Shown here: one piece after another, positions 1-53,290 of the stretch
Layout of the letters: every line of letters begins with the position of its first letter
Numbering within the stretch: position 1 is the stretch's first letter
From: a virus
Direction: 5' to 3' (one strand)
Virus genome (UHGV): UHGV-0119950
Length of the DNA: 53,290 bases
Notes under the pieces: generated by a model
Told to the model about the DNA's origin: nothing
Databases searched by the model: none
The model's input: the letters and a program-made list of their open reading frames with translations, nothing else
Program-made: the position numbers and the translations under genes

Positions 1-50
1 AAGCGCAGGCGCAGCGATAAAGGAAAAAGATGACGCAGTAATTTATTCAT
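1..50 (-). CDS. phoQ: Sensor histidine kinase PhoQ, first 16 codons only (gene continues beyond window start)
   Basis: Minus strand reads ATGAATAAATTACTGCGTCATCTTTTTCCTTTATCGCTGCGCCTGCGC = [16 protein letters not shown], like the PhoQ N-terminus recalled from E. coli (MKKLLRLFFPLSLRVR). Its ATG overlaps the phoP stop (TAATG). Confidence 0.7.
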   Translation of the reverse strand, partial: MNKLLRHLFPLSLRLR

Positions 51-724
51 TAGCGCAGTTCGAACAGGTATCCCTGACCACGGACGGTGGTAATCACATC
101 ATCAGGATATCGCGCCTGAATTTTTTTGCGTAAGCGCCCCATTAATACATCAATGGTATGGCTTTCACGCAGTTCCGCATCCGGGTAGAGCTGTAGCATC
201 AACGAATCTTTGCTGACGACTTTGCCATTATTGCGGATCAGCGTTTCCATAATGGTGTATTCAAACGCCGTCAGTTTTATCACTTCATCATTTACGGACA
301 ATTCACGGCGGGAGAGATCCACCTGAAAAGGCGGAATAGAGATAACCTGCGAGGCCAGGCCGCTGTTGCGGCGCATTAACGCCTGCATACGCGCGACCAC
401 TTCTTCAATATGAAACGGTTTTGTCACGTAGTCGTCGGCGCCTGCGCTCAGCACTTCCACTTTATCCTGCCAGCCTTCACGGGCGGTTAATACCAGAACA
501 GGAAGGGAAACGTCATTGCTGCGCCAGCGGCGGATCAGCGAAAGCCCGTCTTCATCCGGGAGGCCTAAATCGACGATGGCGATGTCCGGCAGATGCTCGT
601 TAAGATAATAATCGGCTTCCTTTGCATCTTCTGCGTCATCAACCTGGTGCCCCAAATCCTGTAATTGAACCTTCAGGTGGTGGCGTAATAAGGCATTATC
701 TTCGACAACCAGTACGCGCATCAT
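50..724 (-). CDS. phoP: Response regulator PhoP (OmpR family)
   Basis: The 224-aa [26 protein letters not shown]... is near-identical over its full length to E. coli/Salmonella PhoP as remembered. Receiver domain (DLGLPDEDG) plus winged-helix C-terminus ([12 protein letters not shown]). SD GGGAGAAAAG lies upstream. Confidence 0.97.
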
Positions 725-794
725 CTTTTCTCCCTAAATTAACGGTATTAGTAGTTTAACGCTGATTCTGTGGATTGAAACCAGCGCTATGAAA

Positions 795-2081
795 TTAAAT
801 AACTTTTTTCATACTCCCTCGCCCGTGGGGGCGTCCTGGGGGCAGTGCTGTCGGCATCTGATTGTTCAGCATGTTGACCTGATCCTGGTTCATGTCATCA
901 ATCCACTTGGAGTAAACCTCGTACACCATACGCGCATCTTCATGTCCCATCTGGCTGGCAATGAACGACGGGTTCGCTCCGGCCATCAGCGTCCAGCAGG
1001 CGTATGTGTGGCGCGACTGATATGGATTGCGCTTACGTATACCTGAAAGTTTAGTCCCACGTTTCCAGCCATACGAAATCGAGTCCTTGGAAAAGTAACC
1101 GCCTTTCGTTGATGAGTATGTTGTCGGTGAAAAAACGAAGCGAAGATATTGCTGCTCAGTTTTTCCGATCTCACGATGATGAAACTGAATTTCCTGTTTT
1201 GGACTGTTCCCGGTGATTTCGTATTGCTCCAGCAGAGCATCATGAGCAGGTTGCAGCAACGTTATCGTCCTTATCCCGGCATCTGTTTTAGGGGGTACAA
1301 ATACTCGCTTGTTCGTCAAATTTCTGGATACGTGGATTTCACCTTTTACCAAATCAATATCTTCCCATGCCAGTGCGCATATCTCGCCCGGCCTCATCCC
1401 TGTATGTACCGCAATAATGATGATTAATGCCTGGCTACGGGGAAGGGCGGCTATCAGTGCCTGGTACTCATGAAGTAAAAGTGGGTCGGGATCATTTTTA
1501 GATAACTTGAGTCGCGACACTCCTTCATAAGGAGCATGCAATATAAACTGGCTTCGGTTTGCAAGCTTCAGCATTTCTGATAAAACAGCCATCTGTTTAT
1601 TGACTGTTGAGGGCGCTCGCCCATTTTTGATGCGGTTTGGTATTGAAGGGTTGAAAACTTCCCCGGTCAGGAGTTCTTTGCGGTAATTCAGAATATCTGC
1701 GTGCTGAATATCAACCAGGCGTGTGTTCTCGCCCACTACTCGTTTCAGGGTTTTAACGACTGATGTGATGGATAGTAAAGTGGCTTCAGATACCTCCAGT
1801 GACTTTGTGTCTGTAAAAAAATCACTCAGTTCTTTGAATGTAGAGATCCGTTTTGTGGACGAAAATTTCTTAAGAGCTTTTGATTCCGGGAAACGATCTG
1901 CGTAGTCGAACTTACCGAGTTGTATCTCACTCACAATTGCCGCGCGCAGATTGCCCGCTTTTTTAATGTTGCTACTGTTGACAACCCAACCCTGGAGAAC
2001 TTCGCGGCAACGAATGCCGCGATAGATAAATGTGATCCTGATTTTTCCGTTATGCAGTTCAACACCAGTCGGATATTTCAT
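795..2081 (-). CDS. int: Tyrosine recombinase, phage integrase
   Basis: 428 aa. N-terminal arm-binding type sequence (KYPTGVELHNGKIRITFIYRGIRCRE). Catalytic-domain motifs TGMRPGEICAL (Arg), SRHTYACW (HxxR), GHEDARMVYEVY (His...Tyr). Sits at the prophage edge next to xis. Confidence 0.93.
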   Translation of the reverse strand: MKYPTGVELHNGKIRITFIYRGIRCREVLQGWVVNSSNIKKAGNLRAAIVSEIQLGKFDYADRFPESKALKKFSSTKRISTFKELSDFFTDTKSLEVSEATLLSITSVVKTLKRVVGENTRLVDIQHADILNYRKELLTGEVFNPSIPNRIKNGRAPSTVNKQMAVLSEMLKLANRSQFILHAPYEGVSRLKLSKNDPDPLLLHEYQALIAALPRSQALIIIIAVHTGMRPGEICALAWEDIDLVKGEIHVSRNLTNKRVFVPPKTDAGIRTITLLQPAHDALLEQYEITGNSPKQEIQFHHREIGKTEQQYLRFVFSPTTYSSTKGGYFSKDSISYGWKRGTKLSGIRKRNPYQSRHTYACWTLMAGANPSFIASQMGHEDARMVYEVYSKWIDDMNQDQVNMLNNQMPTALPPGRPHGRGSMKKVI

Positions 2082-2296
2082 TAAGCATCCTGAACTAACT
2101 GATTAATCTTCGGGTAGTTGTACCAAAGCAGACCTTTAGCGTTGTCAGTCTGTCCAAGCGCAGTAAGGTGCTTGAAGTGAACACCTTCAACCCATAGCTT
2201 CAGTCGATAATTTTTAATCTGTCCTTCAGTAAGTCCTGTTCTTTCGGTAAGTCTGGACTCAACAACCCACTCTTCGTTAAAAATTACCTGTGACAT
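2081..2296 (-). CDS. xis: Excisionase-like small DNA-binding protein
   Basis: 71 aa. Its stop overlaps the int start by 1 nt (TAATG). Position and size are typical of Xis. Sequence (GVHFKH...WYNYPKINQ) resembles the DUF1233 excisionase-like family as remembered. Confidence 0.7.
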   Translation of the reverse strand: MSQVIFNEEWVVESRLTERTGLTEGQIKNYRLKLWVEGVHFKHLTALGQTDNAKGLLWYNYPKINQLVQDA

Positions 2297-2360
2297 GGTT
2301 CACCTCAGGTAACCGGCGCCAGTATAGATGCGCCGGTGTTGTGACATTGATAATTCGTTA

Positions 2361-2600
2361 TCAGGCAATCTGCCCTGGCAGTGCGCGCAGTCGGCGCATA
2401 CCTGTCATTGCGGTGGCGACATAGCTCTTATGTCGGTTAACAACTTCTACCGTCACCTTCACGCCGTCGACCGCCACGGTATAAGTGGTCTTTGTTTTCT
2501 GTCTGCCAAACTCCCCGTAAAGCTCAACATGTTTTGCCAGAGCAGCATCGCACGCCCTGCGCGCCAGCGGAGATTGCTTACTACGATTGATAAGGCGCAT
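2361..2600 (-). CDS. Hypothetical phage protein
   Basis: 79-aa ORF with SD AGGGGG upstream, same strand as the early-left operon. Confidence 0.55.
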   Translation of the reverse strand: MRLINRSKQSPLARRACDAALAKHVELYGEFGRQKTKTTYTVAVDGVKVTVEVVNRHKSYVATAMTGMRRLRALPGQIA

Positions 2601-2640
2601 ATAACCCCCTGTGACGGGAGGGCTGACCCTCCCGCCTCCC

Positions 2641-3750
2641 TTAGTTCACGTATTCCGGTTTCATGTCGTCAAGGGTGATGCGGAACTGGTCATACAGTTC
2701 TTCACCCAGATGACGTTTGGCAGCGCTGAGCGTATTTTCAGCTTTAGCGAACATCGCTGCGGCTTCCGGTTCGCTGGGATTTGGAAGTGAGTTGATCACA
2801 GCCTCGACCTTGTTCTGCGCATCGACCTGGTAATAACGTTTCACCGCCTTATTTTTCAGTTCGGTGAACAGCGCTGTGCCCAGCAACGCTTTCTGCGATT
2901 CGATATCCGCGCGGATAGCTTTGGCCTGGTCAACAGAGCTTGCTGTATCAATCCGGTCACGTAGATCGTCTGCAACGGCATCAACATTAGTTGCCGATTC
3001 CTGCGCGCTGGTCGTGGTGCTAACCTCGCCAGTGATTTCCTGTACGCTCATGCGCTGGACTGGCGCAGGGTTAATCTCGCGTTCTTCTCGCTGCTCAACT
3101 TCATCAGGGCTGTACACGCCGAGGATCACTTCCGGGCAGTACAGGCGAGCCCAATATTTAACGCCCAAATAGGCAATTTGCTGTTTAGGATTGGAAACCC
3201 ACAGCGGGGAATTGCGGGTAACAACGCCGGAGAGGTAAAGAGGTTCCCCCCAGGTGATTTCGGATTCACCGCGCAGGATTGCGCCAACCTGGACGAACAG
3301 GCCGATCTCGTCCTCATCCGTCCAGCCACGAACGCGTTCAGTGACGGTGTATTTGCCGTTTTTCCCGTTTTTATCGCGCGTAATTTCCTGTGTTCTGGTG
3401 CAGCGCTCCCAGTCACCTCCATAACGGTAATGAAAACGGCCATGAATGGCACTGGAACTGGCGATTACCGCGTTGACAAGTTGCGCCTCGTATCCAAGAA
3501 CACCGTTAACCAGATGCGTTTTTTGCGCCACCGCGTATGGGTTCATGCCCCACTGCATCGCCTGCATAACGATTGCCATGCAGTCTGCCGGTTTACCTGC
3601 CAGATGCGCCGGGACCGTCACCTGGGAGTCGGCCATCAGATTTGCGAATGCGGTTAACTGGCTCAGCGCCTGTACGTTAAAAATCGCGTTACTGGCTGAA
3701 ATGGTGTTTGGTGCCTGCTGTTCAGTGGTGACAATGCTGGTGTTTTCCAT
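2641..3750 (-). CDS. recT: RecT-family single-strand annealing recombinase
   Basis: Start chosen at MENTSIVTT (ATG 3750, SD AAGGGGGA). Lies downstream of and adjacent to recE. The central region (MQWGMNPYAVAQKTHLVNGVLGYEAQL) looks RecT-like from memory. Confidence 0.75.
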   Translation of the reverse strand: MENTSIVTTEQQAPNTISASNAIFNVQALSQLTAFANLMADSQVTVPAHLAGKPADCMAIVMQAMQWGMNPYAVAQKTHLVNGVLGYEAQLVNAVIASSSAIHGRFHYRYGGDWERCTRTQEITRDKNGKNGKYTVTERVRGWTDEDEIGLFVQVGAILRGESEITWGEPLYLSGVVTRNSPLWVSNPKQQIAYLGVKYWARLYCPEVILGVYSPDEVEQREEREINPAPVQRMSVQEITGEVSTTTSAQESATNVDAVADDLRDRIDTASSVDQAKAIRADIESQKALLGTALFTELKNKAVKRYYQVDAQNKVEAVINSLPNPSEPEAAAMFAKAENTLSAAKRHLGEELYDQFRITLDDMKPEYVN

Positions 3751-3760
3751 GATTTCCCCC

Positions 3761-6700
3761 TTATGCCTGTACGCGCAGCGCTTCAAGACGGCGCACATCA
3801 AAATCGTTGAGTTCTTCGGCGTAATCTTCGGTAATCGGCGCTGGCCATTCGCCAGTGTCGAACCCGTTCGCTATGGCGCGCATCGCTTTGCGGTATTCCA
3901 GCATGCCGAGTTCAAGCAGTTCTTCGGATGCCTCGATGATGGCGATCCAGTGGTAGTTCTCGTCTTTGTTGACGAATATCCAGAAAAACTGGTCCAGCGC
4001 TGCGGTTTCGCAGTACATGGCAGCGCTCAGGTGATAATCGCGCTCGATGATTTCCCGGTGCAGTTTGGCGCGTAGGCCTTCCTGCTTGATATTCCACATG
4101 CTGATAGTCTTCAGGTCAGCGCCGATGCGCAGGCCGCCCATGTCGATTTCAAGGTCTGGCCGCACGCGGATTTCCAGCCCGGTTTCCTCATCAATACCGA
4201 AATAGCTCACTTCTACGGCGCGGTTCGGATGCGTCAGCAGCTTCCCGGCGGTCGGGTGATTCAGCAGCGCTTTCTGGATGGCCTGCGCGGTGCTCAACTG
4301 CTGGCGGGTAACCAGAATTTTATCGCCGGGATTTTCTCGCCAAGCGTCAAGCAGCTCGTCGGCAAACACTGTTTCAGGTTTGACGGTTTTCACTGTCTGA
4401 ATCAGATCCGCTTTGGTGCCGGATACTTTCAACGGCTGTGGCTTCTGTGCTTCCTGTGCAACGAGATCAGGATTGATGATCGCCAGTTGCTCAAGCAGCG
4501 CGTCACGGCTTCCGCTGGTTTTCACCTGCGGCGGAAGGGTGGCGTTGTACTCTTTGATGCAGGCCTTCATTGCTGTGGCGGTATGCTTGGTTCCGTTCTC
4601 AATACGCTGGAACTCTTCAGGCAATTGCTCATATGATGCATACGATTCGTCAACGGATGCCCCAAGCGGTAACGGTGCGGGCAGGGTGGTGTTGTACTCT
4701 TCCAGTAGCGCTTTTATATCGTCGGCACTAAGCAGCGGCGGCAGGCTGGCGTTGTGCTCGTCGATAACCGCGCGGATCGTCGCTGTCGTCGTAAGCGCGC
4801 CTTCCGGGATTTCCGGTTCGATGCTGAACTCTTTTTCCAGTTGTTCAGGCTGTAACGCCAGCGCATGCACCAGGTTCCCCATATCCAGGACTTTGGTGCG
4901 TTCTTTCTGGATGGTTTTGGATACGTGGCGCGCCTCGAAATACATCAGCGATACCCGCGCATCTTTTACCATCGTCGAACTGATGCCATTCGCCGCGTGA
5001 TATACCTCGTTCGGTACGCCTTCATAACGCCCCGGCTCGAAGTATTCCGGCCACACTGGCGTTGGTTCTTCCTGTTGCGCTTCTGGCTCAGAATGGCTTG
5101 CAGAATCGTTGTTCTGGCTCACTTCCGACTGATTGTGGTCTACATCGGCTTGCTCGCCGGTATCTGCTTCTTCACCATTCCCCAAATCGCTTTCGCTTGT
5201 ACGCAGCGCATCACCAGTCTGTTTTTCATCACTGACAGTTTCTTGAACCTGCACATCGCTGGTGGTCTCCGCTTCCTGTTTTGTGCCATGAGTTGAGGAG
5301 TTCTGCATTAAAGCGGACACGTCGAAAATGTCGTCTGCAACTTTTTTCACCAGTTCAGGTTGCTCGGTTTGCTGGCTTGTCTCTGTCTTCACCCATTTCG
5401 GATCATTTGGGTCGCTGATACCCGGAACGAATTCACCGCGACCGGCGGCAAGCTGGCGTTCAACCTCTTCGCGGAGTAACTCAAGCGCAGAAGTGACCTT
5501 CTCGGGTGCCGGAGCCATCGGCATTGGCATTGATGAGCGACCGCAGGCGATATCAACGATCATTTCATCCGGGTGAGCGTGATCGGTTTCAGTCATGACA
5601 CGATTGAGATACTCGCGATGACGGAAAGGAGATTTAAACAGTTCCTCTGGCGTTGTTTTTACCGTAGCGACATTGCAGGCGCGGGAGTAATCCATCCCAC
5701 CAGGCATTTCTTCAAACAATTTGCAGGTCGCAATAAATTCATCGAGTACGTTATCTTCCCCTGAGCGGGAGAGATTCATAATGGCGTTGGCTTCAACATC
5801 GATCTCGAAGGAAGGGCTGTAAATATCGAACTCTTTGTTACGGGCGATCAGGCCAAGTGCTATTTCATATTCGAGCCCGGTTTTTGTCAGTGGAGTAAGA
5901 CGGTCAGTCTTATTACCGCCACCGGCGTTCGCGCCAGATGGTGTGCGATTAATTTCAGATACACGATTACCTTTGCACCACTCTTTAACGAGCAGCCCGC
6001 GATCAATATGAGGGGTATCGAACCATGTTTTCAGAAACTGGATAACGCTTGCCAGCTCAGGGATTTTGCCATCGGCAGGAAACACGCTCTTAACAGCATT
6101 TACCGCTTTATGGATATCGTGTTCAATGGCCTTTTTGAATGGTTCAACATTCTCAGCCGCAAGTAAAAGGTTCTGGACATATGAATTATCTGTGTCCATT
6201 TCCAGAGCGAGAATTGCTTTTTTCTGCTCTGCGTCGACATGATAGAGATACTCGCCATCGCCAATATGTTGAGCCAGAACACGATGACGGAAGGGCATTG
6301 TTGCCACAACGGTTAACTGAGGGTGTTCAGGTAGATCGCCATTGTCTTCAGTTGACGCCTGATCGTGCTGGATAATTTCGCCAGTTTCGGTATCGACAAC
6401 TTCTTCATTGCCAAAATCTTCCGTGTGATCTTCCAGCACTTCACCTGTTTCGGTATCAACACCATCAACGATACGCTGACGGGCGACGGCAACGGCCTCA
6501 GAAGAGGGCAACGTAACACCGGGGATCTGTACCCAGGTCATGTTGTCTTTGCCGAGTTGGTAGAAATCGCAGAACGTTAAGCTGAGTTCGCCTTCTGGCG
6601 GAAGCTCGTTAACGACGGGGAAATTAGTGGCAACAGCTTTAAAATAATCTTTCAGCTTTGCGCCGGATTTAATCAGGAGATAATCCAGTGTGGCATTTGC

Positions 6701-6796
6701 CGCTTCAAAATCATCGCTGCACCAGAGAACTGCATCTTTATGGCCAGATGATTTCTTTGCTTTGCGGACTAAAAATACAGGATTAGTTCCACTCAT
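3761..6796 (-). CDS. recE: Exodeoxyribonuclease VIII (RecE-like), 1011 aa
   Basis: From the ATG at 6796 (SD GAGGA), the N-terminus MSGTNPVFLVRKAKKSSGHKDAVLWCSDDFEAANATLDYLLIKSG...YFKAVATNFPVVNELP parallels Rac RecE as remembered. Acidic central region, C-terminal nuclease domain. The 69 upstream codons of the track ORF were rejected. Confidence 0.88.
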   Translation of the reverse strand: MSGTNPVFLVRKAKKSSGHKDAVLWCSDDFEAANATLDYLLIKSGAKLKDYFKAVATNFPVVNELPPEGELSLTFCDFYQLGKDNMTWVQIPGVTLPSSEAVAVARQRIVDGVDTETGEVLEDHTEDFGNEEVVDTETGEIIQHDQASTEDNGDLPEHPQLTVVATMPFRHRVLAQHIGDGEYLYHVDAEQKKAILALEMDTDNSYVQNLLLAAENVEPFKKAIEHDIHKAVNAVKSVFPADGKIPELASVIQFLKTWFDTPHIDRGLLVKEWCKGNRVSEINRTPSGANAGGGNKTDRLTPLTKTGLEYEIALGLIARNKEFDIYSPSFEIDVEANAIMNLSRSGEDNVLDEFIATCKLFEEMPGGMDYSRACNVATVKTTPEELFKSPFRHREYLNRVMTETDHAHPDEMIVDIACGRSSMPMPMAPAPEKVTSALELLREEVERQLAAGRGEFVPGISDPNDPKWVKTETSQQTEQPELVKKVADDIFDVSALMQNSSTHGTKQEAETTSDVQVQETVSDEKQTGDALRTSESDLGNGEEADTGEQADVDHNQSEVSQNNDSASHSEPEAQQEEPTPVWPEYFEPGRYEGVPNEVYHAANGISSTMVKDARVSLMYFEARHVSKTIQKERTKVLDMGNLVHALALQPEQLEKEFSIEPEIPEGALTTTATIRAVIDEHNASLPPLLSADDIKALLEEYNTTLPAPLPLGASVDESYASYEQLPEEFQRIENGTKHTATAMKACIKEYNATLPPQVKTSGSRDALLEQLAIINPDLVAQEAQKPQPLKVSGTKADLIQTVKTVKPETVFADELLDAWRENPGDKILVTRQQLSTAQAIQKALLNHPTAGKLLTHPNRAVEVSYFGIDEETGLEIRVRPDLEIDMGGLRIGADLKTISMWNIKQEGLRAKLHREIIERDYHLSAAMYCETAALDQFFWIFVNKDENYHWIAIIEASEELLELGMLEYRKAMRAIANGFDTGEWPAPITEDYAEELNDFDVRRLEALRVQA

Positions 6797-6920
6797 TATT
6801 TGATCCTCAATTCGTGTAGAATGGAGGCGCCTTAATGGCACCTCGGTTTTACCAGGTGATGTCCGGTGTAACTTTGGTCGGTGCCACCGGACGGAAGGCC
6901 CACCCTGTGTGGGCTTTCGC

Positions 6921-7208
6921 TTAATGAACAGTTCTGAAAACTTTTTCTGAGTAATCGAGTTTGTAGCTGCGGTAGTTGCCAAAACCGGCGTTATCGCCAT
7001 CACTTACTTTCACGGACAACATTGAAATTGCCTCTACAGCACAAAGAGGACAGTCGAACTTGCCGAATACATAGCCACCGTCAAGAATGACCGTGACCGC
7101 GCCCGTTTCGGCTGAATGAATAACGCCTGATACTTTCTTCTCGCAGTTGAATACAGCCAATTCTTTATTCACTGCTTTCAGGTTCATTTCGATTTTTGCG
7201 ATTTCCAT
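6921..7208 (-). CDS. Hypothetical phage protein
   Basis: 95-aa ORF, SD GGAGA 8 nt upstream, in line with the early-left operon. Confidence 0.65.
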   Translation of the reverse strand: MEIAKIEMNLKAVNKELAVFNCEKKVSGVIHSAETGAVTVILDGGYVFGKFDCPLCAVEAISMLSVKVSDGDNAGFGNYRSYKLDYSEKVFRTVH

Positions 7209-7295
7209 AAAACTTCTCCGGTTGTTAAATTCAGGGTGTAAGAATCCGCGCCAAATTTATGGCGAATTTTTTATTTCATATTTCAGGACTGCTGG

Positions 7296-7454
7296 TTAAC
7301 TTTCGTGCGCCATCTGATCGTATTCAGCGCATTGCTTTGAGCAGTATTCTTTTTCTTTGTTGGCAAGCCGGTTGCCATTGCGATAGAAAAGGATGCTCTT
7401 TACTTCTTTGCCTTCTTCAACGGGTTTGCGGCAGTAACCGCATTCTTTCTGCAT
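7296..7454 (-). CDS. Small Cys-rich (zinc-ribbon-like) protein, 52 aa, below the ORF-track cutoff
   Basis: Hand translation: MQKECGYCRKPVEEGKEVKSILFYRNGNRLANKEKEYCSKQCAEYDQMAHES. CxxC...CxxxC pattern. Strong SD GAGGAGGGG upstream. Starts 10 nt after the stop of the upstream gene. Confidence 0.6.
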   Translation of the reverse strand: MQKECGYCRKPVEEGKEVKSILFYRNGNRLANKEKEYCSKQCAEYDQMAHES

Positions 7455-7463
7455 TACCCCTCC

Positions 7464-7649
7464 TCAGATGCTTGCTGGCAGCTCTCCGTTGTGAATGATT
7501 CCCTCAACAGGCCAGCACTCACCATTAACCTTTTGCTCGACAGCTGCGGCCTGGCATTCCTGCTGGTTGTCATATACACCGAGAATCACATCCTGAAAGT
7601 CACCGTTGGTCATTGCGACCGTTAATACCAGTGCGAATAGTTCCCCCAT
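7464..7649 (-). CDS. Hypothetical small phage protein
   Basis: 61-aa ORF. Its ATG overlaps the upstream stop (ATGA), indicating translational coupling. Confidence 0.6.
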   Translation of the reverse strand: MGELFALVLTVAMTNGDFQDVILGVYDNQQECQAAAVEQKVNGECWPVEGIIHNGELPASI

Positions 7650-7777
7650 CAGTGAAGAGTCCTCCCGATTGCAGCAGCATAAATACGTTTTGCTTCTTCC
7701 CAGTCTTTAATGCTGTGGTGAGCCACTGCGAAGGATGCCTTGCGCTGTGCCTCCCGGACTTGCTGCTTGTTAATCAT
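7649..7777 (-). CDS. Hypothetical 42-aa protein (MINKQQVREAQRK...)
   Basis: Internal ATG of the 101-aa track ORF. It overlaps the stop of the upstream 90-aa gene (ATGATTAA), and its own stop overlaps the next start. The longer version would clash with the better upstream gene. Confidence 0.45.
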   Translation of the reverse strand: MINKQQVREAQRKASFAVAHHSIKDWEEAKRIYAAAIGRTLH

Positions 7778-8042
7778 CGTTATCCTCCAGGTGCCCGTTA
7801 TCGCGAAGCCAGCTAATGACCTCGTCAGGAGAAAGACGATCCAGAATTTCCGGTAACTTGCTGTTATTGTCAGCCCAGTCGATGTAATCCGGCAGGTCGA
7901 TAGCGGCGAACAGCACATCGCTTTCGATTTCTTCCAGCACGTCATCCACTTCAACGCCGCGAATTTCAGTGTTCACAAAATCGCGATAACCGCTGGTTGA
8001 AACGTCAACTCCCTGCGCCTTGAGATCTAAATCAATTTTCAT
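7770..8042 (-). CDS. Hypothetical acidic phage protein, 90 aa
   Basis: Start taken at MKIDLDLKAQG (ATG 8042, SD AGAGGGTGAAA). First gene of the coupled leftward chain. Confidence 0.6.
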   Translation of the reverse strand: MKIDLDLKAQGVDVSTSGYRDFVNTEIRGVEVDDVLEEIESDVLFAAIDLPDYIDWADNNSKLPEILDRLSPDEVISWLRDNGHLEDNDD

Positions 8043-8280
8043 TTTCACCCTCTGCTTGCCGTTGTCGCCCGGCTGGCGGAACGTTTGATACCTGCTGCGC
8101 GTTAACTCATCCACCTCATCACCATCTTCATACGCCTGGTGCGGCTACTTCGTGGGCGTCCTGCCTGGGTGGTCGTGTTGCTGTGATATTGATTAAATCA
8201 CTGGTTTATAGTTGTGTCAACTTTGAATTGATGTTTGGTGTAAATTTTAGGTTTATATGTTGGGAGAGGGAGCGTGTGTT

Positions 8281-8526
8281 ATGCTCACAAAAACATCAAT
8301 TGGCGAGGGCTGGGTGATGGATTACGAAGAACTGGCGCAACTGCGCTATCAGGAAATGTGCCGGATTGTGGGGGATGTCGTTTTTGCGATGGTGGCTGAA
8401 GGGCATGAAACCAAAAGAGTGGCTATAGCTGACGTGATACGAACGGAGATATCGAAGGGGCTGGATAAGTGGGATGCTGACCAGATTCAGGTTATGGAAC
8501 TGGCAGTGAAGTTTCTGGAAGAGTAG
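8281..8526 (+). CDS. Hypothetical protein, 81 aa, lone plus-strand gene in the early-left/immunity gap
   Basis: ATG at 8281 preceded by GGGAGAGGGAG. Ends 5 nt before a bidirectional terminator. Confidence 0.55.
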   Translation: MLTKTSIGEGWVMDYEELAQLRYQEMCRIVGDVVFAMVAEGHETKRVAIADVIRTEISKGLDKWDADQIQVMELAVKFLEE

Positions 8527-8530
8527 GGCA

Positions 8531-8565
8531 ATAAAAAACCCGGCTCGGTGGCCGGGTGTTTTTAG
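8531..8565. terminator. Bidirectional intrinsic terminator
   Basis: Stem CCCGGC (8539-8544) / GCCGGG (8551-8556). A T-run follows on the plus strand (TGTTTTT) and TTTTTTATT on the minus strand. Sits between convergent genes. Confidence 0.8.
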
Positions 8566-8954
8566 TTACACGCGAATTTTATACCATCTAGTGTTGTGTT
8601 TTTAAGGATGTCTTCGGCATAAAATTTGAAGTAAACCCTCATCAAAGATGAAAAATACCAAGTATATTCCTTTAAAAAATCCTCATTGAGATTTTCGCTT
8701 TTTGGATAAGAGAAAATCATTCTAATGTCGATTTTTAGAGAAAAATCTGGTTTTTCACTGCCTTTCCTGAACCCTTGAGCGATGGGGCTTGCTGAAACTT
8801 TAATTGATGACATTGATGGATCGCCACCACCGACTTCAAAATCTAAGGCGCCATATACAACCTTGATCGTGCCCTCACCAGGTGTAAGCATGGTTTGATT
8901 GAACTCCACGTTTAGAATCGCAGATTCAACCATGTTGATATCGTTAGGCAACAT
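8562..8954 (-). CDS. Hypothetical 130-aa protein, possible SecB-like chaperone (remote, by-eye similarity)
   Basis: Third gene of the coupled cassette. FSLKIDIRMIFSY and LKEYTWYFSSLMRVYFKFYAEDILKNTTLDGIKF line up with SecB AFLCEVQQGGIFSI and [36 protein letters not shown] (E. coli SecB from memory). AT-rich. Confidence 0.6.
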   Translation of the reverse strand: MLPNDINMVESAILNVEFNQTMLTPGEGTIKVVYGALDFEVGGGDPSMSSIKVSASPIAQGFRKGSEKPDFSLKIDIRMIFSYPKSENLNEDFLKEYTWYFSSLMRVYFKFYAEDILKNTTLDGIKFACN

Positions 8955-9363
8955 TTATCTCATAATCCCTGTTTTGAGGCTTAATGGTAATCTTGATGAC
9001 TGGGCTTGGTTCGTCCATGAAACTATTTAAATTCATAACGTAGTGCTTATGAGCAGGTATAACAGGATGAGAAACATCACATCCATTCTTCAGGATTACT
9101 ACTTTTGCTTCGGCACCTAGAGCGTAGGAAATATCGGAGAGGGTTTTTAGTGTCATGTTCCTAGTTCCATCTAGCAACTGAGAAACATGCGAAGCCGACT
9201 TGCCAAGTTTTTTAGCAAGTTCACGCTTAGTTATACCTGTATCCTGCATAGCTAAAAGGATGTCTTCTGTAGTATTGAACACTAATCGTTCGGAAGCCAT
9301 CTCTCTATCACTAATGTATGGAAAACCAAAAATTTCTTCTGCGAAAGTCTTATCAGTAGTCAT
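8944..9363 (-). CDS. XRE-family HTH protein, 139 aa, candidate antitoxin with C-terminal extension
   Basis: Central HTH ITKRELAKKLGKSASHVSQLLDGTRNMTLKTLSDISYALG. About 45 aa follow the HTH domain. 11-nt overlaps with both neighbours. Confidence 0.8.
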   Translation of the reverse strand: MTTDKTFAEEIFGFPYISDREMASERLVFNTTEDILLAMQDTGITKRELAKKLGKSASHVSQLLDGTRNMTLKTLSDISYALGAEAKVVILKNGCDVSHPVIPAHKHYVMNLNSFMDEPSPVIKITIKPQNRDYEINVA

Positions 9364-9781
9364 CTAAACCTCTCTCGATTCTCTCCCAGTTGTTACAAAC
9401 TTTTTGGACATCAGAATCGCTTAAATCATCAAAATCTTTGTAGATGTAATGACTCATAAAATAAGTCATTGATACTCTCTCCGACTCCCAGTAGTACCCT
9501 CGAATAGGTATCTTCTTTATAGCCCAGAAATTTTTTTTAGGTTTGCCATTGTAAGAAGGCAGTATTCCTTCCTTTCTGACGCTGAGATCTGGAGTTCTTT
9601 TACCTGATGCCAGGCGCTCTATTTGTAGTCTAAGCTTGACCATCATGGCTTTTTGCTTCTTAGCAGGAGTAACACTCAGTATCGCATCAGCTAGAGTTTT
9701 TAGCGCTCCATTACAATGGGTTACAGTGAAGCAAGCGCCCTTAAAAGTATGTTGAACCATCCACTTATCCATAGTTAACAT
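9353..9781 (-). CDS. Hypothetical 142-aa protein, candidate RelE/HigB (Gp49/DUF891-like) toxin
   Basis: The pattern KLRLQIERLASG...FWAIKKIPIRGYYWES...YFMSHYIYKDFDDLSDSDVQKV resembles the HigB/Gp49 layout (…YRxxY…hHaFxKKxxxTPxxDI…). Lies upstream of the HTH gene, the HigBA order. Start codon uncertain (ATG 9781, 9772 or 9760). Confidence 0.6.
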   Translation of the reverse strand: MLTMDKWMVQHTFKGACFTVTHCNGALKTLADAILSVTPAKKQKAMMVKLRLQIERLASGKRTPDLSVRKEGILPSYNGKPKKNFWAIKKIPIRGYYWESERVSMTYFMSHYIYKDFDDLSDSDVQKVCNNWERIERGLDDY

Positions 9782-9875
9782 ATATATTAACTCACAATTT
9801 GCAAGTGAGCCACCTTCATCTTATAGAGATAATCCGAAAAGCATGATGGTTAGCAATTCATGTCCTTATCAACTC

Positions 9876-10031
9876 TCAAAGGGACATACCGATAACGGCA
9901 TTAACCACACTTGACGCCATAAACACGCCGCCAACGATGAAGCTGGCCTGGTTCTTCCTGGTAGCGCCAAGAGTCAACAGAACCACTGAAAGGGCAAAGA
10001 AAGGTATCGCGATTATGCTGAACGTGTTCAT
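9876..10031 (-). CDS. Small hydrophobic protein, 51 aa (two predicted TM segments), below the ORF-track cutoff
   Basis: Hand translation: MNTFSIIAIPFFALSVVLLTLGATRKNQASFIVGGVFMASSVVNAVIGMSL. SD GAGG 5 nt upstream. Starts 12 nt after the repressor stop. Confidence 0.55.
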   Translation of the reverse strand: MNTFSIIAIPFFALSVVLLTLGATRKNQASFIVGGVFMASSVVNAVIGMSL

Positions 10032-10043
10032 GTTGACCTCAAG

Positions 10044-10433
10044 TTATTGCGATTCTCCGTCACCCTTAATCCGTCGCCCCATGTACTTCGCGTACAGCTC
10101 GTCGAGCTCCTTCAGTCGCAGAGATACGATCCGCAACATGTTCTGCTGCTCTTCTTCCGGCAGCTGGCGATAGAGTTCCAGCAGGCGCTGCTCGTCAGGC
10201 TTCATACCATCTTTCTCGCCGACATCTTCCCCGAGCAGCCAGGCGACCGAAACACCAACAGCATCGGCTATAGCCAGTGCTGATTTTTTGCTAATAACGC
10301 CTTTTTTAAACCAGCTATTGACCGCCTGAGGCGAGACTCCGGCTATTCGCGCCATATCTGCTTTGGTAATGCCTCTGGCATAGACCTCGTTGAGTCGCGC
10401 TATCAATGCTTTGTTGGGTTCTTCTTTTCTCAT
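10044..10433 (-). CDS. Prophage repressor (CI-like, HTH_XRE) lacking an S24/LexA-type cleavage domain
   Basis: 129 aa from the ATG at 10433. HTH ITKADMARIAGVSPQAVNSWFKKGVISKKSALAIADAVGVSVAWLL. The short helical C-terminus has no Ala-Gly/Ser-Lys peptidase motifs. Divergent from the cro-like gene. Confidence 0.8.
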   Translation of the reverse strand: MRKEEPNKALIARLNEVYARGITKADMARIAGVSPQAVNSWFKKGVISKKSALAIADAVGVSVAWLLGEDVGEKDGMKPDEQRLLELYRQLPEEEQQNMLRIVSLRLKELDELYAKYMGRRIKGDGESQ

Positions 10434-10534
10434 TCTCTCATTGTAAATGGTTAGTTTACACACTCAATAAATTGAATATTGATTGAAATATAAATCTGTG
10501 GTTTACTTTCTTCGTTGATAGTTAGGAGAAGAAA
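10434..10534. promoter_or_regulatory. Divergent immunity promoter/operator region
   Basis: AT-rich 101-nt gap between the repressor and the cro-like gene. Inverted repeats TGTAAA-N7-TTTACA (10442-10460) and TCAATA-N7-TATTGA (10464-10482). Confidence 0.6.
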
Positions 10535-10768
10535 ATGACAGCACTTGATAAAGCAATTAAGGCCGCTGGTTCAGCGAGAAAGCTAAGCATGGCACTTGGT
10601 GTAACCAGTATGTCAATTAGCCATTGGAAACATCGCGACAGAGGCATTGTGCCGCCAGATTACATATTAAAAATTCACAGCATAACCGGTGTTACTCCCC
10701 ACGAATTGCGCCCTGATCTGTATCCGAACCCAACGGATGGATTACCGGCGCAGGAAGCGAGGGCGTAA
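10535..10768 (+). CDS. Cro-like / YdaS-family HTH regulator
   Basis: 77 aa. HTH SARKLSMALGVTSMSISHWKHRDRGIVPPDY. SD AGGAGAAG. First gene of the rightward early operon. Confidence 0.8.
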   Translation: MTALDKAIKAAGSARKLSMALGVTSMSISHWKHRDRGIVPPDYILKIHSITGVTPHELRPDLYPNPTDGLPAQEARA

Positions 10769-10770
10769 CC

Positions 10771-11313
10771 GTGCATTCAATTTCATTTCAACAAAATACC
10801 GGGTTTCCTCCAGCCACGATGATAAATCGCAATCAGCCTGATCCGGCGGATAAGCATGACCAGATTCGGGCTGCCGTTCGTGCGTGGTCGGCATCGCTGG
10901 ACAACCAGGACGTAGTCGCCGGGATCATCGTTGAAGAATGGGAACGGCAGGGCGGCGCCGGGCTGGATTTTCCTGACGACCTGAGCCGTAAGCGGCAGAA
11001 GCTTTTCCGCTGGCTGGACAGCGACACCGGATATGCGCGCGAAAACATCCGCCAGCTGACTCCGGCAATCCTGGCTGTTATGCCGCTGGAATTTCGTGGG
11101 CGCCTTATCGGACAGGATTGTTTCATGACGCGTTTTGCAGCGATGGAGAAGGAAATCAGCGAGGCGAAACAGGCCGTAATGTTGAATGCGCCAAAGCATC
11201 AACTGGTGAAAGAGGTCAGGGAAGGGATTGAGCATCTGCTGAATATGTTGCCGGATGATGCTGTTGTTCAGGTTCTGAGTGGTATCGCGGCCATAGCGCC
11301 GGGTGTCATGTGA
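10771..11313 (+). CDS. YdaT-like (CII-type) regulatory protein
   Basis: IIVEEWERQGGAGLDFP...RQKLFRWLDSDT...IRQLTPAILAVMPLEFRGRL parallels E. coli YdaT as remembered. Start uncertain (GTG 10771 or ATG 10819). Confidence 0.7.
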   Translation: MHSISFQQNTGFPPATMINRNQPDPADKHDQIRAAVRAWSASLDNQDVVAGIIVEEWERQGGAGLDFPDDLSRKRQKLFRWLDSDTGYARENIRQLTPAILAVMPLEFRGRLIGQDCFMTRFAAMEKEISEAKQAVMLNAPKHQLVKEVREGIEHLLNMLPDDAVVQVLSGIAAIAPGVM

Positions 11314-11322
11314 GGTTACCAG

Positions 11323-11576
11323 ATGAATCATTTGGAGTTCATAGAAAAGCATGTCCGGGAAGAGTTGATCCGACAGGGCTTCACCGTAGCGGTGGCTCAG
11401 GGGGGGCATTTCAGGCCGTCGATATGTACAAGCGAATGAGCCAGGCAAGCAGAAAGGGGAGGATTTTTGATGATGTTTTACGTCACGCGAAATTGTGGGC
11501 AGAAAAACAAACATTACCGGCTGATCGGTTTGATTCAAAACGGGCTAAACGGGGCAGGCAACAGGGCTTGTTCTGA
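11323..11576 (+). other. Small gene split over two frames at a G7 tract (38-codon frame plus downstream frame ending at 11576); frameshifted gene, or two or three small ORFs
   Basis: ATG 11323 gives the protein-like MNHLEFIEKHVREELIRQGFTVAVAQGG, then stops at 11437. The -1 frame continues from the G-run (11400-11406) as AFQAVDMYKRMSQASRKGRIFDDVLRHAKLWAEKQ... The track ORF from GTG 11310 has a junk-like N-terminus. Confidence 0.4.
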
Positions 11577-11695
11577 AAGGGTGAAGACCGCTGTGCTCGA
11601 ACACAGACGGCCTTCGGGTGCAATTAGTTGCGTACTCATTGCGAGGTCATTATGACAAAGAGTTTTTCAAAACACCAGGCAAGGGAGGCATAGCT

Positions 11696-12694
11696 ATGTC
11701 GAATGTCGCCTACGCCGATTTTGCGGCGCGTACCGCCGTCAGGAGCAACCGGATGGAAAACCAGAAGACCGGATTCATCCCGTTGTACCGGAGTGTACTC
11801 AAGCAGCCCTGGTCAGAAGATGTTTACCTGCGTACGTTGTGGGATAACCTGCTTTTGGGCGCTGCCAGCCAGCCATACACAGCGAGCTTTAAAGGTCGCC
11901 AATGGCCGCTACAAACCGGACAACTGGTGACCACGGCGGCCGATCTGGGCCTGAAACTACGTGACAGAAAAGGCAACCCAACAAGCCGTGATGCTGTTGA
12001 GAGAATGCTGACATTTTTTGTGCGCGAAGGGATGATTTCCATTGAGGGGGAACGGCAAAGAGGGCGTGTGATCACGATCTCAAATTATGCCGAATATGCT
12101 CAAAAAATGGACAATTTACCCGCACAAACTTCCGCACATACCAGCGCACATATGACCGCACATGGCGAAGCCAGTAACGGCGCGGGTTTGGCGGCAGGTA
12201 GCGCACATGAAAGCGCACATACATCCGCACAAACAAGCGCACATCATGAACAATATATATTAAATACTAACGTATTTAATGTACGTCAGAGAATTTCCAA
12301 AGTTGTTCCTGATGCAGCAGTCCAGACTCCGAAAGGTGACAAGTGGGGGACATCTGACGATCTCCGTTGCGCAGAGTGGATGCTGGCACTGCGTGACATC
12401 ACCAAACCATCCCTGAAAAAACCGAACATGGCTGGCTGGGCGAATGACATACGCCTGATGCGCCAACTGGACGGACGCACCCACAAAGAGATTTGTGAGT
12501 TGTTCAGATGGGCCTGCAAAGACTCGTTCTGGTACAAAAATATTCTCTCTCCCGCAAAGCTCCGCGCCAAGTGGGACACGTTAACCCTTCACCGTGAAGA
12601 CACTACCCGCAAGCCACGCGCAGATGTCAGCGCAAGCAAATCCGAAACTGGCCCGCACTGGAACAGTGCTGAAGCATGGGAGAAATTTTTATGA
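11696..12694 (+). CDS. Replication initiator (lambda O-like role) with internal origin
   Basis: 332 aa from the ATG at 11696 (SD GGGAGG). N-terminal winged-helix-like region. The central TSAH-repeat segment is encoded by the iterons. Followed by a P-like gene with ATGA coupling. Confidence 0.75.
   Translation: MSNVAYADFAARTAVRSNRMENQKTGFIPLYRSVLKQPWSEDVYLRTLWDNLLLGAASQPYTASFKGRQWPLQTGQLVTTAADLGLKLRDRKGNPTSRDAVERMLTFFVREGMISIEGERQRGRVITISNYAEYAQKMDNLPAQTSAHTSAHMTAHGEASNGAGLAAGSAHESAHTSAQTSAHHEQYILNTNVFNVRQRISKVVPDAAVQTPKGDKWGTSDDLRCAEWMLALRDITKPSLKKPNMAGWANDIRLMRQLDGRTHKEICELFRWACKDSFWYKNILSPAKLRAKWDTLTLHREDTTRKPRADVSASKSETGPHWNSAEAWEKFL
12121..12243. repeat. Iteron array: 8 copies of CGCACA in two blocks of four with exact 12-nt spacing, followed by an AT-rich stretch (12244-12285); candidate ori
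   Basis: CGCACA occurs at 12121, 12133, 12145, 12157 and at 12202, 12214, 12226, 12238. Then ATGAACAATATATATTAAATACTAACGTATTTAATGTA. Same logic as lambda ori inside gene O. Confidence 0.7.
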
Positions 12695-13386
12695 CCCCGG
12701 ATCTTTATCGTGCAATTCAGAATCGCGACAGCGAAATGCTATCGCGCATGGCTGGAGACTCTTACGACGGACGTAAGGTTGTTAACAGTGACGCTGAAAA
12801 GCTGGTGGATATGCTTTTTGAAAATCTCATGCAGGTATTTCCGGCATCCACTCAGACGAACCTACGTACTGGCGATGATATTCGCGTTGCAAAGCAGCAA
12901 TGGATCGCCGCTTTTGCTGAGTCAGGCATCACCTCCCGTGAGCAACTTTCCGCCGGAATGCAGAAAGCCCGATCCAGTCAGTCACCGTTCTGGCCGTCGC
13001 CGGGTCAGTTTATTTCGTGGTGCCGTGAGGGGAGTGGCGCGCTGGGAGTCAGTGTGGACGACATCATGAGCGAATACTGGCGCTGGCGGAAACTTGTTTT
13101 TCGCTATCCGACGAGTGAGCAGTTCCCCTGGAGGGATAAAAACCCGCTGTATTACCACGTCTGCCTGGAGCTGCGCCGTCGTGGAACGGAGGGGCAACTC
13201 AGCGAAAAGGAACTTATCCGGGCCGCTGGCGACATCCTGCATGACTGGGAAAAGCGTGCTCTTGCTGGCAAGCCCATACCACCTGTTCGTCGCGCTATAG
13301 CCGCGCCTTCGCAGGATCGTGGGCCAACACCAGCCGAGCTGTTAATGGCGAAGTACAAGCAGCGTAAAGACGCCGGGCTGATTTAA
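12691..13386 (+). CDS. Lambda P-like replication protein (helicase loader)
   Basis: FPAS...QQWIAAFAESGITSREQLSAGMQKARSSQSPFWPSPGQFISWCRE matches lambda P (RRQWVLAFRENGITTMEQVNAGMRVARRQNRPFLPSPGQFVAWCRE, from memory). ATGA overlap with the upstream gene. Confidence 0.9.
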   Translation: MTPDLYRAIQNRDSEMLSRMAGDSYDGRKVVNSDAEKLVDMLFENLMQVFPASTQTNLRTGDDIRVAKQQWIAAFAESGITSREQLSAGMQKARSSQSPFWPSPGQFISWCREGSGALGVSVDDIMSEYWRWRKLVFRYPTSEQFPWRDKNPLYYHVCLELRRRGTEGQLSEKELIRAAGDILHDWEKRALAGKPIPPVRRAIAAPSQDRGPTPAELLMAKYKQRKDAGLI

Positions 13387-13402
13387 CGGGAGGAGAATAA
13401 CG

Positions 13403-13714
13403 ATGGCAAGCAAATCACTGTGGGCAATTGTTGATTTCCTTCGGGAAAACCAGACCATCACGCCGCGACAGGTTCAGAACCTGCTGGGATGTGACTGCAA
13501 GAAATCTCACAACCTGTTGCTTCACCTGACGCGCAAAGCGGTAGTGATCCGTACAGGCGAGCCGCATCACCCGGTCTATTCGCTGTTGCCCGGCGGAGAA
13601 CTGAATATCAAGCGCTTCAAATCGACCGTGAGAAAAAACATGGTCTCATCCGTTTGCCGAAACAGTGCGGCGATGAAGCGAATTTTAATGGTTTGGGGGA
13701 GGGCATCAGCATGA
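13403..13714 (+). CDS. Hypothetical protein, possible winged-helix
   Basis: 103-aa ORF, SD GGAGGAG. Confidence 0.6.
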   Translation: MASKSLWAIVDFLRENQTITPRQVQNLLGCDCKKSHNLLLHLTRKAVVIRTGEPHHPVYSLLPGGELNIKRFKSTVRKNMVSSVCRNSAAMKRILMVWGRASA

Positions 13715-14280
13715 AATCAACGGTAGAAACAAAAATCATTGAGTTAGTGAAGTCAGGGCATGAGCTGGCGAAAGAACTGCATTGTGCTGAGTCTGCCGCG
13801 CTGGTGAACTATCTGGCAACGCAGCTTGAAGTGCATTTTGCCCGTAGCAATGCGCTGGCTGCAAAACTGAGCATGATTAACGACCTCATGGATGCCGCTG
13901 AACAGGCCAACAAACTGGCGCAGGAAGCAACGGAAAAACTGGTACAGGAGCGTGACGCTCTGGCTGCGGAACTAAGCGCAGTTGAGTCCATTCACAACGA
14001 TGCAGTATTCATCACTGACGAGCACTATGAGCAATGCCCGCGAGAAGTTCAGAAGATAGTTCGATCGCTGGCTGTGTTGCAGATACCTGCTTACGACTCT
14101 TTCCTGGATGAAGTGCGGGCGCATGACCTTAACGCCTTCATTCAGCATCACAGTGCAGAACTGGATGCGCATATTAAAAACGGTGGTGAGCAGTTCGACG
14201 AAAAATCAGTACGCATCAGAGACATCATCGTCTCAGTTCGCTTGTTCATGGATCAACTTCGCAAAGGCGGTGCAGCATGA
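13711..14280 (+). CDS. Hypothetical coiled-coil protein
   Basis: Start at MKSTVETK (ATGA overlap with the upstream stop). 189 aa, helical/heptad character. Confidence 0.6.
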   Translation: MKSTVETKIIELVKSGHELAKELHCAESAALVNYLATQLEVHFARSNALAAKLSMINDLMDAAEQANKLAQEATEKLVQERDALAAELSAVESIHNDAVFITDEHYEQCPREVQKIVRSLAVLQIPAYDSFLDEVRAHDLNAFIQHHSAELDAHIKNGGEQFDEKSVRIRDIIVSVRLFMDQLRKGGAA

Positions 14281-14825
14281 AACCAACATTAACGGCAGAA
14301 TTGCGAAGGGAACTGCATAAATTGGCAACTGACGCGCACGAGTTGGGCATCATCAAGCGGTATTCGAAGGGACTAGAGGCGCAGAGAAAATTTTACGCTG
14401 CTGCAACCCCTCTGGTTATTCGCGCGCTGCTGGATGAGCTGGAAGCGCTCCAGTCTTTCCGTACCGCATTCAATGAGTGGCACGATAAAACAGAATGGGT
14501 GCAGACGGATAAGCGGCTTGACGTCATTAAGCCGTGGGGTAAGCACCGCGCCGACGTTCTGAAGCTCTATATCGATCACCTGGAATCAAAGCCGGAAGCC
14601 AAAGAAGAACAGCGAGCTAACTGGTTTCATATGGCGCAGAAGTTAGGCGAGAATTTGGACGCCGCAGAGAAGCGCATAGCAGAACTGGAGGCGAAATTAG
14701 CTAACCCCGTGCTGCTCCCGAAAACAAACGGCTACTGGACTGAGCAAGAAAAGGCGTATGAAGAAGCCATTATGTTCGCTAAGCGGCAGGTTCGTCTGGC
14801 TGGATTCAGTGTGGAGGACATGTAA
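14277..14825 (+). CDS. Hypothetical protein (Ead/Ea22-like character)
   Basis: 182 aa, ATGA coupling. Coiled-coil segments similar to nin-region Ea22-like proteins as remembered. Confidence 0.6.
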   Translation: MKPTLTAELRRELHKLATDAHELGIIKRYSKGLEAQRKFYAAATPLVIRALLDELEALQSFRTAFNEWHDKTEWVQTDKRLDVIKPWGKHRADVLKLYIDHLESKPEAKEEQRANWFHMAQKLGENLDAAEKRIAELEAKLANPVLLPKTNGYWTEQEKAYEEAIMFAKRQVRLAGFSVEDM

Positions 14826-15067
14826 TGGCTATTTTTATGGAAGTACGTTGTGCAGGTCGCGGTGATGTTGATGGTTGCCATTCTGACCAGAACGCCGAAC
14901 CAATGACGACAGCACATGAAAGCGTTAAGGGTGTTTCTACGGCGCTGAAATTTCTTAAAGACGATTCACTCAATAACGGCTGGGTGTTGCACAAAGGTGA
15001 GCTTTATTGCCCGGCATGCGCCGAAGCAAAAGCATGGGACGCCGCTGGCATCGGTAAGGGGGAGTGA
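14825..15067 (+). CDS. Hypothetical protein
   Basis: 80-aa ORF, TAATG coupling. Confidence 0.5.
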   Translation: MAIFMEVRCAGRGDVDGCHSDQNAEPMTTAHESVKGVSTALKFLKDDSLNNGWVLHKGELYCPACAEAKAWDAAGIGKGE

Positions 15068-15068
15068 T

Positions 15069-15254
15069 ATGAAACGAGAAATTATTACCGTCACCCGTCC
15101 TGGAAACTGCTGCCCAGGGCATGACAAATACCCATGCGAAAAATACAGAAACAGACGCTCTGTTCGCCAGCGCGCTATCGGTATTAAAAAAGAACATCGC
15201 CATGTGCGCAGGAATATGCGTCAGGAGTTGCTTTCAGTTATAGGTGAGGACTAA
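15069..15254 (+). CDS. Hypothetical basic Cys-rich protein, 61 aa
   Basis: The internal ATG at 15069, directly after the upstream stop, was preferred over the longer overlapping track ORF. Confidence 0.45.
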   Translation: MKREIITVTRPGNCCPGHDKYPCEKYRNRRSVRQRAIGIKKEHRHVRRNMRQELLSVIGED

Positions 15255-15257
15255 CCC

Positions 15258-15536
15258 ATGACCACTATTACCAGAGAGCTTATCGCCGCATATCTTAACG
15301 GCGAAGTTAAAACGCTCACTAACAGCGAACAGAAAGAGCTGGCGCGTATCGCGCTGGCATCGCTGGACGATGAAATAAAACTACGCCCTGTAGGGGTTAT
15401 GAGCGAGTCAGCCTTTCATAGGCTTGAACGCAGCGAGTCACGTTTTATTGCGCTGTGGCCTCGTCCTGGTATCTTTTTGCCGCGCCCACGTCCAGACGAT
15501 GGCGTTATCGTTTATGCAAAGGTTGAGGGTGCGTGA
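15258..15536 (+). CDS. Hypothetical protein
   Basis: 92-aa ORF in the coupled nin-like chain. Confidence 0.55.
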   Translation: MTTITRELIAAYLNGEVKTLTNSEQKELARIALASLDDEIKLRPVGVMSESAFHRLERSESRFIALWPRPGIFLPRPRPDDGVIVYAKVEGA

Positions 15537-15772
15537 TGGCTATTGCATCAGGATATTCCATTGACGCCTATTGCGACTGCGAACAATGCGTAAATAACAT
15601 CGACCCAGTTGGTCGTTGGTGCCGTCAAGAAATGATCAGCGCAACCGGAGAGTCTTACGCAGAATGCGCTGCGCTAATCCGTAGCTATGGCTGGAAGTTA
15701 AGTCGCAACAAGATGCATGCGTTGCACCTGGGCATAAAAAACCGAAATCATGGAGTAAATTATGACAACTAA
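15536..15772 (+). CDS. Hypothetical Cys-rich protein
   Basis: ATG overlaps the upstream TGA (TGATG). 78 aa. Confidence 0.5.
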   Translation: MAIASGYSIDAYCDCEQCVNNIDPVGRWCRQEMISATGESYAECAALIRSYGWKLSRNKMHALHLGIKNRNHGVNYDN

Positions 15773-16337
15773 CAACCACCCGGCGCACGGCCCGCTCTCA
15801 GATTACCGATTGCACTGCATTCGTGAAATCTTGGGCAAAGCAGCAGCACAAAGAGACGGCGGTAATCTCGGTTACGCAATGTCTGATGCTGTGAAAGCGT
15901 TTGATGAACTGCTGGAAGTGCGCAAGGCGGAGCCGGTTGCTTTCATCAATGGAGCGTGGACGCTGGTTTATTATCGCCCGCCGAAAGAATCTGGTCTGAA
16001 GATTGGCGATAAGCTCTACACCGCCCCGCCAGCGCCTGTAGATAACACGTTCATCCCCAAAAATCTGGACAGAGCGCTCGGCGTGGTTGGCGTGGCGCTA
16101 CCTGAGTCGAAAGAGGAGTTTAATTTCCAGATTGAGCGCTGGATACAGCGACTGATTGACCGTGTTATTCGTTACTCCGATGAATTCAAAGAGCAACCAG
16201 CACCAGTAGTGCCACCAGAGCAAAACTGGGAAGAGTTATGCCGACAGCATCCAGACATGAGCATCGGTGATGCCATTATTCGCGCTGCATGGTGGAATCT
16301 TTGCCGCGCCGCCATGCTTCAGGGGGATAAATCGTGA
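15762..16337 (+). CDS. Hypothetical protein
   Basis: 191-aa ORF, SD GGAG. Confidence 0.6.
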   Translation: MTTNNHPAHGPLSDYRLHCIREILGKAAAQRDGGNLGYAMSDAVKAFDELLEVRKAEPVAFINGAWTLVYYRPPKESGLKIGDKLYTAPPAPVDNTFIPKNLDRALGVVGVALPESKEEFNFQIERWIQRLIDRVIRYSDEFKEQPAPVVPPEQNWEELCRQHPDMSIGDAIIRAAWWNLCRAAMLQGDKS

Positions 16338-16825
16338 AAACTATCCAGTTATCTGAGCGTGAGCTTTTCATGATTTTCAACATGCTGACGCCGCCCTACG
16401 CAGTCAGCGACACCCACACAGACGAGTTCAACGAATTGCGTAACAAAGTCTTTTACGCTCTGCGTGATGCTCAGAACGATGAACCTGTAAGTAATCGTGA
16501 TGAGTTGCCGCTGGACTATCTTCAAGGCCACAAAGACGGACTTGAGTGGGCTGCACAACTGGCTGAGGCTAATCACCCACAAACCGGCGATTGGCTTTAC
16601 GATGACCCGACAGAGCTTGCAAAGGCGATACGCAAGGGGCCGGATATGCCATTACCCAATGGCAACTCTCCGGTGATTCCGAATGGTTGGGTAATGGTGC
16701 CTGTTGAGCCAACAGAAGCGATGATTAACGCTTACAGAGGTGCACTTTATTCAGGGGAGTCGGCTGTCTCCTGTATTGATTTGTACAAGGCCATGATTGC
16801 AGCAGCGCCACAGCAGGAGGAATGA
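16334..16825 (+). CDS. Hypothetical protein
   Basis: 163-aa ORF. GTG start overlaps the upstream stop (GTGA). Confidence 0.6.
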   Translation: MKTIQLSERELFMIFNMLTPPYAVSDTHTDEFNELRNKVFYALRDAQNDEPVSNRDELPLDYLQGHKDGLEWAAQLAEANHPQTGDWLYDDPTELAKAIRKGPDMPLPNGNSPVIPNGWVMVPVEPTEAMINAYRGALYSGESAVSCIDLYKAMIAAAPQQEE

Positions 16826-17082
16826 TGGATCAACTTCTGCAATACGCCACCAATCGGATTATAGAACTGGAAAACCTTCTGCTGGTGAATGTTGAGGAAA
16901 CGGTCTGGCCAGCAGAGGTTCAGATGGTTTTTAGTCAAATCGAAAACGCCGGGAGTTTCCCGGCGCACCACCAGCGCCGATTGCAGCACCACATCAACAG
17001 AATGTGGCTGGAAAAAATACCGGTTACTTCGATTATTGCCGCAGCGCGCTCGCTGGCAGATGCAATGGAGAAATACGCGTGA
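16822..17082 (+). CDS. Hypothetical protein
   Basis: 86-aa ORF, ATGA coupling. Confidence 0.55.
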   Translation: MMDQLLQYATNRIIELENLLLVNVEETVWPAEVQMVFSQIENAGSFPAHHQRRLQHHINRMWLEKIPVTSIIAAARSLADAMEKYA

Positions 17083-19160
17083 GAAATAGCGAAATCATTG
17101 TTGATAATTTTGCTGGTGGCGGCGGTGCTTCCACTGGAATTGAGATGGCGACTGGCCGCAGCGTGGACATTGCGATTAACCACGATCCGAATGCCGTTGC
17201 GATGCACACGACAAACCACCCCAATACACTGCATTATTGCGAATCTGTCTACGATGTCAGGCCGAAGGTAGCGACCGCCGGGCGTCCGGTGGCGCTGGCG
17301 TGGTTCTCGCCGGATTGCCGTCACTTTTCAAAAGCCAAAGGTGCGAAGCCGGTAGAGAAAGCGATCCGGGGTCTGGCCTGGGTAGTTCTGCGCTGGGGGC
17401 TGGATGTAAAACCCCGGGTGATGAAACTGGAGAACGTCGAAGAATTTAAAACGTGGGGCCCTTTGCTCGCTGGTGAAATGAGGCCAGACCCGGCCCGTGC
17501 TGGAGAAAATTTTGAGGCGTTCATTGGTATGCTGACTACTGGCATCCGGGCTGACCACCCGGCACTGGCGGAGTGCTGTGAATTTCTGGGTATTTCTCTT
17601 GATAGTGAAGACGCCGCGAGGCTGATCAAAGGGCTGGGCTACATCGTCGAGTATCGCGAGTTGCGCGCCTGCGACTACGGTGCGCCGACGATCCGCAAGC
17701 GATTCTTTATGATTATGCGTTGTGACGGGAAACCGATTGTGTGGCCTGAGCCAACACATGGCGATCCGAAATCACCGGCTGTCCAGGCTGGTAAGCTGGC
17801 ACCGTGGCGCACAGCTGCGGAGTGCATAGACTGGACAATTCCGGCTCCATCGATATTCGATCGCAAAAAGCCGCTGGCAGAAAATACCCTTAAGCGCATC
17901 GCGCGCGGCATCCAGCGATTTGTTATCGACAGTGCGTCGCCGTTTATCGTGAAGTGCAACCACACCAGCAGCCGTTCAAGTTATGATTGTTTCCGTGGGC
18001 AGCCACTGGAAGAACCCCTGCAAACGATCACGAAAAAGCATGGTTACGCCGTCGCAGTACCACATCTGACGAAGTTCCGTACCGGCGCAACCGGGCAGGA
18101 AGTCACCGAACCTGTACCGACTGTAACAGCTGGCACGTCGGCGCGCCCGGGTGGGAATGGTCATGCGCTTGGTATCGTTGAAGCTGCGCTGACTCCGTTC
18201 CTGGCTGGTAATGGCGGCAGTGAGTACCAGGCTAAGCCGCGCCCGCTGGATAAACCAGCTCACACTATACTGAAACAATCCCGGGCATGTGTCGTTGCGC
18301 CGGTTATCGCCCGACAGTTTGGCGCCAGCACCGGCCACCGCGCAGATGAGCCGAACGCGACTATTACCGCTGGTGGCGGCGGTAAATCGCAACTTGTTAC
18401 ATCGACACTGATCCAGATGGGATACGGGGAAAGGCCAGGTCAGGAACCTCGCGTTCTCCAGATCGAAAAACCGTTAGGGACAGTAACCGCTGGTGGAAAC
18501 AAGTTCGCCGTGGCCAGCGCATTTCTGGCGAAGCACTACGGCGGCAACTATACGGGACCGGGCGTCGGGCTGGATGAGCCGACTCACTCAGTTACGACGG
18601 TTGATCATCATGCGGTTGTTGCGGCACATCTAATGGTGAACAACACCGGGCATCCTGGCGGCTCCGTGGACTCTCCAGCGCATACCGTTACAACAGGAAA
18701 TCACCATGCTGTAGTGACTTCTCATCTTGTGCATTTGCGAGGGTTCTGCAAAGACGGTCAAAAAATGGATCAGCCGGTGCCAACGATTACCGCCGGAGGC
18801 CAGCATGTTGGGGAGGTGAAAACCACTCTGGCAGTTGAGCACTACAACGAACAGCGCGCGCAACAGACGTTGGCGTTCCTGCGTGAATATTGCGGCGAAG
18901 ATTGTACCGGGCTGGTGGATATCGACGGGATCACATATCGTATTGTTGATATCGGAATGCGCATGCTGCAACCGCATGAGCTTTACCGCGCGCAGGGCTT
19001 CCCGGACTGGTACATCATCGATCGGGATTATCGCGGCGTGAAGTATGCAAAGGATAAGCAGGTTGCCCGCTGCGGTAATGCTGTGCCGCCACCGTTCGCC
19101 GAGGCTCTGGTAAGGGCCAATTTACCCGAACTTTGCCAGCCGAAAGAAATGGCAGCGTAA
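17079..19160 (+). CDS. DNA (cytosine-5) methyltransferase, 693 aa, with expanded repeat-containing variable region
   Basis: Motif I DNFAGGGG, motif IV FSPDCRHFS, motif VI KLENV, QGFPDWY and motif X GNAVPPPF. GTG start overlaps the upstream stop (GTGA). Confidence 0.92.
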   Translation: MRNSEIIVDNFAGGGGASTGIEMATGRSVDIAINHDPNAVAMHTTNHPNTLHYCESVYDVRPKVATAGRPVALAWFSPDCRHFSKAKGAKPVEKAIRGLAWVVLRWGLDVKPRVMKLENVEEFKTWGPLLAGEMRPDPARAGENFEAFIGMLTTGIRADHPALAECCEFLGISLDSEDAARLIKGLGYIVEYRELRACDYGAPTIRKRFFMIMRCDGKPIVWPEPTHGDPKSPAVQAGKLAPWRTAAECIDWTIPAPSIFDRKKPLAENTLKRIARGIQRFVIDSASPFIVKCNHTSSRSSYDCFRGQPLEEPLQTITKKHGYAVAVPHLTKFRTGATGQEVTEPVPTVTAGTSARPGGNGHALGIVEAALTPFLAGNGGSEYQAKPRPLDKPAHTILKQSRACVVAPVIARQFGASTGHRADEPNATITAGGGGKSQLVTSTLIQMGYGERPGQEPRVLQIEKPLGTVTAGGNKFAVASAFLAKHYGGNYTGPGVGLDEPTHSVTTVDHHAVVAAHLMVNNTGHPGGSVDSPAHTVTTGNHHAVVTSHLVHLRGFCKDGQKMDQPVPTITAGGQHVGEVKTTLAVEHYNEQRAQQTLAFLREYCGEDCTGLVDIDGITYRIVDIGMRMLQPHELYRAQGFPDWYIIDRDYRGVKYAKDKQVARCGNAVPPPFAEALVRANLPELCQPKEMAA

Positions 19161-19173
19161 TGTATAATCCCTC

Positions 19174-19377
19174 TCAAAGCATCGAGAGGGATTCGTTTTT
19201 CTTCGGTATCTCGCGCTGCGGACTGTAGAGTTTCCCGTTAATAACTATCCAGCTACCCTTAATCCACTTCGTGACCTGCTGTCGATTAACGCCCATATGT
19301 CTGGCGAACTCTGATTGATTTCCCTGGTGGTGAATAGCAATGTAATCGGTCAAGGTAAGAGCATTCATGTTATTCAC
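19174..19377 (-). CDS. Small HTH DNA-binding protein, 67 aa (Aca-like position)
   Basis: HTH NQSEFARHMGVNRQQVTKWIKG. Overlaps the stop of the upstream 156-aa gene by 8 nt. Confidence 0.75.
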   Translation of the reverse strand: MNNMNALTLTDYIAIHHQGNQSEFARHMGVNRQQVTKWIKGSWIVINGKLYSPQREIPKKNESLSML

Positions 19378-19840
19378 CTTTTACAGCAGGGTTGACGATC
19401 AGATAGCTGGTACCGTGCTCGTCTTCCATTTCTACAGCGTCGAAACCAAGATGGGCGGCAGCGCGACCTCTCAGGCGCTGCATTTCCCAACTAGCTGCTG
19501 CAAACTCATCCGCTGAATCAGTCCGAGGTGACAGAATATCAGCAAACGCGTCGTCACACTCATCGTCAGCCAGTGCGTATGCCAGCGCTTCCAGTTGTTC
19601 TTCGTCTGCTTCAACTTCACTACGCAGGAAACTTATGACATCAGCGATACGGTCGTGTAAGTCTCCATTATCTGCGATGATTTCAACGTTGTAGCTGTAA
19701 ACAAAATTACCGTGAGAGCCTGCAACATCGAAATCTGAGCAAGCAAAGATACCATCAAAAATATTGTCACCAGACATTGCGAAAGCGCCAACTTTGATTA
19801 CTGGAGCGGTGTTTTCGTATGAGCCGTGAAACAGTTTCAT
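19370..19840 (-). CDS. Hypothetical 156-aa protein with N-terminal FHGS motif and acidic centre; candidate anti-defence / ADP-ribosyltransferase-like
   Basis: MKLFHGSYEN..., acidic EVEADEEQLEALAYALADDECDD, C-terminal LGFDAVEMEDEHGTSYLIV. First gene of a two-gene operon with the HTH gene. Confidence 0.7.
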   Translation of the reverse strand: MKLFHGSYENTAPVIKVGAFAMSGDNIFDGIFACSDFDVAGSHGNFVYSYNVEIIADNGDLHDRIADVISFLRSEVEADEEQLEALAYALADDECDDAFADILSPRTDSADEFAAASWEMQRLRGRAAAHLGFDAVEMEDEHGTSYLIVNPAVKGE

Positions 19841-19872
19841 GATGATTGTCCATTTTGTTTGTGTAAGTGTAT

Positions 19873-19893
19873 TGTAATCAATAAATGATTACA
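19873..19893. promoter_or_regulatory. Perfect 8-bp inverted repeat TGTAATCA-N5-TGATTACA; candidate operator
   Basis: Lies 33 nt upstream of the 156-aa gene start, in a divergent intergenic region. Not a LexA box (no CTGT-N8-ACAG). Confidence 0.55.
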
Positions 19894-19971
19894 TTCAAGT
19901 GACTTTTATCACGGATCGGAAAGACATTGGTACGTGTATAATGATAAAAAATGAATACCGTAGGGGATTGC

Positions 19972-20229
19972 ATGTCAGACTGGAATATCGCAGCAAAATA
20001 GAAAGAAGAGCAGGACAAGGTTAATGTTGATCTGGCCGCCAGCGGCGTTGCGTATAAAGAGCGCCTGAACATGCCGGTTGTTGCTGAAGTGGTGATGCGT
20101 GAGCAGCCGGAGCACTTGCGCGACTATTTCATTGAGCGCGTCAGATACTATCGTGAGCAAAGCCTGAAGCTACCGAAATCATCCGATCCGCGCTACATCG
20201 AAATGGCTGAGCAGAACGCCAAAAAGTAA
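19972..20229 (+). pseudogene. 85-codon reading frame interrupted by an in-frame TAG at codon 10 (19999-20001)
   Basis: ATG TCA GAC TGG AAT ATC GCA GCA AAA TAG AAA GAA GAG... continues in the same frame to TAA at 20227, followed by a strong terminator. An internal ATG at 20071 could still give 52 aa. Confidence 0.5.
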
Positions 20230-20248
20230 CTGAACATGGAATGAACTC

Positions 20249-20271
20249 AACCCGCTTCGGCGGGTTTTTTT
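20249..20271 (+). terminator. Intrinsic terminator
   Basis: CCCGC-TTCG-GCGGG followed by T7. Confidence 0.85.
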
Positions 20272-20342
20272 ACGCCTGAAATTTGTGTCTACGGGTTAAC
20301 AATTCGTGCTCTTAAAACGTTGATCATTTCGTTTTATAGGTA

Positions 20343-20362
20343 TACTGTATAAAAATACAGTA
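20343..20362. promoter_or_regulatory. LexA (SOS) box
   Basis: TACTGTATAAAAATACAGTA fits TACTGT-N8-ACAGTA. Overlaps the -10 region of a promoter (TTGATC at 20320-20325). Confidence 0.85.
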
Positions 20363-20380
20363 TACGCAATGGAGGCCACT

Positions 20381-20614
20381 ATGAAAGTTGAGTTAACTAT
20401 TGATCGAACAAAGAAACTTCCTGATGGTGCAGTGCCAGCACTTGAAAAAGAATTGCTTAAACGACTGAATAATCAGTATGAGAATTGCAGCCTGACAATC
20501 CGTCGCGCCGGATCAGATGGACTGAGCGTTTTCGGTGGCGATAAGGACGATAAAAAGAAAATTGAAAAGATCCTCCAGGAGACCTGGGAAAGCGCTGACG
20601 ACTGGTTTTACTAA
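20381..20614 (+). CDS. dinI: DinI-family protein
   Basis: MKVELTIDRTKKLPDGAVPALEKELLKRL...KKIEKILQETWESADDWFY parallels E. coli DinI (…RISEILQETWESADDWFVSE, from memory). SD GGAGG. LexA box upstream. Confidence 0.9.
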   Translation: MKVELTIDRTKKLPDGAVPALEKELLKRLNNQYENCSLTIRRAGSDGLSVFGGDKDDKKKIEKILQETWESADDWFY

Positions 20615-20730
20615 CATTGCGCTTGGGGCTGGCGCGCATTTTTCAGAATACCGCAATTTGCGTATCCCTTTGATGCTGCTGCCGACAATTTTTAACCGCG
20701 TCTGTATGTCGCTCGAAGGGAGAACAGAAT

Positions 20731-20979
20731 GTGAGTAATTCAGCTTTGCAAACGTCAGAAGATAACTGGTATGACATTGTAAGACGGTCTGACGGCTGCG
20801 TGGTGTTTAGCTTTCCTTCGTCGGGCAGGCATCTTATCTATCGCGTCAATGGCATGGTTTCCATGCGGCCTTTGCTGGATGATGAAGAAGTCTTTACTCC
20901 CAATGGCTTTATGCAATTTATTCGCCGTCTCGGCTACCGGGTAACGCCGCCTTCTGATAATATGAAATCAACGGTCTGA
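20731..20979 (+). CDS. Hypothetical 82-aa protein downstream of dinI-like gene (antirepressor candidate, inference only)
   Basis: GTG start with SD GGGAG. Same orientation as dinI, with no strong terminator between. Confidence 0.55.
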   Translation: MSNSALQTSEDNWYDIVRRSDGCVVFSFPSSGRHLIYRVNGMVSMRPLLDDEEVFTPNGFMQFIRRLGYRVTPPSDNMKSTV

Positions 20980-21016
20980 ACAGCCGTTAACCTGCTGCGC
21001 CACGGAGTGAACAACC

Positions 21017-21616
21017 ATGGCGCAATTACAACTCATTAAGCAGTCAACAGGAATCCTGATCCCCGCGACGCCGGAGACCAGTGATTTTCTGCAATCAAAA
21101 TGCAAGCTCGGCTCCGTTCTGGTTGCCGACTTTAAGCTTGTCCGCAATCCGGCGTTTCATCGCCGTTTCTTTGCGCTCCTGAATCTTGGATTCGAATACT
21201 GGGAACCAACGGGCGGCGCCATATCAGCTAACGAGCGAAAACTGGTGAATGGTTACGCCAGATTCCTGGCATCGTATGGCGGGAATGAAGGGGCGTTGCT
21301 GGATGCTGCTGAGCAGTATCTGGAGCAGATCGCCAGTCGCCGTATCACGAACGGAATCAGCCTGTGTAAATCCTTTGATGCATACCGCGCCTGGGTAACT
21401 GTCGAGGCCGGTCACTTTGACGCCATCCAGTTACCAGATGGCACGCTCCGCAAACACCCTCGCAGCATCGCGTTCTCCAGTATGGACGAAACCGAATTCC
21501 AGCATCTCTATAAGGCCGCGCTCGATGTCCTGTGGCGCTGGATATTGTCCCGTACCTTCAACAGCAGGGAAGAGGCTGAGAACGCCGCCGCCCAGCTCAT
21601 GAGCTTTGCGGGGTAA
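21017..21616 (+). CDS. DUF1367-like phage protein
   Basis: 199 aa. Its position upstream of the YbcO-like/RusA/Q genes and its sequence character match the lambdoid DUF1367 family as remembered. Confidence 0.65.
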   Translation: MAQLQLIKQSTGILIPATPETSDFLQSKCKLGSVLVADFKLVRNPAFHRRFFALLNLGFEYWEPTGGAISANERKLVNGYARFLASYGGNEGALLDAAEQYLEQIASRRITNGISLCKSFDAYRAWVTVEAGHFDAIQLPDGTLRKHPRSIAFSSMDETEFQHLYKAALDVLWRWILSRTFNSREEAENAAAQLMSFAG

Positions 21617-21822
21617 TGGCGATGAAGTATTCATATTTTCATCACACGGAATGCACCACCGAGCAGGCAGAGCGCCTGATTGCCGATTATCAGTCTCGCG
21701 GCGTCAGAGCCCAAAAGAGCCTCAATCCTGATTTCCTGACCTGGACAGTCAGCGCGAAATTACAAGAGTGCGAACGTCCGGCGCGGACGCCGAGAACCTT
21801 CCGACAAAAAGGATGGGGGTGA
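21616..21822 (+). CDS. Hypothetical protein
   Basis: 68-aa ORF, TAATG coupling. Confidence 0.5.
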   Translation: MAMKYSYFHHTECTTEQAERLIADYQSRGVRAQKSLNPDFLTWTVSAKLQECERPARTPRTFRQKGWG

Positions 21823-21824
21823 GC

Positions 21825-22115
21825 ATGGCTAACCTTCGAAAAGCTGCGCGTGGACGGGAATGCCAGGTGCGTATTCCGGGAGTATGCAACGGCAACCCCG
21901 AGACATCTGTGCTGGCCCATATCCGCATCGCTGGGTTATGTGGCACCGGCATCAAACCGCCAGACCTTATCGCGACTATCGCATGCTCATCATGCCATGA
22001 CGAGATTGATCGCCGAACTCATCTGGTTGATGCGGAATATGCGAAGGAGTGCGCGCTGGAGGGGATGGCCCGAACTCAGGTTATCTGGTTGAAGGAGGGT
22101 CTCATAAAATCATGA
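21825..22115 (+). CDS. YbcO/DUF1364-like putative nuclease (Cys4)
   Basis: MANLRKAARGRECQVRIPGVCNGNPETSVLAHIR...CSSCHDEID. Start at ATG 21825 rather than the upstream track start. Confidence 0.7.
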   Translation: MANLRKAARGRECQVRIPGVCNGNPETSVLAHIRIAGLCGTGIKPPDLIATIACSSCHDEIDRRTHLVDAEYAKECALEGMARTQVIWLKEGLIKS

Positions 22116-22468
22116 CAGTCTACGACATCACGCCGATCGGCAAGCCCAGAATGACTCAGCGCGACAGATGGCACAAACGGCCAGCGACAGAGGCGTACTG
22201 GTCATACAAATCGCAGGTGCGTCTGCTGGGCATCGAGTTACCGGAAGCCGGTTATCACATCACATTTGTTATCCCTATGCCTCGAAGCTGGAGCAAGAAG
22301 AAGCGCGCACAACACGCCGGGCAGCCACATCAGCAGAAGCCAGACAAAGACAATCTGGAAAAGGCGCTGCTGGATGCAGTGTTTGATGAAGATAGTCACG
22401 TCTGGGATGGCCGGGTAACAAAAATCTGGGGCGAGAGAGGGCAGATCATCATCGAGGAGGCAAAGTGA
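22112..22468 (+). CDS. rusA: Holliday junction resolvase RusA
   Basis: 118 aa. GKPRMTQRDRW...PDKDNLEKALLDAV..D is typical of RusA. ATGA coupling. Confidence 0.88.
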   Translation: MTVYDITPIGKPRMTQRDRWHKRPATEAYWSYKSQVRLLGIELPEAGYHITFVIPMPRSWSKKKRAQHAGQPHQQKPDKDNLEKALLDAVFDEDSHVWDGRVTKIWGERGQIIIEEAK

Positions 22469-22611
22469 AGCCTGAGGTTATTGAGTCTCTTCGCTGGCGC
22501 TGGCTGCGTCTCCGCATTTATCGCTACCGGGGATCTTTTCCTGTGGCATACCGCATCCTTCGCAATTACATCCGCATTGAAGAAAAACGGGAGCATCAAA
22601 ATGAATCTTGA
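22465..22611 (+). CDS. Possible 48-aa basic protein (VKPEVIESLRWRWLRLRIYRYRGSFPVAYRILRNYIRIEEKREHQNES)
   Basis: GTG overlaps the rusA stop (GTGA) and fills the rusA-Q gap. Below the track cutoff; no other support. Confidence 0.3.
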   Translation: MKPEVIESLRWRWLRLRIYRYRGSFPVAYRILRNYIRIEEKREHQNES

Positions 22612-23407
22612 GTCCTTACCAAAATATTTTTCGCCTAAATCCATGATGCTCGGCGCTGTTCCATGCGGAATTTCAGCAGACACGCTGACTATTACTGACG
22701 TAATGGCATCCCTCGGGCTACTTACTGCAAAAGCAGCGGTGGGTATTGAATTGTATCTGGCAAAAGCCGGGGTTTTATCCTCAGACAATATCATTGCCTA
22801 CATTAAGAAGCTGGCAGAGCAACGAGCAGAACGCCACGGAAAACTCAAAAAAATGGAAGAGAATGAGCGCTCAAAATTTCTCGATACTATGGCGCGTTAT
22901 GTGTTTCGCGATTATTCCCTCAGTGCGGCCAGTCTGATCACTTGCCCGGATTGCCACGGACAGAAGTTTATTGATGCTGAGGTTTTCACGAACAAGGTTA
23001 CTTTCCCGGATGGTAAGCCACCAAAATGGGTAAAAGATACGAAAGGTATTTCTCCGTCAGACTGGGAGGTGTGGAAATCAGTACGTGAGCAAGTGCGCGT
23101 CGTGTGTAAGACGTGCGATGGTAAAGGCCATGTGAAAAACGAATGCCGTTGCCGGGGGCGCGGAGAAATTCTCGATAAGAAAAAATCAGAGTTGCAGGGC
23201 GTTCCGGTTTATAAAAAATGCCCGAGATGCAAGGGAAGAGGTCACCCACGCCTCAAAGATACCGAGATTTTTAAAGCGCTGGGAATAACGGAAATGGTAT
23301 GGCGGTACAACTATAAACAGTTTTTCGATCGGCTGGTGGAGCATTGCCATATTGAGGAATCGTATGCAGAAAAGGTTCTGGGAAACGTGACCCGATGGCC
23401 AGCATAA
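22601..23407 (+). CDS. Late-gene antiterminator Q-like protein with DnaJ-type Cys-rich repeats
   Basis: 268 aa from the ATG at 22601 (SD GGGAG). Last gene before the late promoter/terminator cluster and lysis genes. CPDCHGQK, CKTCDGKG, CRCRGRG, CPRCKGRG. Confidence 0.75.
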   Translation: MNLESLPKYFSPKSMMLGAVPCGISADTLTITDVMASLGLLTAKAAVGIELYLAKAGVLSSDNIIAYIKKLAEQRAERHGKLKKMEENERSKFLDTMARYVFRDYSLSAASLITCPDCHGQKFIDAEVFTNKVTFPDGKPPKWVKDTKGISPSDWEVWKSVREQVRVVCKTCDGKGHVKNECRCRGRGEILDKKKSELQGVPVYKKCPRCKGRGHPRLKDTEIFKALGITEMVWRYNYKQFFDRLVEHCHIEESYAEKVLGNVTRWPA

Positions 23408-23415
23408 TTTAGCTA

Positions 23416-23444
23416 TTGCAAAATTAACGGAAAATGGCTAACCT
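23416..23444 (+). promoter_or_regulatory. Candidate late promoter (PR'-like)
   Basis: TTGCAA (23416-23421), a 17-nt spacer, then TAACCT (23439-23444). A terminator about 50 nt downstream would give a short 6S-like transcript unless antiterminated. Confidence 0.4.
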
Positions 23445-23494
23445 GATTCCAACGATGGGTTGTTACGCCTGTGACGTTATAAGAATTAAAAAAA

Positions 23495-23520
23495 CCTCGC
23501 TTCGGCGGGGTTTTCTTTTA
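23495..23520 (+). terminator. Intrinsic terminator (tR'-like)
   Basis: CCTCGC-TTCG-GCGGGG followed by TTTTCTTTT. Confidence 0.8.
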
Positions 23521-23671
23521 TGGATTACCGACGCCAATAAGACAAAGTGCGGGGAGTGTTGCGGAGCCTACATGTTCCAGCCGACCGCAAAAGCTCACAT
23601 GGGCAGGACCACAATCTGATACCGCGATAGCTTTTGCTGATTGCGCCGGAGCGGTAACCGGCAACAATTTT

Positions 23672-23698
23672 AAGCCTCGGTGATTGCCGGGGCTTTTT
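23672..23698 (+). terminator. Intrinsic terminator
   Basis: AGCCTCGG-TGATTG-CCGGGGCT followed by TTTTT. Confidence 0.7.
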
Positions 23699-23918
23699 GC
23701 TTTTTAAACACAATGGAAAGCCTTCTTTCATGCCCTGCTTAGGCGCAACACTAAGTATTCGGGAGGGCTGGCTTCCCATTGTGGTGAATGCGCAGGCTGA
23801 TGCGCTAAGCGGCAAAATAATCGGGATGAGACAGGCCACCTATCCGCTGTTTTTCCAGCTTTGACTGGTAACACTCTAAACAAGCCGGAGATCAGCACCG
23901 GCCACCACAATCATTTTT

Positions 23919-23946
23919 AAGGCTGCCACTCGGCGGCCCTTTTTTA
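23919..23946 (+). terminator. Intrinsic terminator
   Basis: GGCTGCC-ACTC-GGCGGCC followed by CTTTTTTATT. The same stem sequence recurs at 32200-32217. Confidence 0.75.
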
Positions 23947-23992
23947 TTTCCCCTCGTACTGAGAGGACTCACAGCAATTAAGAGGGGGCTAA

Positions 23993-24385
23993 ATGTCCGA
24001 TCCTGTAACTGGCACCGGTGCTGTACTCAGCGGAGGTCTGTTGGGCTCCGTTGCATATGGCGTATTTACTCACACCGATTTTGGCGTCGTTTTTGGCGCG
24101 TTTGGCGGCGCCGTATTTTACGTCGCAACTGCGGCTAACCTGACCCGAATTCGCCTTACCGCATATTTTTTGACGTCCTTTATCGTTGGGGTGCTCGGCG
24201 CGGGGTTAGTGGGTTCGAAACTTTCAGCCTGGACGGGGTACAGTGACCGGCCACTTGATGCGCTTGGCGCCGTGATTATGTCTGCCATCACCATAAAAGT
24301 GCTGACGTTCATCAACGGCCAGGATCTGAACAGTTTGTTCGGTATGCTTTCGCGGCTTCGCGGAGGAGGGGGAAATGGTAAGTGA
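23993..24385 (+). CDS. Putative holin / holin-like membrane protein
   Basis: 130 aa with several Gly/Ala-rich hydrophobic segments. First gene of the lysis cassette. Strong SD AAGAGGGGG. Confidence 0.65.
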   Translation: MSDPVTGTGAVLSGGLLGSVAYGVFTHTDFGVVFGAFGGAVFYVATAANLTRIRLTAYFLTSFIVGVLGAGLVGSKLSAWTGYSDRPLDALGAVIMSAITIKVLTFINGQDLNSLFGMLSRLRGGGGNGK

Positions 24386-24653
24386 CCCGACAGCACTGCT
24401 TAACTCGATCACCTGCGCGGTGATAGTTCTTGTTCTGATGTTCTACCAGCGTCGGGGTGCACGTCACCGGCCTTTCATTTCGTTTCTGGCATATCTGACC
24501 GTGCTGGTTTACGCCGCCATTCCTTTGAAGTTCATTTTCGGCCTGTATCACGATTCAAACTGGTTTGTGGTACTGGTGAATATTCTGATTTGCGTTGCAG
24601 TTCTCTGGGTTCGTGGAAACGTGGCTCGACTTATTGACATGCTGCATAAATAA
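24375..24653 (+). CDS. Putative holin (three hydrophobic segments)
   Basis: 92 aa, TM-like stretches, charged C-terminus. Overlaps the upstream gene by 11 nt. Confidence 0.65.
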   Translation: MVSDPTALLNSITCAVIVLVLMFYQRRGARHRPFISFLAYLTVLVYAAIPLKFIFGLYHDSNWFVVLVNILICVAVLWVRGNVARLIDMLHK

Positions 24654-24789
24654 AAGACGAGTTGCAGCGACATCACTACAACCCGCCAAAGGTCACCAAA
24701 AGGTATTAGGATAAATCTTAATTCTAATTATGTTTTAAATCACTTCTTAAAGCATCCTTAAATCTGGTAGTTCCTGTACGGATAATTTT

Positions 24790-25419
24790 ATGAATCAACA
24801 ACAATTTCAGCACGCGGTTGGTGTAAGCGCCGGATTAGCTGTGCGCTGGTTTTCGCACATCGATGCAGCAATGAAAGAATTTGGCATCACTGCGCCGCTC
24901 GACCAGGCGATGTTCATCGCGCAGATGGGGCATGAGTCCGGCGGGTATGAAAAGCTGGTGGAAAGTCTGAACTACGCAGCCGATCGTCTTGTTCCCGTAT
25001 TCGGCAAGCACCGTATCACGGCACAGCAGGCTGCCGCACTCGGCAGAACGGCAACGCAACCAGCTAATCAGAAAGCGATAGGCAATCTGGTTTACGGTGG
25101 TGAATGGGGTAAAAAGAACCTGGGCAATCAGGTCGCTGGTGACGGCTGGAAATATCGTGGGCGCGGGCTGAAGCAAATCACAGGGTTAAGCAACTATCGC
25201 AAATGCGGCATGGCGCTAAAACTGGATCTGGTCACGCAGCCGGAATTGCTGGAACAGGACGAAAATGCAGCGCGTTCCGCAGCGTGGTTCTTTGCCACCA
25301 GCGGATGCCTTGTGTATTCCGGCGATGTGGAACGTATCACGATCATCATCAATGGCGGTAAAAACGGTCTTGATGACCGCCGTCACCGTTTCAATCTGGC
25401 AAAAGCCGTGCTGGTGTGA
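24790..25419 (+). CDS. Endolysin, glycoside hydrolase family 19 (chitinase-like)
   Basis: FIAQMGHESGG, KYRGRGLKQITGLSNY and INGGKNGLDDR are GH19 signatures. Confidence 0.9.
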   Translation: MNQQQFQHAVGVSAGLAVRWFSHIDAAMKEFGITAPLDQAMFIAQMGHESGGYEKLVESLNYAADRLVPVFGKHRITAQQAAALGRTATQPANQKAIGNLVYGGEWGKKNLGNQVAGDGWKYRGRGLKQITGLSNYRKCGMALKLDLVTQPELLEQDENAARSAAWFFATSGCLVYSGDVERITIIINGGKNGLDDRRHRFNLAKAVLV

Positions 25420-25426
25420 GGCAGCT

Positions 25427-25696
25427 ATGGGAATTGAAATGATTATCGGCCTGGCCGCAGCGGTGATTGCCGCTATCGCTGGTGCTTTCGGTTTCGGCCA
25501 TGCGCGCGGCACCAGCAAAGCGGAAGCCAAAGCAGACAAGCAGCGCACAGAAGAGAACGCCGCAGCAACGGTAGCGGCAGCAGAGCGCCGGGTGGAAGTA
25601 ACGAAAGAGGCCAGTAATGTACAGCAGACTGTTAACCATATGCGTGGCGACGATGTTGATCGCGAGCTGCGCGACAACTGGACCCGCAAGGATTGA
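25427..25696 (+). CDS. i-spanin (Rz-like)
   Basis: 89 aa from the ATG at 25427. N-terminal TM (IIGLAAAVIAAIAGAFGF), then a charged helical region. Follows the endolysin. Confidence 0.75.
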   Translation: MGIEMIIGLAAAVIAAIAGAFGFGHARGTSKAEAKADKQRTEENAAATVAAAERRVEVTKEASNVQQTVNHMRGDDVDRELRDNWTRKD

Positions 25697-25847
25697 GGTA
25701 GTGGACACGGCCTGCGATTGGGTTAAGCCCATCTACGGCACGGCTCACGACTGGGATGTGCTGGACAAGCAGACGAAGCGCGACATCCTGGCGCATAACA
25801 AAACGTGGCAGGCGAACTGCCATAAGAAGCAAGCAATGAGTTTATAA
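25617..25847 (+). CDS. o-spanin (Rz1-like lipoprotein), overlapping the i-spanin in another frame
   Basis: Signal peptide with lipobox MLIASC. Starts inside the i-spanin gene and extends beyond it. Confidence 0.75.
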   Translation: MYSRLLTICVATMLIASCATTGPARIEVVDTACDWVKPIYGTAHDWDVLDKQTKRDILAHNKTWQANCHKKQAMSL

Positions 25848-25905
25848 ATTAAAGATCTTCTACTTGTGTGCCGATTATGTTTCCATTCTTACTGTATGGA
25901 GATGG

Positions 25906-26271
25906 ATGCACATGAAAGTATTACAAACATTAGGCGGTTACCAAGGTGGTCAGGCCGGGATTTTTCAGTACAAAAGGAATAGCGATGGGGTAGTTATTGA
26001 TCCTACCGTCGGTATGAATGCTAATGCGGAAATCATTGAGATTTCTAACGATGATTGGAGTGGGATGATTAATCGGTTAGAAAACATTGGCAAGAAAGTC
26101 GTTGATTTGACGGAGATAAAACAAGAGATCGCAGATGAGCTCGGGATGAATAACACTGAGACTGCCGCCGTGGTTGCTATATTGGAACACGAAGGAACAT
26201 TCGACCATTATGGCGGATTTATCGGTGGCGGGGAGTCAGTTTCAATTCATCTACGTAGGGATGATGACTAA
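25906..26271 (+). CDS. Hypothetical 121-aa protein (AT-rich moron after lysis cassette)
   Basis: ATG at 25906 or 25912 after GGAG. Own terminator downstream. Composition differs from the flanks. Confidence 0.6.
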   Translation: MHMKVLQTLGGYQGGQAGIFQYKRNSDGVVIDPTVGMNANAEIIEISNDDWSGMINRLENIGKKVVDLTEIKQEIADELGMNNTETAAVVAILEHEGTFDHYGGFIGGGESVSIHLRRDDD

Positions 26272-26295
26272 TTCAAGCTGGTTTTAAGGGGACAG

Positions 26296-26318
26296 GCCTC
26301 GAATTCGCGAGGCTTTTT
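26296..26318 (+). terminator. Intrinsic terminator
   Basis: GCCTCG-AATTCG-CGAGGC followed by TTTTT. Confidence 0.8.
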
Positions 26319-26366
26319 ATTGCCATCACCATGGGCAGACCCATCGTAATGGCGAAATCACAGTAT

Positions 26367-26573
26367 TTATCGATATAACCGACCAAGTGCCTTAATGGCT
26401 GCGATTCTAATCTCTATATCATCACTTTGGCTTAATTTGTGTAGTTCCTGGGTAATGTTATCCGCTTGGCATCTACCTTCGCCTAACGCATAGATTGCAG
26501 CAAGTTTGATGTCTTTTGGCTGGGTCATCATCTGCAACAAAAGCATGTTAGCTATTGGTTGCGGCATGCTCAT
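26367..26573 (-). CDS. Small HEAT-repeat-like protein, 68 aa
   Basis: Start at MSMPQPI (SD AAGGGA). KLAAIYALGEG and IRIAAIKALGRL resemble PBS-lyase/HEAT repeat motifs. Confidence 0.5.
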   Translation of the reverse strand: MSMPQPIANMLLLQMMTQPKDIKLAAIYALGEGRCQADNITQELHKLSQSDDIEIRIAAIKALGRLYR

Positions 26574-26687
26574 ATTTATTCCCTTTAATGAGATAAACAC
26601 TGGTACTCACAGACAAGCTGGAAATGTGCTGTTGCGAGTACCTCATCGGTTTAAACGTGCATATACGTTTAACGCATATGCCAGTAT

Positions 26688-27125
26688 TTATGGATTTCCT
26701 AAGATTATCGCGTTATCTATACGATCCCAGCACTCAGTAAAATCAAACACCTTTTTTGCACTCGATACTGAGCCCCAGTGCTCCTTGAGATTCATAGCGT
26801 GGCGGTAAGTGGTTGCGATCGGATAGTCATGGTAGCCTTTTTCGTCAGCCACGATCGCGCGAGTTCTACCTTCGTCAAACCTTGTTATGCCATCGCGAGA
26901 AATGTGCATTATCGATGGGTTTAGCTCTCCGCCGTGCGTCATCCATTCTCTGATAGAAGTCAGTTTGGTGCTTATTGGGTCGTACCCATCCTCTTTGAAT
27001 TGAGCCAAGGCAACTTCTTTTGCCCAAGCACTGTTAACGATAAGAATCACTGCCTTATCGCTTTGATCTGAATTTTCGCAAATATTCCAGATTTTTTTAT
27101 AGGCGGGAGTTACACATCTAATCAT
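26688..27125 (-). CDS. Hypothetical 145-aa protein, possible ParB/Srx-fold (weak)
   Basis: Start at MIRCVTP (SD AGGAAG). PSIMHISRDGITRFDEGRTRAIVA resembles the ParB-like nuclease core (P-x-hydrophobic...DG-x-x-R-x-x-A). Start alternatives at 27158/27167. Confidence 0.55.
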   Translation of the reverse strand: MIRCVTPAYKKIWNICENSDQSDKAVILIVNSAWAKEVALAQFKEDGYDPISTKLTSIREWMTHGGELNPSIMHISRDGITRFDEGRTRAIVADEKGYHDYPIATTYRHAMNLKEHWGSVSSAKKVFDFTECWDRIDNAIILGNP

Positions 27126-27235
27126 TGTTCTTCCTTTTCTATCAGCCACTGGAATCATTATCGTCAATTCACTGAGAAAGCTTAAGCGTATTTCACTTTA
27201 TGGCGACCATCGAATCAAAATAACGGAGTAAAACA

Positions 27236-28222
27236 ATGGCAAAACCGGACTGGGGCGAGCTTCAGCAACGGTTCCTGTCCGACAATGCCGCTACCGGCGT
27301 ATCACCGAAGGATTGGTGTGAAGCGCAGGGACTGAATTACGCAACAGCCCGCCGATACATAAAAAGACCAACTGCGCAAAAACCTGCGCAGAAAAAATTG
27401 CGCACTGCGCAAAAGGAAAAATGCGCAAAAGAGTTGGTGGATGATGACGGTCTTACTGCTCAGCAGCGTTTATTTGTTGCGGAGTACCTGAAGGATAACA
27501 ATGCCACGCAGGCTGCCATTCGTGCCGGGTACAGCAAGAAGACTGCTGAACAAATTGGGTATCAACTTCTTCAGAAAACTTCAGTTGCGCAGGCAATTGC
27601 GCAGCAGCAGAAAGAATCGTTAATGCGCACACTCGGCAGCGCAGACGAGGTGCTTGCGCAGATGTGGCAACTCGCCACTTTCGACGCAAATCAGCTTTCG
27701 CAATATCGTCGTGGCTGCTGCCGCTACTGCTGGGGCTTTGGTCATCAGTATCAGTGGCGTGACGCAGTTGAGTATGAAGAGAAGCGACTCGAAGCGATTG
27801 AACGCAAACGTCGCGAGCCTGAGGACGTGGGCGGATATGGATATGACCATACGCAGGAACCAAATCCTGATTGCCCGCGCTGTAATGGTGATGGCATTGG
27901 TCAGCCGTTCTTTGCCGACACGCGCAAACTGGCACCTGATGCTGCGCTTGCCTATTCCGGCGTTAAGCTCGGCAAGTACGGCGTTGAAATTACCGCGATA
28001 AGCCGCGAACGGATGTTTGAAGCCGTAATGAAGCGCCTCGGCCTGGCAGACAGTGAATTTGCTCAGCGCCTGCAACAATTGGAAATTGAACGACGACAAT
28101 TGGAGGTTGACAAACTTCGATGGGAGATAGCCCTGGATAAAAACCCAGCGGGATTTGAAGAGGATTATCAACTTCAGCCAATAACTCCCGATGAGGAACC
28201 TCCAGATGATCCAATCCTCTAA
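27236..28222 (+). CDS. Terminase small subunit (Terminase_2/P27-type core with long extensions)
   Basis: LTAQQRLFVAEYLKDNNATQAAIRAGYSKKTAEQIGYQLLQKTSVAQAI is the classic TerS HTH core. Immediately upstream of TerL. Confidence 0.88.
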   Translation: MAKPDWGELQQRFLSDNAATGVSPKDWCEAQGLNYATARRYIKRPTAQKPAQKKLRTAQKEKCAKELVDDDGLTAQQRLFVAEYLKDNNATQAAIRAGYSKKTAEQIGYQLLQKTSVAQAIAQQQKESLMRTLGSADEVLAQMWQLATFDANQLSQYRRGCCRYCWGFGHQYQWRDAVEYEEKRLEAIERKRREPEDVGGYGYDHTQEPNPDCPRCNGDGIGQPFFADTRKLAPDAALAYSGVKLGKYGVEITAISRERMFEAVMKRLGLADSEFAQRLQQLEIERRQLEVDKLRWEIALDKNPAGFEEDYQLQPITPDEEPPDDPIL

Positions 28223-29519
28223 TAGCGATGCCGTCAGCCTGACACCGAAACAGGCAAATATTTACGTCTGGGGGTGGCAGCGTTCAGCGCGTTTCAGAGA
28301 TGCTGTATGTGGTCGCCGATTTGGTAAAACATTCCTGGGCAAAGCGGAGATGCGCAGAGCCGCCAGGCTGGCGCAGAAATGGAAAGTCAGTGTAGAGGAT
28401 GAAATCTGGTACTGCGCGCCAACCCAAAAACAGGCAAAGCGTGTTTTCTGGCGGAGGCTGAAACAATCAATACCTCCACACTGGCGGGCATCGAAGCCGA
28501 ACGAGACTGAATTATCGATCACACTCAAAAGCGGCCATATAATGCGATGCGTCGGGTTGAATAACTATGATGATTTGCGTGGTTCTGGCTTGTTTTTCGT
28601 GCTGGTGGATGAATGGGCGGATTGTCCCTATGCAGCGTGGGAGGAAGTATTGCGCCCGATGCTGTCGACATGTCGGTATATCGTAAACGGTGTGCAGTAT
28701 ATAGGCGGGCATGCTCTTCGAATTGGCACACCCAAGGGATTCAACCATTGCTATGATTCATGGCTTGCCGGGCAGGACAACCGAGAACCTGATCATAAAA
28801 GCTGGCTTTATACTTCTGTGGATGGCGGAAATGTCCCGCCTGAAGAGCTTGCAGCTGCTCGCCGGCGAATGGACCCTAGGACATTCAGGCAGGAATATGA
28901 AGCCTCTTTCGAAAACTATCAGGGCGTTGTCTATTACTGCTTTGATCGCCGTAAAAATCATACTGATGAGATCGTTAAACCTGGTGAAGCGCTTCATATT
29001 GGCATGGACTTTAACGTAGGGAAAATGGCGGCAGTGGTATACGTGCTGCGTGATGGACTTCCCCGCGCTGTAGATGAGTTTATGGATATTTTCGATACTC
29101 CCGCAATGATTGAAGCGATTAAGACGCGGTATGCAGAAGGGAAACACACAATCAGTATTTATCCTGATGCTTCGGGGAAAAACCGGAAGTCCAGCAACGC
29201 CAGTGAGTCCGATATTTCACTTCTCTATGATGCCGGATTCTCTGTGCTGGTTAACGACAGCAACCCGGCAGTAAGGGACAGGATAAATGCGGTTAACTCT
29301 ATGTTGTGCAATACCTACGGTGAGCGCAGGATGATGGTTAATACGGTAACCTGCCCGAAATTCACTCAATGCCTTGAGCGACAGGTTTATAACGATAAAG
29401 GTGAGCCTGATAAGAAAGGCGGCTTTGACCACGGCAATGATGGCGGTGGTTATCCAATCGTGTTCCTGTTCCCTGTTAACGCTACAGCGTTCGACATCAC
29501 CCTCGATACGACATTCTGA
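28206..29519 (+). CDS. Terminase large subunit
   Basis: Walker A CGRRFGKT, Walker B FFVLVDEW, C-terminal nuclease-like region. ATG at 28206 follows GAGGA. Confidence 0.9.
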   Translation: MIQSSNSDAVSLTPKQANIYVWGWQRSARFRDAVCGRRFGKTFLGKAEMRRAARLAQKWKVSVEDEIWYCAPTQKQAKRVFWRRLKQSIPPHWRASKPNETELSITLKSGHIMRCVGLNNYDDLRGSGLFFVLVDEWADCPYAAWEEVLRPMLSTCRYIVNGVQYIGGHALRIGTPKGFNHCYDSWLAGQDNREPDHKSWLYTSVDGGNVPPEELAAARRRMDPRTFRQEYEASFENYQGVVYYCFDRRKNHTDEIVKPGEALHIGMDFNVGKMAAVVYVLRDGLPRAVDEFMDIFDTPAMIEAIKTRYAEGKHTISIYPDASGKNRKSSNASESDISLLYDAGFSVLVNDSNPAVRDRINAVNSMLCNTYGERRMMVNTVTCPKFTQCLERQVYNDKGEPDKKGGFDHGNDGGGYPIVFLFPVNATAFDITLDTTF

Positions 29520-29520
29520 T

Positions 29521-30924
29521 ATGGCAAATAATGATATTACCTTTGTCCGTCCTGAGGTCAGGGCGGCAATGCCCGTGTGGAAAAAAATTCGCGATGTTTG
29601 TAAGGGGGCGGATGCCGTTAAGGCAGAAGGGAACGCGTATCTCCCGTATCTCGATCCCTCCGATAAATCAGCGCGAAACAAAAAACGCAATGAGGCGTAC
29701 ATTGAAAGAGCAGTTTTCTATGCGGTAACGGGAAATACGAAAATCGGCCTGATGGGCCTTGCCTTTCGTAAAGACCCGACTCTGACCGCGCCGGAAAAGC
29801 TCACTTACGTTCAGAACAATGCTGATGGTGCCGGGACAAGTATCTACCAGCAGGCGCAGCAGGTGCTTGAAAATGTTCTTGAGGTGGCCCGTGACGGGCT
29901 TTATGTTGATTATGCCAGCGCCAGCGATGAAGCCATCATTCTCCGCTATCTGGCAGAGAACATCATAAACTGGCGCACGGAAAGGATTAACGGACGCGAT
30001 CAGCTAGTGCTGGTGGTGCTGCGCGAGTGCATTGAAGAGCCTGACGGTTACGGATTTCAGGAACGCATCCAGTATCGTGAACTGGCGCTGGAGAAGGGAA
30101 AATTCGTTTGCCGGGTCTGGCGCAGGTCGGGTGATACGCAATCCGGGGCGTATGAAGTCAGCACCGAGTACTGGCCTAAGCCCAAAGGAGAAAACTACTG
30201 GGATGAAATCCCGTTCACCTTTGTTGGTGCGCAAAATAACGACCCGACAATTGATGAATCCCCACTTGCAGCGCTGACAGAAATTAATATGGGTCATTAC
30301 CGGAATTCCGCTGACTATGAGGACAGTGTGTTTTTCTGCGGTCAGGTGCAGCCGGTTATTACTGGTCTTGATACAAACTGGCGAGACTGGTTGCAAAAGG
30401 CTGGCATTAAAGTTGGTTCCAGAACGCCATTCTTACTTCCGAAAGACGGAAGTTTCACCTACGCACAGGCGCAACCTAATACCCTCGCTAAAGAGGCAAT
30501 GGACAGCAAGCGTGATTATATGGTGCAGCTCGGAGCCCGGTTAATTGAGCAGAATTCTGCTGTCAAAACAGCCACGCAGGCTACCGGAGAGCAGACGTCA
30601 TCGACTTCTGTTCTGGGTATCTGCGCAGCGAACGTCACTGAAGCCTATGGGCGAGTTCTCGCGTGGTGCGCGCGCTATCTTGGTGTGAAAAATGAAACAC
30701 CGACATTCGTTATCAGTCAGGAGTTTATCGCCAGAGTGGCTGAGTCAGGGATAGTCACAGCTATTGTTGCGGCATGGCAGTCCGGCGCGATTCGTGATTC
30801 CGATATGGTACGCGCGTTGCAGAAACTGGACATCATAGACCCCGCTGACAGCGTTGAAGATGTGATCGACACAATCCGCAATCAGGAGCCAACGTTGATC
30901 GGAGGCGGGAATGGCGACGGTTAA
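29521..30924 (+). CDS. Portal protein
   Basis: 467 aa from the ATG at 29521, directly after the TerL stop. Size and position are right for a portal. Resembles the DUF4055-type portal as remembered. Confidence 0.8.
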   Translation: MANNDITFVRPEVRAAMPVWKKIRDVCKGADAVKAEGNAYLPYLDPSDKSARNKKRNEAYIERAVFYAVTGNTKIGLMGLAFRKDPTLTAPEKLTYVQNNADGAGTSIYQQAQQVLENVLEVARDGLYVDYASASDEAIILRYLAENIINWRTERINGRDQLVLVVLRECIEEPDGYGFQERIQYRELALEKGKFVCRVWRRSGDTQSGAYEVSTEYWPKPKGENYWDEIPFTFVGAQNNDPTIDESPLAALTEINMGHYRNSADYEDSVFFCGQVQPVITGLDTNWRDWLQKAGIKVGSRTPFLLPKDGSFTYAQAQPNTLAKEAMDSKRDYMVQLGARLIEQNSAVKTATQATGEQTSSTSVLGICAANVTEAYGRVLAWCARYLGVKNETPTFVISQEFIARVAESGIVTAIVAAWQSGAIRDSDMVRALQKLDIIDPADSVEDVIDTIRNQEPTLIGGGNGDG

Positions 30925-32023
30925 CGAGCAACTGCGTGATGAATCAATCGCGCACGCTATCTGGATTAGTCGTTACAGTACCGGCGTTGCCAACAGGATG
31001 GTGAAGCTGCTCAACGAAAGTGATGCTGAGCTGACAGCGCGCCTGCTGGTGGCTATGGATGGGCTTGATGCAGACAGTTTCACTGTAACGCGCCTTCAGG
31101 CATTACTCGCCAGTGTCAGGGCAGTGAACCATCAGGCGATTCAGTCAGTGCTACAAGGGTTGTCCACTGAACTGAATGACCTGGCTCAGCATGAGGCTGG
31201 TTATCAGTTGAGCCTGTTTGATTCTCTTCTGCCTGATTTTGTGACCAACGTGCATCCTCTGGTGGGTATCTCTCCTGACGCGGTTTACGCGGCGGCGATG
31301 GCGAAACCCTTTCAGGGACGATTGCTCAGCGAATGGGCGTCAAACCTCGAAGCGGATCGCCTGAACCGTATCATCAATACAGTGCGACAGGGCTTTTTGC
31401 TGGGCGATACGACAGAGCAGATAGCGCGCAAGGTTCGCGGCCACGCTAATCGTGGATACCAGGATGGTGCGTTACAGATGAGTCGCGCCAATGCCGCCAG
31501 TATCGCGAAAACGGCGGTGGGGCATCTTGCGGCGACGGCGCGTAACAGTTTCGTCAGTGCCAATGACGACATCATTAAGGCGAGGCAGCAACTATCGACC
31601 CTGGACAACAGGACGTCATCTCAATGCAGAATAAGGGACCGTCTGCAATGGACGTTAGATAAGAAACCAATCGGGCATAAAATTCCATACCTCCAGGGCG
31701 CTGGGCGATTGCATTTCTGTTGCCGCTCAACCGAGACCTACGTTCTCAAATCAGCGAAAGAACTGGGTATCGATGTTCGCGATATCCCGCCAGCGGAACG
31801 CGCCAGCATGGATGGTGTTGTGCCCGGCGATACCAATTATCAGGAATGGTTCTCGCGCCAGTCGTTCGATCGCCAGAAGCAGATCGTCGGCGAGAAACGC
31901 GCGCGGCTGATGCGTGACGGCGGCATGTCACCGGATGAGTTTTACACCGACAAAGGCGAATGGCTGACGCTGGCGCAGTTGCGGGAACGTGATACACAGG
32001 CGTTTAAAGAGGCGAGGTTGTGA
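30911..32023 (+). CDS. Head morphogenesis protein (SPP1 gp7 / Mu F-like)
   Basis: 370 aa, follows the portal. Conserved-looking central region and CCRS motif typical of MuF-like minor head proteins. Confidence 0.7.
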   Translation: MATVNEQLRDESIAHAIWISRYSTGVANRMVKLLNESDAELTARLLVAMDGLDADSFTVTRLQALLASVRAVNHQAIQSVLQGLSTELNDLAQHEAGYQLSLFDSLLPDFVTNVHPLVGISPDAVYAAAMAKPFQGRLLSEWASNLEADRLNRIINTVRQGFLLGDTTEQIARKVRGHANRGYQDGALQMSRANAASIAKTAVGHLAATARNSFVSANDDIIKARQQLSTLDNRTSSQCRIRDRLQWTLDKKPIGHKIPYLQGAGRLHFCCRSTETYVLKSAKELGIDVRDIPPAERASMDGVVPGDTNYQEWFSRQSFDRQKQIVGEKRARLMRDGGMSPDEFYTDKGEWLTLAQLRERDTQAFKEARL

Positions 32024-32052
32024 TATCTTATTTAGACCAACAGGAGGTGATA

Positions 32053-32166
32053 ATGATTATCCAGTTAATCACAATAGCCTTAGGTCTGGCTGCAATAGTT
32101 ATATCCAGTCGTTCAATTTATGAAATGTGGAAATTCGAACGGGAATACAAAAAGAAAGGTCGCTAA
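32053..32166 (+). CDS. Small membrane protein, 37 aa, below the ORF-track cutoff
   Basis: MIIQLITIALGLAAIVISSRSIYEMWKFEREYKKKGR. SD GGAGGTGA. Terminator at its 3-prime end. Confidence 0.45.
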   Translation: MIIQLITIALGLAAIVISSRSIYEMWKFEREYKKKGR

Positions 32167-32179
32167 GGCGGCCTTTTTT
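32157..32179 (+). terminator. Intrinsic terminator
   Basis: GGTCGC-TAAG-GCGGCC followed by T6. Confidence 0.7.
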
Positions 32180-32198
32180 ATTATCTGAAATTCACAAC

Positions 32199-32223
32199 AG
32201 GCTGCCTCCGGGCGGCCTTTTTT
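32199..32223 (+). terminator. Intrinsic terminator (second of a tandem pair)
   Basis: GGCTGCC-TCCG-GGCGGCC followed by T6. Confidence 0.75.
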
Positions 32224-32262
32224 ATTGGGCCAGGCCCACACTGAATATCCCAAGGGGACAAC

Positions 32263-33042
32263 ATGCTTATTCGTAACATGCTCATCAAATATTACGCACC
32301 GGCTGGTGAAGAAGATAACTCTGGCGGTGGTGGCGATGGCGCACCAGACATTACGCCGGAAATTCAGAAGCTGATTGATGAGCAGGTATCGGCTCAGGTG
32401 TCAGGGCTGAAAAACAAAAATACAGAGCTGCTCGGAAAGCTCAAGGAGTCAACCGAGTCCCTCAAACGTTTTGACGGTATCGACCCTGACGCTGTTCGCA
32501 GCATTCTGCAACGTTTTTCCGACGACGAAGAAGCAAAGCTGATCGCCGATGGAAAAATTGATGAGGTGCTGAACAAACGTACTGAACGTTTACGCGCTGA
32601 CGTTGATAAGCAAATCAAGGCCGCTAACGAGCGTGCGGATAAAGCTGAAGCGTTCTCGAATAAATTCCGGGATCGGGTGCTGGCTGATGCAATTCGCGCG
32701 GCGGCTGCAACCGTCGGCGCGCTGCCTGAAGCGTCCGACGACCTGATCCTCCGTGCCAAAGGCACATTCCAGCTCAACGACGAAGGCGAGGCCGTAGCTG
32801 TTGATGCAAACGGTGATGTTCTGTTCGGCAAAGACGGCAAGACCCCGTTAAGCCCTGCTGAGTGGGCGGAATCCCTGAAAGAATCCGCGCCGCACCTGTT
32901 CCCCCGCGCTGAAGGCACAGATGCAGGTGGTCATAAGCAGCAGGGAAGCGGCGCTCTTAAACGCTCTGAAATGACATCGGCCGATAAAACAGCCTACATC
33001 CGTAAACACGGACAACAGGCCTTCCTCAGGTTACCAAAGTAA
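32263..33042 (+). CDS. Scaffolding protein
   Basis: 259 aa, highly charged and helical. Immediately upstream of the major capsid gene. Confidence 0.7.
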   Translation: MLIRNMLIKYYAPAGEEDNSGGGGDGAPDITPEIQKLIDEQVSAQVSGLKNKNTELLGKLKESTESLKRFDGIDPDAVRSILQRFSDDEEAKLIADGKIDEVLNKRTERLRADVDKQIKAANERADKAEAFSNKFRDRVLADAIRAAAATVGALPEASDDLILRAKGTFQLNDEGEAVAVDANGDVLFGKDGKTPLSPAEWAESLKESAPHLFPRAEGTDAGGHKQQGSGALKRSEMTSADKTAYIRKHGQQAFLRLPK

Positions 33043-33051
33043 GGAACAACA

Positions 33052-33999
33052 ATGGCTACGACCGTTAATACTGATCTGATTATTTATGACGATCTCGCGC
33101 AAACTGCGTTTCTGGAGCGCCGTCAGGATAATCTGGATGTTTTTAACCAGGCGTCTAATGGTGCAATCATTCTCGATAACGAACTGATCGAAGGTGATTT
33201 CCGTAAGCGCGCTTTCTATAAAGTCGGCGGTTCTATCGAAGCGCGTGACGTTAACTCTACTGACCCGGTAACGGGTAAAAAAATCGGTGCGGGCGAGTCC
33301 GTCAGCGTAAAAGCACCGTGGAAATATGGCCCGTACGAAACTACGGAAGAAGCGTTCAAGCGTCGTGGACGTGATGTGAGCGAGTTTTCTGAGGTGATCG
33401 GTGTCGATGTGGCTGATGCCACGCTGGAAGGCTATATCAAATACGCACTTCAGGGGCTGATTGCTGCTATTGGCGCTAACGCTGATATGGTCGTGACTGC
33501 GGATATTGCCACTGATGGCAAGAAAACGCTGACTCGCGGCCTGCGCACCTACGGCGATAAGTTCAACCGCGTTTCCCTGTTCGTCATGCACTCCACTACC
33601 TACTTCGATATTGTTGATCAGGCTATCGACAACAAAATCTACGAAGAAGCGGGCGTGGTCGTGTACGGCGGTCAGCCAGGTACGCTGGGTAAACCGGTTC
33701 TGGTAACCGATACGATGCCTGTTGATGCAATTCTGGGGCTGGTGGCCGGTGCTGTATCAGTAACTGAGTCTCAGGCGCCGGGGTTTCGCTCCTATGACAT
33801 CAACGACCAGGAAAACCTCGCGATCGGCTATCGTGCTGAAGGTACGGTGAACGTCGAACTGCTGGGGTACAGCTGGGACACCACCAAAGGCGAAAACCCG
33901 GACCTTACCGCCATTGGCACGCAGGGGAACTGGAAGAAACACTTCACCAGCAACAAATCCACTGCGGGGGTTTTGATTCAGCTCGGCGGCGGCAGCTAA
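33052..33999 (+). CDS. Major capsid protein
   Basis: 315 aa. Position after the scaffold, strong SD, strong terminator downstream (typical high-expression unit). Confidence 0.8.
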   Translation: MATTVNTDLIIYDDLAQTAFLERRQDNLDVFNQASNGAIILDNELIEGDFRKRAFYKVGGSIEARDVNSTDPVTGKKIGAGESVSVKAPWKYGPYETTEEAFKRRGRDVSEFSEVIGVDVADATLEGYIKYALQGLIAAIGANADMVVTADIATDGKKTLTRGLRTYGDKFNRVSLFVMHSTTYFDIVDQAIDNKIYEEAGVVVYGGQPGTLGKPVLVTDTMPVDAILGLVAGAVSVTESQAPGFRSYDINDQENLAIGYRAEGTVNVELLGYSWDTTKGENPDLTAIGTQGNWKKHFTSNKSTAGVLIQLGGGS

Positions 34000-34004
34000 T
34001 CACC

Positions 34005-34026
34005 AGGGGCTTCGGCCCCTTTTTTA
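34005..34026 (+). terminator. Intrinsic terminator
   Basis: AGGGGC-TTCG-GCCCCT followed by T-run. Confidence 0.85.
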
Positions 34027-34152
34027 TTGCGCGTCCACCGCGCCTGACAAACGAGAGTCTTTCAGAAAGTGAGCCTGAGAACGCCGTACAGGTGGCGACC
34101 TCTCTCGGGCTGCGTTCTGGTGGACAGGCTCACTTTTTAAAAGGAAACGCAG

Positions 34153-34356
34153 ATGAAATACCAGATAGCGAAGTTATACCGTGGAGACCATTTCCTTGGT
34201 TACGGTATTGCCGTGGATGGTCAGCTACTGGATGGACAGGCCTCGACCAGCATTAACACCGAAATAACTTCCTTGCCAACGGTCACAGTGGTTTTTAACC
34301 TCAATAAAGACCACGCCGAAAATCAAATCACCATTGACCTTGACGAGAAGGTATAA
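34153..34356 (+). CDS. Hypothetical 67-aa protein
   Basis: SD AAAGGA. Ends 3 nt before the glycosyltransferase start. Confidence 0.55.
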   Translation: MKYQIAKLYRGDHFLGYGIAVDGQLLDGQASTSINTEITSLPTVTVVFNLNKDHAENQITIDLDEKV

Positions 34357-34359
34357 GCA

Positions 34360-35820
34360 ATGGATGTCATTGTTGGTGGGGTTCCTTATGTCCGCGCCGA
34401 TAGCGTTTCCCATAATAAAATTGGAATCGCGATAACCACTCACAACAGGCCGGATGTCCTCGCAAAATCACTTGAGCAACATCGAAAATATTTACCTCCC
34501 GGTGCGGTCGTGTTCGTCATTGATGATGGTTCAAATCCGCCAGCAACAGCTCCGGGTTGGTGTAATTTAATCCGGCACGATAATTCAAAAGGCATTGTTG
34601 CTTCGAAGAACGCCAGTCTTACAGCGCTGATGGATGCCGGGTGCGAGCATCTTTTTTTATGGGACGATGACGCATGGCCGATTGCCGATGGCTGGCATCT
34701 TCCGTATATCGAATCGCCTGAGCCGCATCTTGCGTATCAGTTCCTCGACCTTGCCGGGCCGCGAAAACTTAACGATCTCGCTGTGCTTTATAGCGACGAT
34801 AAGCATGTGGCGTACACCGGACAGCGCGGCGTGATGCTGTATTACCACCGCAGCGCTATCGAGCGTGTCGGTGGTTTCGACTGGATTTACGGGCGCGGCA
34901 TGTACGAACACAGCGACCTTGCCCTGCGCATCCATAACGCCGGGCTGACGACGTGGGTTTATGCCGACGTCACCAGCTCAGATAAGTTGATTCATTCGCT
35001 CGATGAGCATGAAGCTGTAGACCGTTCGGTGCCAACGGCAGACAGGAAAGCGCTGGTGGAACGTAATGTAAAAATCCACAACGAGCGGCGCGATACGGGG
35101 TATACCGGCTATGTCGAATACCGGCGCCAGCGCGACGTTGTGATCACAACATTACTGACGAGCCAACCGGACCCGCAGCGCGGTACGAAAATGACGGCCT
35201 CGCCTGACATGCTGGCTAAATGGGCGGCTTCGCTCCGGCAGTGTGGACGTATCGCGCTGGTGGATGAATTACTAACGGCCCCGGCAGATGTTGAGCTATG
35301 TCGCGTTCCTGACGTGAAGATGAATGTCTACTTTCGTCGCTGGTTGCACATCTGGCAGCACCTGCGAGATCACCCTGAATACCGGTTCGTCTGGTGTACC
35401 GATGGTACCGATGTCGAAATGCTTCGCGCGCCATGGGAAGAAATGGAGGCCGGGAAGCTCTACGTTGGCTCGGAGCCGAAAACTTACGCTGACGCCTGGG
35501 CAAAACAGAATCATCCTGAACGCATCTATCAGGAATTCATCGAACAGCATCGCAACGATGTGATGCTTAACGCCGGGCTTCTGGGTGGCACGCGCGCTGA
35601 TGTGATGGCGTTCGCTCACGGCATCATCCGTCTTTACTACCGGATCGAGAGTTATCGGTTCTGGAAGACAGAGCAGGCTGATGCAGCGGTGGGCGATATG
35701 ATCGCATTTGGCATTGTCGCGCAGTCATTTGGCGATCGCATTGTCACCGGCCCGCGCATCCACACAGTGTTTAAGTCTGAAGGTATCGGTAAGGAGTACG
35801 CCTGGTTTAAACATAAATAA
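34360..35820 (+). CDS. Two-domain glycosyltransferase (N-terminal GT2-like; C-terminal second nucleotide-sugar-transferase-like region)
   Basis: IGIAITTHNRPDVLAKSLEQ...VFVIDDGSNPP...LWDDDAWP (GT-A fold, DxD). C-terminal half VVITTLLTSQPDP...WCTDGTDVEM suggests a second GT-A-like module. Confidence 0.8.
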   Translation: MDVIVGGVPYVRADSVSHNKIGIAITTHNRPDVLAKSLEQHRKYLPPGAVVFVIDDGSNPPATAPGWCNLIRHDNSKGIVASKNASLTALMDAGCEHLFLWDDDAWPIADGWHLPYIESPEPHLAYQFLDLAGPRKLNDLAVLYSDDKHVAYTGQRGVMLYYHRSAIERVGGFDWIYGRGMYEHSDLALRIHNAGLTTWVYADVTSSDKLIHSLDEHEAVDRSVPTADRKALVERNVKIHNERRDTGYTGYVEYRRQRDVVITTLLTSQPDPQRGTKMTASPDMLAKWAASLRQCGRIALVDELLTAPADVELCRVPDVKMNVYFRRWLHIWQHLRDHPEYRFVWCTDGTDVEMLRAPWEEMEAGKLYVGSEPKTYADAWAKQNHPERIYQEFIEQHRNDVMLNAGLLGGTRADVMAFAHGIIRLYYRIESYRFWKTEQADAAVGDMIAFGIVAQSFGDRIVTGPRIHTVFKSEGIGKEYAWFKHK

Positions 35821-35920
35821 GGAGAATTTTGCATGTCTAACGAAGAAAACGTGGAGAAGCTGGTAAAGAAAAGCGTCCCTGACAAAAATGAGACGCTTGT
35901 GTTAGACCGATTAAAAGAAT

Positions 35921-36178
35921 CTATTCTTGACTGGGCGGCTTGTCTAAAGAGCGCTTCACAGTTGCCAGAGCATCCCTGGCGGCATTGATAAATCTCTCAT
36001 CATGAGAGGCTGCGGAGTTAGGAAGCTCTTTTACGAGATTTTCCATTTCAGCGATCAGATAAGTGGAAACGCCATTATTCACACTCAATTTATCCATGGC
36101 GCTGATCATTTTAGGGAGGAGAAATCCAACCTGTAACTCGAGAGTAAAAATTCTGTCAAAAAGCTCTTTGCTATCCAT
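35921..36178 (-). CDS. Hypothetical helical 85-aa protein, antisense to the late operon
   Basis: AT-rich ORF on the opposite strand between the two glycosyltransferase genes. Confidence 0.45.
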   Translation of the reverse strand: MDSKELFDRIFTLELQVGFLLPKMISAMDKLSVNNGVSTYLIAEMENLVKELPNSAASHDERFINAARDALATVKRSLDKPPSQE

Positions 36179-36306
36179 TAATTTCCTTATTCAGAGGTAA
36201 TCAGCCATCCCTCCGTACCTGAGTGCGCCAGTGTCCCACCACTGACGGGCTGAATGTTTACCTTAACCAGGGTTAAAGAGAAGCAACACCCTGATATTCA
36301 GACAGT

Positions 36307-36329
36307 AGCCGCCATCGTGCGGCTTTTTT
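36307..36329 (+). terminator. Intrinsic terminator
   Basis: AGCCGC-CATCGT-GCGGCT followed by T6. Confidence 0.8.
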
Positions 36330-36344
36330 ATTGGAGATTCGCTG

Positions 36345-36941
36345 GTGGCTGAAAAAATAAAGTTTGTGGTTATCGGCCATCGCTCAAGAGAACCTCAGGC
36401 GCGAGCGCTGGCCTACCAAATCGGCCCCTCCGCCCACGTGATGATCGACCCTGACAGCCATGGAGCAGCATGGAATCACCGACGTGCGCTTGAGTGGGCT
36501 ACTGAACAGGACTGTCGGGTTGTAATCATTGAGGATGACGCGATACCTGTATCGTGCTTTGTGGCTCTGATTACTGGATGGTTAGAGCGCTTCCCCGACA
36601 CCCTGTTGAGCTTTTACCTGGGCACTGGCCGACCGCCGCAGTACCAGATGCAGATTGCTGAACGTTTGATCGTTGCCGATAAAACGCGCGCTGACTTCAT
36701 CACGTTGCCACGATTAATACATGGTGTGTGCTACAGCGTCCCGCCCCAGCATATTGAGCGCGTGTTATCTCGATGGGACAGCAGTAAGCCAGCCGATTAT
36801 GCCGTGGGTGATGCCTGGGGCGGTTCAGTGGTCTATCCGTGTTACTCACTGGTGGAGCATGCCGACGGTGAACCGGTAGAGCGTCATCCAGACAGAATAC
36901 CGCGCACAGAGCGCCGACGGGCGTGGAGATTATCTCAATGA
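36345..36941 (+). CDS. Glycosyltransferase (GT25-like, LPS-type)
   Basis: 198 aa, GTG start after GGAG. KFVVIGHRSREPQARAL...CRVVIIEDDAIP resembles family-25 LOS/LPS glycosyltransferases as remembered. Confidence 0.65.
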   Translation: MAEKIKFVVIGHRSREPQARALAYQIGPSAHVMIDPDSHGAAWNHRRALEWATEQDCRVVIIEDDAIPVSCFVALITGWLERFPDTLLSFYLGTGRPPQYQMQIAERLIVADKTRADFITLPRLIHGVCYSVPPQHIERVLSRWDSSKPADYAVGDAWGGSVVYPCYSLVEHADGEPVERHPDRIPRTERRRAWRLSQ

Positions 36942-37333
36942 CAACCTATATAACCGTTGCCGATGTTGACCAGTTGCTTGGCGAAAACTGGACTGAGCCA
37001 GATAAAAAGGCAAAAGCGGTTCTGATGGCCAATACCTGGATGACAGGCCTAAATCTTCAGGATATCGACCTCAATAATATCCCTGATGATGTAAAACAGG
37101 CCGGGGCATACGCTGCTTCCGTCGCGGCTGCTGGCAATCTATATCAACAAAAAACAGATTCTGGCGTGGTGACGAGTAAAAGCGTTGAAGCCGATGATGT
37201 GAAGGTTTCCAGAACGTTTGCCGAGCTTTCAACAAGCAGCACTGAATTACTTGATCCTGATTTGCAACTGGCGCTGGCCATGCTCAATCCATGGATGCTT
37301 AGCCCGTTCCAGACGTTCTTTGTGAGGTCTTGA
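36938..37333 (+). CDS. Head-tail connector / head completion protein
   Basis: 131 aa from MTTYITVADVDQLLG (typical N-terminus of gp6-like connector proteins). ATGA coupling. Confidence 0.6.
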   Translation: MTTYITVADVDQLLGENWTEPDKKAKAVLMANTWMTGLNLQDIDLNNIPDDVKQAGAYAASVAAAGNLYQQKTDSGVVTSKSVEADDVKVSRTFAELSTSSTELLDPDLQLALAMLNPWMLSPFQTFFVRS

Positions 37334-37334
37334 T

Positions 37335-37589
37335 ATGTCCGATTTTAAAGTTGTCCCATTTCAAAAGACCAATCAGCACAAAGTGGATAATGGTGAGGTT
37401 ATTCGCTTGCTGAAACAGGCCCTGGAACACGCAGAAAATGGGGGGTGCCACAGCGTTGCAGTGATACTGCTTGATGATGCCGGGAATGCAATCGATTGTT
37501 GGCATAACGGTGGTCGGCCGTATGTAATGGTGGGTGCTATGGAGTCGCTTAAAACGGATTTTATCCATACTCATATTGAGCGGCGGTGA
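37335..37589 (+). CDS. Hypothetical virion-module protein
   Basis: 84-aa ORF in the structural operon. Confidence 0.55.
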   Translation: MSDFKVVPFQKTNQHKVDNGEVIRLLKQALEHAENGGCHSVAVILLDDAGNAIDCWHNGGRPYVMVGAMESLKTDFIHTHIERR

Positions 37590-37593
37590 CGCT

Positions 37594-37977
37594 ATGGGCA
37601 TTCGTGACGAGCTTCAGACCGAAATCGCCGCAGCGTTCGATGACGATCTTGCCGACGCCGTTAACAACTTTACCGGCTCTTACGTCATCCAAACCGGATG
37701 GGACCCGGTAACGGAAACAGGCGGTGAAACCACAGTGACCTACACCGGGCGTGGCGTTCTGTCGAAATACAGCCTCAACCGCATCGATGGCGTCAATATC
37801 CTGCACGGTGACCTGAAATTAACCGCGCTGACGAATGAAGTTACCGACGAACCGAAAGTCGATCACTTCATCACTGCACCAGACCTGATTACCGGAGAAC
37901 AGCAGCACTACAAGGTCATTACGGCAGGAACCGATCCGGCGAAAGCAACATATTCCATTCAGTTACGGAGGGTGTGA
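37594..37977 (+). CDS. Head-tail adaptor / head closure protein
   Basis: 127 aa from the ATG at 37594. Position in the connector block. Confidence 0.55.
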   Translation: MGIRDELQTEIAAAFDDDLADAVNNFTGSYVIQTGWDPVTETGGETTVTYTGRGVLSKYSLNRIDGVNILHGDLKLTALTNEVTDEPKVDHFITAPDLITGEQQHYKVITAGTDPAKATYSIQLRRV

Positions 37978-37978
37978 T

Positions 37979-38359
37979 ATGGCGAACGGGTGGAGTATCG
38001 ACCCCTCTGTTTTTATGAATCAGGTTGAGGAGGACGTTGGTAAAAAATTGCGTTTTATCTCGCTTCAGTTGCTGAATGAAATTGTCTCTCGCTCTCCGGT
38101 CGATACCGGGCGTTTCCGTGCGAATAATCAGGTGAGTATCGGCTCTCCTGAATACGGCACCACCGATACAACAGATAAAAATGGATCGGCGACTTTGCAG
38201 CAAGGCAGCGCTGTTATAGCGCAGGGAAAACCTTATTCAGTCATCTACATTCAGAATAACCTCCCATACGCGGAACCTCTGGAAAATGGTCACTCGCAGC
38301 AGGCTCCGGCGGGTATCTACGCTGTCTCATTCCACGGTGTAACACAGGCCTACAAATGA
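37979..38359 (+). CDS. HK97 gp10-like tail component
   Basis: SPVDTGRFRANN...NNLPYAEPLENGHS is the HK97 gp10 family signature. Confidence 0.75.
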   Translation: MANGWSIDPSVFMNQVEEDVGKKLRFISLQLLNEIVSRSPVDTGRFRANNQVSIGSPEYGTTDTTDKNGSATLQQGSAVIAQGKPYSVIYIQNNLPYAEPLENGHSQQAPAGIYAVSFHGVTQAYK

Positions 38360-38748
38360 CCCTCACAGAAATTCGTAACGCTGTCATCACCCGAATGACG
38401 GCGCAGACGGCTATTGCCTCTGATGCTGTGGATTATCCCAACGGACCAGTATTTGACCCAAGCGGTCGCGATATCTGGGCTCGCTTTACCAATATTTCCG
38501 GACTGGCCGGCGCGAATGAAATCGGTGCAGGACCCGTCGTTCAACGCACCGGGGTATTGATTATTCAGATCTTCGTCCCTGTTGGTTCTGGCTCTCTGCT
38601 TATCACTCAAACAGCAGACAAACTCCGCGAGCTTTTCGAATTCCAGAATGATGGAAAACTCAGTTATTTCGCCGTTTCCGCTGTTCCTGCTGGTGAAACA
38701 GATGGCTGGTCTCAGCTCAATCTACAAATTCCTTACCGCGCTCTGTAG
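38356..38748 (+). CDS. Tail terminator / tail completion protein
   Basis: 130 aa, ATGA coupling. Precedes the tail tube gene. Confidence 0.6.
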   Translation: MTLTEIRNAVITRMTAQTAIASDAVDYPNGPVFDPSGRDIWARFTNISGLAGANEIGAGPVVQRTGVLIIQIFVPVGSGSLLITQTADKLRELFEFQNDGKLSYFAVSAVPAGETDGWSQLNLQIPYRAL

Positions 38749-38774
38749 CGCTTAACTTCGATGGAGGTGACCGC

Positions 38775-39695
38775 ATGTCGAGCGGCGCTAAGGTACTCTC
38801 GGCCTTTATACGGGAAACTACGGTAGGTGTAACTCCGGCAGGAGCGTGGAGTCTGATAAAGCGCTCCGCGTGGGGGGTGAAACCGACCCAAAACACAAAT
38901 GACAATGACGAAATCGGTGGCACCCGCATGGCGCAGGGTATGTCGATGGGCACCGTTGATGTCGGTGGCGATGTGGCGACGAAGTTTCGCTGGGGACAGC
39001 ATGATGCGTTTCTGGCGTCCTGCTTCGGTGCTGACTGGGTTGGCGATAGCCTGACTATGGGTAATGAACGTATCACGTTCTCACTCGCAACGTATGCTTC
39101 CGATGTTGGTATCGCCTCTATCGTTCGCGGCGCGCAGGTAAGCGTGTTCCAGTTGGAGGTTCCTAACGACGGTGATGTTACCGCGACGATCACTTTCGCC
39201 GGGCTGGGCTGGGATTCGAAAGCTGATGACACCAGTTATATCGAAGGAACACCTGCGGATAACTCTGGCGAGCTGCGTTACTCGTTCAAAGAGGTCACGG
39301 CAATCAACCTGAACGGCATCGACGGCGGTGATGGTTTCTGTATCGACACCTTCAACATCCAGTTCGACAACAACGTTCAGACCCAGCGTTGTATCGGCAC
39401 CGGCTCACCATATGCCGGGGCCAATATTCCGACTACGTTCACGCCGTCAGGTTCAATCACATTATCCTGGTCTAAAGCTGCGTGGGAGGTTTGGAGCAAA
39501 ACACTGACCGGGGCGACGGTGCCGTTTAGCTTCACCCTGGCGAACGACGAAGGGCAGTACACTTTCAACTTCCCGAAAGTACAGGTCGCAGGCGACTGGC
39601 CGGATGGGGGCAATACCGACATTATCCAGGTTCAACTCGATATCACTGCGGCAGACGAGTCACCGACCATTACCCGCACAGCTGCGGGCAGTTAA
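38775..39695 (+). CDS. Major tail (tube) protein
   Basis: 306 aa, strong SD GGAGGTGA. Immediately upstream of the chaperone pair and tape measure. Confidence 0.75.
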   Translation: MSSGAKVLSAFIRETTVGVTPAGAWSLIKRSAWGVKPTQNTNDNDEIGGTRMAQGMSMGTVDVGGDVATKFRWGQHDAFLASCFGADWVGDSLTMGNERITFSLATYASDVGIASIVRGAQVSVFQLEVPNDGDVTATITFAGLGWDSKADDTSYIEGTPADNSGELRYSFKEVTAINLNGIDGGDGFCIDTFNIQFDNNVQTQRCIGTGSPYAGANIPTTFTPSGSITLSWSKAAWEVWSKTLTGATVPFSFTLANDEGQYTFNFPKVQVAGDWPDGGNTDIIQVQLDITAADESPTITRTAAGS

Positions 39696-39755
39696 TTTCC
39701 CTTGCCCGTTCCGCTCTGCATGGCGGCGCGGGCTTTTTTCATGCAGGAGTTTCGA

Positions 39756-40223
39756 ATGATTATCCTCAACCCACGAATTGATGTTGGTGGCGAGCGCTGG
39801 TTTACGCCGCTGAAAGATCTCAAACCCATTGAAGGCCTAAAGCTGCTCGTCAGCAGCGTTGATAACGACCAGTATCGCTCGCGTAATGCGCTTATACGCC
39901 GCCACATTGAAAAAATGGATGCCAGTTACCAGGTGGGAACCAGCGAATTTAGCCTGTCTGCGGTCGGGGAAATTGACTCTGCCGATGATCTTCTGATCGA
40001 CAACTGCGCGCGTTACCTGCTGAAAGACTGGAAGGGCGTTGGTGAGCTTGTTGAAGGCGAAGAAGTTCCGATTGAGTACACACCTGAACGCGGCGCTGCA
40101 CTTCTGAAACAGGAACCAGCAATTTACTGGCAAATTCTGGCTGAAGCCGCCAGCATCGCTCAGGGCAAAGAGCAGCAAAAGCAGGAAACCGTAAAAAAGC
40201 CATCGAAGCGCAGAAATGGCTAA
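39756..40223 (+). CDS. Tail assembly chaperone (G-like)
   Basis: 155 aa from the ATG at 39756 (SD GCAGGAG). Between the tube and tape measure genes. Contains a slippery site near its 3-prime end. Confidence 0.8.
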   Translation: MIILNPRIDVGGERWFTPLKDLKPIEGLKLLVSSVDNDQYRSRNALIRRHIEKMDASYQVGTSEFSLSAVGEIDSADDLLIDNCARYLLKDWKGVGELVEGEEVPIEYTPERGAALLKQEPAIYWQILAEAASIAQGKEQQKQETVKKPSKRRNG

Positions 40224-40543
40224 GCGAGTTCGGCGGGGAGCAGGGCGAAAAGGCAAAGTGGCGAAGGGAGAAATTAAAACTTCCGCCAATCCCTGAGCCA
40301 GAAATCGACGGCGTGACAGGGGAAATCCTCAACGCTTACTCCGTTATTTCCCGCTCCCGGCTGTATGCCGGGATGGCTGGCGCGCCGCTGCCGATATCGC
40401 TTCATGATATTGAGCGCTTTCTTTCTGCACGTCCCGTCCTCATTGATCGTGATGAATTTGACGCGGCGATATTTGCCCTCGATGACGCATGGCGTGAGCA
40501 GTGGGCGCAGGAACAGAAAAAACACGGCAAACAGAAACAATAA
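39756..40543 (+). CDS. Tail assembly chaperone frameshift product (GT-like), -1 shift at 40193-40199
   Basis: The -1 frame is open from 40145 to 40543. Slipping on A AAA AAG joins ...QETVKK to KAIEAQKWLSEFGG...HGKQKQ. Confidence 0.75.
40193..40199 (+). promoter_or_regulatory. Programmed -1 ribosomal frameshift slippery heptamer A-AAA-AAG
   Basis: In the G frame the codons are GTA AAA AAG. Canonical X XXY YYZ site at the conserved G/GT location. Confidence 0.8.
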
Positions 40544-40582
40544 GCCCGGTATGTCCGGGTATTTTTATGCCCGGAGATCGCT

Positions 40583-43462
40583 ATGTCAGAACAGACATCC
40601 CGCCTCGCCGTCATTATTGACAGCACCGGCGCAGAAAAAAATGCTGAAAGCCTGACCAGCGCCCTTCACGGGCTTACCGAGTGGGGGCAGAAAGCAGCGG
40701 CCAGCGCCGGAAAAGTAACGAAGGCGACCGAAGAAGAATCCGCTGCTTTATCGGAACTACTGGACCGCATTGATCCGGTTAACGCTGCGCTGAACAAACT
40801 GGATAAACAACAGCAACAACTGGCGAAATTTAAGTCGAAAGGCATGCTGGACGATGAGACCTTTGATGTCTATTCGAAAAAAATCGAAGAGGCCCGCAAT
40901 CGTCTCTCTGGGTTTTCAGAGCAATTGAAAAATACTGGCATGTCAGCAAAGCAAACCGCTTTTGCGATGCGCATGCTGCCCGCTCAGATGACCGATATCG
41001 TCGTGGGTCTGTCTACCGGGCAAAGTCCGTTCATGGTGCTGATGCAGCAGGGCGGTCAGTTAAAAGATATGTTCGGCGGCATCGGCCCGGCGATTAAAGG
41101 CGTTAGCTCCTATGTGATGGGCCTGATCAATCCTTTCACGCTGGCGGCTGCTGCGGTCGGCGTGCTGGGTGTGGCGTACTACAAAGGCACGCAGGAACAG
41201 GACGCTTTCAATAAATCACTCATCCTGACGGGTAACCAGGTAGGGAAAACATCGGGTCAACTGGCGGACATTGCCGCGCGTGCTGGTGTAGCGGCGAACT
41301 CTACCACTGGCAAAGCAGCATCGACGTTAAATTTACTGGTGGAATCTGGAAAGGTTGCCGGTGACTCGCTTGAGCGCGTGACCACTGCCGTTGTTAAAAC
41401 GAGTGAGGCCACTGGTATTGCGACCGATAAACTGGTGGACGATTTCAACAAAATTGCCGCCGATCCGGTTGAGGCAATCACTAAACTGAACGATCAGTAT
41501 CACTTCCTTACGCTGGCAACTTACAACCAGATTAAGGCCCTCCAGGATGAAGGGAATCAGCAGGAAGCGGCGCGCGTTGCTACTGATGCTTACGCCACCA
41601 CCATGCAGCAGCGTGCCGCAGATATTCAGGATAACCTCGGTTATCTCGAAAAGGCATGGAACGGACTCACCGGCGCAGCAAAAGGCGCATGGGATGCAAT
41701 GCTGGGCGTTGGGCGCGAGCAGTCTCTTGAACAACGCTTGGCTGATGCGACTAAAAAGGCAAATGATGCGCGCGGCAAAGCCGTGGGTAATATTTTCGGT
41801 GTGCCAGGGTGGCAAACTGAAGCAGCAGCAGCGGCTAATTTTCTGCAAAGTGCTATCGACCTGCAAGGCGACCTTACAAAAGTTGTCGCGGCTGGCAGAG
41901 AAGAGCAGGATAAGGCAATTAAAATACAGCAGGAAGCTGATCGCGTTAACCAGCAGTTCCTGTCGAATGCTGATAAGCGAAACAAGGCGATTCAGCAGCA
42001 GAAGAAATTCCTTGATGCCGGGGCCATCAGTGCAGATCAGTACGCGAAAAATATCGCGCGCATCAATGAAATGTACAAAGACCCTAAATCGCCAACAGCA
42101 GCGAAGGGAAAAGCATATAGCGAAGATGCAGCGACACGACTGCTGGACCAGTTAAACCAGCAGACATCCGCAATGCAGTCCCAGCTTGACGCCAGCGATA
42201 AGCTCACCAGCGCCACTCAGGCGCGAGTGAAGTTTGAACAGCAGATAGCTGACCTCAAATCGAAAACGCAGCTCACCGCCGATCAGAAATCGCTTTTGTC
42301 CCGCTCTGAAGAAATTCTTCAGGCCTACAAACGACAGGAGGCGTTACAAAACTCCGTTAAAACGCTCGACGATTATCGGAAAATGCAGGAGCAGGTTAAA
42401 GCGAAGGATGAGCAGCAGAATGATTTGCTTCGCGAACGGCTTGCGCTGCTGGAAAAAGCAAAAGCCACAGGGAAGCTGGCGCCGGGGGAATACGAGCAAA
42501 CCCGATCTGATATTTACAAAAACACCCCAGCGGAGTTGCCTTCTTCAGTGAAGAGTGTGGTTGGCAACCTGTCACCGACTGGCGGCCAGTTATCCGGCAC
42601 GTTCGGCGGTATGCAACAGCAGTACATGCAACTCGATCAGGCGCAACAGCAGTTACAAACGTGGTTGCAGGCGCAGGAAGCAGCATATGCCCAGGCTGCG
42701 CAAATCACCACGGAAGGCGAAGCGCGCATGACAGCAATCCGCCAGCAGGCGGCGCAAGCCAACCAGGTTATTGAATCCCAGAAAAACGAAATCATCACCA
42801 GTGCGACGCAAACCATGATCGACAGTGGTTTGCAGATTCTGGCGACTGGTTTCGGGGAGCAATCCGGGATTTATAAAGCTGCGTTCGCTGCCAGCAAGGC
42901 ATTCGCTATTGCACAGTCTCTGGTTTCGATCCAGCAGGGGATAGCGATGGCGGCGGCTAACCCGTTCCCGTACAACATCGCTGCGATGGCATCCGTTGCA
43001 GCGGCGACGGCGAGCATCGTTTCTAACATTGCAGCCGTAGCTGATGTTGGTTTTGCTGTCGGTGGTTTTACGGGCCCGGGCGGAAAATACCAGCCCGCCG
43101 GGATAGTGCATAAAGGCGAGTATGTTTTTGACCAGGCTGCAACCAACCGGATCGGCGTCTCGAACCTTGAGGCGCTGCGCAATGGTGGTTCTCTGGATGC
43201 AACGCTGAGCAAGCCCGGTTTCGGTACGGGGGCGCAGAACGTCAATAACAACAGCAATGCTATGACCCTGAACGCCCCCATCAACCAGAACTTCAATATT
43301 CAGCAGGGAGTAAGCCCAGACCAGATGAATCTGTCGCTGGCGCAGACTCAGAAACAGGCTACCAGCGATGCATTAGATCAGGTCGCCAATCAGATCGTGA
43401 AAGGTAACGGGAAGGTGGGTAACGCAATGCGAGGAACGTACACCGGAAGGAGAATGACCTGA
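40583..43462 (+). CDS. Tape measure protein
   Basis: 959 aa, long helical/coiled regions with hydrophobic segments. Canonical position. Confidence 0.92.
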
Positions 43463-43926
43463 TGGCTGAAAAATACTATCCTCACGATTATCTCCCTATG
43501 CCGCTTCAGGACGGTTATGCATTTCAGCCAGTCAGTCCGTTAAAGCGCACCGAAATAACCACCGGCCGCGCCCGTCAGCGCCGCGCGTTTATTTCGACAC
43601 CGACACAGGCAAATGTGCAGTGGTTTTTCGAAAACGATGCTCAGGCTCAGCTTTTTGAGGGCTGGTATCACGAAACCATCACTGACGGCGCCGACTGGTT
43701 TTTTATGCGGTTGCAAACGCCGCTGGGCGTTGAACTCTACAAATGTCGGTTTACGGACATCTATCAGGGGCCGACGCTGGTCGCCCCGATTTACTGGCAG
43801 TTCTCCGCGACGCTTGAGCTGTGGACTCGACCCGTCCTCGGCGATGGCTGGGCTGAGTTCCCGGATTACATCATCAACAGCAGCATCATCGATATTGCAC
43901 TTAACAGGGAGTGGCCGGAAGCATGA
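43462..43926 (+). CDS. Minor tail protein (distal tail, M-like position)
   Basis: 154 aa, TGATG coupling to the tape measure gene. Confidence 0.65.
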   Translation: MAEKYYPHDYLPMPLQDGYAFQPVSPLKRTEITTGRARQRRAFISTPTQANVQWFFENDAQAQLFEGWYHETITDGADWFFMRLQTPLGVELYKCRFTDIYQGPTLVAPIYWQFSATLELWTRPVLGDGWAEFPDYIINSSIIDIALNREWPEA

Positions 43927-44411
43927 CCAGTCCGACTTTAAAACGACTGTACGCCTCTTCCGGTGAAGAGGTCATTATCAAAACTTTGCAGATCAACATC
44001 GGTGATGATGTCATGTATCTCTGCGATGGCTACGACAATATAACAGCGACGACGGAAACTGGTGAAGAGGTCACATTCATCGCCAGCGCCATCGATGTTG
44101 CGCTACCGGCGCGGAACAGTGACGGCACGCAGGACTTGCAGTTTGCTGTCTCAAACATCAAAGGAGAAGCATCCACATCCGTGCGTAGCGCGCTGGAAAA
44201 TCTACGTGGCGCCACGGTGACCTACCGACAATATACATCCGATGATTTAGCTGCCCCCGCAGAACGTCCATACACGCTAACTGTGAAAAATGGGTACTGG
44301 ACCGCGACGCAGGCGCAAATTATCGCTGGATATATGAACGTGCTGGATACTGGATGGCCCCGCTATAGCTACACACTCCCGTTCTATCCGGGCTTGCGTT
44401 ACATGAGTTAA
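43923..44411 (+). CDS. Minor tail protein (L-like position; DUF1833-like)
   Basis: 162 aa, ATGA coupling. Confidence 0.65.
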   Translation: MTSPTLKRLYASSGEEVIIKTLQINIGDDVMYLCDGYDNITATTETGEEVTFIASAIDVALPARNSDGTQDLQFAVSNIKGEASTSVRSALENLRGATVTYRQYTSDDLAAPAERPYTLTVKNGYWTATQAQIIAGYMNVLDTGWPRYSYTLPFYPGLRYMS

Positions 44412-44469
44412 TGTTCAGCCATAAATTACTTGATAAGATAAGGTTCTTCTTATTGACAGGGATAGAAAA

Positions 44470-44982
44470 GTGAAACGATTTTTGCTGGTTTCTGCCGTAA
44501 TTTTACTGGCCGGATGTTCGGCTAAATACAATACGAACAATATTCAGAGCAACACTGAGCAGTTAGTCAAAGATGCTCCAGTTGCTATTTCTATGCCATC
44601 TGATGGGGTATATGAAACCCGCACATATGCTGGCTCTGGAAATTCGACAGCGACTGCATTAAAAGCTGCTTTTTTGCGACATTCAGATAACGTAGCGATT
44701 TACGCTGATTGTGAAGATGTTACTTGTCTGAAAAATAATCATACAATCCATCATGGATACTACGTTGTTCCTCAGATATTGCATTGGGAGGACAGGGCTA
44801 CTGAGTGGTCAGGAATTCCAGATAAAATTGAAGTGAAAATTACAATTTATAATGCAGAATCCAACAATCGGATTGCCTCAACGATTATTAGCGGGAAAAG
44901 TAAGTGGGCAACATTTGGTGGTGATCATCCGCAAGACTTGTTGCCAGAGCCAGTAAACTCGTACATCTCCAGCCTGTATTAA
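44470..44982 (+). CDS. Lipoprotein moron inside the tail module
   Basis: GTG start. Signal peptide MKRFLLVSAVILLAGC (lipobox LAGC). AT-rich, own terminator. Confidence 0.8.
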   Translation: MKRFLLVSAVILLAGCSAKYNTNNIQSNTEQLVKDAPVAISMPSDGVYETRTYAGSGNSTATALKAAFLRHSDNVAIYADCEDVTCLKNNHTIHHGYYVVPQILHWEDRATEWSGIPDKIEVKITIYNAESNNRIASTIISGKSKWATFGGDHPQDLLPEPVNSYISSLY

Positions 44983-45005
44983 ACCGTCAGTAAACTACAT
45001 TTCAA

Positions 45006-45028
45006 ACCCCGTATAAACGGGGTTTTTT
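45006..45028 (+). terminator. Intrinsic terminator
   Basis: CCCCG-TATAAA-CGGGG followed by T6. Confidence 0.85.
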
Positions 45029-45051
45029 ATTGCCTGAAATTCGGAGGCTTA

Positions 45052-45432
45052 ATGTTCAATCAAGATAAATACCTTTCGGTCAGATGGCTGAAGGGCGGTC
45101 GCGCTTACCCTGAACTTGACTGTTTCGGCATTGTGAATGAGGTGCGTCGCGATCTGGGGCTTCATGAGTGGCCGGATTTCGCCGGAGTGACGAAAGATAG
45201 TGGAGGGCTTAATCGAGAAGCGAGGAAACTGATGCTTTCCCTACAACGCTGCGAGCCATGTGAAGGTGCGGGTGTTGCCTGCTATTCAGGCTCAACTGTT
45301 ACGCATGTCGGCGTTGTCGTGGTGCTTAATGGCCGTCTGCATGTGGCCGAATGCAACCCTAAATCCAACGTTTCTTTTACGCCGGTGGCGCAGTTTGTTC
45401 GCCGCTTCGTTAAAGTGGAGTTCTGGAAGTGA
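45052..45432 (+). CDS. Tail tip NlpC/P60-family protein (K-like)
   Basis: 126 aa. LDCFGIV (catalytic Cys context) and VTHVGVVV (His) are as in NlpC/P60 tail proteins. Confidence 0.7.
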   Translation: MFNQDKYLSVRWLKGGRAYPELDCFGIVNEVRRDLGLHEWPDFAGVTKDSGGLNREARKLMLSLQRCEPCEGAGVACYSGSTVTHVGVVVVLNGRLHVAECNPKSNVSFTPVAQFVRRFVKVEFWK

Positions 45433-48146
45433 CCATCAGAATTTATCCTTCCCGGTTACCCGGCGAGCCGCTGGAAACGCATGAACATGGTGCGGTGACT
45501 ATTCATCAGTGGATGGCGCGGAATGTTGAAAATTACCGCGCTGACATGAAGCATCCGATCGCCATTGAAGTGGACGGCGTGAATATCCCGGCTGCTGCAT
45601 GGTTTGATTATGCGATCAGCCCGAAAAGTGATGTGCGCATTTATCCGGTCCCTCATGGCGCCGTTGCGCTGGCGTGGATTGCCGTTGCTGTTTCGGTCGC
45701 ATCTGTTGCTTATGCGCTGTTCTTTGCGCCTGGCGCATCAGATCCCGGTGGTTTCTCTTCGTCGACAGGCGATTCACTGGACGTTAACCCGGCAAAAGCG
45801 AACCGTGCAAAGCTGGGTGATCCAATTCGCGAGTTGTTCGGACGCCGCCGAATTTACCCCGATTACGTAGTGCAACCGGTAACCCGCTTCAGCCCGGACG
45901 ATCCGACAGTGATGACCGTTGAAATGTTCGTTGCTCTGGGATTCGGACAATTTTCATTCGGCGAAGGGGATATGCGCGTCGGCGCCACGCCAGTTTCATC
46001 GCTTGGTGATGGTTTCGCATACACCGTTTTTCAGCCGGGCCAGAATGTGGCTGGTGATCGCCGTAGTGAAAACTGGTTTAACTCTACCGAGGTTGGCGGG
46101 ACGTCATCGGGTGCCGGGCTGGATATGGCCCAGACCGCACCGGATACGGATGATGTGTTAGCGCAGTCACTGACGGTGTCGGGAAGCACAATCACGTTTA
46201 ACGGATTAAGCGCTGATGATGATACTGCAACAAACGAGCTGCCTGATTCGTGGATTGCTGGCGCAACGGTTGAGCTAATCGTACCCGATCAGTTTGTTGT
46301 TACCAATGATGGCGCATACAGCCGCATTACCAGTGACAATCTGGCGGAAATAGCCCCTTACGTCGGAATGCCGGTAACGCTCTGGTACAACAGCGTCGAC
46401 TACAGTCTGTTTATCGCTTCGTATACGCCGCATGCAGACGCGACAGAGGAAGAAGAGGAAGTCACCGCGTCGATAACGCTGGCTTATGAGAGTGAAACCG
46501 GCGCGCCTTTTACGGGTATTCCTGAGGGGTATATCAGGCTTTCCGTTTCTCACGCTGGGTATCAGTACAAAATTTTCGATGTGGACGGCACCAGTGTAAC
46601 TCTTCAACGCTTGATTGATGGTGTTGTCGATAACACATGGCCGGGTTTCGTGGCGCGCACCGTGCTTGATTTTGAGGCATCTGGCGTTAACCAGAACGAC
46701 TCCTGGATGGGCCCGTTTCTGGCATGCCCGGATAATGAAACCATCGACATGTTTGAAGTGAATTTCTTCTTCCCGAATGGCATTTGCGGATACGACAAAA
46801 AAGGGAGAAAACAAAACAGAACGGTTCGCTGGGAAGTTCAGTACCGCGTTTATGGCTCTGGTTCGGGATGGATGAGCAAAACCGGTTCGTATAACACAAA
46901 AAATATTAATGGCCTTGGTTTCACTGAGCGCATCACGCTGAGTTCTCCCGGCCTTGTTGAAGTGCGGTGCCGACGCACTAACGAACAGGGGCAGGATAAC
47001 AGCCGCGATAATATGTACTGGCAATCATTGCGTGGCCGCCTGCTGACCAGACCGTCATCGTACGCTGGCGTAACGACTATGGGGGTCACGGTGGAAACCG
47101 GCGGCAAGCTGGCGGCGCAGTCCGATCGCCGGGTGAACGTGGTAGCCACAAGGATTTACGACACTGGCGCGGCGCGCAGCATATCCGGCGCGCTGTACCA
47201 CGTTGGTAACTCGTTGGGGCTGGATATGGACACCGACGCCATTAATGCGCTGGAAAGCGCGTACTGGACGCCTGACAATGAGTTTTTTGACTTCGAGACG
47301 ACCGATAGTACATCTGCGCTGGAGGTTTTACAGAAGATCGCCAACGCCGGGAAAAGCTATTTTCTGCTGGCAGACGGGCTTGCCTCGGTTGCGCGCGAAG
47401 GCGTTAAGCCCTGGTCGGGGGTTATCAGTCCGCATGAGATGACCGAGGATCTGCAAACCGCGTTTGTGGCTCCTTCTGACGACGACTATGACGGCGTGGA
47501 TGTTACGTATATCAACGGAACGACATGGGCGGAGGAAACGGTACAGTGCCGGACACCGGATAATCCAACGCCCGTAAAAATCGAAGACTATACGCTTGAT
47601 GGCGTGCTAGACCGGGACCGGGCATATCAGATCGGCATGCGGCGGCTGATTAAGTACCTACAGCAACGGCTGACGCATACGACATTAACCGAACTGGACG
47701 CCCTTTGCTATAACGTCGGCGACCGCATAGTGCTGACAGACGATATTCCTGGCAATAAAACCATTTCCTGTCTGGTTGATGAAATGACAACCGAAAATGC
47801 GCTGACAACATTCACGGTAACCGAGCCATTGGATTGGAGTTATGAAAACCCGCGAGTGATCATCCGATTTCAGGACGGGACCGCATCATCTCTTCTTACG
47901 GCAATCAGGGCTGGTGATTATCAGGTGACGGTGCGATACCTGAATGAATTTGCTGAAATCGTCCTCAATGATCCGGCTATTGAGCCACCACGCCTTATTT
48001 TTTGCGACTCTTCGCGCGTTGGCTATAACGCCATTATCTCTGAGATCGCGCCTCAATCTGATGGCACATGCCAGATAACGGCGAAACAGTATAAACCCAG
48101 CTTCTACGATTACGACAATGCCACTTATCCCGGCAACGTCGTATAA
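45429..48146 (+). CDS. Host-specificity / central tail tip protein (J-like)
   Basis: 905 aa. GTG start overlaps the upstream stop. Position after the K-like gene. Confidence 0.8.
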   Translation: MTIRIYPSRLPGEPLETHEHGAVTIHQWMARNVENYRADMKHPIAIEVDGVNIPAAAWFDYAISPKSDVRIYPVPHGAVALAWIAVAVSVASVAYALFFAPGASDPGGFSSSTGDSLDVNPAKANRAKLGDPIRELFGRRRIYPDYVVQPVTRFSPDDPTVMTVEMFVALGFGQFSFGEGDMRVGATPVSSLGDGFAYTVFQPGQNVAGDRRSENWFNSTEVGGTSSGAGLDMAQTAPDTDDVLAQSLTVSGSTITFNGLSADDDTATNELPDSWIAGATVELIVPDQFVVTNDGAYSRITSDNLAEIAPYVGMPVTLWYNSVDYSLFIASYTPHADATEEEEEVTASITLAYESETGAPFTGIPEGYIRLSVSHAGYQYKIFDVDGTSVTLQRLIDGVVDNTWPGFVARTVLDFEASGVNQNDSWMGPFLACPDNETIDMFEVNFFFPNGICGYDKKGRKQNRTVRWEVQYRVYGSGSGWMSKTGSYNTKNINGLGFTERITLSSPGLVEVRCRRTNEQGQDNSRDNMYWQSLRGRLLTRPSSYAGVTTMGVTVETGGKLAAQSDRRVNVVATRIYDTGAARSISGALYHVGNSLGLDMDTDAINALESAYWTPDNEFFDFETTDSTSALEVLQKIANAGKSYFLLADGLASVAREGVKPWSGVISPHEMTEDLQTAFVAPSDDDYDGVDVTYINGTTWAEETVQCRTPDNPTPVKIEDYTLDGVLDRDRAYQIGMRRLIKYLQQRLTHTTLTELDALCYNVGDRIVLTDDIPGNKTISCLVDEMTTENALTTFTVTEPLDWSYENPRVIIRFQDGTASSLLTAIRAGDYQVTVRYLNEFAEIVLNDPAIEPPRLIFCDSSRVGYNAIISEIAPQSDGTCQITAKQYKPSFYDYDNATYPGNVV

Positions 48147-48166
48147 CAACAATCTCTCCAATACAG

Positions 48167-48187
48167 ACCCGCTCCGGCGGGTTTTTT
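48167..48187 (+). terminator. Intrinsic terminator
   Basis: ACCCGC-TCCG-GCGGGT followed by T-run. Confidence 0.8.
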
Positions 48188-48203
48188 CGTTTATGAGGCC
48201 CAT

Positions 48204-50165
48204 ATGACGACTTACAACACCGGCAATCCGCTGGGGTCTGCTGCTGCAAAAGATTTGTACGATAACGCCCAGAACCTTGATCACCTTTCAAATGACCAGG
48301 AAAATGAGCTATGGCCTGATCGTTTTGGTAAAAATCGCCTTACATGGCACGGAATGGAAGAGCGTTATAAAACAGCGCTCGCAAACCTCGGTTTAAATCC
48401 TGTCGGGACATTTCAGGGCGGGGCGGTTATTAATTCCGCCGGTGACATCATCCAGGATGAAACAACAGGCGCATGGTATCGCTGGGATGATCTCACGACC
48501 CTGCCGAAAACCGTTCCATCTGGTTCTACTCCAGATTCATCCGGCGGCACAGGTGTCGGAAAATGGCTGGCCGTAGATGTCAGCGATGTGTTGAGAAAAC
48601 AACTTGCTGAAGAAGGAAGTCAGGTTCTCATTTCTGGTGAAACCGCTGACGATGTGGCTCTTGCTTCAAAAACGGCTAAACTTTTATCACAGTATTCACA
48701 TGTTCGTAGTTATTCTGATGATAGCGAAAAAATACTTAATATCTTTGATAATGAAAATTGCTCTCTCGAAGGTGGAGTGTACTACTTAAATGATTCCTTC
48801 GACTTCATAGGTAATAAAAATATTAGAGTTAATAAAGACACGACAATTAATGTAACCGGAGAAATAGATCAACTATTTAGATTCCTTGGTCATGTGGCAT
48901 GGGATGGGTTAGGTAAGCTTACTATTAATGCAAATCATTTTGACAAGCCTGACAGAACTGAGTCTATTCTTTGCTTTCCAAATTATATCCCAACCCTTAA
49001 TAATATTGATATCCATGGAGCTAACGGGCTTTCTGTTCTGGTCGGAATGCCTAGTTTTGGACCCGGAGCACCTGTTGCACAAGGTATCGGATATATAAAA
49101 AATGTACGTACATTTGATTGTGGAAAGGGGGTGCATGTATATGGTAATGTTAATAAAGATACCACAATTATTACAGAGAATCTTTATACCGATAATTTAA
49201 CTGGTTATCTGAATGGCAATGGAAACGGTGGCGGCGGAAATACTTTTTATCTTTCGTATCATCGCCAGGCTAAAAACATCGGTGGATACTTTGAGCATCA
49301 TCCTGACAGCTATGGATCAAATATCAACAGGAGTCTTTATGGAGCCTACGAGGGTGGATGGTTTCAAGGGGCTGATGGAACTCAGTCGCGGGGCCCAACT
49401 TTTGGTGAGGATCTCGAGTATGGTGCGATATATGGCGGAGGTGTTTCAAGAAATTGTGGCTTTGCTGCAATTTCCGCTGACATCAGAAAATCAGATGGCT
49501 CATATCCGATTTCTAGAGTTTTAATTGACGGGTGGACTGCTATAGAGTGTGGTAGAACTATATATTCTCAGGCGCAAGATCTCAGTTTCGGAAATATTCA
49601 CACAAAGGAATCTAAGTCTGGTGATTTTTTGATAAGGATTAATGGTGCAACTCCTAAATCAGTTAAGCAAACTGGTGTGGTAACAGCGTTTAATGGAACA
49701 TCGTCGACAAAACCTACTCTTATTTGGGCGGATAAGACCACATCTTTGTATCTGATTCCTGAACAGATAGTCTCTGATGATACCGTTAACATTAACGTGC
49801 CTGTAGTAGCTGATAACTCAACATCCACAGGATCGGAAATAAATATAGGAACCCAGTATCCCATTGTTACTCAAGATTATATAATCCCGAACATGCGTAG
49901 AGTAACGGAGGTTGATATGTCTTTAGTTTCATCAGTCATAACACTCAGACTTCCAGCAGCAAATCTAAGCAATATAAAAGGTATGCAGCATAAAATTTAT
50001 GTGAGAGGTGGCAATGGAACAAAAATATTACGAATTACGGTTAATAATGCGGATGGTACAATAAATGGAGCCACCGGATACATTGATTTTACACCACAAG
50101 CAGGATCTGTGCGTGTTATTGATTGCCTGAACAAAGGTTCAGGCAATTACCTTGTAACCACGTAA
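48204..50165 (+). CDS. Tailspike / tail fibre with conserved N-terminal adaptor and AT-rich C-terminal beta-helix-like receptor-binding (depolymerase-type) domain
   Basis: 653 aa. The N-terminus MTTYNTGNPLGSAAAKDLYDNAQNLDHLSN is typical of enterobacterial phage spike/fibre anchors. The C-terminal part is Asn/Gly/Thr-rich with short repetitive strands. Confidence 0.8.
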   Translation: MTTYNTGNPLGSAAAKDLYDNAQNLDHLSNDQENELWPDRFGKNRLTWHGMEERYKTALANLGLNPVGTFQGGAVINSAGDIIQDETTGAWYRWDDLTTLPKTVPSGSTPDSSGGTGVGKWLAVDVSDVLRKQLAEEGSQVLISGETADDVALASKTAKLLSQYSHVRSYSDDSEKILNIFDNENCSLEGGVYYLNDSFDFIGNKNIRVNKDTTINVTGEIDQLFRFLGHVAWDGLGKLTINANHFDKPDRTESILCFPNYIPTLNNIDIHGANGLSVLVGMPSFGPGAPVAQGIGYIKNVRTFDCGKGVHVYGNVNKDTTIITENLYTDNLTGYLNGNGNGGGGNTFYLSYHRQAKNIGGYFEHHPDSYGSNINRSLYGAYEGGWFQGADGTQSRGPTFGEDLEYGAIYGGGVSRNCGFAAISADIRKSDGSYPISRVLIDGWTAIECGRTIYSQAQDLSFGNIHTKESKSGDFLIRINGATPKSVKQTGVVTAFNGTSSTKPTLIWADKTTSLYLIPEQIVSDDTVNINVPVVADNSTSTGSEINIGTQYPIVTQDYIIPNMRRVTEVDMSLVSSVITLRLPAANLSNIKGMQHKIYVRGGNGTKILRITVNNADGTINGATGYIDFTPQAGSVRVIDCLNKGSGNYLVTT

Positions 50166-50176
50166 TGCCGATTATT

Positions 50177-51262
50177 TTACGTATTTACGATATTTTTCTT
50201 AACTTTTGCAGCGCGCGGCGCTAAATGCCGCGCCACTTTCCTTGAAGGTTCTTCTACAATGTGGAAAAGTATATGCGAAATGGCGAAACTTACGCCAACA
50301 ATCAACAAAACATTTGAGAATCCAAGTTTAGGATTATAAAATGGCACGGGAAGGTATTTTTTAAGAAGTACAGTTATTACTATTGTATGTACAAGATAAA
50401 GCGAATAAGAAACGTTGCCCATCCAGTCAAGGATTTTATTTAATTTTATCTCTCTTGTTGTTTCGAATATTGAAAGAGAAAGCAAAAGCATAAAAGCATA
50501 AACACCACAATTTAGCAATCCGTGACCGCCATTATATCCAGACATATAGAAGAATATAAATGCAAAAACAGAAATAAAGAGTAACGGCGCTGATATATTT
50601 TTGAAAGAGTGAATTTTTGCATAGTTATAGATCTGATAGATAACCATCCCAGCGACGAACTCAAGTAGCATTGGCGATGCGAACAGTTTTAGCACCCATG
50701 GGGCGCTAGGGTCGTTTAATGTTGAATATCCACTAAGATTAATCTCACCATTATATAGTATTCCCAAAATAGATACTGAAGCAATTATTATTGCAGTGCT
50801 AATATAAAATCTATTCTTCCAGGAAATCGACATCGCAAATGAAAATATGATGTAAAAAATTATCTCATACGTCAGAGTCCAGGCAGTTGATATCACCGAA
50901 TAACCGAACCAAGGGGCTGATTTCTCAAAGTTTAAGTTAATAAAGAAAAGGGCTTTTAGATAATTAATATCTATCGGCTTTGTGAATATTAATGCGCATG
51001 ACACCAGACATATAAAATAAACAGGGTATAATCTAAAAAAACGCTTCACAATAAATGAACGAACAGAGGAGTCCTTTTCTGTTGACAACATGATTACAAA
51101 TCCACTTATCATGAAAAAAAGATCCACTCCTATGTATCCATAGTTAAACAATATGTTACCCAAATTGCTCTGAGCATAAATATTGTTCAATTCTCCACGG
51201 GCATGATATAAGACGACAAGCAAAGCAGCTATTCCACGGAGGTATTGCAAAGAATAAAGCAT
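50177..51262 (-). CDS. Acyltransferase family 3 membrane protein (O-antigen acetyltransferase-like, Oac/OafA type)
   Basis: 361 aa, about 10 hydrophobic segments. N-terminal LQYLRGIAALLVVLYH motif typical of acyltransferase_3. Very AT-rich, convergent with the tailspike. Confidence 0.85.
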   Translation of the reverse strand: MLYSLQYLRGIAALLVVLYHARGELNNIYAQSNLGNILFNYGYIGVDLFFMISGFVIMLSTEKDSSVRSFIVKRFFRLYPVYFICLVSCALIFTKPIDINYLKALFFINLNFEKSAPWFGYSVISTAWTLTYEIIFYIIFSFAMSISWKNRFYISTAIIIASVSILGILYNGEINLSGYSTLNDPSAPWVLKLFASPMLLEFVAGMVIYQIYNYAKIHSFKNISAPLLFISVFAFIFFYMSGYNGGHGLLNCGVYAFMLLLSLSIFETTREIKLNKILDWMGNVSYSLYLVHTIVITVLLKKYLPVPFYNPKLGFSNVLLIVGVSFAISHILFHIVEEPSRKVARHLAPRAAKVKKNIVNT

Positions 51263-51515
51263 TTTATTAGCCTTGGTTGTTTATTTTTTAATAGTAAGAA
51301 ATTTATCAATTCTAGCATTCATCCCGCTTGTGAGCGACAATTTTGTTAACATTATGTCATTGTGATGGGTGCGCATTTAAAAAATCATTACTGGTGGTTG
51401 CCTGCTGCTGACTTCCCACCTGACCAATCACCCATAAAACTAAATTTCACCTCCCGCCAGTCACTTACTGTTTCATTCACTCTTAGGGGCTTGATTGCTG
51501 CCACCGATGCAATAA

Positions 51516-51535
51516 TACTGTATGTATAGACAGTG
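51516..51535. promoter_or_regulatory. LexA (SOS) box upstream of umuD
   Basis: TACTGTATGTATAGACAGTG contains CTGT-N8-ACAG. Lies 18 nt upstream of the umuD ATG. Confidence 0.85.
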
Positions 51536-51552
51536 TCATTGAGGTGATTATC

Positions 51553-51972
51553 ATGCAGTTTTTCACGCCTACAGAACCACGCCAGATAGTGTCGCTCCCA
51601 ATGTTTAGTGATCTTGTGCAATGCGGGTTTCCTTCGCCAGCCGCAGATTACGTTGAGTCGCGTATAGACCTTAACGAATTGCTGGTGCGGCACCCAAGCG
51701 CGACGTATTTCGTAAAGTCCACTGGAGATTCTATGCGTGATGCTGGAATCGGCGAGGGCGATTTGTTGGTAGTCGACAGTTCACGAAAAGCAGGGCATGG
51801 AGACATTGTCATTGCAGCGGTCGATGGTGAGTTCACAGTTAAGCGCCTGTTGCTGCATCCGGTTGTCATGCTAAAGCCTGAAAACTCTGTGTATAAACCA
51901 ATCATGATTGGGAGTGAAGACAATCTGGAGGTTTTTGGCGTCGTAACTTACATCGTGAAGTCTGCTGACTGA
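51553..51972 (+). CDS. umuD: Translesion polymerase V accessory subunit UmuD
   Basis: 139 aa from MQFFTP (SD GAGG). [38 protein letters not shown] and [15 protein letters not shown] match E. coli UmuD as remembered. Confidence 0.95.
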
Positions 51973-51974
51973 GT

Positions 51975-53240
51975 ATGTTTGCGCTCGTGGATGTGAACAG
52001 TTTTTATGCGAGCTGTGAAACGGTATTCAGGCCAGACCTCAAAGGAAGGCCGGTAGTCGTTCTCTCTAACAACGATGGCTGTGTCATTGCGCGTTCGGCA
52101 GCAGCGAAGCCCTTTGTGAAAATGGGGGAGCCCTATTTCAAACAAAAAGAGACTTTTCGCCGTCACGGCATCGTCGCGTTCTCCAGTAACTATGAGCTTT
52201 ACGCTGATATGTCGAACCGCGTAATGACAACGCTGGAAGAAATGAGTCCTCGCGTCGAAATTTACAGCATAGACGAGGCATTTTGCGATCTTACTGGTGT
52301 GAGAAACTGCCGTGACCTTACTGAGTTTGGCCGGGAGATCCGCACTACAGTATTACAGCGTACACATCTCACCGTCGGTGTCGGTATTGCGCAGACAAAA
52401 ACCCTCGCGAAACTGGCTAACTATGCGGCAAAGAAGTGGCAACGACAGACTGGCGGCGTTGTTGATTTATCGAACCTTGATCGTCAGCGTAAACTCATGG
52501 CAGTACTGCCTGTTGATGATGTATGGGGTATCGGGCGACGCATTGGCAAGAAACTTCAGGCGATGGGCATCAAAACTGCTCTTGACCTGGCTGATACAGA
52601 TGGCCGGTTTATCAGGAAGCATTTCAATATTGTGCTCGAAAGAACGGTACGCGAGCTGCGTGGTGAGCCGTGTCTGGAACTGGAAGAGTTTGCACCAGTA
52701 AAGCAGGAGATCGTCTGCTCACGCTCTTTCAGTGGTCGTATCACTGCTTACGAAGAGATACGCCAGGCGATATGCAGCTACGCATCACGCGCAGCGGAAA
52801 AGTTACGGGGCGAGCATCAGTATTGCCGGTTTATCTCCGCGTTCGTGAAGACAAGCCCGTTTGCACTGAACGAACCGTATTACGGCAACAGTGCCTCTGT
52901 GAAGCTTCTGACCCCGACGCAGGACAGCCGGGACATTATCGACGCGGCCACGCGATGCCTGGATGCTGTCTGGAAAGACGGACACAGGTATCAGAAGGCT
53001 GGTGTGATGCTTGGTGACTTCTTCAGCCAGGGCGTGGCGCAACTAAATCTGTTTGATGACAACGCACCGCGCGCTGGTAGCGAAAAACTGATGGAAGTGC
53101 TGGATCATCTCAATGCCAAAGACGGCAGAGGAACACTGTATTTCGCAGGGCAGGGCATACAACAGCAATGGCAGATGAAACGGGAGATGCTCTCACCGCG
53201 ATATACCACTCGATATGAAGACCTTTTATGTGTTAAGTGA
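51975..53240 (+). CDS. umuC: Translesion DNA polymerase V catalytic subunit UmuC
   Basis: 421 aa. MFALVDVNSFYASCETVFRPDL...VVVLSNNDGCVIAR...YSIDEAFCDLTGV is closely parallel to E. coli UmuC as remembered. Confidence 0.96.
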   Translation: MFALVDVNSFYASCETVFRPDLKGRPVVVLSNNDGCVIARSAAAKPFVKMGEPYFKQKETFRRHGIVAFSSNYELYADMSNRVMTTLEEMSPRVEIYSIDEAFCDLTGVRNCRDLTEFGREIRTTVLQRTHLTVGVGIAQTKTLAKLANYAAKKWQRQTGGVVDLSNLDRQRKLMAVLPVDDVWGIGRRIGKKLQAMGIKTALDLADTDGRFIRKHFNIVLERTVRELRGEPCLELEEFAPVKQEIVCSRSFSGRITAYEEIRQAICSYASRAAEKLRGEHQYCRFISAFVKTSPFALNEPYYGNSASVKLLTPTQDSRDIIDAATRCLDAVWKDGHRYQKAGVMLGDFFSQGVAQLNLFDDNAPRAGSEKLMEVLDHLNAKDGRGTLYFAGQGIQQQWQMKREMLSPRYTTRYEDLLCVK

Positions 53241-53290
53241 AAAAAGTGTCTGTCGTAAATAGTATCTGCCCGGCATGGCCCATCAATGTG

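What the first reader, a model, noticed from the sequence alone, without database searches (positions are those of the whole stretch)
725..797. Prophage end abuts the phoP promoter: integrase stop is 70 nt from the phoP start codon
Read on the phoP strand, the upstream sequence is GTTATTTAATTTCATAGCGCTGGTTTCAATCCACAGAATCAGCGTTAAACTACTAATACCGTTAATTTAGGGAGAAAAGATGATG.

I compared this with the E. coli/Salmonella phoP P1 region as I remember it: CTGGTTTATTAACTGTTTATCCCCAAAGCACCATAATCAACGCTAGACTG...GGGAGAAGAGATG. Similarity runs from the -10 element (CAGAAT against CATAAT) down to the start codon. Upstream of about position 771, only a single GGTTT(C) half-site is present. The direct-repeat PhoP box (T/G)GTTTA-N5-(T/G)GTTTA is absent, and the int coding sequence begins at 795.

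The attachment site therefore seems to fall inside the autoregulated phoP promoter. Lysogeny may alter PhoP/PhoQ autoregulation, unless the phage end supplies a functional substitute.
Basis: partly seen in the sequence, partly recalled or inferred. Interest (0 to 1): 0.5.

Follow-up and report, generated by a model that had tools for sequence, protein, structure and literature searches.

The report
Prophage splits the phoP promoter
A 52.7-kb temperate phage sits exactly on the -10/start-site of the promoter through which the virulence regulator PhoP activates its own gene in Citrobacter koseri, so the PhoP-binding site is left 52.7 kb away and lysogens probably express PhoP/PhoQ without the normal positive feedback.

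Summary
The window is Citrobacter koseri. phoP (50-724, -) lies 70 nt downstream of the stop codon of a 428-aa lambda-type integrase (795-2081, -).

Prophage-free C. koseri strains with an identical PhoP carry a textbook promoter: GGTTTA-N5-TGTTTA, then 12 nt, then CATAAT. In the window, identity to that allele stops at position 771.

A 15-bp core, ACA-N-AATCAGCGTTA (757-771), covers the -10 hexamer and the inferred start site. It recurs at the far prophage end, 191 nt past the window, where the PhoP box and purB remain. An intact attP was found in two metagenome contigs. Arm-type repeats (GCCCCYA, 2 + 4 copies) flank the core.

Every close relative of this integrase examined sits at the same spot: 7 species representatives with intact int, 9 further loci with int remnants, and 30 of 30 viral contigs. 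The hosts are Citrobacter, Enterobacter, Lelliottia and Scandinavium. Three species representatives have lost the PhoP box altogether.

No PhoP box lies within 870 nt upstream of phoP in the window. The phage arm supplies a conserved -35-like TTCATA at 17 bp plus an A-tract. A PhoP-independent hybrid promoter is therefore the likeliest outcome, but this is inferred, not shown. I found no published description.

The parts
50..724 (-). phoP coding sequence (224 aa; alternative start at 721)
   Evidence: ORF list. 100% identical to the PhoP of ten C. koseri loci. Pfam Response_reg and Trans_reg_C are on record for the identical product.
725..756 (-). Host-derived phoP 5' leader, with Shine-Dalgarno GGGAG at 734..730
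   Evidence: Invariant between lysogens and prophage-free C. koseri in alignment A1.
757..771 (-). 15-bp attachment core ACAGAATCAGCGTTA (int-proximal copy). It contains the phoP P1 -10 hexamer and the inferred transcription start.
   Evidence: Occurs once in the window. The identical 15-mer lies at the purB-side junction in L011, which matches the last 11,316 nt of the window 100%. Core variants ACACAAT.../ACATAAT... occur at both junctions of L002 and L004 and in attP of L067 and L068.
765..770 (-). -10 hexamer CAGAAT (CATAAT in the empty site, CACAAT in other C. koseri lysogens)
   Evidence: Alignments A1 and A3. Position relative to the box follows the architecture I definition in PMC3335776.
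772..794 (-). Phage-derived non-coding part of the int-proximal att arm. It replaces the PhoP box and includes the lone GGTTTC (784..779).
   Evidence: Diverges completely from the empty-site sequence. Present in free attP contigs.
788..793 (-). -35-like hexamer TTCATA, 17 bp upstream of the -10 (candidate hybrid promoter)
   Evidence: TCAT is invariant and the spacing fixed in 18 distinct junction sequences, while the spacer varies. It gives the best sigma-70 PWM score in the 150 nt upstream of phoP: 8.3 bits, against 3.95 bits for the same -10 in the empty site. It falls below the scan tool's 9/12 threshold.
798..812 (-). A/T-rich tract ATGAAAAAAGTTATT (last int codons), a possible UP-like element at about -40 to -55
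   Evidence: Read directly from the sequence. Retained in the most decayed remnants L031-L033. Function is inferred.
795..2081 (-). Tyrosine integrase, 428 aa
   Evidence: Pfam Arm-DNA-bind_2 (2e-25) and Phage_integrase (2e-17). Closest deposited phage integrase is Rac IntR at about 50% aa.
826..843 (-). Two arm-type repeats GCCCCCA (826-832 and 837-843), inside the int 3' end, at 61 and 72 nt from the core
   Evidence: The motif occurs only 7 times in the 53-kb window on both strands. Four more copies cluster at +125 to +173 in the int-distal arm (L011).
2081..2296 (-). Excisionase-like gene
   Evidence: Pfam DUF1233 'putative excisionase', 2e-23.
757..53290 (.). Prophage body (lambdoid), 52,724 bp core to core. 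The window lacks only its last 191 nt plus the second core.
   Evidence: Gene content includes RecT/RecE, replication O, terminase, portal, capsid, tape measure, GpJ, tailspike, acyltransferase and UmuDC. The second core lies at window-equivalent 53481-53495.

Best explanation
A 52.7-kb lambdoid prophage integrated by Int-mediated site-specific recombination. The crossover lies in a 15-bp core, ACA-N-AATCAGCGTTA, which is the -10 hexamer and start-site region of the PhoP-activated phoP P1 promoter of Citrobacter koseri.

Integration cuts the promoter in two. The PhoP box, everything upstream of it and one copy of the core stay next to purB. By analogy with E. coli, that includes the constitutive P2. 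phoP keeps only the other core copy (a -10 altered to CAGAAT), the start site and its leader. Upstream it now has the 3' end of int.

These steps are shown.

Inferred: the int-proximal arm brings a -35-like TTCATA at 17 bp and an A-tract. With the retained -10 this forms a hybrid sigma-70 promoter that needs no PhoP. phoPQ would then stay expressed but lose its positive feedback, meaning no transcription surge in low Mg2+. Read-through from int may add to expression.

The phage family uses this conserved promoter as its attB across several genera. Decayed remnants have made the rewiring permanent in some lineages.
For: STRUCTURE
- Empty sites with identical PhoP carry GGTTTACGAAATGTTTA, then 12 nt, then CATAAT. 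Lysogens diverge upstream of the core.
- The purB-side junction shows PhoP box + core + phage DNA in L011 (100% identical to the window end), L002 and L004.
- Intact attP occurs in two metagenome contigs. One is a 91%-identical relative in circular topology: int end, core, then umuC.
- Int has arm-binding and catalytic domains, and an excisionase-like gene lies next to it. There are 2 + 4 arm-type repeats.
- Site specificity: all 7 GTDB species representatives with an 84-88% identical int have phoP 70 nt after the stop. Nine further loci with int remnants also sit next to phoP. So do 30 of 30 IMG/VR matches.

LOSS OF AUTOREGULATION
- No PhoP box with up to 2 mismatches lies within 870 nt upstream.
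- The phoP promoter is architecture I. The box must be direct and 12 nt from the -10, and function depends on orientation and distance (PMC3335776).

SUBSTITUTE PROMOTER
- TCAT and the 17-bp spacing are invariant while the spacer varies.
- The PWM gains 4.4 bits over the empty site.
- L031, L032 and L033 have no PhoP box and no second core between purB and phoP. They have no co-oriented upstream gene (seen directly in L032/L033). They keep the phage arm only to about 22-30 nt upstream of the -35-like hexamer, and phoP is intact.
- In L022 the displaced box and -10 are degenerate.
- phoP is intact in 13 of the 14 non-koseri loci beside an int or int remnant (the exception is L023) and 100% identical in all C. 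koseri lysogens. In Salmonella, deleting the PhoP box abolishes growth in low Mg2+ (PMC2650801). A common insertion must therefore be compensated somehow.
Against: - There are no expression data of any kind.
- The candidate promoter scores only at the 84th percentile of random 150-nt tiles of the window. It fails the scan tool's 9/12 rule in this window.
- Its -10 is weakened here (CAGAAT) and is poor in L033 (CCGAAT).
- In intact phages, conservation of the arm could reflect Int, IHF or Xis binding rather than promoter function.
- The remnant argument rests on about three lineages. Those were found with a peptide-pattern scan that biases which remnants are seen.
- The start site and the position of P2 are taken from Salmonella/E. 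coli work, not mapped in C. koseri.
Confidence: 0.6

Rival explanations
1. phoPQ in the lysogen is transcribed mainly by read-through from the prophage early-left operon (recE-recT-xis-int). PhoP/PhoQ levels would then follow the prophage state: low in stable lysogeny and a burst on induction. No junction promoter would be needed.
For: int and phoP are co-oriented and 70 nt apart. No terminator-like hairpin lies between them. The whole block 795-7003 is on the same strand.
Against: Early-left operons are repressed in lysogens (general lambdoid knowledge). No sigma-70-like promoter was found in 700-3900. Remnants that have lost int and the upstream operon keep an intact phoP, so a local promoter must exist there (L031-L033).
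Confidence: 0.17
2. Autoregulation is preserved. PhoP still activates phoP through a non-canonical site in phage DNA. Candidates are the GGTTTC half-site at 784..779 and the reverse-oriented box-like TGTTTATTGACTGTTGA inside int (1594-1610).
For: A 1-mismatch box lies at 1594-1610. The same motif lies 160-180 nt from phoP in remnants L031-L033 and L022. Reverse-oriented boxes do activate some promoters (PMC3335776).
Against: GGTTTC lies 6 nt from the -10, half a helical turn out of register with an architecture I proximal half-site, and it has no partner. The int box is 870 nt upstream here. Known reverse boxes act 30-58 nt from the -10. The motif is int coding sequence (STVNKQ). Its presence in remnants is partly an ascertainment effect, because the scan used the peptide TVNKQMAV.
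Confidence: 0.08
3. The insertion is simply damaging. Lysogens are PhoP/PhoQ hypomorphs, and the phage pays this cost or benefits from a low-PhoP host. The phage-derived upstream sequence has no promoter role.
For: The weak PWM percentile and the degraded -10 (CAGAAT) in this strain. In Salmonella, loss of the PhoP box is strongly deleterious only under low Mg2+ (PMC2650801), so it could be tolerated in some niches.
Against: About 8 of 21 C. koseri contigs examined are occupied. Occupied or remnant sites occur in species representatives of four genera. phoP stays intact and highly conserved behind remnants that lack any PhoP box. That argues for continued expression and selection.
Confidence: 0.14
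4. There is no insertion. The arrangement would be ancestral, or an assembly chimera.
For: None found.
Against: Empty and occupied alleles coexist in one species with identical flanks. There is a core duplication and an observed attP. The same junction occurs in dozens of independent assemblies.
Confidence: 0.01

Closest known systems
Lambda-type attP/attB recombination (tyrosine integrase with arm-type and core-type sites, plus excisionase)
   Same: Int with an N-terminal arm-binding domain and a catalytic domain, with an xis-like gene next to it. attP spans roughly 250 bp and has clustered arm repeats on both sides of a short core. The core is duplicated at the prophage ends.
   Different: The int-proximal arm sites lie inside the int coding sequence. 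The core is a promoter -10/+1 rather than an intergenic spacer or tRNA. The Int sequence is only about 50% identical to its nearest deposited relative.
Rac prophage integrase IntR of E. coli (attB in ttcA, from my own knowledge)
   Same: Closest deposited phage integrase, at about 50% aa over 97% of its length. Same neighbourhood of xis (DUF1233), recT and recE.
   Different: A different target. None of 5,426 complete E. coli genomes has this int next to phoP. The E. coli equivalent of the core lacks one base (CATAATC-GCGTTA).
e14 / phage 21 integration into icd, and phages integrating into tRNA 3' ends, where the phage carries a replacement for the displaced gene end (from my own knowledge)
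   Same: A lambdoid element targets a highly conserved chromosomal sequence (icd lies only about 5 kb away). The phage end appears to keep the target gene working.
   Different: Here the displaced part is 5' regulatory DNA, not 3' coding sequence. The phage arm is not homologous to what it replaces, since it has no PhoP box. Gene expression may be kept, but the regulatory logic (feedback) is not.
Regulatory-switch prophages ('active lysogeny', e.g. Listeria phi10403S in comK; from my own knowledge)
   Same: A prophage inserted in a key regulator's gene or control region. Excision would restore the wild-type promoter precisely, because the core is conserved.
   Different: There is no evidence here for conditional, non-lytic excision. 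The target gene is not interrupted; only its promoter is re-wired.
Natural cis-regulatory rewiring of phoP in Yersinia (PhoP box moved upstream of y1795; PMC2650801)
   Same: The canonical box immediately upstream of phoP is absent in a natural lineage.
   Different: Yersinia keeps autoregulation through a relocated box. Here the box is moved 52.7 kb away by a mobile element, and in some lineages it is deleted or degenerate.

Membership tests
Lambda-type tyrosine-integrase prophage with att sites | Tyrosine recombinase catalytic domain | tested here: met
   PF00589, E = 1.6e-17, residues 204-391.
Lambda-type tyrosine-integrase prophage with att sites | N-terminal arm-type DNA-binding domain and clustered arm-type repeats in attP | tested here: met
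   PF12167, E = 2.2e-25. GCCCCYA occurs twice at -72 and -61 and four times at +125 to +167 relative to the core. There are only 7 copies in the whole 53-kb window.
Lambda-type tyrosine-integrase prophage with att sites | Identical short core at both prophage ends, present once in the empty site | tested here: met
   ACAGAATCAGCGTTA lies at window 757-771 and at the purB side of L011, which is 100% identical to the window end. There is a single copy in empty sites L001, L008 and L010. The second copy itself lies 191 nt outside the window.
Lambda-type tyrosine-integrase prophage with att sites | An attP that joins the two prophage ends in a non-integrated genome | tested here: met
   L068 and L067. 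No deposited phage or IMG/VR contig carries it.
Lambda-type tyrosine-integrase prophage with att sites | Int-catalysed integration and excision at this core | not testable with these tools
   Needs an in vivo or in vitro recombination assay. Natural empty/occupied polymorphism is indirect support.
PhoP-activated architecture I promoter (phoP P1) | Direct-repeat PhoP box (T/G)GTTTA-N5-(T/G)GTTTA in direct orientation | tested here: not met
   Absent upstream of phoP in the window, with no hit at up to 2 mismatches between 725 and 1593. Present in the empty-site allele and at the purB-side junction.
PhoP-activated architecture I promoter (phoP P1) | Box located 12 nt upstream of the -10 hexamer | tested here: not met
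   In the window, the corresponding positions read TTTAAT-TTCAT-AGCGCT (read from the sequence). The empty site has exactly 12 nt. The definition is from PMC3335776.
PhoP-activated architecture I promoter (phoP P1) | -10 hexamer and start site upstream of phoP | tested here: inconclusive
   The hexamer is retained as CAGAAT; A at position 2 and T at position 6 are kept. The start site has not been mapped in this species.
Constitutive sigma-70 promoter (proposed hybrid) | -35 and -10 hexamers at 16-18 bp with adequate consensus match | tested here: inconclusive
   TTCATA-17-CAGAAT matches 8 of 12 positions. That is below the tool's 9/12 rule. It scores 8.3 bits on my PWM, the 84th percentile of background. 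Relatives with CATAAT reach 9 of 12.
Constitutive sigma-70 promoter (proposed hybrid) | Transcription initiation independent of PhoP | not testable with these tools
   Needs 5' RACE or a reporter assay.
Regulatory-switch prophage (active lysogeny) | Reversible, non-lytic excision that restores target function under defined conditions | not tested
   No data bear on this. Precise excision would restore P1, because the core matches attB at 14 of 15 positions.

The most novel reading that the evidence does not exclude
Integration may be a two-way promoter swap.

(i) phoPQ is handed a phage-borne, PhoP-independent promoter. That removes the positive feedback held to be a conserved core feature of the enterobacterial PhoP regulon. 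In some Enterobacter, Scandinavium and Citrobacter lineages the change is permanent, because decayed remnants have lost the PhoP box.

(ii) The intact PhoP-activated P1 left at the purB side now fires into the int-distal end of the prophage. Different variants of the phage carry co-oriented surface-polysaccharide-modifying cargo there: Acyl_transf_3 in L002, Bro-N + GT25 in L067, and Acyl_transf_3 behind an antisense umuDC in the window. Lysogenic-conversion genes would then respond to Mg2+ and antimicrobial peptides.
Probability: 0.15. Interest if true: 0.8.

Novelty: new variant of a known kind. Interest (0 to 1): 0.6.

Why it matters
PhoP/PhoQ positive autoregulation is a textbook feedback loop. 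It has been reported as conserved across Enterobacteriaceae. In Salmonella it is required for growth in low Mg2+ and for full virulence (PMC2650801; Shin 2006 as cited in PMC4778762).

Here a natural mobile element removes the cis-element of that loop. It does so in a polymorphic fashion within one neonatal-meningitis pathogen: about 8 of 21 C. koseri contigs sampled are occupied. The same event recurs in the Citrobacter freundii and Enterobacter cloacae complexes, where PhoPQ controls polymyxin heteroresistance.

This provides natural lysogen/non-lysogen comparisons, made isogenic by curing, for testing what the feedback is for. It predicts strain-to-strain differences in Mg2+ and antimicrobial-peptide responses. 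It also shows a phage using a promoter -10/+1 as attB while apparently supplying replacement promoter parts.

Tried and rejected
- Looked for the second att junction inside the window. It is not there: the window ends 191 nt short. It was recovered through the exact UmuC protein.
- Searched IMG/VR for a free attP with two patterns and found nothing. A third pattern returned only integrated junctions. The single metagenome scan then found two attP contigs.
- Searched deposited phages by DNA and by protein. No close relative of the integrase turned up, the best being Rac IntR at 50%.
- Consensus promoter and terminator scans of the junction, of int-xis-recT and of the purB-side arm gave no promoter calls. 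They gave no terminator between int and phoP or in the purB-side arm.
- Tested the idea that the GGTTTC half-site or TATTTA-N5-ATAGCG could be a PhoP box. Rejected on mismatch count and register (and direct reading).
- Considered that the int-internal box-like motif kept in remnants shows selection for restored autoregulation. Not adopted, for three reasons: ascertainment bias of the peptide scan, a distance outside known functional ranges, and an extra mismatch in L032.
- Kato 1999, which mapped E. coli P1 and P2, is not held in the library. The position of P2 is therefore taken indirectly from PMC3750022.
- Four literature searches for a prophage at purB-phoP found nothing relevant.
Full report
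WHAT IS AT THE COORDINATES

On the minus strand the window carries phoP (50-724, 224 aa). Seventy nucleotides upstream lies the TAA stop (795-797) of a 428-aa ORF (795-2081). That ORF has an Arm-DNA-bind_2 domain and a Phage_integrase catalytic domain. The overlapping upstream ORF (2081-2296) is a DUF1233 putative excisionase.

RecT and RecE-like genes follow, then replication, a DNA methylase, terminase, portal, capsid, tape measure, GpJ and tailspike. At the right end are an Acyl_transf_3 gene and umuDC.

HOST AND EMPTY SITE

A look-up of the exact PhoP protein returned contigs that fall into two classes. L001, L008 and L010 have purB, 170 bp, then phoP. Seven other loci have phage genes or remnants between the two.

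L008 comes from AP023452, which is Citrobacter koseri MPUCK001 (PMC7729419). The host part of the window (1-756) is 99.3-99.7% identical to these loci, against 81-86% to other genera. The window is therefore C. koseri.

The empty site reads CC-GGTTTA-CGAAA-TGTTTA-TCCCCGCCGCAA-CATAAT-CAGCGTTAAACT...GGGAG...ATG. This is a perfect PhoP box in direct orientation, 12 nt from the -10. That matches the 'architecture I' definition of the phoP promoter (PMC3335776) and the layout in E. coli CE10.

Lysogens are identical to the empty site from the phoP ATG up to window position 771, except for one base at 768. Upstream of 771 they are unrelated to it. E. coli homology independently stops at 773.

THE OTHER JUNCTION AND THE CORE

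The window ends just after umuC. A look-up of the exact UmuC protein gave L011, whose first 11,316 nt are 100% identical to the last 11,316 nt of the window.

Beyond the window end L011 continues for 190 nt of phage DNA. Read toward purB, it then has the same 15-mer ACAGAATCAGCGTTA, then CCCCGCCGAA, the PhoP box, and purB. The remnant-bearing loci L002 and L004 show the same structure.

The prophage is therefore bounded by a 15-bp direct repeat, ACA-N-AATCAGCGTTA. It occupies window 757-771 and window-equivalent 53481-53495, giving 52,724 bp core to core. The core contains the P1 -10 hexamer and, by homology, the transcription start.

N is T in empty sites, C in most C. koseri lysogens, and G at both ends of this prophage.

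attP

The int-proximal arm carries two GCCCCCA repeats inside the int 3' end (826-843). The int-distal arm carries four GCCCC(C/T)A repeats at 125-173 nt from the core. Only five other copies occur in the whole window. This is typical arm-type site architecture for an integrase with an arm-binding domain.

IMG/VR and deposited phages gave no free attP. The metagenome scan found two.
- L068 joins the int 3' end and core directly to the int-distal arm, umuC/umuD and tail genes of a 91%-identical phage. This is the circular or excised topology.
- L067 has a full int (80% nt identity), then attP (ACATAATCAGCGTTA-GACTG), then Bro-N, a family-25 glycosyltransferase and a tail fibre.

The attP is thus observed, not only reconstructed.

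SITE SPECIFICITY AND SPREAD

It found full-length relatives (84-88% aa) in:
- Citrobacter werkmanii, C. braakii, C. pasteurii and C. portucalensis;
- Enterobacter mori and Enterobacter genomosp. O;
- Lelliottia wanjuensis.

In all seven, phoP begins 70 nt after the int stop.

Int fragments also lie next to phoP in C. youngae, C. meridianamericanus, Citrobacter sp. ANG330, Enterobacter sp. ECC-175, 'E. cloacae' M-7 and two Scandinavium MAGs. Thirty of thirty IMG/VR matches to the arm-plus-core pattern are followed by phoP. More distant Int relatives (Photobacterium, Proteus, Sodalis) are not next to phoP.

No complete E. coli genome has the junction. The E. coli counterpart of the core lacks one base.

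Within C. koseri, about 13 of the 21 contigs accounted for are empty and 8 are occupied. This was not a random sample.

WHAT IS LOST

According to PMC3335776, 52 nt upstream and 5 nt downstream of the P1 start suffice for Mg2+- and PhoP-dependent transcription. The box works only at defined orientation and distance. In the lysogen only about -13 to +5 of that unit remains in front of phoP.

No PhoP box with up to 2 mismatches lies between phoP and 1593 on either strand. The lone GGTTTC is 6 nt from the -10 and out of register.

In E. coli the constitutive P2 has its -35 and upstream region beyond the PhoP box (PMC3750022). P2 should therefore be displaced too; this is an inference for C. koseri.

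In Salmonella, deleting the PhoP box prevents growth in low Mg2+. Autoregulation is described as a conserved core feature of the regulon (PMC2650801).

WHAT MAY REPLACE IT

The phage-derived segment next to the core reads AAAAAAGTTATTTAA-TTTCATAGCGCTGGTTTCAATCC. With the retained -10 it gives TTCATA-17 bp-CA(G/C/T)AAT, preceded by an A/T tract.

Across 18 distinct junction sequences, TCAT and the 17-bp spacing are invariant while the spacer varies. A crude sigma-70 weight matrix, with frequencies taken from memory of published compilations, ranks this as the best candidate in the 150 nt upstream of phoP. It scores 8.3-9.6 bits, against 3.95 bits for the same -10 in the empty site. That is only the 84th-94th percentile of background tiles, and the tool's 9/12 rule is not met in this window.

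The strongest indirect evidence comes from decayed remnants. In L031 ('E. cloacae' M-7) and in L032/L033 (Scandinavium), the 0.7-0.9-kb purB-phoP interval has no PhoP box and no second core. In L032/L033 the gene seen directly upstream of phoP lies on the opposite strand, so read-through is not available there. Phage DNA next to phoP survives only to about 22-30 nt upstream of the -35-like hexamer. Yet phoP is intact.

In L022 (C. meridianamericanus) the displaced box and -10 at the purB side have degenerated to GTTTTATTAAATGGTTA...CATGCT. That is the expected fate of a promoter that no longer drives anything under selection.

These lineages must transcribe phoP from the phage-derived segment. 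The type-strain E. cloacae promoter is canonical (bioRxiv 10.1101/516872), so this is lineage-specific.

ALTERNATIVES

- Read-through from int is possible. The two genes are co-oriented and no terminator lies between them. It cannot explain the remnants, however.
- A cryptic PhoP site is unlikely on sequence grounds.
- Hypomorphy is possible for this particular strain, whose -10 is weakened.
- An artefact is excluded.

KNOWN OR NEW

The mechanics are ordinary lambda-type integration. The nearest deposited integrase is Rac IntR at 50% identity. Phages that repair the gene they integrate into (icd, tRNAs) are well known, as are regulatory-switch prophages; this comparison is from my own knowledge.

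What is different is the target and its consequence. The target is the -10/+1 of the autoregulated promoter of a master virulence and envelope regulator. The consequence is that the activator site is physically separated from its gene, while non-homologous phage DNA apparently supplies core-promoter parts.

Four full-text searches found no description of a prophage between purB and phoP.

I rate it a new variant of a known kind. The structural conclusion is near certain. The regulatory consequence is a well-motivated, directly testable inference.

Noticed in passing
window 1594-1610 (+); L031 3010-3026, L032 3004-3020, L033 3004-3020, L022 3220-3236: A PhoP-box-like TGTTTATTGACTGTTGA (1 mismatch) lies inside int codons STVNKQ, on the strand opposite to phoP. 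In decayed remnants the only int piece left (residues ~155-190) carries it. An internal deletion places it 160-180 nt from the phoP ATG in L031-L033 (about 450 nt in L022). This may be chance plus ascertainment, because the scan peptide was TVNKQMAV.
   Followed up: partly
window, whole: Matches to the PhoP-box pattern with up to 2 mismatches are about 2.3-fold enriched in the prophage: 25 observed against 10.75 +/- 3.6 expected, and 0 of 100 shuffles reach 25. Unexplained.
   Followed up: no
window-equivalent 53481-53560 (L011 11440-11560); window 50177-53240: The displaced but intact PhoP box, -10 and start site at the purB side point into the prophage's int-distal end. In the window this is antisense to umuC/umuD and then sense to the Acyl_transf_3 gene (51262..50177). 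In L002 an unrelated Acyl_transf_3 gene lies about 400 nt downstream and co-oriented. In L067 Bro-N and a GT25 glycosyltransferase are co-oriented. This could be PhoP-controlled cargo.
   Followed up: partly
window 50177-51262 (-): The acyltransferase-3 gene has about 36-40% G+C, against about 50% for the prophage. It is a typical recently acquired surface-modification moron. It shares only the family, not sequence, with the acyltransferase at the same position in L002.
   Followed up: partly
window 51544-53240 (+): A umuD/umuC (Peptidase_S24 + IMS) error-prone polymerase operon is carried as prophage cargo, immediately inside the int-distal att arm.
   Followed up: no
L011 11521-11530 versus L001 5945-5955: The purB-side junction of this prophage lineage differs from empty sites at two bases just at or upstream of the core: GCCGAAACAGAAT against GCCGCAACATAAT. 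The G in the -10 matches the phage copy. The C>A change matches neither partner.
   Followed up: no
L009 5870-5905: One C. koseri locus has three instead of two GCCCCCAGGAC arm-type repeats in the int 3' end (an 11-bp unit expansion). Different phage genes lie upstream (DUF551, DinI, RusA, antiterminator).
   Followed up: no
L023 about 4140-4160 (C. youngae ATCC 29220): phoP behind an int remnant has a frameshift in an A-run near codon 200. This may be a homopolymer sequencing error in an old assembly rather than a real pseudogene.
   Followed up: partly
L036 1113-1200 (E. coli CE10): The E. coli counterpart of the core lacks one base (CATAATC-GCGTTA). This may explain why none of 5,426 complete E. 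coli genomes carries this phage at phoP.
   Followed up: partly
window 17004-19160 (+): A 718-aa prophage ORF has a C-5 cytosine DNA methylase domain only in its C-terminal part. The N-terminal ~600 residues have no Pfam match.
   Followed up: no

Follow-up and report, generated by a model that had tools for sequence, protein, structure and literature searches.

The window analysed here, a 53,290-nucleotide (nt) stretch of the virus genome UHGV-0119950, carries in a lambdoid prophage immunity region three minus-strand genes that are probably a self-contained tripartite toxin–antitoxin–chaperone (TAC) module. They encode a candidate toxin with the RelE fold (gene 1), a candidate antitoxin with a helix–turn–helix (HTH) domain and a C-terminal tail (gene 2) and a candidate chaperone with the SecB fold (gene 3). 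An earlier note had proposed a HigB-like, HTH-with-tail and SecB-like TAC, and the modelled folds of genes 1 and 3, the HTH and tail of gene 2 and the gene order all speak for that reading. TACs are an emerging phage-defence class in which the chaperone doubles as an infection sensor. Concept, prophage slot and mechanism have already been published, and the cassette therefore leaves the overall picture unchanged. As judged from sequence comparison, it belongs to a different, unannotated lineage of an already described kind of system, with no detectable sequence homology to the HigBAC system of Escherichia coli NT1F31. Our wider and more tentative proposition, which we place a little short of even, is that this is an unrecognised TAC lineage in which a sequence-orphan SecB-fold chaperone travels with its cognate tail as an exchangeable sensor, joined to at least two warheads (HigB1-like/XRE and HicAB) and found in several prophage slots; some of its marine members may already stand in the 2013 TAC census.

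Cassette architecture and prophage context

Three overlapping open reading frames (ORFs) are present on the minus strand, as previously noted, at 9353–9781, 8944–9363 and 8562–8954. The first was called as 142 aa, from a start that is almost certainly incorrect: proteins of the family measure 134–135 aa, the opening codons of the 142-aa ORF overlap a conserved palindrome at 9774–9791 and, after the upstream ATG, several orthologous loci have a stop codon in frame, all of which point to a start at 9760 and to a gene 1 of 135 aa (9353–9760, minus strand). Genes 2 and 3 encode 139 and 130 aa. Genes 1 and 2 overlap by 11 nt, as do genes 2 and 3; these overlaps had been described as identical, which holds for their length and not for their letters (ATGACTACTGA and ATGTTGCCTAA).

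The module spans 8558–9874 (approximately 1.3 kb) and is, as claimed, richer in AT than its surroundings, with a GC content of 38.5% compared with 50.2% for the whole window. Only 2.2% of equally sized segments have a GC content as low, every one of them in another moron near 50 kb. HK97-type homology stops at 9875. At its other end, the cassette closes at the bidirectional intrinsic terminator that the earlier note had placed there, a terminator-like hairpin at 8538–8557 with a T-run on each strand, which also closes a convergent DUF2767 gene and is common to phage mEp237 and P22-like Salmonella phages. We read the module as an AT-rich moron inserted in the immunity region of a lambdoid prophage, at the end distal to the repressor.

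The prophage repressor (10044–10433, minus strand) is a short DicA/RstR-like HTH protein that matches HTH_3 and Phage_CI_repr in Pfam and DicA and RstR in NCBIfam, and a YdaS/Cro-like gene at 10535–10768 is divergent from it. The cassette lies on the repressor strand at the distal end of the immunity operon, the slot that RexAB occupies in a lambdoid prophage. Its assignment to this slot stands, but it does not follow the repressor directly: an ORF encoding a 51-aa protein with two transmembrane segments (9876–10031, minus strand) lies between the two, on the same strand as both.

Upstream of gene 1 lies an 18-bp palindromic candidate operator, GTTAAYATATATRTTAAC (9774–9791; strandless), which is kept in all 15 aligned enterobacterial loci amid unrelated flanks and occurs once in the window, against a chance expectation of 0.00 matches. 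It contains a −10-like TATGTT (9777–9782), separated by a 16-nt spacer from a −35-like box, TTGCAA (9799–9804, minus strand); most of the 15 loci have a CTTGCA, CTTGAA or CTTGTA box 7–8 nt upstream of the palindrome. A scan with consensus promoter sequences did not call the −35/−10 pair, which has 8 of 12 matches in the window and 9 of 12 in most relatives. We infer from the conservation across loci that the cassette has its own promoter. By precedent from toxin–antitoxin (TA) systems of type II, a dimer of the gene 2 HTH protein would bind the operator and autoregulate the cassette, with GTTAACATATATATTAAC as its candidate target sequence.

Predicted folds of the three proteins

The AF2 model of gene 1 (pLDDT 90.2, pTM 0.86) has a RelE/HigB fold, and its nearest structures are Streptococcus pneumoniae HigB and Mycobacterium tuberculosis (Mtb) HigB1, in agreement with the Foldseek ranking. 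This bears out the Gp49-like RelE/HigB layout recognised earlier, and the model places gene 1 in the RelE/HigB-fold toxin family, one of the type II families recognised among TAC toxins, with MqsR, HicA and CmdT. In the gene 1 family, basic and aromatic residues that are strongly conserved and invariant lie on the sheet face that is catalytic in relatives. Among them, K82, R87 and K108 are placed on the β-sheet of the model, in positions comparable, when matched by strand position, to those of R68, R77 and K95 in HigB-TAC. The link to the gp49/HigB1 toxins is visible at the structural level only: searches of Pfam, NCBIfam, PADLOC and PHROG returned nothing for gene 1, PF05973 (gp49/HigB1) is not matched by any of the 28 members of the family even at E ≤ 10, and a gene 1 profile (A1) found no relevant match among PDB sequences.

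Gene 2 (8944–9363, minus strand) combines a conserved N-terminal segment (residues 1–30), an XRE HTH (residues ~31–91) and a tail (residues 92–139; 8947–9090, minus strand). The HTH matches Pfam HTH_3 (E = 2.5e-6, residues 43–83) and, weakly, the HigA and HipB antitoxins. The tail of ~47 aa, close to the 45 extra residues estimated in the earlier note, resembles a chaperone-addiction (ChAD) segment, with a DVSH motif, two aromatic anchors at conserved positions (Y108 and Y134), a β-prone VIKITI stretch and a C-terminal Val-Ala. Experimentally defined ChADs are 30–47 aa long and share no sequence similarity among themselves, and the gene 2 tail falls inside this range of lengths. An extension of 45–60 aa past the HTH is found in all antitoxins of the family, and its plan is the same in the enterobacterial and marine clades. 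The tail ends in -VA or -AA in 20 of 24 marine members, and this ending is not conserved in the enterobacterial clade; Val-Ala has been reported as a ClpXP degron in Mtb HigA1, and NT1F31 HigA is independent of ClpXP. On these sequence features, we assign gene 2 as a putative DNA-binding antitoxin with a ChAD-type C-terminal extension, the antitoxin layout of a TAC. PADLOC also matched gene 2 to PDC-M64B/C; these matches are confined to the HTH and, because no PDC-M64 component is matched by either gene 1 or gene 3, identity with PDC-M64 was rejected.

For gene 3 (8562–8954, minus strand), a monomer model (pLDDT 86.2, pTM 0.80) was built with AF2 from an alignment of nine sequences (A4). The best 21 Foldseek matches in the PDB are all SecB, including Haemophilus influenzae SecB (E = 1.1e-5), the Mtb chaperone Rv1957 (E = 1.6e-5, TM-scores 0.73/0.69) and E. 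coli SecB. The matches also include 2o2a and 2hng, SecB-fold proteins of unknown function from outside TACs.

Sequence methods returned far less. Gene 3 has no match in Pfam (PF02556 included), NCBIfam or PADLOC, and only 1 of 54 family members touches PF02556 (E = 0.073), the window protein itself being without a match. Searched against PDB sequences, neither the enterobacterial gene 3 profile (A3) nor a widened profile of 54 sequences (A5) was informative, the former finding no relevant match and the latter no SecB. Profile–profile comparison with the third gene of the marine clade is weak (probabilities of 0.8% and, with hhalign, 17%), as is that of profile A3 with HigC of NT1F31 (hhalign probability 22%, E = 1e-3), which covers 26 C-terminal residues in register. 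Across Pfam, NCBIfam, PADLOC and PHROGs, profile searches with genes 1 and 3 reached at most phrog_19522, of unknown function. A set of 1.84 billion proteins contains 61 representatives of the gene 3 family at 50% identity. We therefore describe gene 3 as a SecB-fold candidate TA chaperone, SecB^TA-like, on the basis of structure (the nine-sequence model) and synteny only, and claim no sequence homology. The by-eye alignment to the SecB core offered previously accordingly lacks statistical support, and of the two checks suggested with it, structural search and SecB profile, the first returned the predicted fold and the second returned no match.

Distribution and relation to described systems

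The trio of gene 1, HTH gene and third gene, with overlaps or tiny gaps, was found in 53 loci ranging from Enterobacterales to marine Gammaproteobacteria, and it also occurs outside immunity regions: locus L068 has it in the interval between a tail fibre gene and an integrase, and marine loci carry it on the chromosome. The marine third-gene profile finds Rv1957 by sequence as its best PDB match (E = 1.5e-4). Mean pairwise identity falls from 69% for the toxin and 63% for the HTH to 41% for the chaperone and 22% for the tail, which diverges fastest. Tail identity and chaperone identity remain moderately correlated once HTH identity is controlled for (partial correlation 0.59, uncorrected for phylogeny). 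Nucleotide homology with mEp237 runs through the promoter, gene 1 and the HTH, leaves out the tail and gene 3 and resumes at the terminator. These comparisons suggest that tail and chaperone diversify quickest and swap together.

The chaperone family is also reused with other partners. Among six sampled distant homologs of gene 3, five sit after HicA–HicB pairs in phage contexts, and the HicB of those pairs bears an extended aromatic tail. HicAB-type and MqsRA-type TACs and CmdTAC likewise combine a SecB-like chaperone, as a reusable module, with different TA warheads; their toxin and antitoxin families differ from the HigB1-like/XRE pair of the cassette.

Order and families mirror the Mtb TAC, HigB1 (Rv1955)–HigA1 (Rv1956)–Rv1957, as had been pointed out: a RelE fold, an HTH protein with a tail and a SecB fold follow one another in the identical order. 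Mtb HigA1 likewise has an XRE HTH with a C-terminal extension of ~45 aa, two aromatic anchors and a terminal Val-Ala, and Rv1957 shares the fold of gene 3 (TM-score 0.73) and is matched by sequence by the marine orthologous chaperones. However, no sequence similarity is detectable between the toxins or the chaperones of the two systems; gene 1 has an extra N-terminal β-hairpin relative to HigB1 and lacks equivalents of Q98 and K99; and the cassette is prophage-borne in Gammaproteobacteria, whereas the Mtb TAC is chromosomal in mycobacteria, with a different operator.

The closest parallel in setting is HigBAC of E. coli NT1F31 (locus L057). Mets et al. (2024) reported HigBAC in the slot downstream of cI (RexAB) in lambdoid prophages, with data on toxicity, the ChAD and the phage trigger, so that the earlier suggestion of an undescribed enterobacterial TAC in this slot no longer holds. 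Mets et al. found that HigBAC defends against lambda and that the phage protein sensed by its chaperone is gpV, the major tail protein. The NT1F31 system shares with the cassette its toxin–antitoxin–chaperone order, its overlapping genes and its slot, flanked in a lambdoid prophage by the repressor and the leftward early genes, and its HigC is a SecB-fold chaperone that, like gene 3, has no match to Pfam SecB. Toxin and antitoxin differ. NT1F31 HigB has 95 aa and matches PF09907 (E = 1.3e-30), which gene 1 does not (hhalign probability 0.6%); HigA has 218 aa, with a 96-aa ChAD and four regularly spaced aromatic motifs, compared with 139 aa, a ~47-aa tail and two anchors in gene 2. Among 5426 complete E. 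coli genomes, HigBAC occurs in 90, compared with 0 for the cassette at megablast sensitivity. HK97 Gp49/Gp48, proteins of HigB/HigA-like size encoded in this slot, were considered as relatives of NT1F31 HigBA and set aside, as tblastn returned no similarity.

Chaperone-less HigBA pairs of the gp49/gp48 type, such as gp49–gp48 of phage N15 and HigBA of S. pneumoniae, differ from the cassette: a third gene is lacking, the antitoxin carries no C-terminal extension and the pairs match PF05973, which gene 1 does not. Housekeeping SecB shares a four-stranded sheet and a long helix with gene 3 (TM-scores of 0.6–0.7 for the E. coli and H. influenzae proteins), but gene 3 is shorter (130 aa), its model lacks the second C-terminal helix, it has no PF02556 match and it lies in a prophage TA setting rather than in a yibN–grxC–secB–gpsA operon.

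Proposed mechanism and alternatives

Our proposed mechanism builds on the gene structure, folds, trio conservation, operator, divergence pattern and chaperone reuse observed here; for toxicity, chaperone addiction, degron use, trigger and defence role, we reason by analogy with the Mtb TAC and with HigBAC and CmdTAC of E. coli. The cassette would be transcribed from its own promoter, with the −10 element inside the 18-bp palindrome, where binding of an antitoxin dimer or of the toxin–antitoxin complex would bring about autoregulation. Transcription reading through from the repressor operon may contribute, so that the cassette would be expressed in the lysogen, and the 11-nt overlaps would couple translation of the three genes. 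Gene 1 would be a ribosome-dependent mRNA endonuclease of the HigB1/gp49 type, neutralised by the N-terminal segment and HTH core of gene 2. The ~47-aa extension of gene 2, with Y108, Y134, the β-prone stretch and Val-Ala, would render the antitoxin unstable or prone to aggregation unless held by the gene 3 chaperone. Titration of the chaperone, for which a structural protein of the incoming phage is the likeliest agent, would then lead to loss of the antitoxin, mRNA cleavage and abortion of the infection. NT1F31 HigBAC is the likely functional model, a phage structural protein outcompeting the ChAD for the chaperone. Tail and chaperone would together form a sensor sub-module that diversifies quickly and is exchanged as one unit; if this is true, the natural swaps between this prophage and mEp237 would retarget one toxin to different phage triggers.

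The same TAC architecture could instead serve the prophage itself, through addiction or stabilisation (post-segregational killing after loss or partial deletion of the prophage) or through stress-responsive growth control, with no abortive infection. Type II TA modules are classic stabilisers of mobile elements, the Mtb TAC has been described as stress-responsive and an autoregulated promoter of its own, as proposed for the cassette, is typical of addiction modules. However, the enterobacterial TACs tested to date, CmdTAC and MqsRAC, shown as defence systems by Vassallo et al., and HigBAC, are all anti-phage; the slot downstream of cI is a known variable defence locus; and rapid evolution and horizontal swapping of tail and chaperone are what an arms race would lead one to expect of a sensor, and simple addiction has no need of them. 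We regard this role as unlikely.

Much less probable still is that genes 1 and 2 are an ordinary HigBA-type pair and that gene 3 has another job, for example as a holdase acting on a phage protein or a secreted one, and is dispensable for the antitoxin. In 53 loci it is strictly syntenic with the antitoxin gene and overlaps it translationally, it is inherited and swapped together with the antitoxin tail, the post-HTH extension is present in every antitoxin of the family, and relatives of gene 3 lie directly downstream of HicAB pairs whose HicB is also extended; a separate job would fit the lack of a sequence-level link to TAC chaperones, the existence of SecB-fold proteins such as 2o2a and 2hng outside TACs and the solitary phage SecB reported by Sala et al. 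Marginally less probable again is the absence of any toxin system, with gene 1 a catalytically dead RelE fold whose pairing with the HTH protein serves regulation, for example as a prophage switch of the immunity or anti-repressor kind, and gene 3 an accessory. Mtb HigB2 and HigB3 keep the RelE/HigB fold that gene 1 shares and are non-toxic, gene 1 matches no Pfam toxin and the cassette sits inside the immunity region, but the invariant basic and aromatic residues of gene 1 lie on the sheet face that is catalytic in relatives, the trio is also found away from immunity regions and the operator is the cassette's own and not one of the shared phage operators.

Read as a TAC, the cassette stands for an entire lineage missed by current annotation (Pfam, NCBIfam and PADLOC), and profiles for the gene 1 and gene 3 families would better defence-system annotation. 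The natural chimeras, in which toxin and HTH are constant and tail and chaperone are swapped, offer material for studying the trigger specificity of ChAD–chaperone pairs, and the clean, conserved operator is usable for studies of regulation. Carriers of the lineage include many Enterobacterales prophages, marine Gammaproteobacteria and the cultivable phage mEp237, in which the cassette corresponds to gp34–36, annotated as 'hypothetical'.

Prophage setting and cassette anatomy

The window is a complete lambdoid prophage, with an integrase gene (795-2081), RecET genes, O- and P-like replication genes, and genes for terminase, capsid, tail tube and tailspike. Its chromosomal flank is phoP, only ~81.5% identical to that of E. 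coli, which places the prophage in another enterobacterium; the closest named gene 3 homologue comes from Citrobacter braakii. The short HTH repressor (10044-10433, minus strand, 129 aa) is DicA/RstR-like and divergent from a YdaS/Cro-like gene at 10535. Because the repressor sequence has no S24 peptidase domain, induction probably does not proceed through RecA-stimulated self-cleavage.

Three minus-strand open reading frames (ORFs), found as the earlier note had located them, make up the cassette: gene 1 (9353-9781, 142 aa as first called), gene 2 (8944-9363, 139 aa) and gene 3 (8562-8954, 130 aa). Both junctions are 11-nt start/stop overlaps, but the two are not identical as had been claimed, reading ATGACTACTGA and ATGTTGCCTAA. 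The AT-richness ascribed to the cassette is borne out by a GC content of 38.5% in the block 8558-9874 versus 50.2% in the window, a level reached in just 2.2% of same-size sliding windows, all within a second moron near 50 kb. The block is closed by a terminator hairpin with T-runs on both strands (8538-8557), and its edges are set by homology to phages without the module, with HK97-type DNA stopping at 9875 and P22-like DNA at ~8556. The cassette does lie downstream of the repressor on the same strand, but not directly so, since a 51-aa ORF with two transmembrane segments (9876-10031, minus strand) intervenes. The DNA of this ORF, unannotated in HK97, is 94.8% identical with HK97, HK225 and 69 E. 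coli genomes, and it may encode a small membrane protein that is transcribed together with the repressor.

Fifteen enterobacterial loci share an 18-bp palindromic operator, GTTAAYATATATRTTAAC, upstream of gene 1, although the DNA farther out is unrelated among them; in the window it occurs once, at 9774-9791, with 0.00 chance matches expected. The palindrome runs into the opening codons of the 142-aa ORF, the relatives of gene 1 are 134-135 aa long, and several of them have an in-frame stop after the upstream ATG. These observations place the true start at the ATG at 9760 and shorten gene 1 from the 142 aa of the earlier note to 135 aa. A -35-like box, TTGCAA (9799-9804, minus strand), stands 16 nt upstream of a -10-like TATGTT that sits inside the palindrome and reads TATATT in most relatives. 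A consensus promoter scan did not call this pair, so the promoter is read from its conservation, which suggests that the cassette has its own autoregulated promoter.

Protein folds

Genes 1 and 3 have no matches in Pfam, NCBIfam or PADLOC, and gene 3 matches just one PHROG, of unknown function. For protein identity, sequence profiles thus tell little, and the predicted structures are decisive. The gene 1 model, built from a 28-sequence alignment (pLDDT 90.2, pTM 0.86), has a beta-beta-alpha-alpha-beta4-alpha topology and matches S. pneumoniae HigB and M. tuberculosis (Mtb) HigB1, followed by V. cholerae HigB2, ParE, RelE, YoeB and YafQ, a ranking with which Foldseek agrees. The gene 3 model, built from nine sequences (pLDDT 86.2, pTM 0.80), shows four long antiparallel strands leading into a long helix. 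All of its top 21 Foldseek matches in the PDB are SecB, including the H. influenzae protein (E 1.1e-5), the E. coli protein and the Mtb toxin-antitoxin-chaperone (TAC) chaperone Rv1957 bound to the peptide of its chaperone-addiction segment (ChAD; E 1.6e-5, TM 0.73/0.69). The RelE/HigB and SecB folds that had been proposed by eye are thus both recovered in the models.

Gene 2 encodes an XRE HTH protein (HTH_3, E 2.5e-6, residues 43-83) with weak similarities to the HigA and HipB antitoxins. Its HTH domain also matches the PADLOC candidate components PDC-M64B and PDC-M64C (E 1e-11 to 1e-9).

The gene 3 family is rare, with just 61 representatives among 1.84 billion cluster representatives in an exhaustive search. 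SecB is absent from the PDB-sequence matches of its 54-sequence profile, and of those 54 sequences one gives a marginal Pfam SecB match (E 0.07).

Related loci and joint exchange of the antitoxin tail and the chaperone

From genomes and viral contigs, 55 loci with the gene 1 family were recovered. In the 53 where gene 1 could be delimited, an HTH gene and then a third gene come after it, in most cases overlapping. The loci form two clades, one in enterobacterial prophages and one in marine Gammaproteobacteria. The enterobacterial third gene encodes 130-140 aa homologous to gene 3, and this clade includes gp36-gp35-gp34 of phage mEp237, annotated as hypothetical, HTH and hypothetical proteins. 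The marine third gene encodes 150-180 aa with the motif NVGYHVWPYWREYVQSxCxRxG, and Rv1957 is the best PDB sequence match of its profile (E 1.5e-4). Between the two clades, hhalign gives collinear alignments at probabilities of 0.8% and 17%, with no sequence bridge. The likeness to SecB is accordingly one of predicted structure only in the clade of the window, and SecB^TA-like by sequence in the marine clade.

Five of six distant gene 3 family members sampled directly follow HicA-HicB pairs in phage surroundings (L061, 185-1360; L062, 1802-2950; L064, 309-1502; L066, 1347-2477; L067, 127-1320), adjoining genes for antiterminator Q, integrase or S24 repressor. The HicB proteins of these trios carry a 35-50-aa aromatic-rich extension after the RHH domain. 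The sixth follows a gene 1-like/HTH pair (L068, 1634-2920), between a tail-fibre gene and integrase/excisionase genes, a different prophage slot, which indicates that the module is not tied to the immunity region. Association of one chaperone family with different toxin-antitoxin warheads is a recognised hallmark of TAC chaperones, and the HicAB-associated homologues lend independent, comparative support to the TAC reading.

Beyond the HTH, gene 2 has a tail of ~47 residues (92-139) that contains a conserved DVSH motif, an aromatic anchor at Y108, a beta-prone VIKITI stretch, a second aromatic at Y134 and a C-terminal Val-Ala, a plan repeated in both clades. Validated ChADs are C-terminal extensions of 30-47 aa with no sequence similarity between systems, and they bind the chaperone through aromatics (W108 and W137 in Mtb HigA1; W128, F158, F188 and Y214 in HigA of the E. 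coli NT1F31 prophage system). The C-terminus of Mtb HigA1 is a Val-Ala ClpXP degron, and that of CmdA is Ala-Ala. Of the marine tails, 20 of 24 end in -VA or -AA with a conserved Trp 4-6 residues upstream (loci L003-L024 and L051-L056; gene 2 orthologues at about 4370-4870 in most), an ending reminiscent of an ssrA-like ClpX degron. Enterobacterial tails do not share a conserved -VA ending, so for this lineage the degron idea is no more than suggestive.

Across 14 enterobacterial cassettes, the toxin averages 69% pairwise identity, the gene 2 N-terminal segment and HTH 63%, the chaperone 41% and the tail 22%. With HTH identity controlled, tail and chaperone identities correlate at a partial rho of 0.59, uncorrected for phylogeny. 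Comparison with mEp237 gives the clearest example. Nucleotide homology to the window (80%) spans 9105-9839, which holds the promoter, gene 1 and the HTH-coding portion of gene 2, and returns at the terminator, whereas 8558-9104, with the tail and gene 3, is replaced; protein identities are 90% for the toxin and 78% for the HTH but 18% for the tail and 29% for the chaperone. The tail and the chaperone thus move as a single exchangeable unit, the pattern predicted for two partners that bind each other and serve as the specificity or sensor element.

Relation to known systems and proposed mechanism

TAC systems have been known since 2011, and a 2013 census, which counted 49 complete ones built on HigBA, MqsRA and HicAB modules, saw indications of horizontal transfer; E. 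coli CmdTAC and MqsRAC are phage-defence systems. The suggestion that a prophage-borne enterobacterial TAC in this slot was undescribed does not hold, since both the kind of system and the slot were already published for NT1F31 HigBAC (Mets et al. 2024; locus L057). In that system HigB is a 95-aa PF09907 protein, HigA has 218 aa with a 96-aa ChAD, and HigC has only weak similarity to gene 3, over 26 residues. The window cassette is nearer to the Mtb prototype than to NT1F31 HigBAC in toxin type and tail length, and is a distinct lineage. Megablast detects it in none of 5426 complete E. coli genomes, its proteins are annotated as hypothetical where present, and a literature search found no paper on this lineage, which is useful for annotation and offers natural material on ChAD-chaperone specificity.

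Fold, synteny and evolution all support the TAC reading of the earlier note, and by analogy with known systems the function would run as follows. Repression of the palindrome-containing promoter would fall to the gene 2 protein, either by itself or together with the toxin. Gene 1 would be a ribosome-dependent mRNase; its invariant K82, R87 and K108, mapped by position only, sit at places on the strands similar to those of R68, R77 and K95 in HigB-TAC. Because of its tail, the antitoxin would need the gene 3 chaperone; once the chaperone is drawn away, probably by one of the structural proteins of an incoming phage, the toxin would be freed and the infection aborted. Diversion of NT1F31 HigC by lambda gpV is a demonstrated precedent for such a trigger.

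Elsewhere in the window, 6834-6919 (plus strand) matches the Rfam isrB Hfq-binding sRNA family (RF01386) at 59.6 bits, above the gathering score of 35; the match falls inside the 5′ portion of a recE-like ORF, in antisense orientation. A 718-aa ORF (17004-19160, plus strand) has a partial C-5 cytosine DNA methylase match in two stretches, the best at residues 624-704, with most of the protein free of assigned domains. GC falls to its minimum for the window (~35%) in an Acyltransferase_3 gene (50177-51262, minus strand), which adjoins the tailspike gene on the opposite strand and probably represents a lysogenic-conversion moron that modifies O-antigen. Just past this end of the prophage lies a pair of ORFs (51544-53240, plus strand) that may be host genes or prophage cargo: the 421-aa ORF (51975-53240) matches the impB/mucB/samB family of UmuC-type polymerases, and the 142-aa ORF just upstream (51544-51972) is, as a guess from size and position, UmuD-like.

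What the first reader, a model, noticed from the sequence alone, without database searches (positions are those of the whole stretch)
18003..18839. C5-cytosine methyltransferase with an eightfold-reiterated module in its variable region
The enzyme has normal catalytic motifs at both ends: FAGGGG, SPDC, ENV, then QGFPDWY and GNAVPPPF. Between them lie eight consecutive modules of roughly 27-39 aa (counted from the copies listed), sharing the pattern acidic-x-P-x-x-T-[IV]-T...hydrophobic strand:
- LEEPLQTITKKHGYAVAVPHL
- VTEPVPTVTAGTSARPGGNGHALGIVEAAL
- LDKPAHTILKQSRACVVAPVI
- ADEPNATITAGGGGKSQLVTSTLI
- IEKPLGTVTAGGNKFAVASAFL
- LDEPTHSVTTVDHHAVVAAHL
- VDSPAHTVTTGNHHAVVTSHL
- MDQPVPTITAGGQHVGEVKTTL

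The target-recognition domains of m5C methyltransferases contain a conserved T-[LIV] element. Multispecific Bacillus phage enzymes (SPR, phi3T, rho11s) carry several such domains in tandem. Eight tandem copies suggest either a multispecific anti-restriction methylase or a novel repeat scaffold.
Basis: partly seen in the sequence, partly recalled or inferred. Interest (0 to 1): 0.5.

Follow-up and report, generated by a model that had tools for sequence, protein, structure and literature searches.

The report
Prophage cytosine methylase with repeated recognition modules
A prophage DNA cytosine methyltransferase carries eight tandem 33-residue copies of the short element that normally helps such enzymes read their DNA target, and thousands of phage relatives carry 1 to 12 copies, so it may protect phage DNA at many different sequences, although this has not been tested.

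Summary
The gene (window 17079-19160, + strand, 693 aa) encodes a C5-cytosine DNA methyltransferase. Eight in-phase copies of D/E-x-P-x-x-T-[IV]-T lie between motifs VIII and IX, 32-48 aa apart; shuffled sequences give 0.19 copies on average. A ninth copy next to motif IX is degenerate.

The repeat belongs to a large phage and prophage family with 1-12 modules per protein. Protein length rises by about 33 aa per module. The modules fall into conserved types. Each type occurs once per protein, and the types keep the same order in 98.8% of co-occurrences. Close relatives gain or lose single modules by in-register recombination. The array is about as conserved as the catalytic core.

The last two family modules align colinearly with the two T[LV] elements nearest motif IX of SPbeta MtbP, a known multispecific Bacillus phage enzyme. 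The gene has no restriction partner and sits beside an AcrIF11-like anti-CRISPR gene.

My best reading is an orphan anti-restriction methylase with an expanded array of mini recognition domains. Multispecificity is inferred only. AlphaFold2 gave no confident fold for the array, and I found no characterised member. It is a new variant of a known kind.

The parts
17079..19160 (+). Gene for a 693-aa orphan C5-cytosine DNA methyltransferase. The GTG start overlaps the TGA stop of the upstream ORF (GTGA).
   Evidence: (identical to P0001)
17109..17126 (+). Motif I, FAGGGG (AdoMet binding)
   Evidence: invariant in 126 homologues
17307..17318 (+). Motif IV, SPDC. The catalytic Cys is preceded by Asp rather than the usual Pro.
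   Evidence: S77 P78 D79 C80 invariant; aligned to GPPC of 3g7u
17430..17438 (+). Motif VI, ENV
17685..17702 (+). Motif VIII variant, PTIRKR
   Evidence: aligned to APTIRTR of 3g7u
18003..18098 (+). Module 1 (aa 309-340), PLEEPLQTITKKHGYAVAVPHLTKFRTGATGQ; type K, a type that usually comes first in the array
18099..18242 (+). Module 2 (aa 341-388, long variant); lost or decapitated in some close relatives
18243..18338 (+). Module 3 (aa 389-420), PLDKPAHTILKQ...; the only copy with T-I-L instead of T-[IV]-T
18339..18458 (+). Module 4 (aa 421-460); type B, with the ...LIQMGYGERPGQ tail
18459..18566 (+). Module 5 (aa 461-496); type D, with the ...AFLAKHYGG tail
18567..18662 (+). Module 6 (aa 497-528); type Z, with the head ...SVTTVDHHAVV
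18663..18761 (+). Module 7 (aa 529-561); type C, with the ...HLVHLRG tail. Modules 6 and 7 are fused into one hybrid module in E. coli H6 and FLI21.
18762..18863 (+). Module 8 (aa 562-595); a diverged relative of type A, the family's usual penultimate module (AGG.H.GEV...)
18864..18956 (+). Degenerate ninth module (aa 596-626). QTLAFLREYCGEDCTGLVDI takes the place of the family's EPLHTVTTKDRFGLVTV. It is followed by the conserved beta-hairpin that leads into motif IX.
   Evidence: helix 591-605, strands 612-621
18960..19013 (+). Motif IX region, RMLQPHELYRAQGFPDWY
19074..19097 (+). Motif X, GNAVPPPF

Best explanation
This is an orphan C5-cytosine DNA methyltransferase of a lambdoid prophage. 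It lies among early-region genes, between the O/P-like replication genes and ninB. It belongs to a very large phage and prophage family. In this family the target-recognition region between motifs VIII and IX was built by tandem amplification of one small element of about 33 aa. That element carries the P-x-x-T-[IVL]-T ('TL motif') head plus a hydrophobic segment and a Gly-rich linker. Ordinary C5 methyltransferases have a single copy next to motif IX.

The modules have diverged into conserved types. Their scaffold residues (P5, T8, G31) are shared by all types, while residues at position 7 and positions 12-15 are specific to each type.

Proposed mechanism (inferred): each intact module is a mini target-recognition domain. 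One module at a time packs against the catalytic domain over the flipped cytosine, so the enzyme methylates several different short sequences. The phage or prophage DNA is thereby protected in advance against many host restriction systems. This is how the Bacillus phage enzymes SPR, phi3T, rho11s and SPbeta work.

Lineages change their repertoire by gaining or losing modules through in-register recombination.

Shown here: the enzyme class, the repeat, its family-wide variability, type conservation and collinearity, purifying selection, the absence of a restriction partner, and the anti-defence neighbour.
Inferred: catalytic activity, one specificity per module, the docking of one module at a time, and the anti-restriction role.
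For: Enzyme class:
- PF00145 scores 71 bits, and the protein matches phrog_23072 and phrog_116.
- All core motifs are present.
- The AlphaFold2 core has block-mean pLDDT mostly 75-98 and matches 3g7u, DNMT1, M.HhaI and M.HaeIII.

Repeat:
- There are 8 copies against 0.19 expected.

Family:
- 2,580 representatives of 50%-identity clusters match at E<=1e-30.
- 350 phage records carry a match.
- Proteins carry 1-12 modules. Median length rises from 495 to 825 aa with module number, and the spacing mode is 33-34 aa.

Modules are old and individually conserved:
- Mean identity between modules of one protein is about 25%, and the median best within-protein match is 34%.
- 99.9% of 2,063 modules have a closer counterpart in another protein; the representative set is clustered at 50% identity. 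The median best match is 62%.
- Each type occurs once per protein (one exception in 1,035).
- Types keep the majority order in 98.8% of 2,564 co-occurrences.
- There are 213 distinct architectures among 269 proteins.

Unit gain and loss between close relatives:
- P0081 lacks a 41-aa, in-register segment (tail of module 1 plus head of module 2), which leaves one hybrid module in place of modules 1 and 2.
- P0105 has one extra module of 37 aa.
- E. coli H6 has a hybrid of modules 6 and 7.
- E. coli FLI21 has a hybrid of modules 2 and 3 and a single module in place of 6 and 7.

Selection:
- Among 119 close relatives the array is 85.7% identical to the query, against 90.2% and 87.1% for the two core parts.
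- Position 7 and positions 12-15 vary strongly between types but are conserved within a type.

Link to genuine recognition domains:
- The family's C-terminal profile aligns colinearly with SPbeta MtbP residues 330-431 through both of its T[LV] elements.
- PMC8936443 states that Bacillus phage methyltransferases with several tandem target recognition domains have several recognition sequences.

Context:
- No restriction enzyme is nearby.
- An AcrIF11 homologue with a helix-turn-helix partner lies immediately downstream.
Against: - There are no activity or specificity data for this protein or for any family member in the literature I could search. REBASE could not be consulted.
- AlphaFold2 with a 126-sequence alignment gave pLDDT 20-45 for residues 290-588, so the fold of the modules and any docking geometry are unknown.
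- The module profile alone matches the MtbP elements only at E = 0.11. The E = 7e-5 for the longer alignment is partly carried by motifs IX and X.
- The strict collinearity and the single occurrence of each type fit a single fixed repeat scaffold equally well.
- The module that adjoins motif IX sits where ordinary enzymes carry their TL element. It is degenerate in this protein, so the enzyme would have to rely on upstream modules.
- Motif IV is SPDC rather than the usual PC.
Confidence: 0.5

Rival explanations
1. The modules form one composite DNA-binding scaffold. They stack into a single repeat domain (beta-hairpin stack or solenoid) that lies along or wraps the DNA. This would give high affinity, processivity and a short or relaxed specificity. 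Copy number would tune the footprint, not the number of targets.
For: - Spacing is regular at 33-34 aa, and P, T, G and hydrophobic positions are conserved.
- The order of module types is strict, and each type occurs once per protein, as in structural repeat proteins.
- Repeat proteins tolerate unit insertions and deletions.
- Phage methyltransferases with short GpC-type specificities exist (PMC8256090).
Against: - AlphaFold2 usually models regular solenoids confidently, yet it gave pLDDT 20-45 here.
- The best-conserved residues are polar or loop-type (P, T, G), and they are the same as the TL element of recognition domains.
- The last two modules align with the two T[LV] elements of a genuinely multispecific enzyme.
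- Type-specific conservation is concentrated around the TL head.
Confidence: 0.28
2. The enzyme is essentially monospecific. One or two modules do the recognition, and the rest are inactive 'pseudo-domains' or linker material carried along by descent.
For: - Module 2 is dispensable in close relatives.
- Module 9 is degenerate.
- Module 3 has T-I-L instead of T-I-T.
- Inactive pseudo-domains were described in Bacillus phage enzymes (Lange et al. 1991; recalled from memory, not checked with the tools).
Against: - The array is about as conserved as the catalytic core among close relatives (85.7% against 87-90%).
- Module types are conserved across the 50%-identity cluster representatives. This is not expected of dead spacer sequence.
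Confidence: 0.14
3. The 33-aa repeats are ankyrin-like helical repeats that act as a protein-protein or DNA scaffold and are unrelated to target-recognition domains.
For: - A full-length family profile hit ankyrin-1 (E = 3e-7), ankyrin 1n11 and designed ankyrin-repeat proteins in the PDB, in phase over six repeats.
- The period is the same (33 aa), and both carry a P-L dipeptide and hydrophobic residues at similar offsets.
Against: - 9 of 500 period-33 shuffles of an ankyrin consensus score as high or higher, up to 49 bits, so the E-value is inflated by periodicity.
- The single-module profiles (A1, A4) and a second array profile (A5) gave no ankyrin hit.
- The module HMM does not hit an eightfold ankyrin consensus.
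- Pfam ankyrin models do not hit the protein at E<=1.
- The last module continues into the beta-hairpin typical of C5-methyltransferase recognition domains.
Confidence: 0.05

Closest known systems
Multispecific C5-cytosine methyltransferases of Bacillus phages and prophages (M.SPRI, M.phi3TI / M.SPbetaI = MtbP, M.rho11sI, M.H2I, M.(phi)BssHII, BceSV methyltransferase)
   Same: - Both are orphan, phage-borne C5 methyltransferases.
- Several short segments of about 26-48 aa, each with a P-x-x-T-[LIV] head, lie in tandem between motifs VIII and IX.
- The family's last two modules align colinearly with the two MtbP elements nearest motif IX.
- The family here shows colinear arrays with presence/absence differences between relatives. 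From memory (Wilke et al. 1988), the same holds for the Bacillus enzymes.
- The presumed role is anti-restriction.
   Different: - This protein has 8 modules plus 1 degenerate one, and the family has up to 12. MtbP shows two clear heads plus one degenerate head (my reading of the sequence). From memory, the Bacillus enzymes have two to five specificities.
- It belongs to a different clade of the catalytic core. Motif IV is SPDC and motif VIII is PTIRKR, whereas MtbP has FPCPTFS and QNRER.
- The hosts are mainly Proteobacteria and Actinobacteria phages, though Paenibacillus members exist.
- No specificity has been measured.
Monospecific C5 methyltransferases with one TL-motif recognition domain (M.HhaI, M.HaeIII; prophage CP-933R enzyme, PDB 3g7u)
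   Same: - The catalytic fold and motifs are shared.
- 3g7u is the closest solved structure and shares the APTIR.R form of motif VIII.
- One TL-type element sits about 25-30 aa before motif IX. An example is DKPSPTITT in the monospecific enzyme printed in PMC11954522.
   Different: - These enzymes have one such element, not an array.
- In this protein the element next to motif IX is the degenerate one.
Short-motif or low-specificity phage methyltransferases (GpC-type phage C5 methyltransferases linked to TET enzymes; M.EcoGII for adenine)
   Same: They are phage or prophage orphan methyltransferases thought to protect DNA broadly (PMC8256090; PMC5778455).
   Different: No repeat array has been described for them in the papers I read.

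Membership tests
C5-cytosine DNA methyltransferase (Pfam PF00145) | The profile match exceeds the curated cut-off | tested here: met
   71 bits against a cut-off of 22. The NCBIfam dcm superfamily model TIGR00675 scores 47.7 bits, below its cut-off of 100.65, so the protein is a divergent member.
C5-cytosine DNA methyltransferase (Pfam PF00145) | Motif I FxGxG, motif VI ENV, motif IX (R..E....QGFP) and motif X (GN.V), in the canonical order | tested here: met
   FAGGGG, ENV, RMLQPHELYRAQGFPDWY and GNAVPPPF are present in order. They align to 3g7u and DNMT1.
C5-cytosine DNA methyltransferase (Pfam PF00145) | Catalytic Cys in the Pro-Cys motif IV | tested here: met
   The Cys is present and invariant, but as S-P-D-C, with Asp in place of the second Pro. 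This is a family-wide variant.
C5-cytosine DNA methyltransferase (Pfam PF00145) | Catalytic-domain fold | tested here: met
   The AlphaFold2 core is confident. Foldseek matches 3g7u, DNMT1, HhaI and HaeIII with probability 1.00.
C5-cytosine DNA methyltransferase (Pfam PF00145) | Transfers a methyl group to C5 of cytosine in DNA | not testable with these tools
   This needs expression and methylation mapping.
Multispecific phage C5 methyltransferases (SPR / phi3T / SPbeta type) | Several recognition-domain-sized segments, each with a T-[LIV] element, in tandem between motifs VIII and IX | tested here: met
   There are 8 modules of 32-48 aa, plus 1 degenerate one.
Multispecific phage C5 methyltransferases (SPR / phi3T / SPbeta type) | The segments are homologous to experimentally defined recognition domains | tested here: inconclusive
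   The family C-terminal profile aligns colinearly with MtbP through both T[LV] elements (E = 7e-5, partly carried by motifs IX and X). The module profile alone reaches only E = 0.11. Module profiles find no match in solved structures.
Multispecific phage C5 methyltransferases (SPR / phi3T / SPbeta type) | Relatives share a colinear order of domains and differ in which domains are present | tested here: met
   98.8% of type co-occurrences keep the same order, with 213 architectures among 269 proteins. Close relatives differ by in-register unit insertions and deletions.
Multispecific phage C5 methyltransferases (SPR / phi3T / SPbeta type) | Each domain confers one target specificity, and deleting it removes only that specificity | not testable with these tools
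   No methylation data exist for this protein, and I found none for any relative.
Multispecific phage C5 methyltransferases (SPR / phi3T / SPbeta type) | Phage-borne with no cognate restriction endonuclease | tested here: met
   The context is a lambdoid prophage and no restriction enzyme is nearby.
Ankyrin repeat | Match to ankyrin profiles beyond what a shared 33-aa period would give | tested here: not met
   Only one of five profiles hit ankyrins in the PDB. 1.8% of periodic shuffles score as high. Pfam ankyrin models give no hit.

The most novel reading that the evidence does not exclude
The family is a natural combinatorial library of 33-aa DNA-reading cassettes. Each module type would encode one short methylation target, so enzymes with 8-12 modules would be far more multispecific than any methyltransferase described. 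Phages would re-tool their anti-restriction repertoire by in-register gain and loss of cassettes. The conserved types would then give a readable cassette-to-motif code, usable for predicting and engineering C5 methylation specificity.
Probability: 0.3. Interest if true: 0.8.

Novelty: new variant of a known kind. Interest (0 to 1): 0.55.

Why it matters
- 5-methylcytosine motifs are poorly mapped in bacteria, and phage-borne C5 methyltransferases are mostly annotated only as 'DNA cytosine methyltransferase'.
- This family is very common in prophages of Salmonella, Klebsiella, Enterobacter, Citrobacter and E. coli, and in phages of Pseudomonas, Vibrio, Gordonia and Mycobacterium.
- If each module is a recognition cassette, these enzymes would be broad anti-restriction devices. 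They would affect phage host range, phage therapy and the transfer of DNA between clinical strains.
- The typed, colinear modules would then give a direct way to relate short peptide modules to DNA motifs.
- The natural series of variants that differ by single modules makes the question testable with a few clones.
- If the array is instead a single scaffold, it is an undescribed repeat domain in a very abundant enzyme family.

Tried and rejected
- AlphaFold2 on the single sequence gave mean pLDDT 31 and was useless.
- AlphaFold2 with a 126-sequence alignment resolved only the catalytic core. The array stayed at pLDDT 20-45, so the choice between separate domains and a solenoid could not be settled. 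Foldseek against the PDB returned only methyltransferase cores.
- Module profiles (A1, A4) and an array profile (A5) found nothing meaningful in the PDB.
- Ankyrin hits from the full-length family profile were examined and put down mainly to the shared 33-aa period.
- Tandem Repeats Finder found no repeat at the DNA level.
- Mean-field DCA on 1,028 modules was dominated by gap and alignment effects. It hinted that positions 4-7 couple with positions 13-15, but it could not decide between strand and helix.
- Nine literature searches found no characterised member and no description of this repeat. The key papers on multispecific enzymes (PMC1171429, PMC450048) are not in the held library. Supplementary sequences of the phage C5 methyltransferases in PMC8256090 are not held.
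- The local Pfam copy gave no hit for the AcrIF11-like neighbour. The match came from the PDB and from precomputed annotation.
- Megablast found no near-identical phage and no near-identical E. coli genome. The best E. coli DNA identity was 79.8%.
Full report
**1. What is in the sequence**

The longest ORF across the finding runs from 17004 to 19160 on the + strand (718 aa). Gene callers in public assemblies start the identical protein at the GTG at 17079. This gives 693 aa (P0001). That GTG overlaps the TGA stop of an 86-aa upstream ORF as GTGA, and homologues begin at the same point. All numbering below uses the 693-aa form.

The protein matches Pfam PF00145, the C-5 cytosine DNA methylase family, with 71 bits against a cut-off of 22. 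It also matches the PHROG families phrog_23072 and phrog_116, both annotated 'DNA methyltransferase'. Six motifs are present in canonical order:
- motif I, FAGGGG
- motif IV, SPDC
- motif VI, ENV
- motif VIII, PTIRKR
- motif IX, RMLQPHELYRAQGFPDWY
- motif X, GNAVPPPF

The closest solved structure is 3g7u, a putative methyltransferase of E. coli prophage CP-933R.

**2.

P..[TS][IVL][TLK] occurs eight times, at aa 313, 345, 393, 425, 465, 501, 533 and 566. The spacings are 32, 48, 32, 40, 36, 32 and 33 aa. Twenty thousand shuffles gave a mean of 0.19 copies and never more than 4. A profile built from the eight copies recovers each with E = 1e-11 to 1e-15.

The copies share about 25% mean identity (31-41% for the best within-protein match). 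There is no repeat at the DNA level, so the duplication is ancient.

A ninth unit lies directly before motif IX. There the family consensus EPLHTVTTKDRFGLVTV aligns without gaps to QTLAFLREYCGEDCTGLVDI of this protein. The Pro and Thr residues of the head are lost.

**3. The repeat is a property of a large family, and its copy number varies**

A search of 1.84 billion cluster representatives found 2,580 proteins at E<=1e-30. tblastn found matches in 350 phage records, from phages of Gordonia, Mycobacterium, Pseudomonas, Arthrobacter, Vibrio, Klebsiella and others. Close relatives (82-91% identical) are annotated in Enterobacter, Citrobacter, Salmonella, Klebsiella and E. coli. More distant relatives occur in Burkholderia, Pectobacterium, Janthinobacterium, Paenibacillus and other genera.

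I built an iterated profile of the module. It has 32 positions and the consensus SVDEPLPTVTAGNHHALVAAFLAKYYGGSVGQ. Across 388 family members it finds 1 to 12 modules per protein. The spacing mode is 33-34 aa. Median protein length rises steadily from 495 aa with one module to about 825 aa with twelve.

**4. The modules are differentiated, conserved and colinear**

Of 2,063 modules, 99.9% have a closer counterpart in another protein than in their own. The representative set is clustered at 50% identity. The median best identity is 62% between proteins and 34% within a protein.

Clustering gives recurrent module types. Each type occurs once per protein, with one exception in 1,035. Types hold preferred positions:
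- J, S and K come first.
- B comes early.
- D, E, F and H lie in the middle.
- C and L lie at about 0.7 of the array.
- A is penultimate.
- I, Q and R come last, adjoining motif IX.

Among 2,564 co-occurrences of two types, 98.8% follow the majority order. There are 213 distinct architectures among 269 proteins. The query reads K.. B D Z C (A-like), followed by the degenerate last unit.

Positions P5, T8 and G31 are nearly invariant in all modules. Positions 7, 12-15, 21, 24-25 and 28-29 vary strongly between types but are conserved within a type.

**5. Modules come and go by in-register recombination**

- P0081 (89% identical) lacks 41 aa running from the tail of module 1 to the head of module 2, leaving one hybrid module.
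- P0105 (82% identical) carries one extra 37-aa module after module 3.
- P0092 lacks the 12-aa head of module 2.
- E. coli strain H6 (79% identical, 7 modules) has one hybrid made of the head of module 6 and the tail of module 7.
- E. coli strain FLI21 (72% identical, 6 modules) has a hybrid of modules 2 and 3 and a single module in place of 6 and 7.

The array is nevertheless under constraint. Among 119 close relatives it is 85.7% identical to the query, against 90.2% for the N-terminal core and 87.1% for the C-terminal core.

**6. Relation to genuine target-recognition domains**

I retrieved MtbP (M.SPbetaI, 443 aa) from Bacillus phage SPbeta. That it is one of the classical multispecific enzymes rests on my own knowledge. 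PMC8936443 states that Bacillus phage methyltransferases with several recognition sequences carry several target recognition domains in tandem.

MtbP shows two clear heads 46 aa apart, SPTLTTMGGGH and EPAFTVNTIDRHGV, the second lying just before motif IX. A profile of the family's C-terminal part aligns colinearly with MtbP residues 330-431. In that alignment EVRAFL (the segment of type A) pairs with EVRAVL, and EPLHTVTTKDRFG (the last module) pairs with EPAFTVNTIDRHG (E = 7e-5 for one target, partly carried by motifs IX and X). The module profile alone reaches only E = 0.11.

A monospecific enzyme printed in PMC11954522 has a single DKPSPTITT element before motif IX. The smallest family members keep only type A plus the last module (P0256).

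The simplest history is tandem amplification of the TL-motif core of the recognition domain. The homology to experimentally defined domains is plausible but not proven.

**7. Structure**

AlphaFold2 without an alignment failed. With 126 diverse homologues, residues 1-290 and 590-693 were mostly confident. Residues 290-588 had pLDDT 20-45. Both prediction jobs are now used.

The low confidence may reflect misalignment of variable arrays. It may also reflect modules that have no fixed arrangement. It does not discriminate between the models.

A full-length family profile unexpectedly hit ankyrin repeat proteins in the PDB (E = 3e-7). The alignment rests on a shared 33-aa period, a P-L dipeptide and hydrophobic positions. 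Nine of 500 period-33 shuffles of an ankyrin consensus score as high. Three other profiles give no ankyrin hit, and Pfam ankyrin models do not match. I treat this as mainly a periodicity effect and keep it as a low-probability rival.

**8. Context**

The window is a lambdoid prophage. O-like and P-like replication genes lie upstream, and DinI, NinB, RusA and a Q-like antiterminator lie downstream. No restriction endonuclease is nearby, so the enzyme is an orphan.

Immediately downstream, on the opposite strand, is a homologue of the anti-CRISPR protein AcrIF11 (PDB 6kyf, E = 1e-11) with a small helix-turn-helix partner. This fits an anti-defence cluster.

**9. Mechanism and rivals**

My best reading (confidence about 0.5) is an anti-restriction methyltransferase whose modules are alternative mini recognition domains. 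Each would supply the TL element and type-specific contact residues for one target, as in the Bacillus phage enzymes.

The main rival (0.28) is a single repeat scaffold that binds DNA collectively and gives a short or relaxed specificity. Smaller rivals are a mostly inactive array (0.14) and an ankyrin-like scaffold (0.05).

A methylome of the cloned gene and of the natural single-module variants would decide between them.

**10. Novelty**

Tandem recognition domains in phage C5 methyltransferases have been known since the 1980s, and only from Bacillus phages and prophages in the papers I could read. An array of 8 modules here and up to 12 in the family is new to me. So are its typed colinear modules, its ongoing unit turnover and its abundance in Gram-negative and actinobacterial phages. 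I found no such description in nine literature searches, and neither Pfam nor NCBIfam has a model for the module. I could not consult REBASE. I rate it a new variant of a known kind.

Noticed in passing
window 19370-19840 (-) and 19174-19377 (-): The 156-aa protein directly downstream of the methyltransferase is a homologue of the anti-CRISPR ADP-ribosyltransferase AcrIF11 (PDB 6kyf, E = 1.1e-11; precomputed PF26151). It is followed by a 67-aa helix-turn-helix protein (HTH_28 / YdaS-like). This arrangement resembles an acr-aca pair. Together with the methyltransferase it suggests a small anti-defence cluster.
   Followed up: partly
window 16822-17082 (+): An 86-aa ORF is translationally coupled to the methyltransferase (GTGA overlap). 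It matches phrog_16025 ('DNA methyltransferase') and only the last 65 residues or so of other methyltransferase models (phrog_111 positions 275-341 of 345; PADLOC PDLC03332 positions 230-294 of 297). An ORF of similar size (85 aa) precedes the gene in L004 and in E. coli H6. In E. coli FLI21 the upstream gene is a truncated MT-A70 methyltransferase. It is either a remnant or an accessory protein.
   Followed up: partly
homologues P0131, P0173, P0193, P0248, P0254 (not in the window): The longest family members (931-1,113 aa) carry an intein, with a Hint domain and, in three of the five, a LAGLIDADG homing endonuclease domain. It begins at about residue 78-98, close to the SPDC catalytic-cysteine motif (aa 77-80 in the query).
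   Followed up: no
window 17307-17318 (aa 77-80): Motif IV is S-P-D-C-x-H-x-S-K-A-x-G, invariant in 126 homologues, instead of the usual G-P-P-C-Q-x-F-S. An Asp precedes the catalytic Cys. The consequence for catalysis is unknown.
   Followed up: no
homologue P0342 (914 aa): One family member has an N-terminal LexA-type DNA-binding domain fused to the methyltransferase.
   Followed up: no
family profile A2, positions 352-558: The repeat array gives in-phase matches to ankyrin repeat proteins in the PDB (E down to 3e-7). Controls indicate that the shared 33-residue period inflates the score.
   Followed up: yes
window 20369-20614 (+) and about 20.0-20.3 kb: A DinI-family protein (Pfam, 94 bits) lies downstream of the anti-defence genes. 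In the identical locus L004 there is also a homologue of the DNA polymerase III theta subunit.
   Followed up: no

What the first reader, a model, noticed from the sequence alone, without database searches (positions are those of the whole stretch)
19174..19893. acr-aca-like operon: 156-aa FHGS-motif acidic protein plus 67-aa HTH, with a perfect palindromic operator
The minus-strand pair (19370-19840, then 19174-19377, with an 8-nt overlap) is convergent with the methyltransferase gene. It has its own upstream region carrying TGTAATCA-N5-TGATTACA (19873-19893).

A small accessory protein followed by a small autoregulatory HTH protein is the canonical anti-CRISPR / anti-defence (acr-aca) arrangement.

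The 156-aa protein starts MKLFHGSYEN. It has a strongly acidic central helix region and ends ...LGFDAVEMEDEHGTSYLIV. An N-terminal hydrophobic-H-G-S motif plus a C-terminal acidic strand recalls minimal H-Y-E ADP-ribosyltransferases. To my recollection it resembles the AcrIF11 anti-CRISPR family, which ADP-ribosylates Cas8f and is typically paired with aca genes. That similarity is from memory only.
Basis: partly seen in the sequence, partly recalled or inferred. Interest (0 to 1): 0.7.

Follow-up and report, generated by a model that had tools for sequence, protein, structure and literature searches.

The report
Known acrIF11–aca5 anti-CRISPR operon
This is an ordinary, already described kind of prophage anti-CRISPR operon: an AcrIF11-family ADP-ribosyltransferase gene, its Aca5 repressor gene, and the Aca5 operator inside the promoter.

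Summary
Two co-directional minus-strand genes (19840..19370, 156 aa; 19368..19174, 64 aa) follow a perfect palindrome, TGTAATCA-N5-TGATTACA (19893..19873).

- **Second gene.** The HTH protein belongs to the Aca5 family. It is 49% identical to reference Aca5 and 78% identical to a published E. coli member.
- **Operator.** The palindrome has the core and spacing of the published Aca5 operator (TAATCA-N5-TGATTA). It fills the gap between the −35 and −10 boxes of the only σ70-like promoter in the region.
- **Conservation.** The same gene order and operator position recur in Citrobacter, Ewingella, Yersinia, Pectobacterium and Brenneria loci and on enterobacterial plasmids.
- **Context.** The operon sits in the nin region of a lambdoid prophage, probably in a Citrobacter genome, next to an orphan C5 methyltransferase.

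Enzymatic activity, its target and operator binding remain inferred.

The parts
19871..19898 (-). σ70-type promoter of the operon: −35 TTGAAT (19898-19893), 16-nt spacer, −10 TACAAT (19876-19871)
   Evidence: This is the only promoter-like site found on either strand in 19000-20400. Related loci have the same layout about 53-56 nt upstream of the acr ATG.
19873..19893 (.). Aca5 operator: perfect inverted repeat TGTAATCA-TTTAT-TGATTACA. It spans the promoter spacer and overlaps the last base of −35 and the first four bases of −10.
   Evidence: Sequence read. The core is unique in the window. It has the same core and spacing as the published Aca5 MEME motif ATAATCAATTTTTGATTATA, described as lying between −35 and −10. 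Identical arms occur in C. koseri, Ewingella and E. coli pSE11-2 although the spacer differs.
19370..19840 (-). acrIF11-family gene: 156-aa ADP-ribosyltransferase with key residues H5, F32, H43, D140/E141 and an acidic helical insert at about residues 58-112
19174..19368 (-). aca5-family gene: 64-aa HTH autorepressor (an alternative in-frame GTG start at 19377 would give 67 aa)
   Evidence: 49% identity, E=5e-18, to reference Aca5 WP_039494319.1. 78% identity to the listed Aca5 member WP_012565004.1. Pfam HTH_28 25.6 bits against a cut-off of 25. The 64-aa form was called independently on an identical contig.
19166..19193 (.). 10-bp GC-rich hairpin in the convergent junction, overlapping the last codons and the stop of aca5. 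It scores as an intrinsic terminator only on the + strand (T-tail), that is, for the methylase gene. It has no U-tract for the acr-aca transcript.
   Evidence: The hairpin is also conserved in the C. koseri locus, which has no methylase gene there.

Best explanation
The locus is an acrIF11–aca5 anti-CRISPR operon carried as an independently transcribed, opposite-strand insert in the nin region of a lambdoid prophage, probably in a Citrobacter genome.

The proposed mechanism has three steps.

1. A σ70 promoter (19898-19871) drives a bicistronic transcript.
2. The first product is an AcrIF11-family mono-ADP-ribosyltransferase. By homology, it uses NAD+ to ADP-ribosylate the Cas8f (Csy1) subunit of the type I-F surveillance complex, at N250 in P. 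aeruginosa. This blocks target-DNA binding catalytically, at sub-stoichiometric levels. The acidic helical insert is the likely module that recognises the target complex.
3. The second product, Aca5, is inferred to bind as a dimer to the 8-N5-8 inverted repeat that fills the promoter spacer. That would exclude RNA polymerase, so expression is a burst on entry or induction followed by a low repressed level in the lysogen.

Shown here: gene structure, family membership of both proteins, conservation of the catalytic residues, the predicted fold, the operator's match to the published motif and its position, and conservation of the architecture across genera.

Inferred: enzymatic activity, the identity of the target, DNA binding and repression.
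For: **AcrIF11 membership**
- NF052490 equivalog, 126.6 bits against a cut-off of 50.
- Precomputed Pfam PF26151 AcrIF11_ADP_ribosyl on the identical protein.
- 6KYF at E=1.1e-11 over residues 1-149, and 8DWQ (AcrIF11Pae2) at E=2.9e-6.

**Key residues**
- AcrIF11 H7/F26/H37/D115 (PMC8120803) and the D115/E116 loop (PMC12421852) align to H5/F32/H43/D140-E141.
- F32, H43, D140 and E141 are invariant, and H5 is ≥90% conserved, in 47 homologs.

**Aca5**
- Sequence matches.
- The literature states that aca5 lies downstream of acrIF11 orthologs in Enterobacterales (PMC7648647).

**Operator**
- The published Aca5 inverted repeat lies between −35 and −10, and cognate Aca proteins repress their promoters through these repeats (PMC9410906).
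- The window's repeat has the same core and spacing and sits inside the only predicted promoter.

**Conservation**
- acrIF11→aca5 with an inverted repeat 53-56 nt upstream of the ATG occurs in 10 or more loci from 8 genera and on plasmids.
- In the C. koseri relative the arms are kept while the spacer has changed.
Against: - No experiment exists for this ortholog. It is only about 30% identical to the biochemically characterised AcrIF11Pae1.
- Its helical region, the proposed specificity determinant, is about 25 residues longer.
- I could not establish whether the host carries a type I-F system.
- In the papers I could read I found no activity test of any enterobacterial AcrIF11 ortholog.
- The Shine-Dalgarno sequence of the first gene is weak.
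- The neighbouring hot gene has a nonsense codon, so some decay of this prophage region is possible.
Confidence: 0.88

Rival explanations
1. The fold and chemistry are the same, but the target differs. On this reading the enterobacterial clade of AcrIF11-like ARTs, with its longer acidic helical insert, modifies something other than type I-F Cas8f, for example another Cascade type or another defence or host complex. Aca5 would still act as its regulator.
For: - The helical region is the least conserved part of the family and has been proposed to set target specificity (PMC12421852).
- Identity to characterised AcrIF11 is only about 30%.
- Homologous DNA occurs on 456 plasmid records, 319 of them E. 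coli. From my own knowledge, E. coli mostly carries type I-E rather than I-F.
- I found no activity test of an enterobacterial ortholog in the papers I read.
Against: - NCBI classes the family as an equivalog, and the window protein scores far above the cut-off.
- Enterobacterales are reported as enriched in I-F and I-E systems, and aca5 operons there carry many validated I-F Acrs (PMC7648647).
- The catalytic loop and NAD-site residues are fully conserved.
- AcrIF11 has been shown to be highly target-specific (PMC12421852).
Confidence: 0.08
2. The pair is a type II toxin-antitoxin module made of an ART-fold toxin and an HTH antitoxin/autorepressor, like Xre-RES or ParS-ParT, that stabilises the prophage rather than acting as an anti-CRISPR.
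For: - The HTH has a sub-threshold hit to Pfam 'YdaS_toxin' (26.3 bits against a cut-off of 30).
- The arrangement is a small bicistronic operon with an autoregulatory palindrome.
Against: - The top matches by a wide margin are the AcrIF11 structures and model.
- The gene order, enzyme first and HTH second, is that of acr-aca operons.
- There is no RES or other toxin Pfam/NCBIfam hit.
- On Rouxiella plasmid pSP2 the acr homolog persists in two copies with aca5 truncated to 14 codons. A toxin would not be tolerated without its antitoxin.
Confidence: 0.02
3. The operon is a decaying, non-functional remnant in a degrading prophage.
For: The adjacent hot (theta-homolog) gene has an in-frame TAG at codon 10.
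Against: - Both ORFs are intact.
- All key residues are conserved.
- The promoter and the perfect operator are intact.
- The identical protein is present on several long contigs.
- The prophage retains integrase, Q, lysis and structural genes.
Confidence: 0.02

Closest known systems
AcrIF11 (AcrIF11Pae1, PDB 6KYF; AcrIF11Pae2, PDB 8DWQ): anti-CRISPR mono-ADP-ribosyltransferase that modifies Cas8f N250
   Same: - It is homologous over its full length.
- It has the same H-F-H-D key residues and D-E catalytic loop.
- It is small and acidic, carried by a prophage, and followed by an aca gene.
   Different: - It is about 30% identical and 156 aa long, against 132 aa.
- It has a longer, more acidic helical insert.
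- Its partner is Aca5, not Aca1/4/7.
- The host is enterobacterial (probably Citrobacter).
- Its activity and target are untested.
Aca5 (reference WP_039494319.1, Pectobacterium) and its operator ATAATCA-N5-TGATTAT (Shehreen et al. 2022, PMC9410906)
   Same: - It is 49% identical to the reference and 78% identical to the listed E. coli member.
- It is an HTH protein of 60-68 aa located immediately downstream of the acr gene.
- Its inverted repeat has the same TAATCA-N5-TGATTA core between −35 and −10.
   Different: - The outer operator bases are TG...CA rather than A...T.
- I found no convincing second repeat (IR2) upstream of −35.
- The recognition-helix variant is NRQQVTKW, against DAQAVNKW in the reference, whose own operator reads TAGTCA/TGACTA.
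acrIF11–aca5 operons of Enterobacterales prophages and plasmids (Marino et al. 2018, as cited in PMC7648647; Pinilla-Redondo et al. 2020)
   Same: It has the same two-gene architecture, the same mobile-element context, and a neighbouring anti-restriction-type gene (an orphan methyltransferase), as described for anti-defence clustering.
   Different: Nothing is different in kind. This is a single-acr version with no stacked extra acr genes, located in the nin region between a C5 methylase gene and a hot gene.

Membership tests
AcrIF11 anti-CRISPR ADP-ribosyltransferase | Scores above the curated cut-off of the family model (NCBIfam NF052490 equivalog; Pfam PF26151) | tested here: met
   126.6 bits against a cut-off of 50, E=1.3e-36, model positions 1-142 of 142. 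PF26151 is precomputed on the identical protein. The local Pfam copy gave no hit, apparently because it lacks that model.
AcrIF11 anti-CRISPR ADP-ribosyltransferase | Homology and shared fold with experimentally characterised AcrIF11 structures | tested here: met
AcrIF11 anti-CRISPR ADP-ribosyltransferase | NAD-site and catalytic residues H7, F26, H37, D115 (and E116) | tested here: met
   They align to H5, F32, H43, D140 and E141 (residue list from PMC8120803 and PMC12421852). They are invariant or ≥90% conserved in 47 homologs.
AcrIF11 anti-CRISPR ADP-ribosyltransferase | NAD-dependent ADP-ribosylation of Cas8f and inhibition of type I-F interference | not testable with these tools
   This needs biochemistry and phage or plasmid assays.
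AcrIF11 anti-CRISPR ADP-ribosyltransferase | [quoted passage not shown] | not testable with these tools
   Only the 53-kb window is available. The host is probably Citrobacter. A literature search for the C. koseri CRISPR type gave nothing useful.
Aca5 anti-CRISPR-associated repressor | Sequence homology to reference Aca5 and to listed family members | tested here: met
   49% identity, E=5e-18, to WP_039494319.1. 78% identity, E=1e-36, to WP_012565004.1. Sequences were taken from the supplement of PMC9410906.
Aca5 anti-CRISPR-associated repressor | Small HTH protein (HTH_28/HTH_3) encoded last in the operon, directly after the acr gene(s) | tested here: met
   HTH_28 scores 25.6 bits against a cut-off of 25, which is marginal. 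The protein is 64 aa and starts 1 nt after the acr stop.
Aca5 anti-CRISPR-associated repressor | Cognate inverted repeat (ATAatCaa-N3-TtGatTAT) between −35 and −10 of the operon promoter | tested here: met
   TGTAATCA-TTTAT-TGATTACA lies inside TTGAAT-16-TACAAT.
Aca5 anti-CRISPR-associated repressor | Binds the inverted repeat and represses the promoter | not testable with these tools
   This was shown for a P. parmentieri Aca5/promoter pair in PMC9410906, not for this ortholog.
Xre-RES / ParS-ParT type II toxin-antitoxin (ART-fold toxin) | RES-domain toxin with the antitoxin encoded upstream of it | tested here: not met

The most novel reading that the evidence does not exclude
The enterobacterial AcrIF11 clade, with its roughly 25-residue longer and strongly acidic helical insert (net charge −15 over residues 58-112), may have been retargeted to a complex other than the Pseudomonas-type I-F Csy complex. 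Candidates are type I-E Cascade or another defence complex. That would explain why the clade is so abundant on E. coli conjugative plasmids.

Separately, the Aca5 family shows what looks like a simple code linking recognition helix to operator: QQVTKW with TAATCA, Q[AK]V..W with TAGTC, and RPQKVQ[DE]W with TAACCG. This could be used to design orthogonal repressors.
Probability: 0.1. Interest if true: 0.5.

Novelty: already known. Interest (0 to 1): 0.12.

Why it matters
It matters mainly as annotation. The closest database relatives, including the 94%-identical C. koseri protein, are still labelled 'hypothetical protein', and the aca5 gene is often not called at all. The locus marks this prophage as carrying a catalytic anti-CRISPR next to an orphan methyltransferase, which is another example of anti-defence gene clustering. 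It opens no new question. The one open point of wider interest is the target specificity of the enterobacterial AcrIF11 clade.

Tried and rejected
- **Near-identity DNA searches.** Megablast of 19100-20000 against complete E. coli genomes and against INPHARED phages gave no match. The element is not a sequenced E. coli or phage genome.
- **Local Pfam scan.** The 156-aa protein gave no family. This was misleading, because PF26151 exists and is attached to the identical protein elsewhere.
- **Primary paper.** The Niu et al. 2020 AcrIF11 paper is not held. I took the residue information from PMC8120803 and PMC12421852 instead.
- **Second operator.** I looked for a second Aca5 site (IR2) upstream of −35. 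Only a weak unrelated mini-palindrome, GTGATAAAAGTCAC, is there, with no convincing IR2.
- **Terminator.** The hairpin at 19166-19193 has a T-tail only on the + strand, so I did not call it the terminator of the acr-aca operon.
- **Toxin-antitoxin reading.** I considered and rejected it (see the rival explanations).
- **Host CRISPR type.** A literature search for the C. koseri CRISPR subtype returned nothing usable.
- **Tests of related orthologs.** I found no published activity test of an enterobacterial AcrIF11 ortholog.
- **tRNA scan.** A scan of the window found no tRNA genes.

Full report
**Observation**

- A 156-aa ORF, 19840..19370, begins MKLFHGSYEN.
- A small ORF follows, ending at 19174.
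- A perfect inverted repeat, TGTAATCA-TTTAT-TGATTACA, lies at 19893..19873.

The repeat core TAATCA-N5-TGATTA occurs once in the 53-kb window when up to one mismatch is allowed, against 0.11 expected from shuffles.

The pair is convergent with a 718-aa C5 cytosine DNA methylase gene, 17004..19160 (+).

One correction concerns the second gene. The mechanical ORF starts at GTG 19377, which would overlap the first gene by 8 nt. An in-frame ATG at 19368 is preceded by AAGGTGA at the right distance. An independent gene call on an ENA contig encoding the identical proteins also starts there, giving 64 aa one base after the acr stop.

The protein is indeed acidic. Its pI is 4.15, and residues 58-112 have a net charge of −15.

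**What the first gene is**

Several lines of evidence place the 156-aa protein in the AcrIF11 family.
- It matches the AcrIF11 crystal structure 6KYF at E=1.1e-11 over residues 1-149, and 8DWQ at E=2.9e-6. 8DWQ is deposited as 'H3 protein', and PMC12421852 identifies it as the NMR structure of AcrIF11Pae2.
- NCBI's curated equivalog model NF052490, 'AcrIF11 family anti-CRISPR ADP-ribosyltransferase', scores 126.6 bits against a cut-off of 50, covering the whole model.
- Homologs at 55-69% identity already carry that name in NCBI. The closest relative, 94% identical and from Citrobacter koseri, is still labelled 'hypothetical'.
- All listed homologs carry Pfam PF26151 AcrIF11_ADP_ribosyl. The local Pfam copy lacks this model, so one search returned nothing.

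The key residues are conserved. For AcrIF11Pae1 the published residues are H7, F26, H37 and the catalytic D115, and the D115A mutant loses ADP-ribosylation (PMC8120803). D115/E116 sit on the most structurally conserved loop of the family (PMC12421852). In the HMMER alignment these map to H5, F32, H43 and D140/E141 of the window protein. In an alignment of 47 homologs, F32, H43, D140 and E141 are invariant and H5 is at least 90% conserved.

The predicted fold agrees.
- An AlphaFold2 model built on that alignment has pLDDT 86.2 and pTM 0.85.
- Foldseek against the PDB puts 6KYF first (E=1.8e-8) and 8DWQ second.

**What the second gene and the palindrome are**

The 64-aa protein is a basic HTH protein (pI 9.9). 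Its Pfam HTH_28 hit is just above threshold.

The supplement of Shehreen et al. 2022 (PMC9410906) lists the Aca5 family. The window protein is 49% identical (E=5e-18) to reference Aca5 WP_039494319.1, and 78% identical (E=1e-36) to the listed E. coli member WP_012565004.1.

Pinilla-Redondo et al. [quoted passage not shown] Its MEME consensus is ATAATCAATTTTTGATTATA. Across the Aca families tested in that study, the cognate Aca repressed reporter expression by about 90% on average. In most cases, scrambling the repeat abolished repression.

The window palindrome has the same TAATCA-N5-TGATTA core and spacing. The only σ70-like promoter in 19000-20400 is TTGAAT-16-TACAAT at 19898..19871 on the minus strand. 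The palindrome fills its spacer, touching the last base of −35 and the first four bases of −10.

**Conservation**

A genome scan found 14 related loci. The order acrIF11→aca5 is present in Buttiauxella, Ewingella, Brenneria (2 loci), Pectobacterium (2), Yersinia and Rouxiella. It is also present in the C. koseri relatives, where aca5 exists but was not called by the annotators.

In the acrIF11–aca5 loci an inverted repeat sits 53-56 nt upstream of the acr ATG, inside a −35/−10 pair. In the Buttiauxella locus L001 I recognised the repeat only by eye. In C. koseri the arms are identical to the window's while the spacer differs (CTTTT against TTTAT), as expected if the arms are the selected part.

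E. coli plasmid pSE11-2 has the identical arms, and Serratia plasmid pJSRIV002_2 has two Aca5-type repeats next to psiA. A distant DNA search finds the operon on 456 plasmid records, 425 of them conjugative.

As a by-product, the operator half-site varies with the Aca5 recognition-helix variant:

| Recognition helix | Half-site | Loci |
|---|---|---|
| [NT]RQQVTKW | TAATCA | WIN, L015, L019, L002 |
| DAQAVNKW | TAGTCA | L010, the reference Aca5 |
| DRQKV..W | TAGTC | L008, L009 |
| RPQKVQ[DE]W | TAACCG | L003, L004, L007 |

**Context**

The window is an integrated lambdoid prophage.
- Left end: a host response-regulator gene and an integrase gene.
- nin region: NinB, HNH, RusA and Q genes, followed by lysis, terminase and tail genes.
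- Right end: a tail spike gene, an acyltransferase gene and a umuC-like gene.

The integrase falls in a 90% identity cluster made of C. koseri and other Citrobacter proteins. The exact Acr and Aca proteins are found only in ENA and Logan assemblies.

The operon lies antisense to the surrounding rightward genes, between the C5 methylase gene and a divergent hot (theta-homolog) gene. The same hot–acr–aca arrangement is seen in C. koseri.

**Mechanism and how firmly it rests**

- **Shown:** the anatomy, family membership, residue conservation, predicted fold, the operator's match to the published motif and its position, and cross-genus conservation.
- **Inferred from the family literature:** NAD-dependent ADP-ribosylation of Cas8f (N250 in P. 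aeruginosa), which blocks DNA binding by the type I-F complex; recognition of the target through the acidic helical region contacting Cas7f lysines (PMC12421852); and Aca5 binding (inferred to be as a dimer) occluding the core promoter.
- **Not established:** the host's CRISPR subtype and this ortholog's target. The main residual alternative is a changed target. A toxin-antitoxin reading is rejected on the margin of the AcrIF11 match, the gene order and the absence of a RES signature. In addition, Rouxiella plasmid pSP2 keeps two acr copies although aca5 is truncated.

**Verdict**

The locus is a textbook acrIF11–aca5 operon with its operator, a system described between 2018 and 2025 and recognised by curated annotation models. 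Novelty: already known. Interest is low.

Noticed in passing
window 19972-20229 (+): The hot gene (DNA polymerase III theta-subunit homolog), divergent from acrIF11, has an in-frame TAG at codon 10 (19999-20001). The translation reads [24 protein letters not shown]... The C. koseri relative has an intact 85-aa gene. It is either a pseudogene or is expressed from the internal ATG at 20071 as a 52-aa protein.
   Followed up: partly
window 17004-19160 (+): This is an unusually long C5 cytosine methylase: 718 aa from the GTG start, or 693 aa by an independent gene call. It contains about six repeats of a T[VI]T[AT]G-like motif (PVPTVTAGT, PNATITAGG, PLGTVTAGG, PTHSVTTVD, PAHTVTTGN, PVPTITAGG). It looks like a multi-target-recognition-domain (multispecific) orphan phage methyltransferase. 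With acr-aca beside it, the two form an anti-defence cluster.
   Followed up: no
L005 and L006 (Rouxiella badensis plasmid pSP2, CP114059.1, 38746-47213 and 63821-72288): Two inverted copies of an acrIF11 homolog occur here. In each, aca5 is cut to 14 codons (MTLSEYINKNFSEN*) and one operator arm is mutated (TGATTGCA). This is an acr gene that has lost its repressor.
   Followed up: partly
Loci L001-L010, L015, L019, L020 (about 53-56 nt upstream of each acr start) and window 19873-19893: The operator half-site co-varies with the Aca5 recognition helix: QQVTKW with TAATCA, DAQAVNKW or DRQKV..W with TAGTC(A), and RPQKVQ[DE]W with TAACCG. The published single MEME motif merges these variants.
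   Followed up: partly
L015-L017 (C. koseri GCA_016114665.1 and Logan contigs), downstream of the acr gene: In the public gene calls for the 94%-identical C. koseri locus, aca5 is not annotated at all, and the Acr protein is labelled 'hypothetical protein'. This is an annotation gap.
   Followed up: yes
L020 (Serratia plasmid pJSRIV002_2) and plasmid hits: acrIF11-aca5 is widespread on conjugative enterobacterial plasmids: 456 records, 319 of them E. coli. In the Serratia plasmid it lies next to psiA, which suggests the leading region.
   Followed up: partly
window 19899-19912 (-): A small imperfect palindrome, GTGATAAAAGTCAC, lies just upstream of the −35 box. In C. koseri it reads GTGATAAAAATCAC. 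It is not an Aca5-type repeat, and its role is unknown.
   Followed up: no
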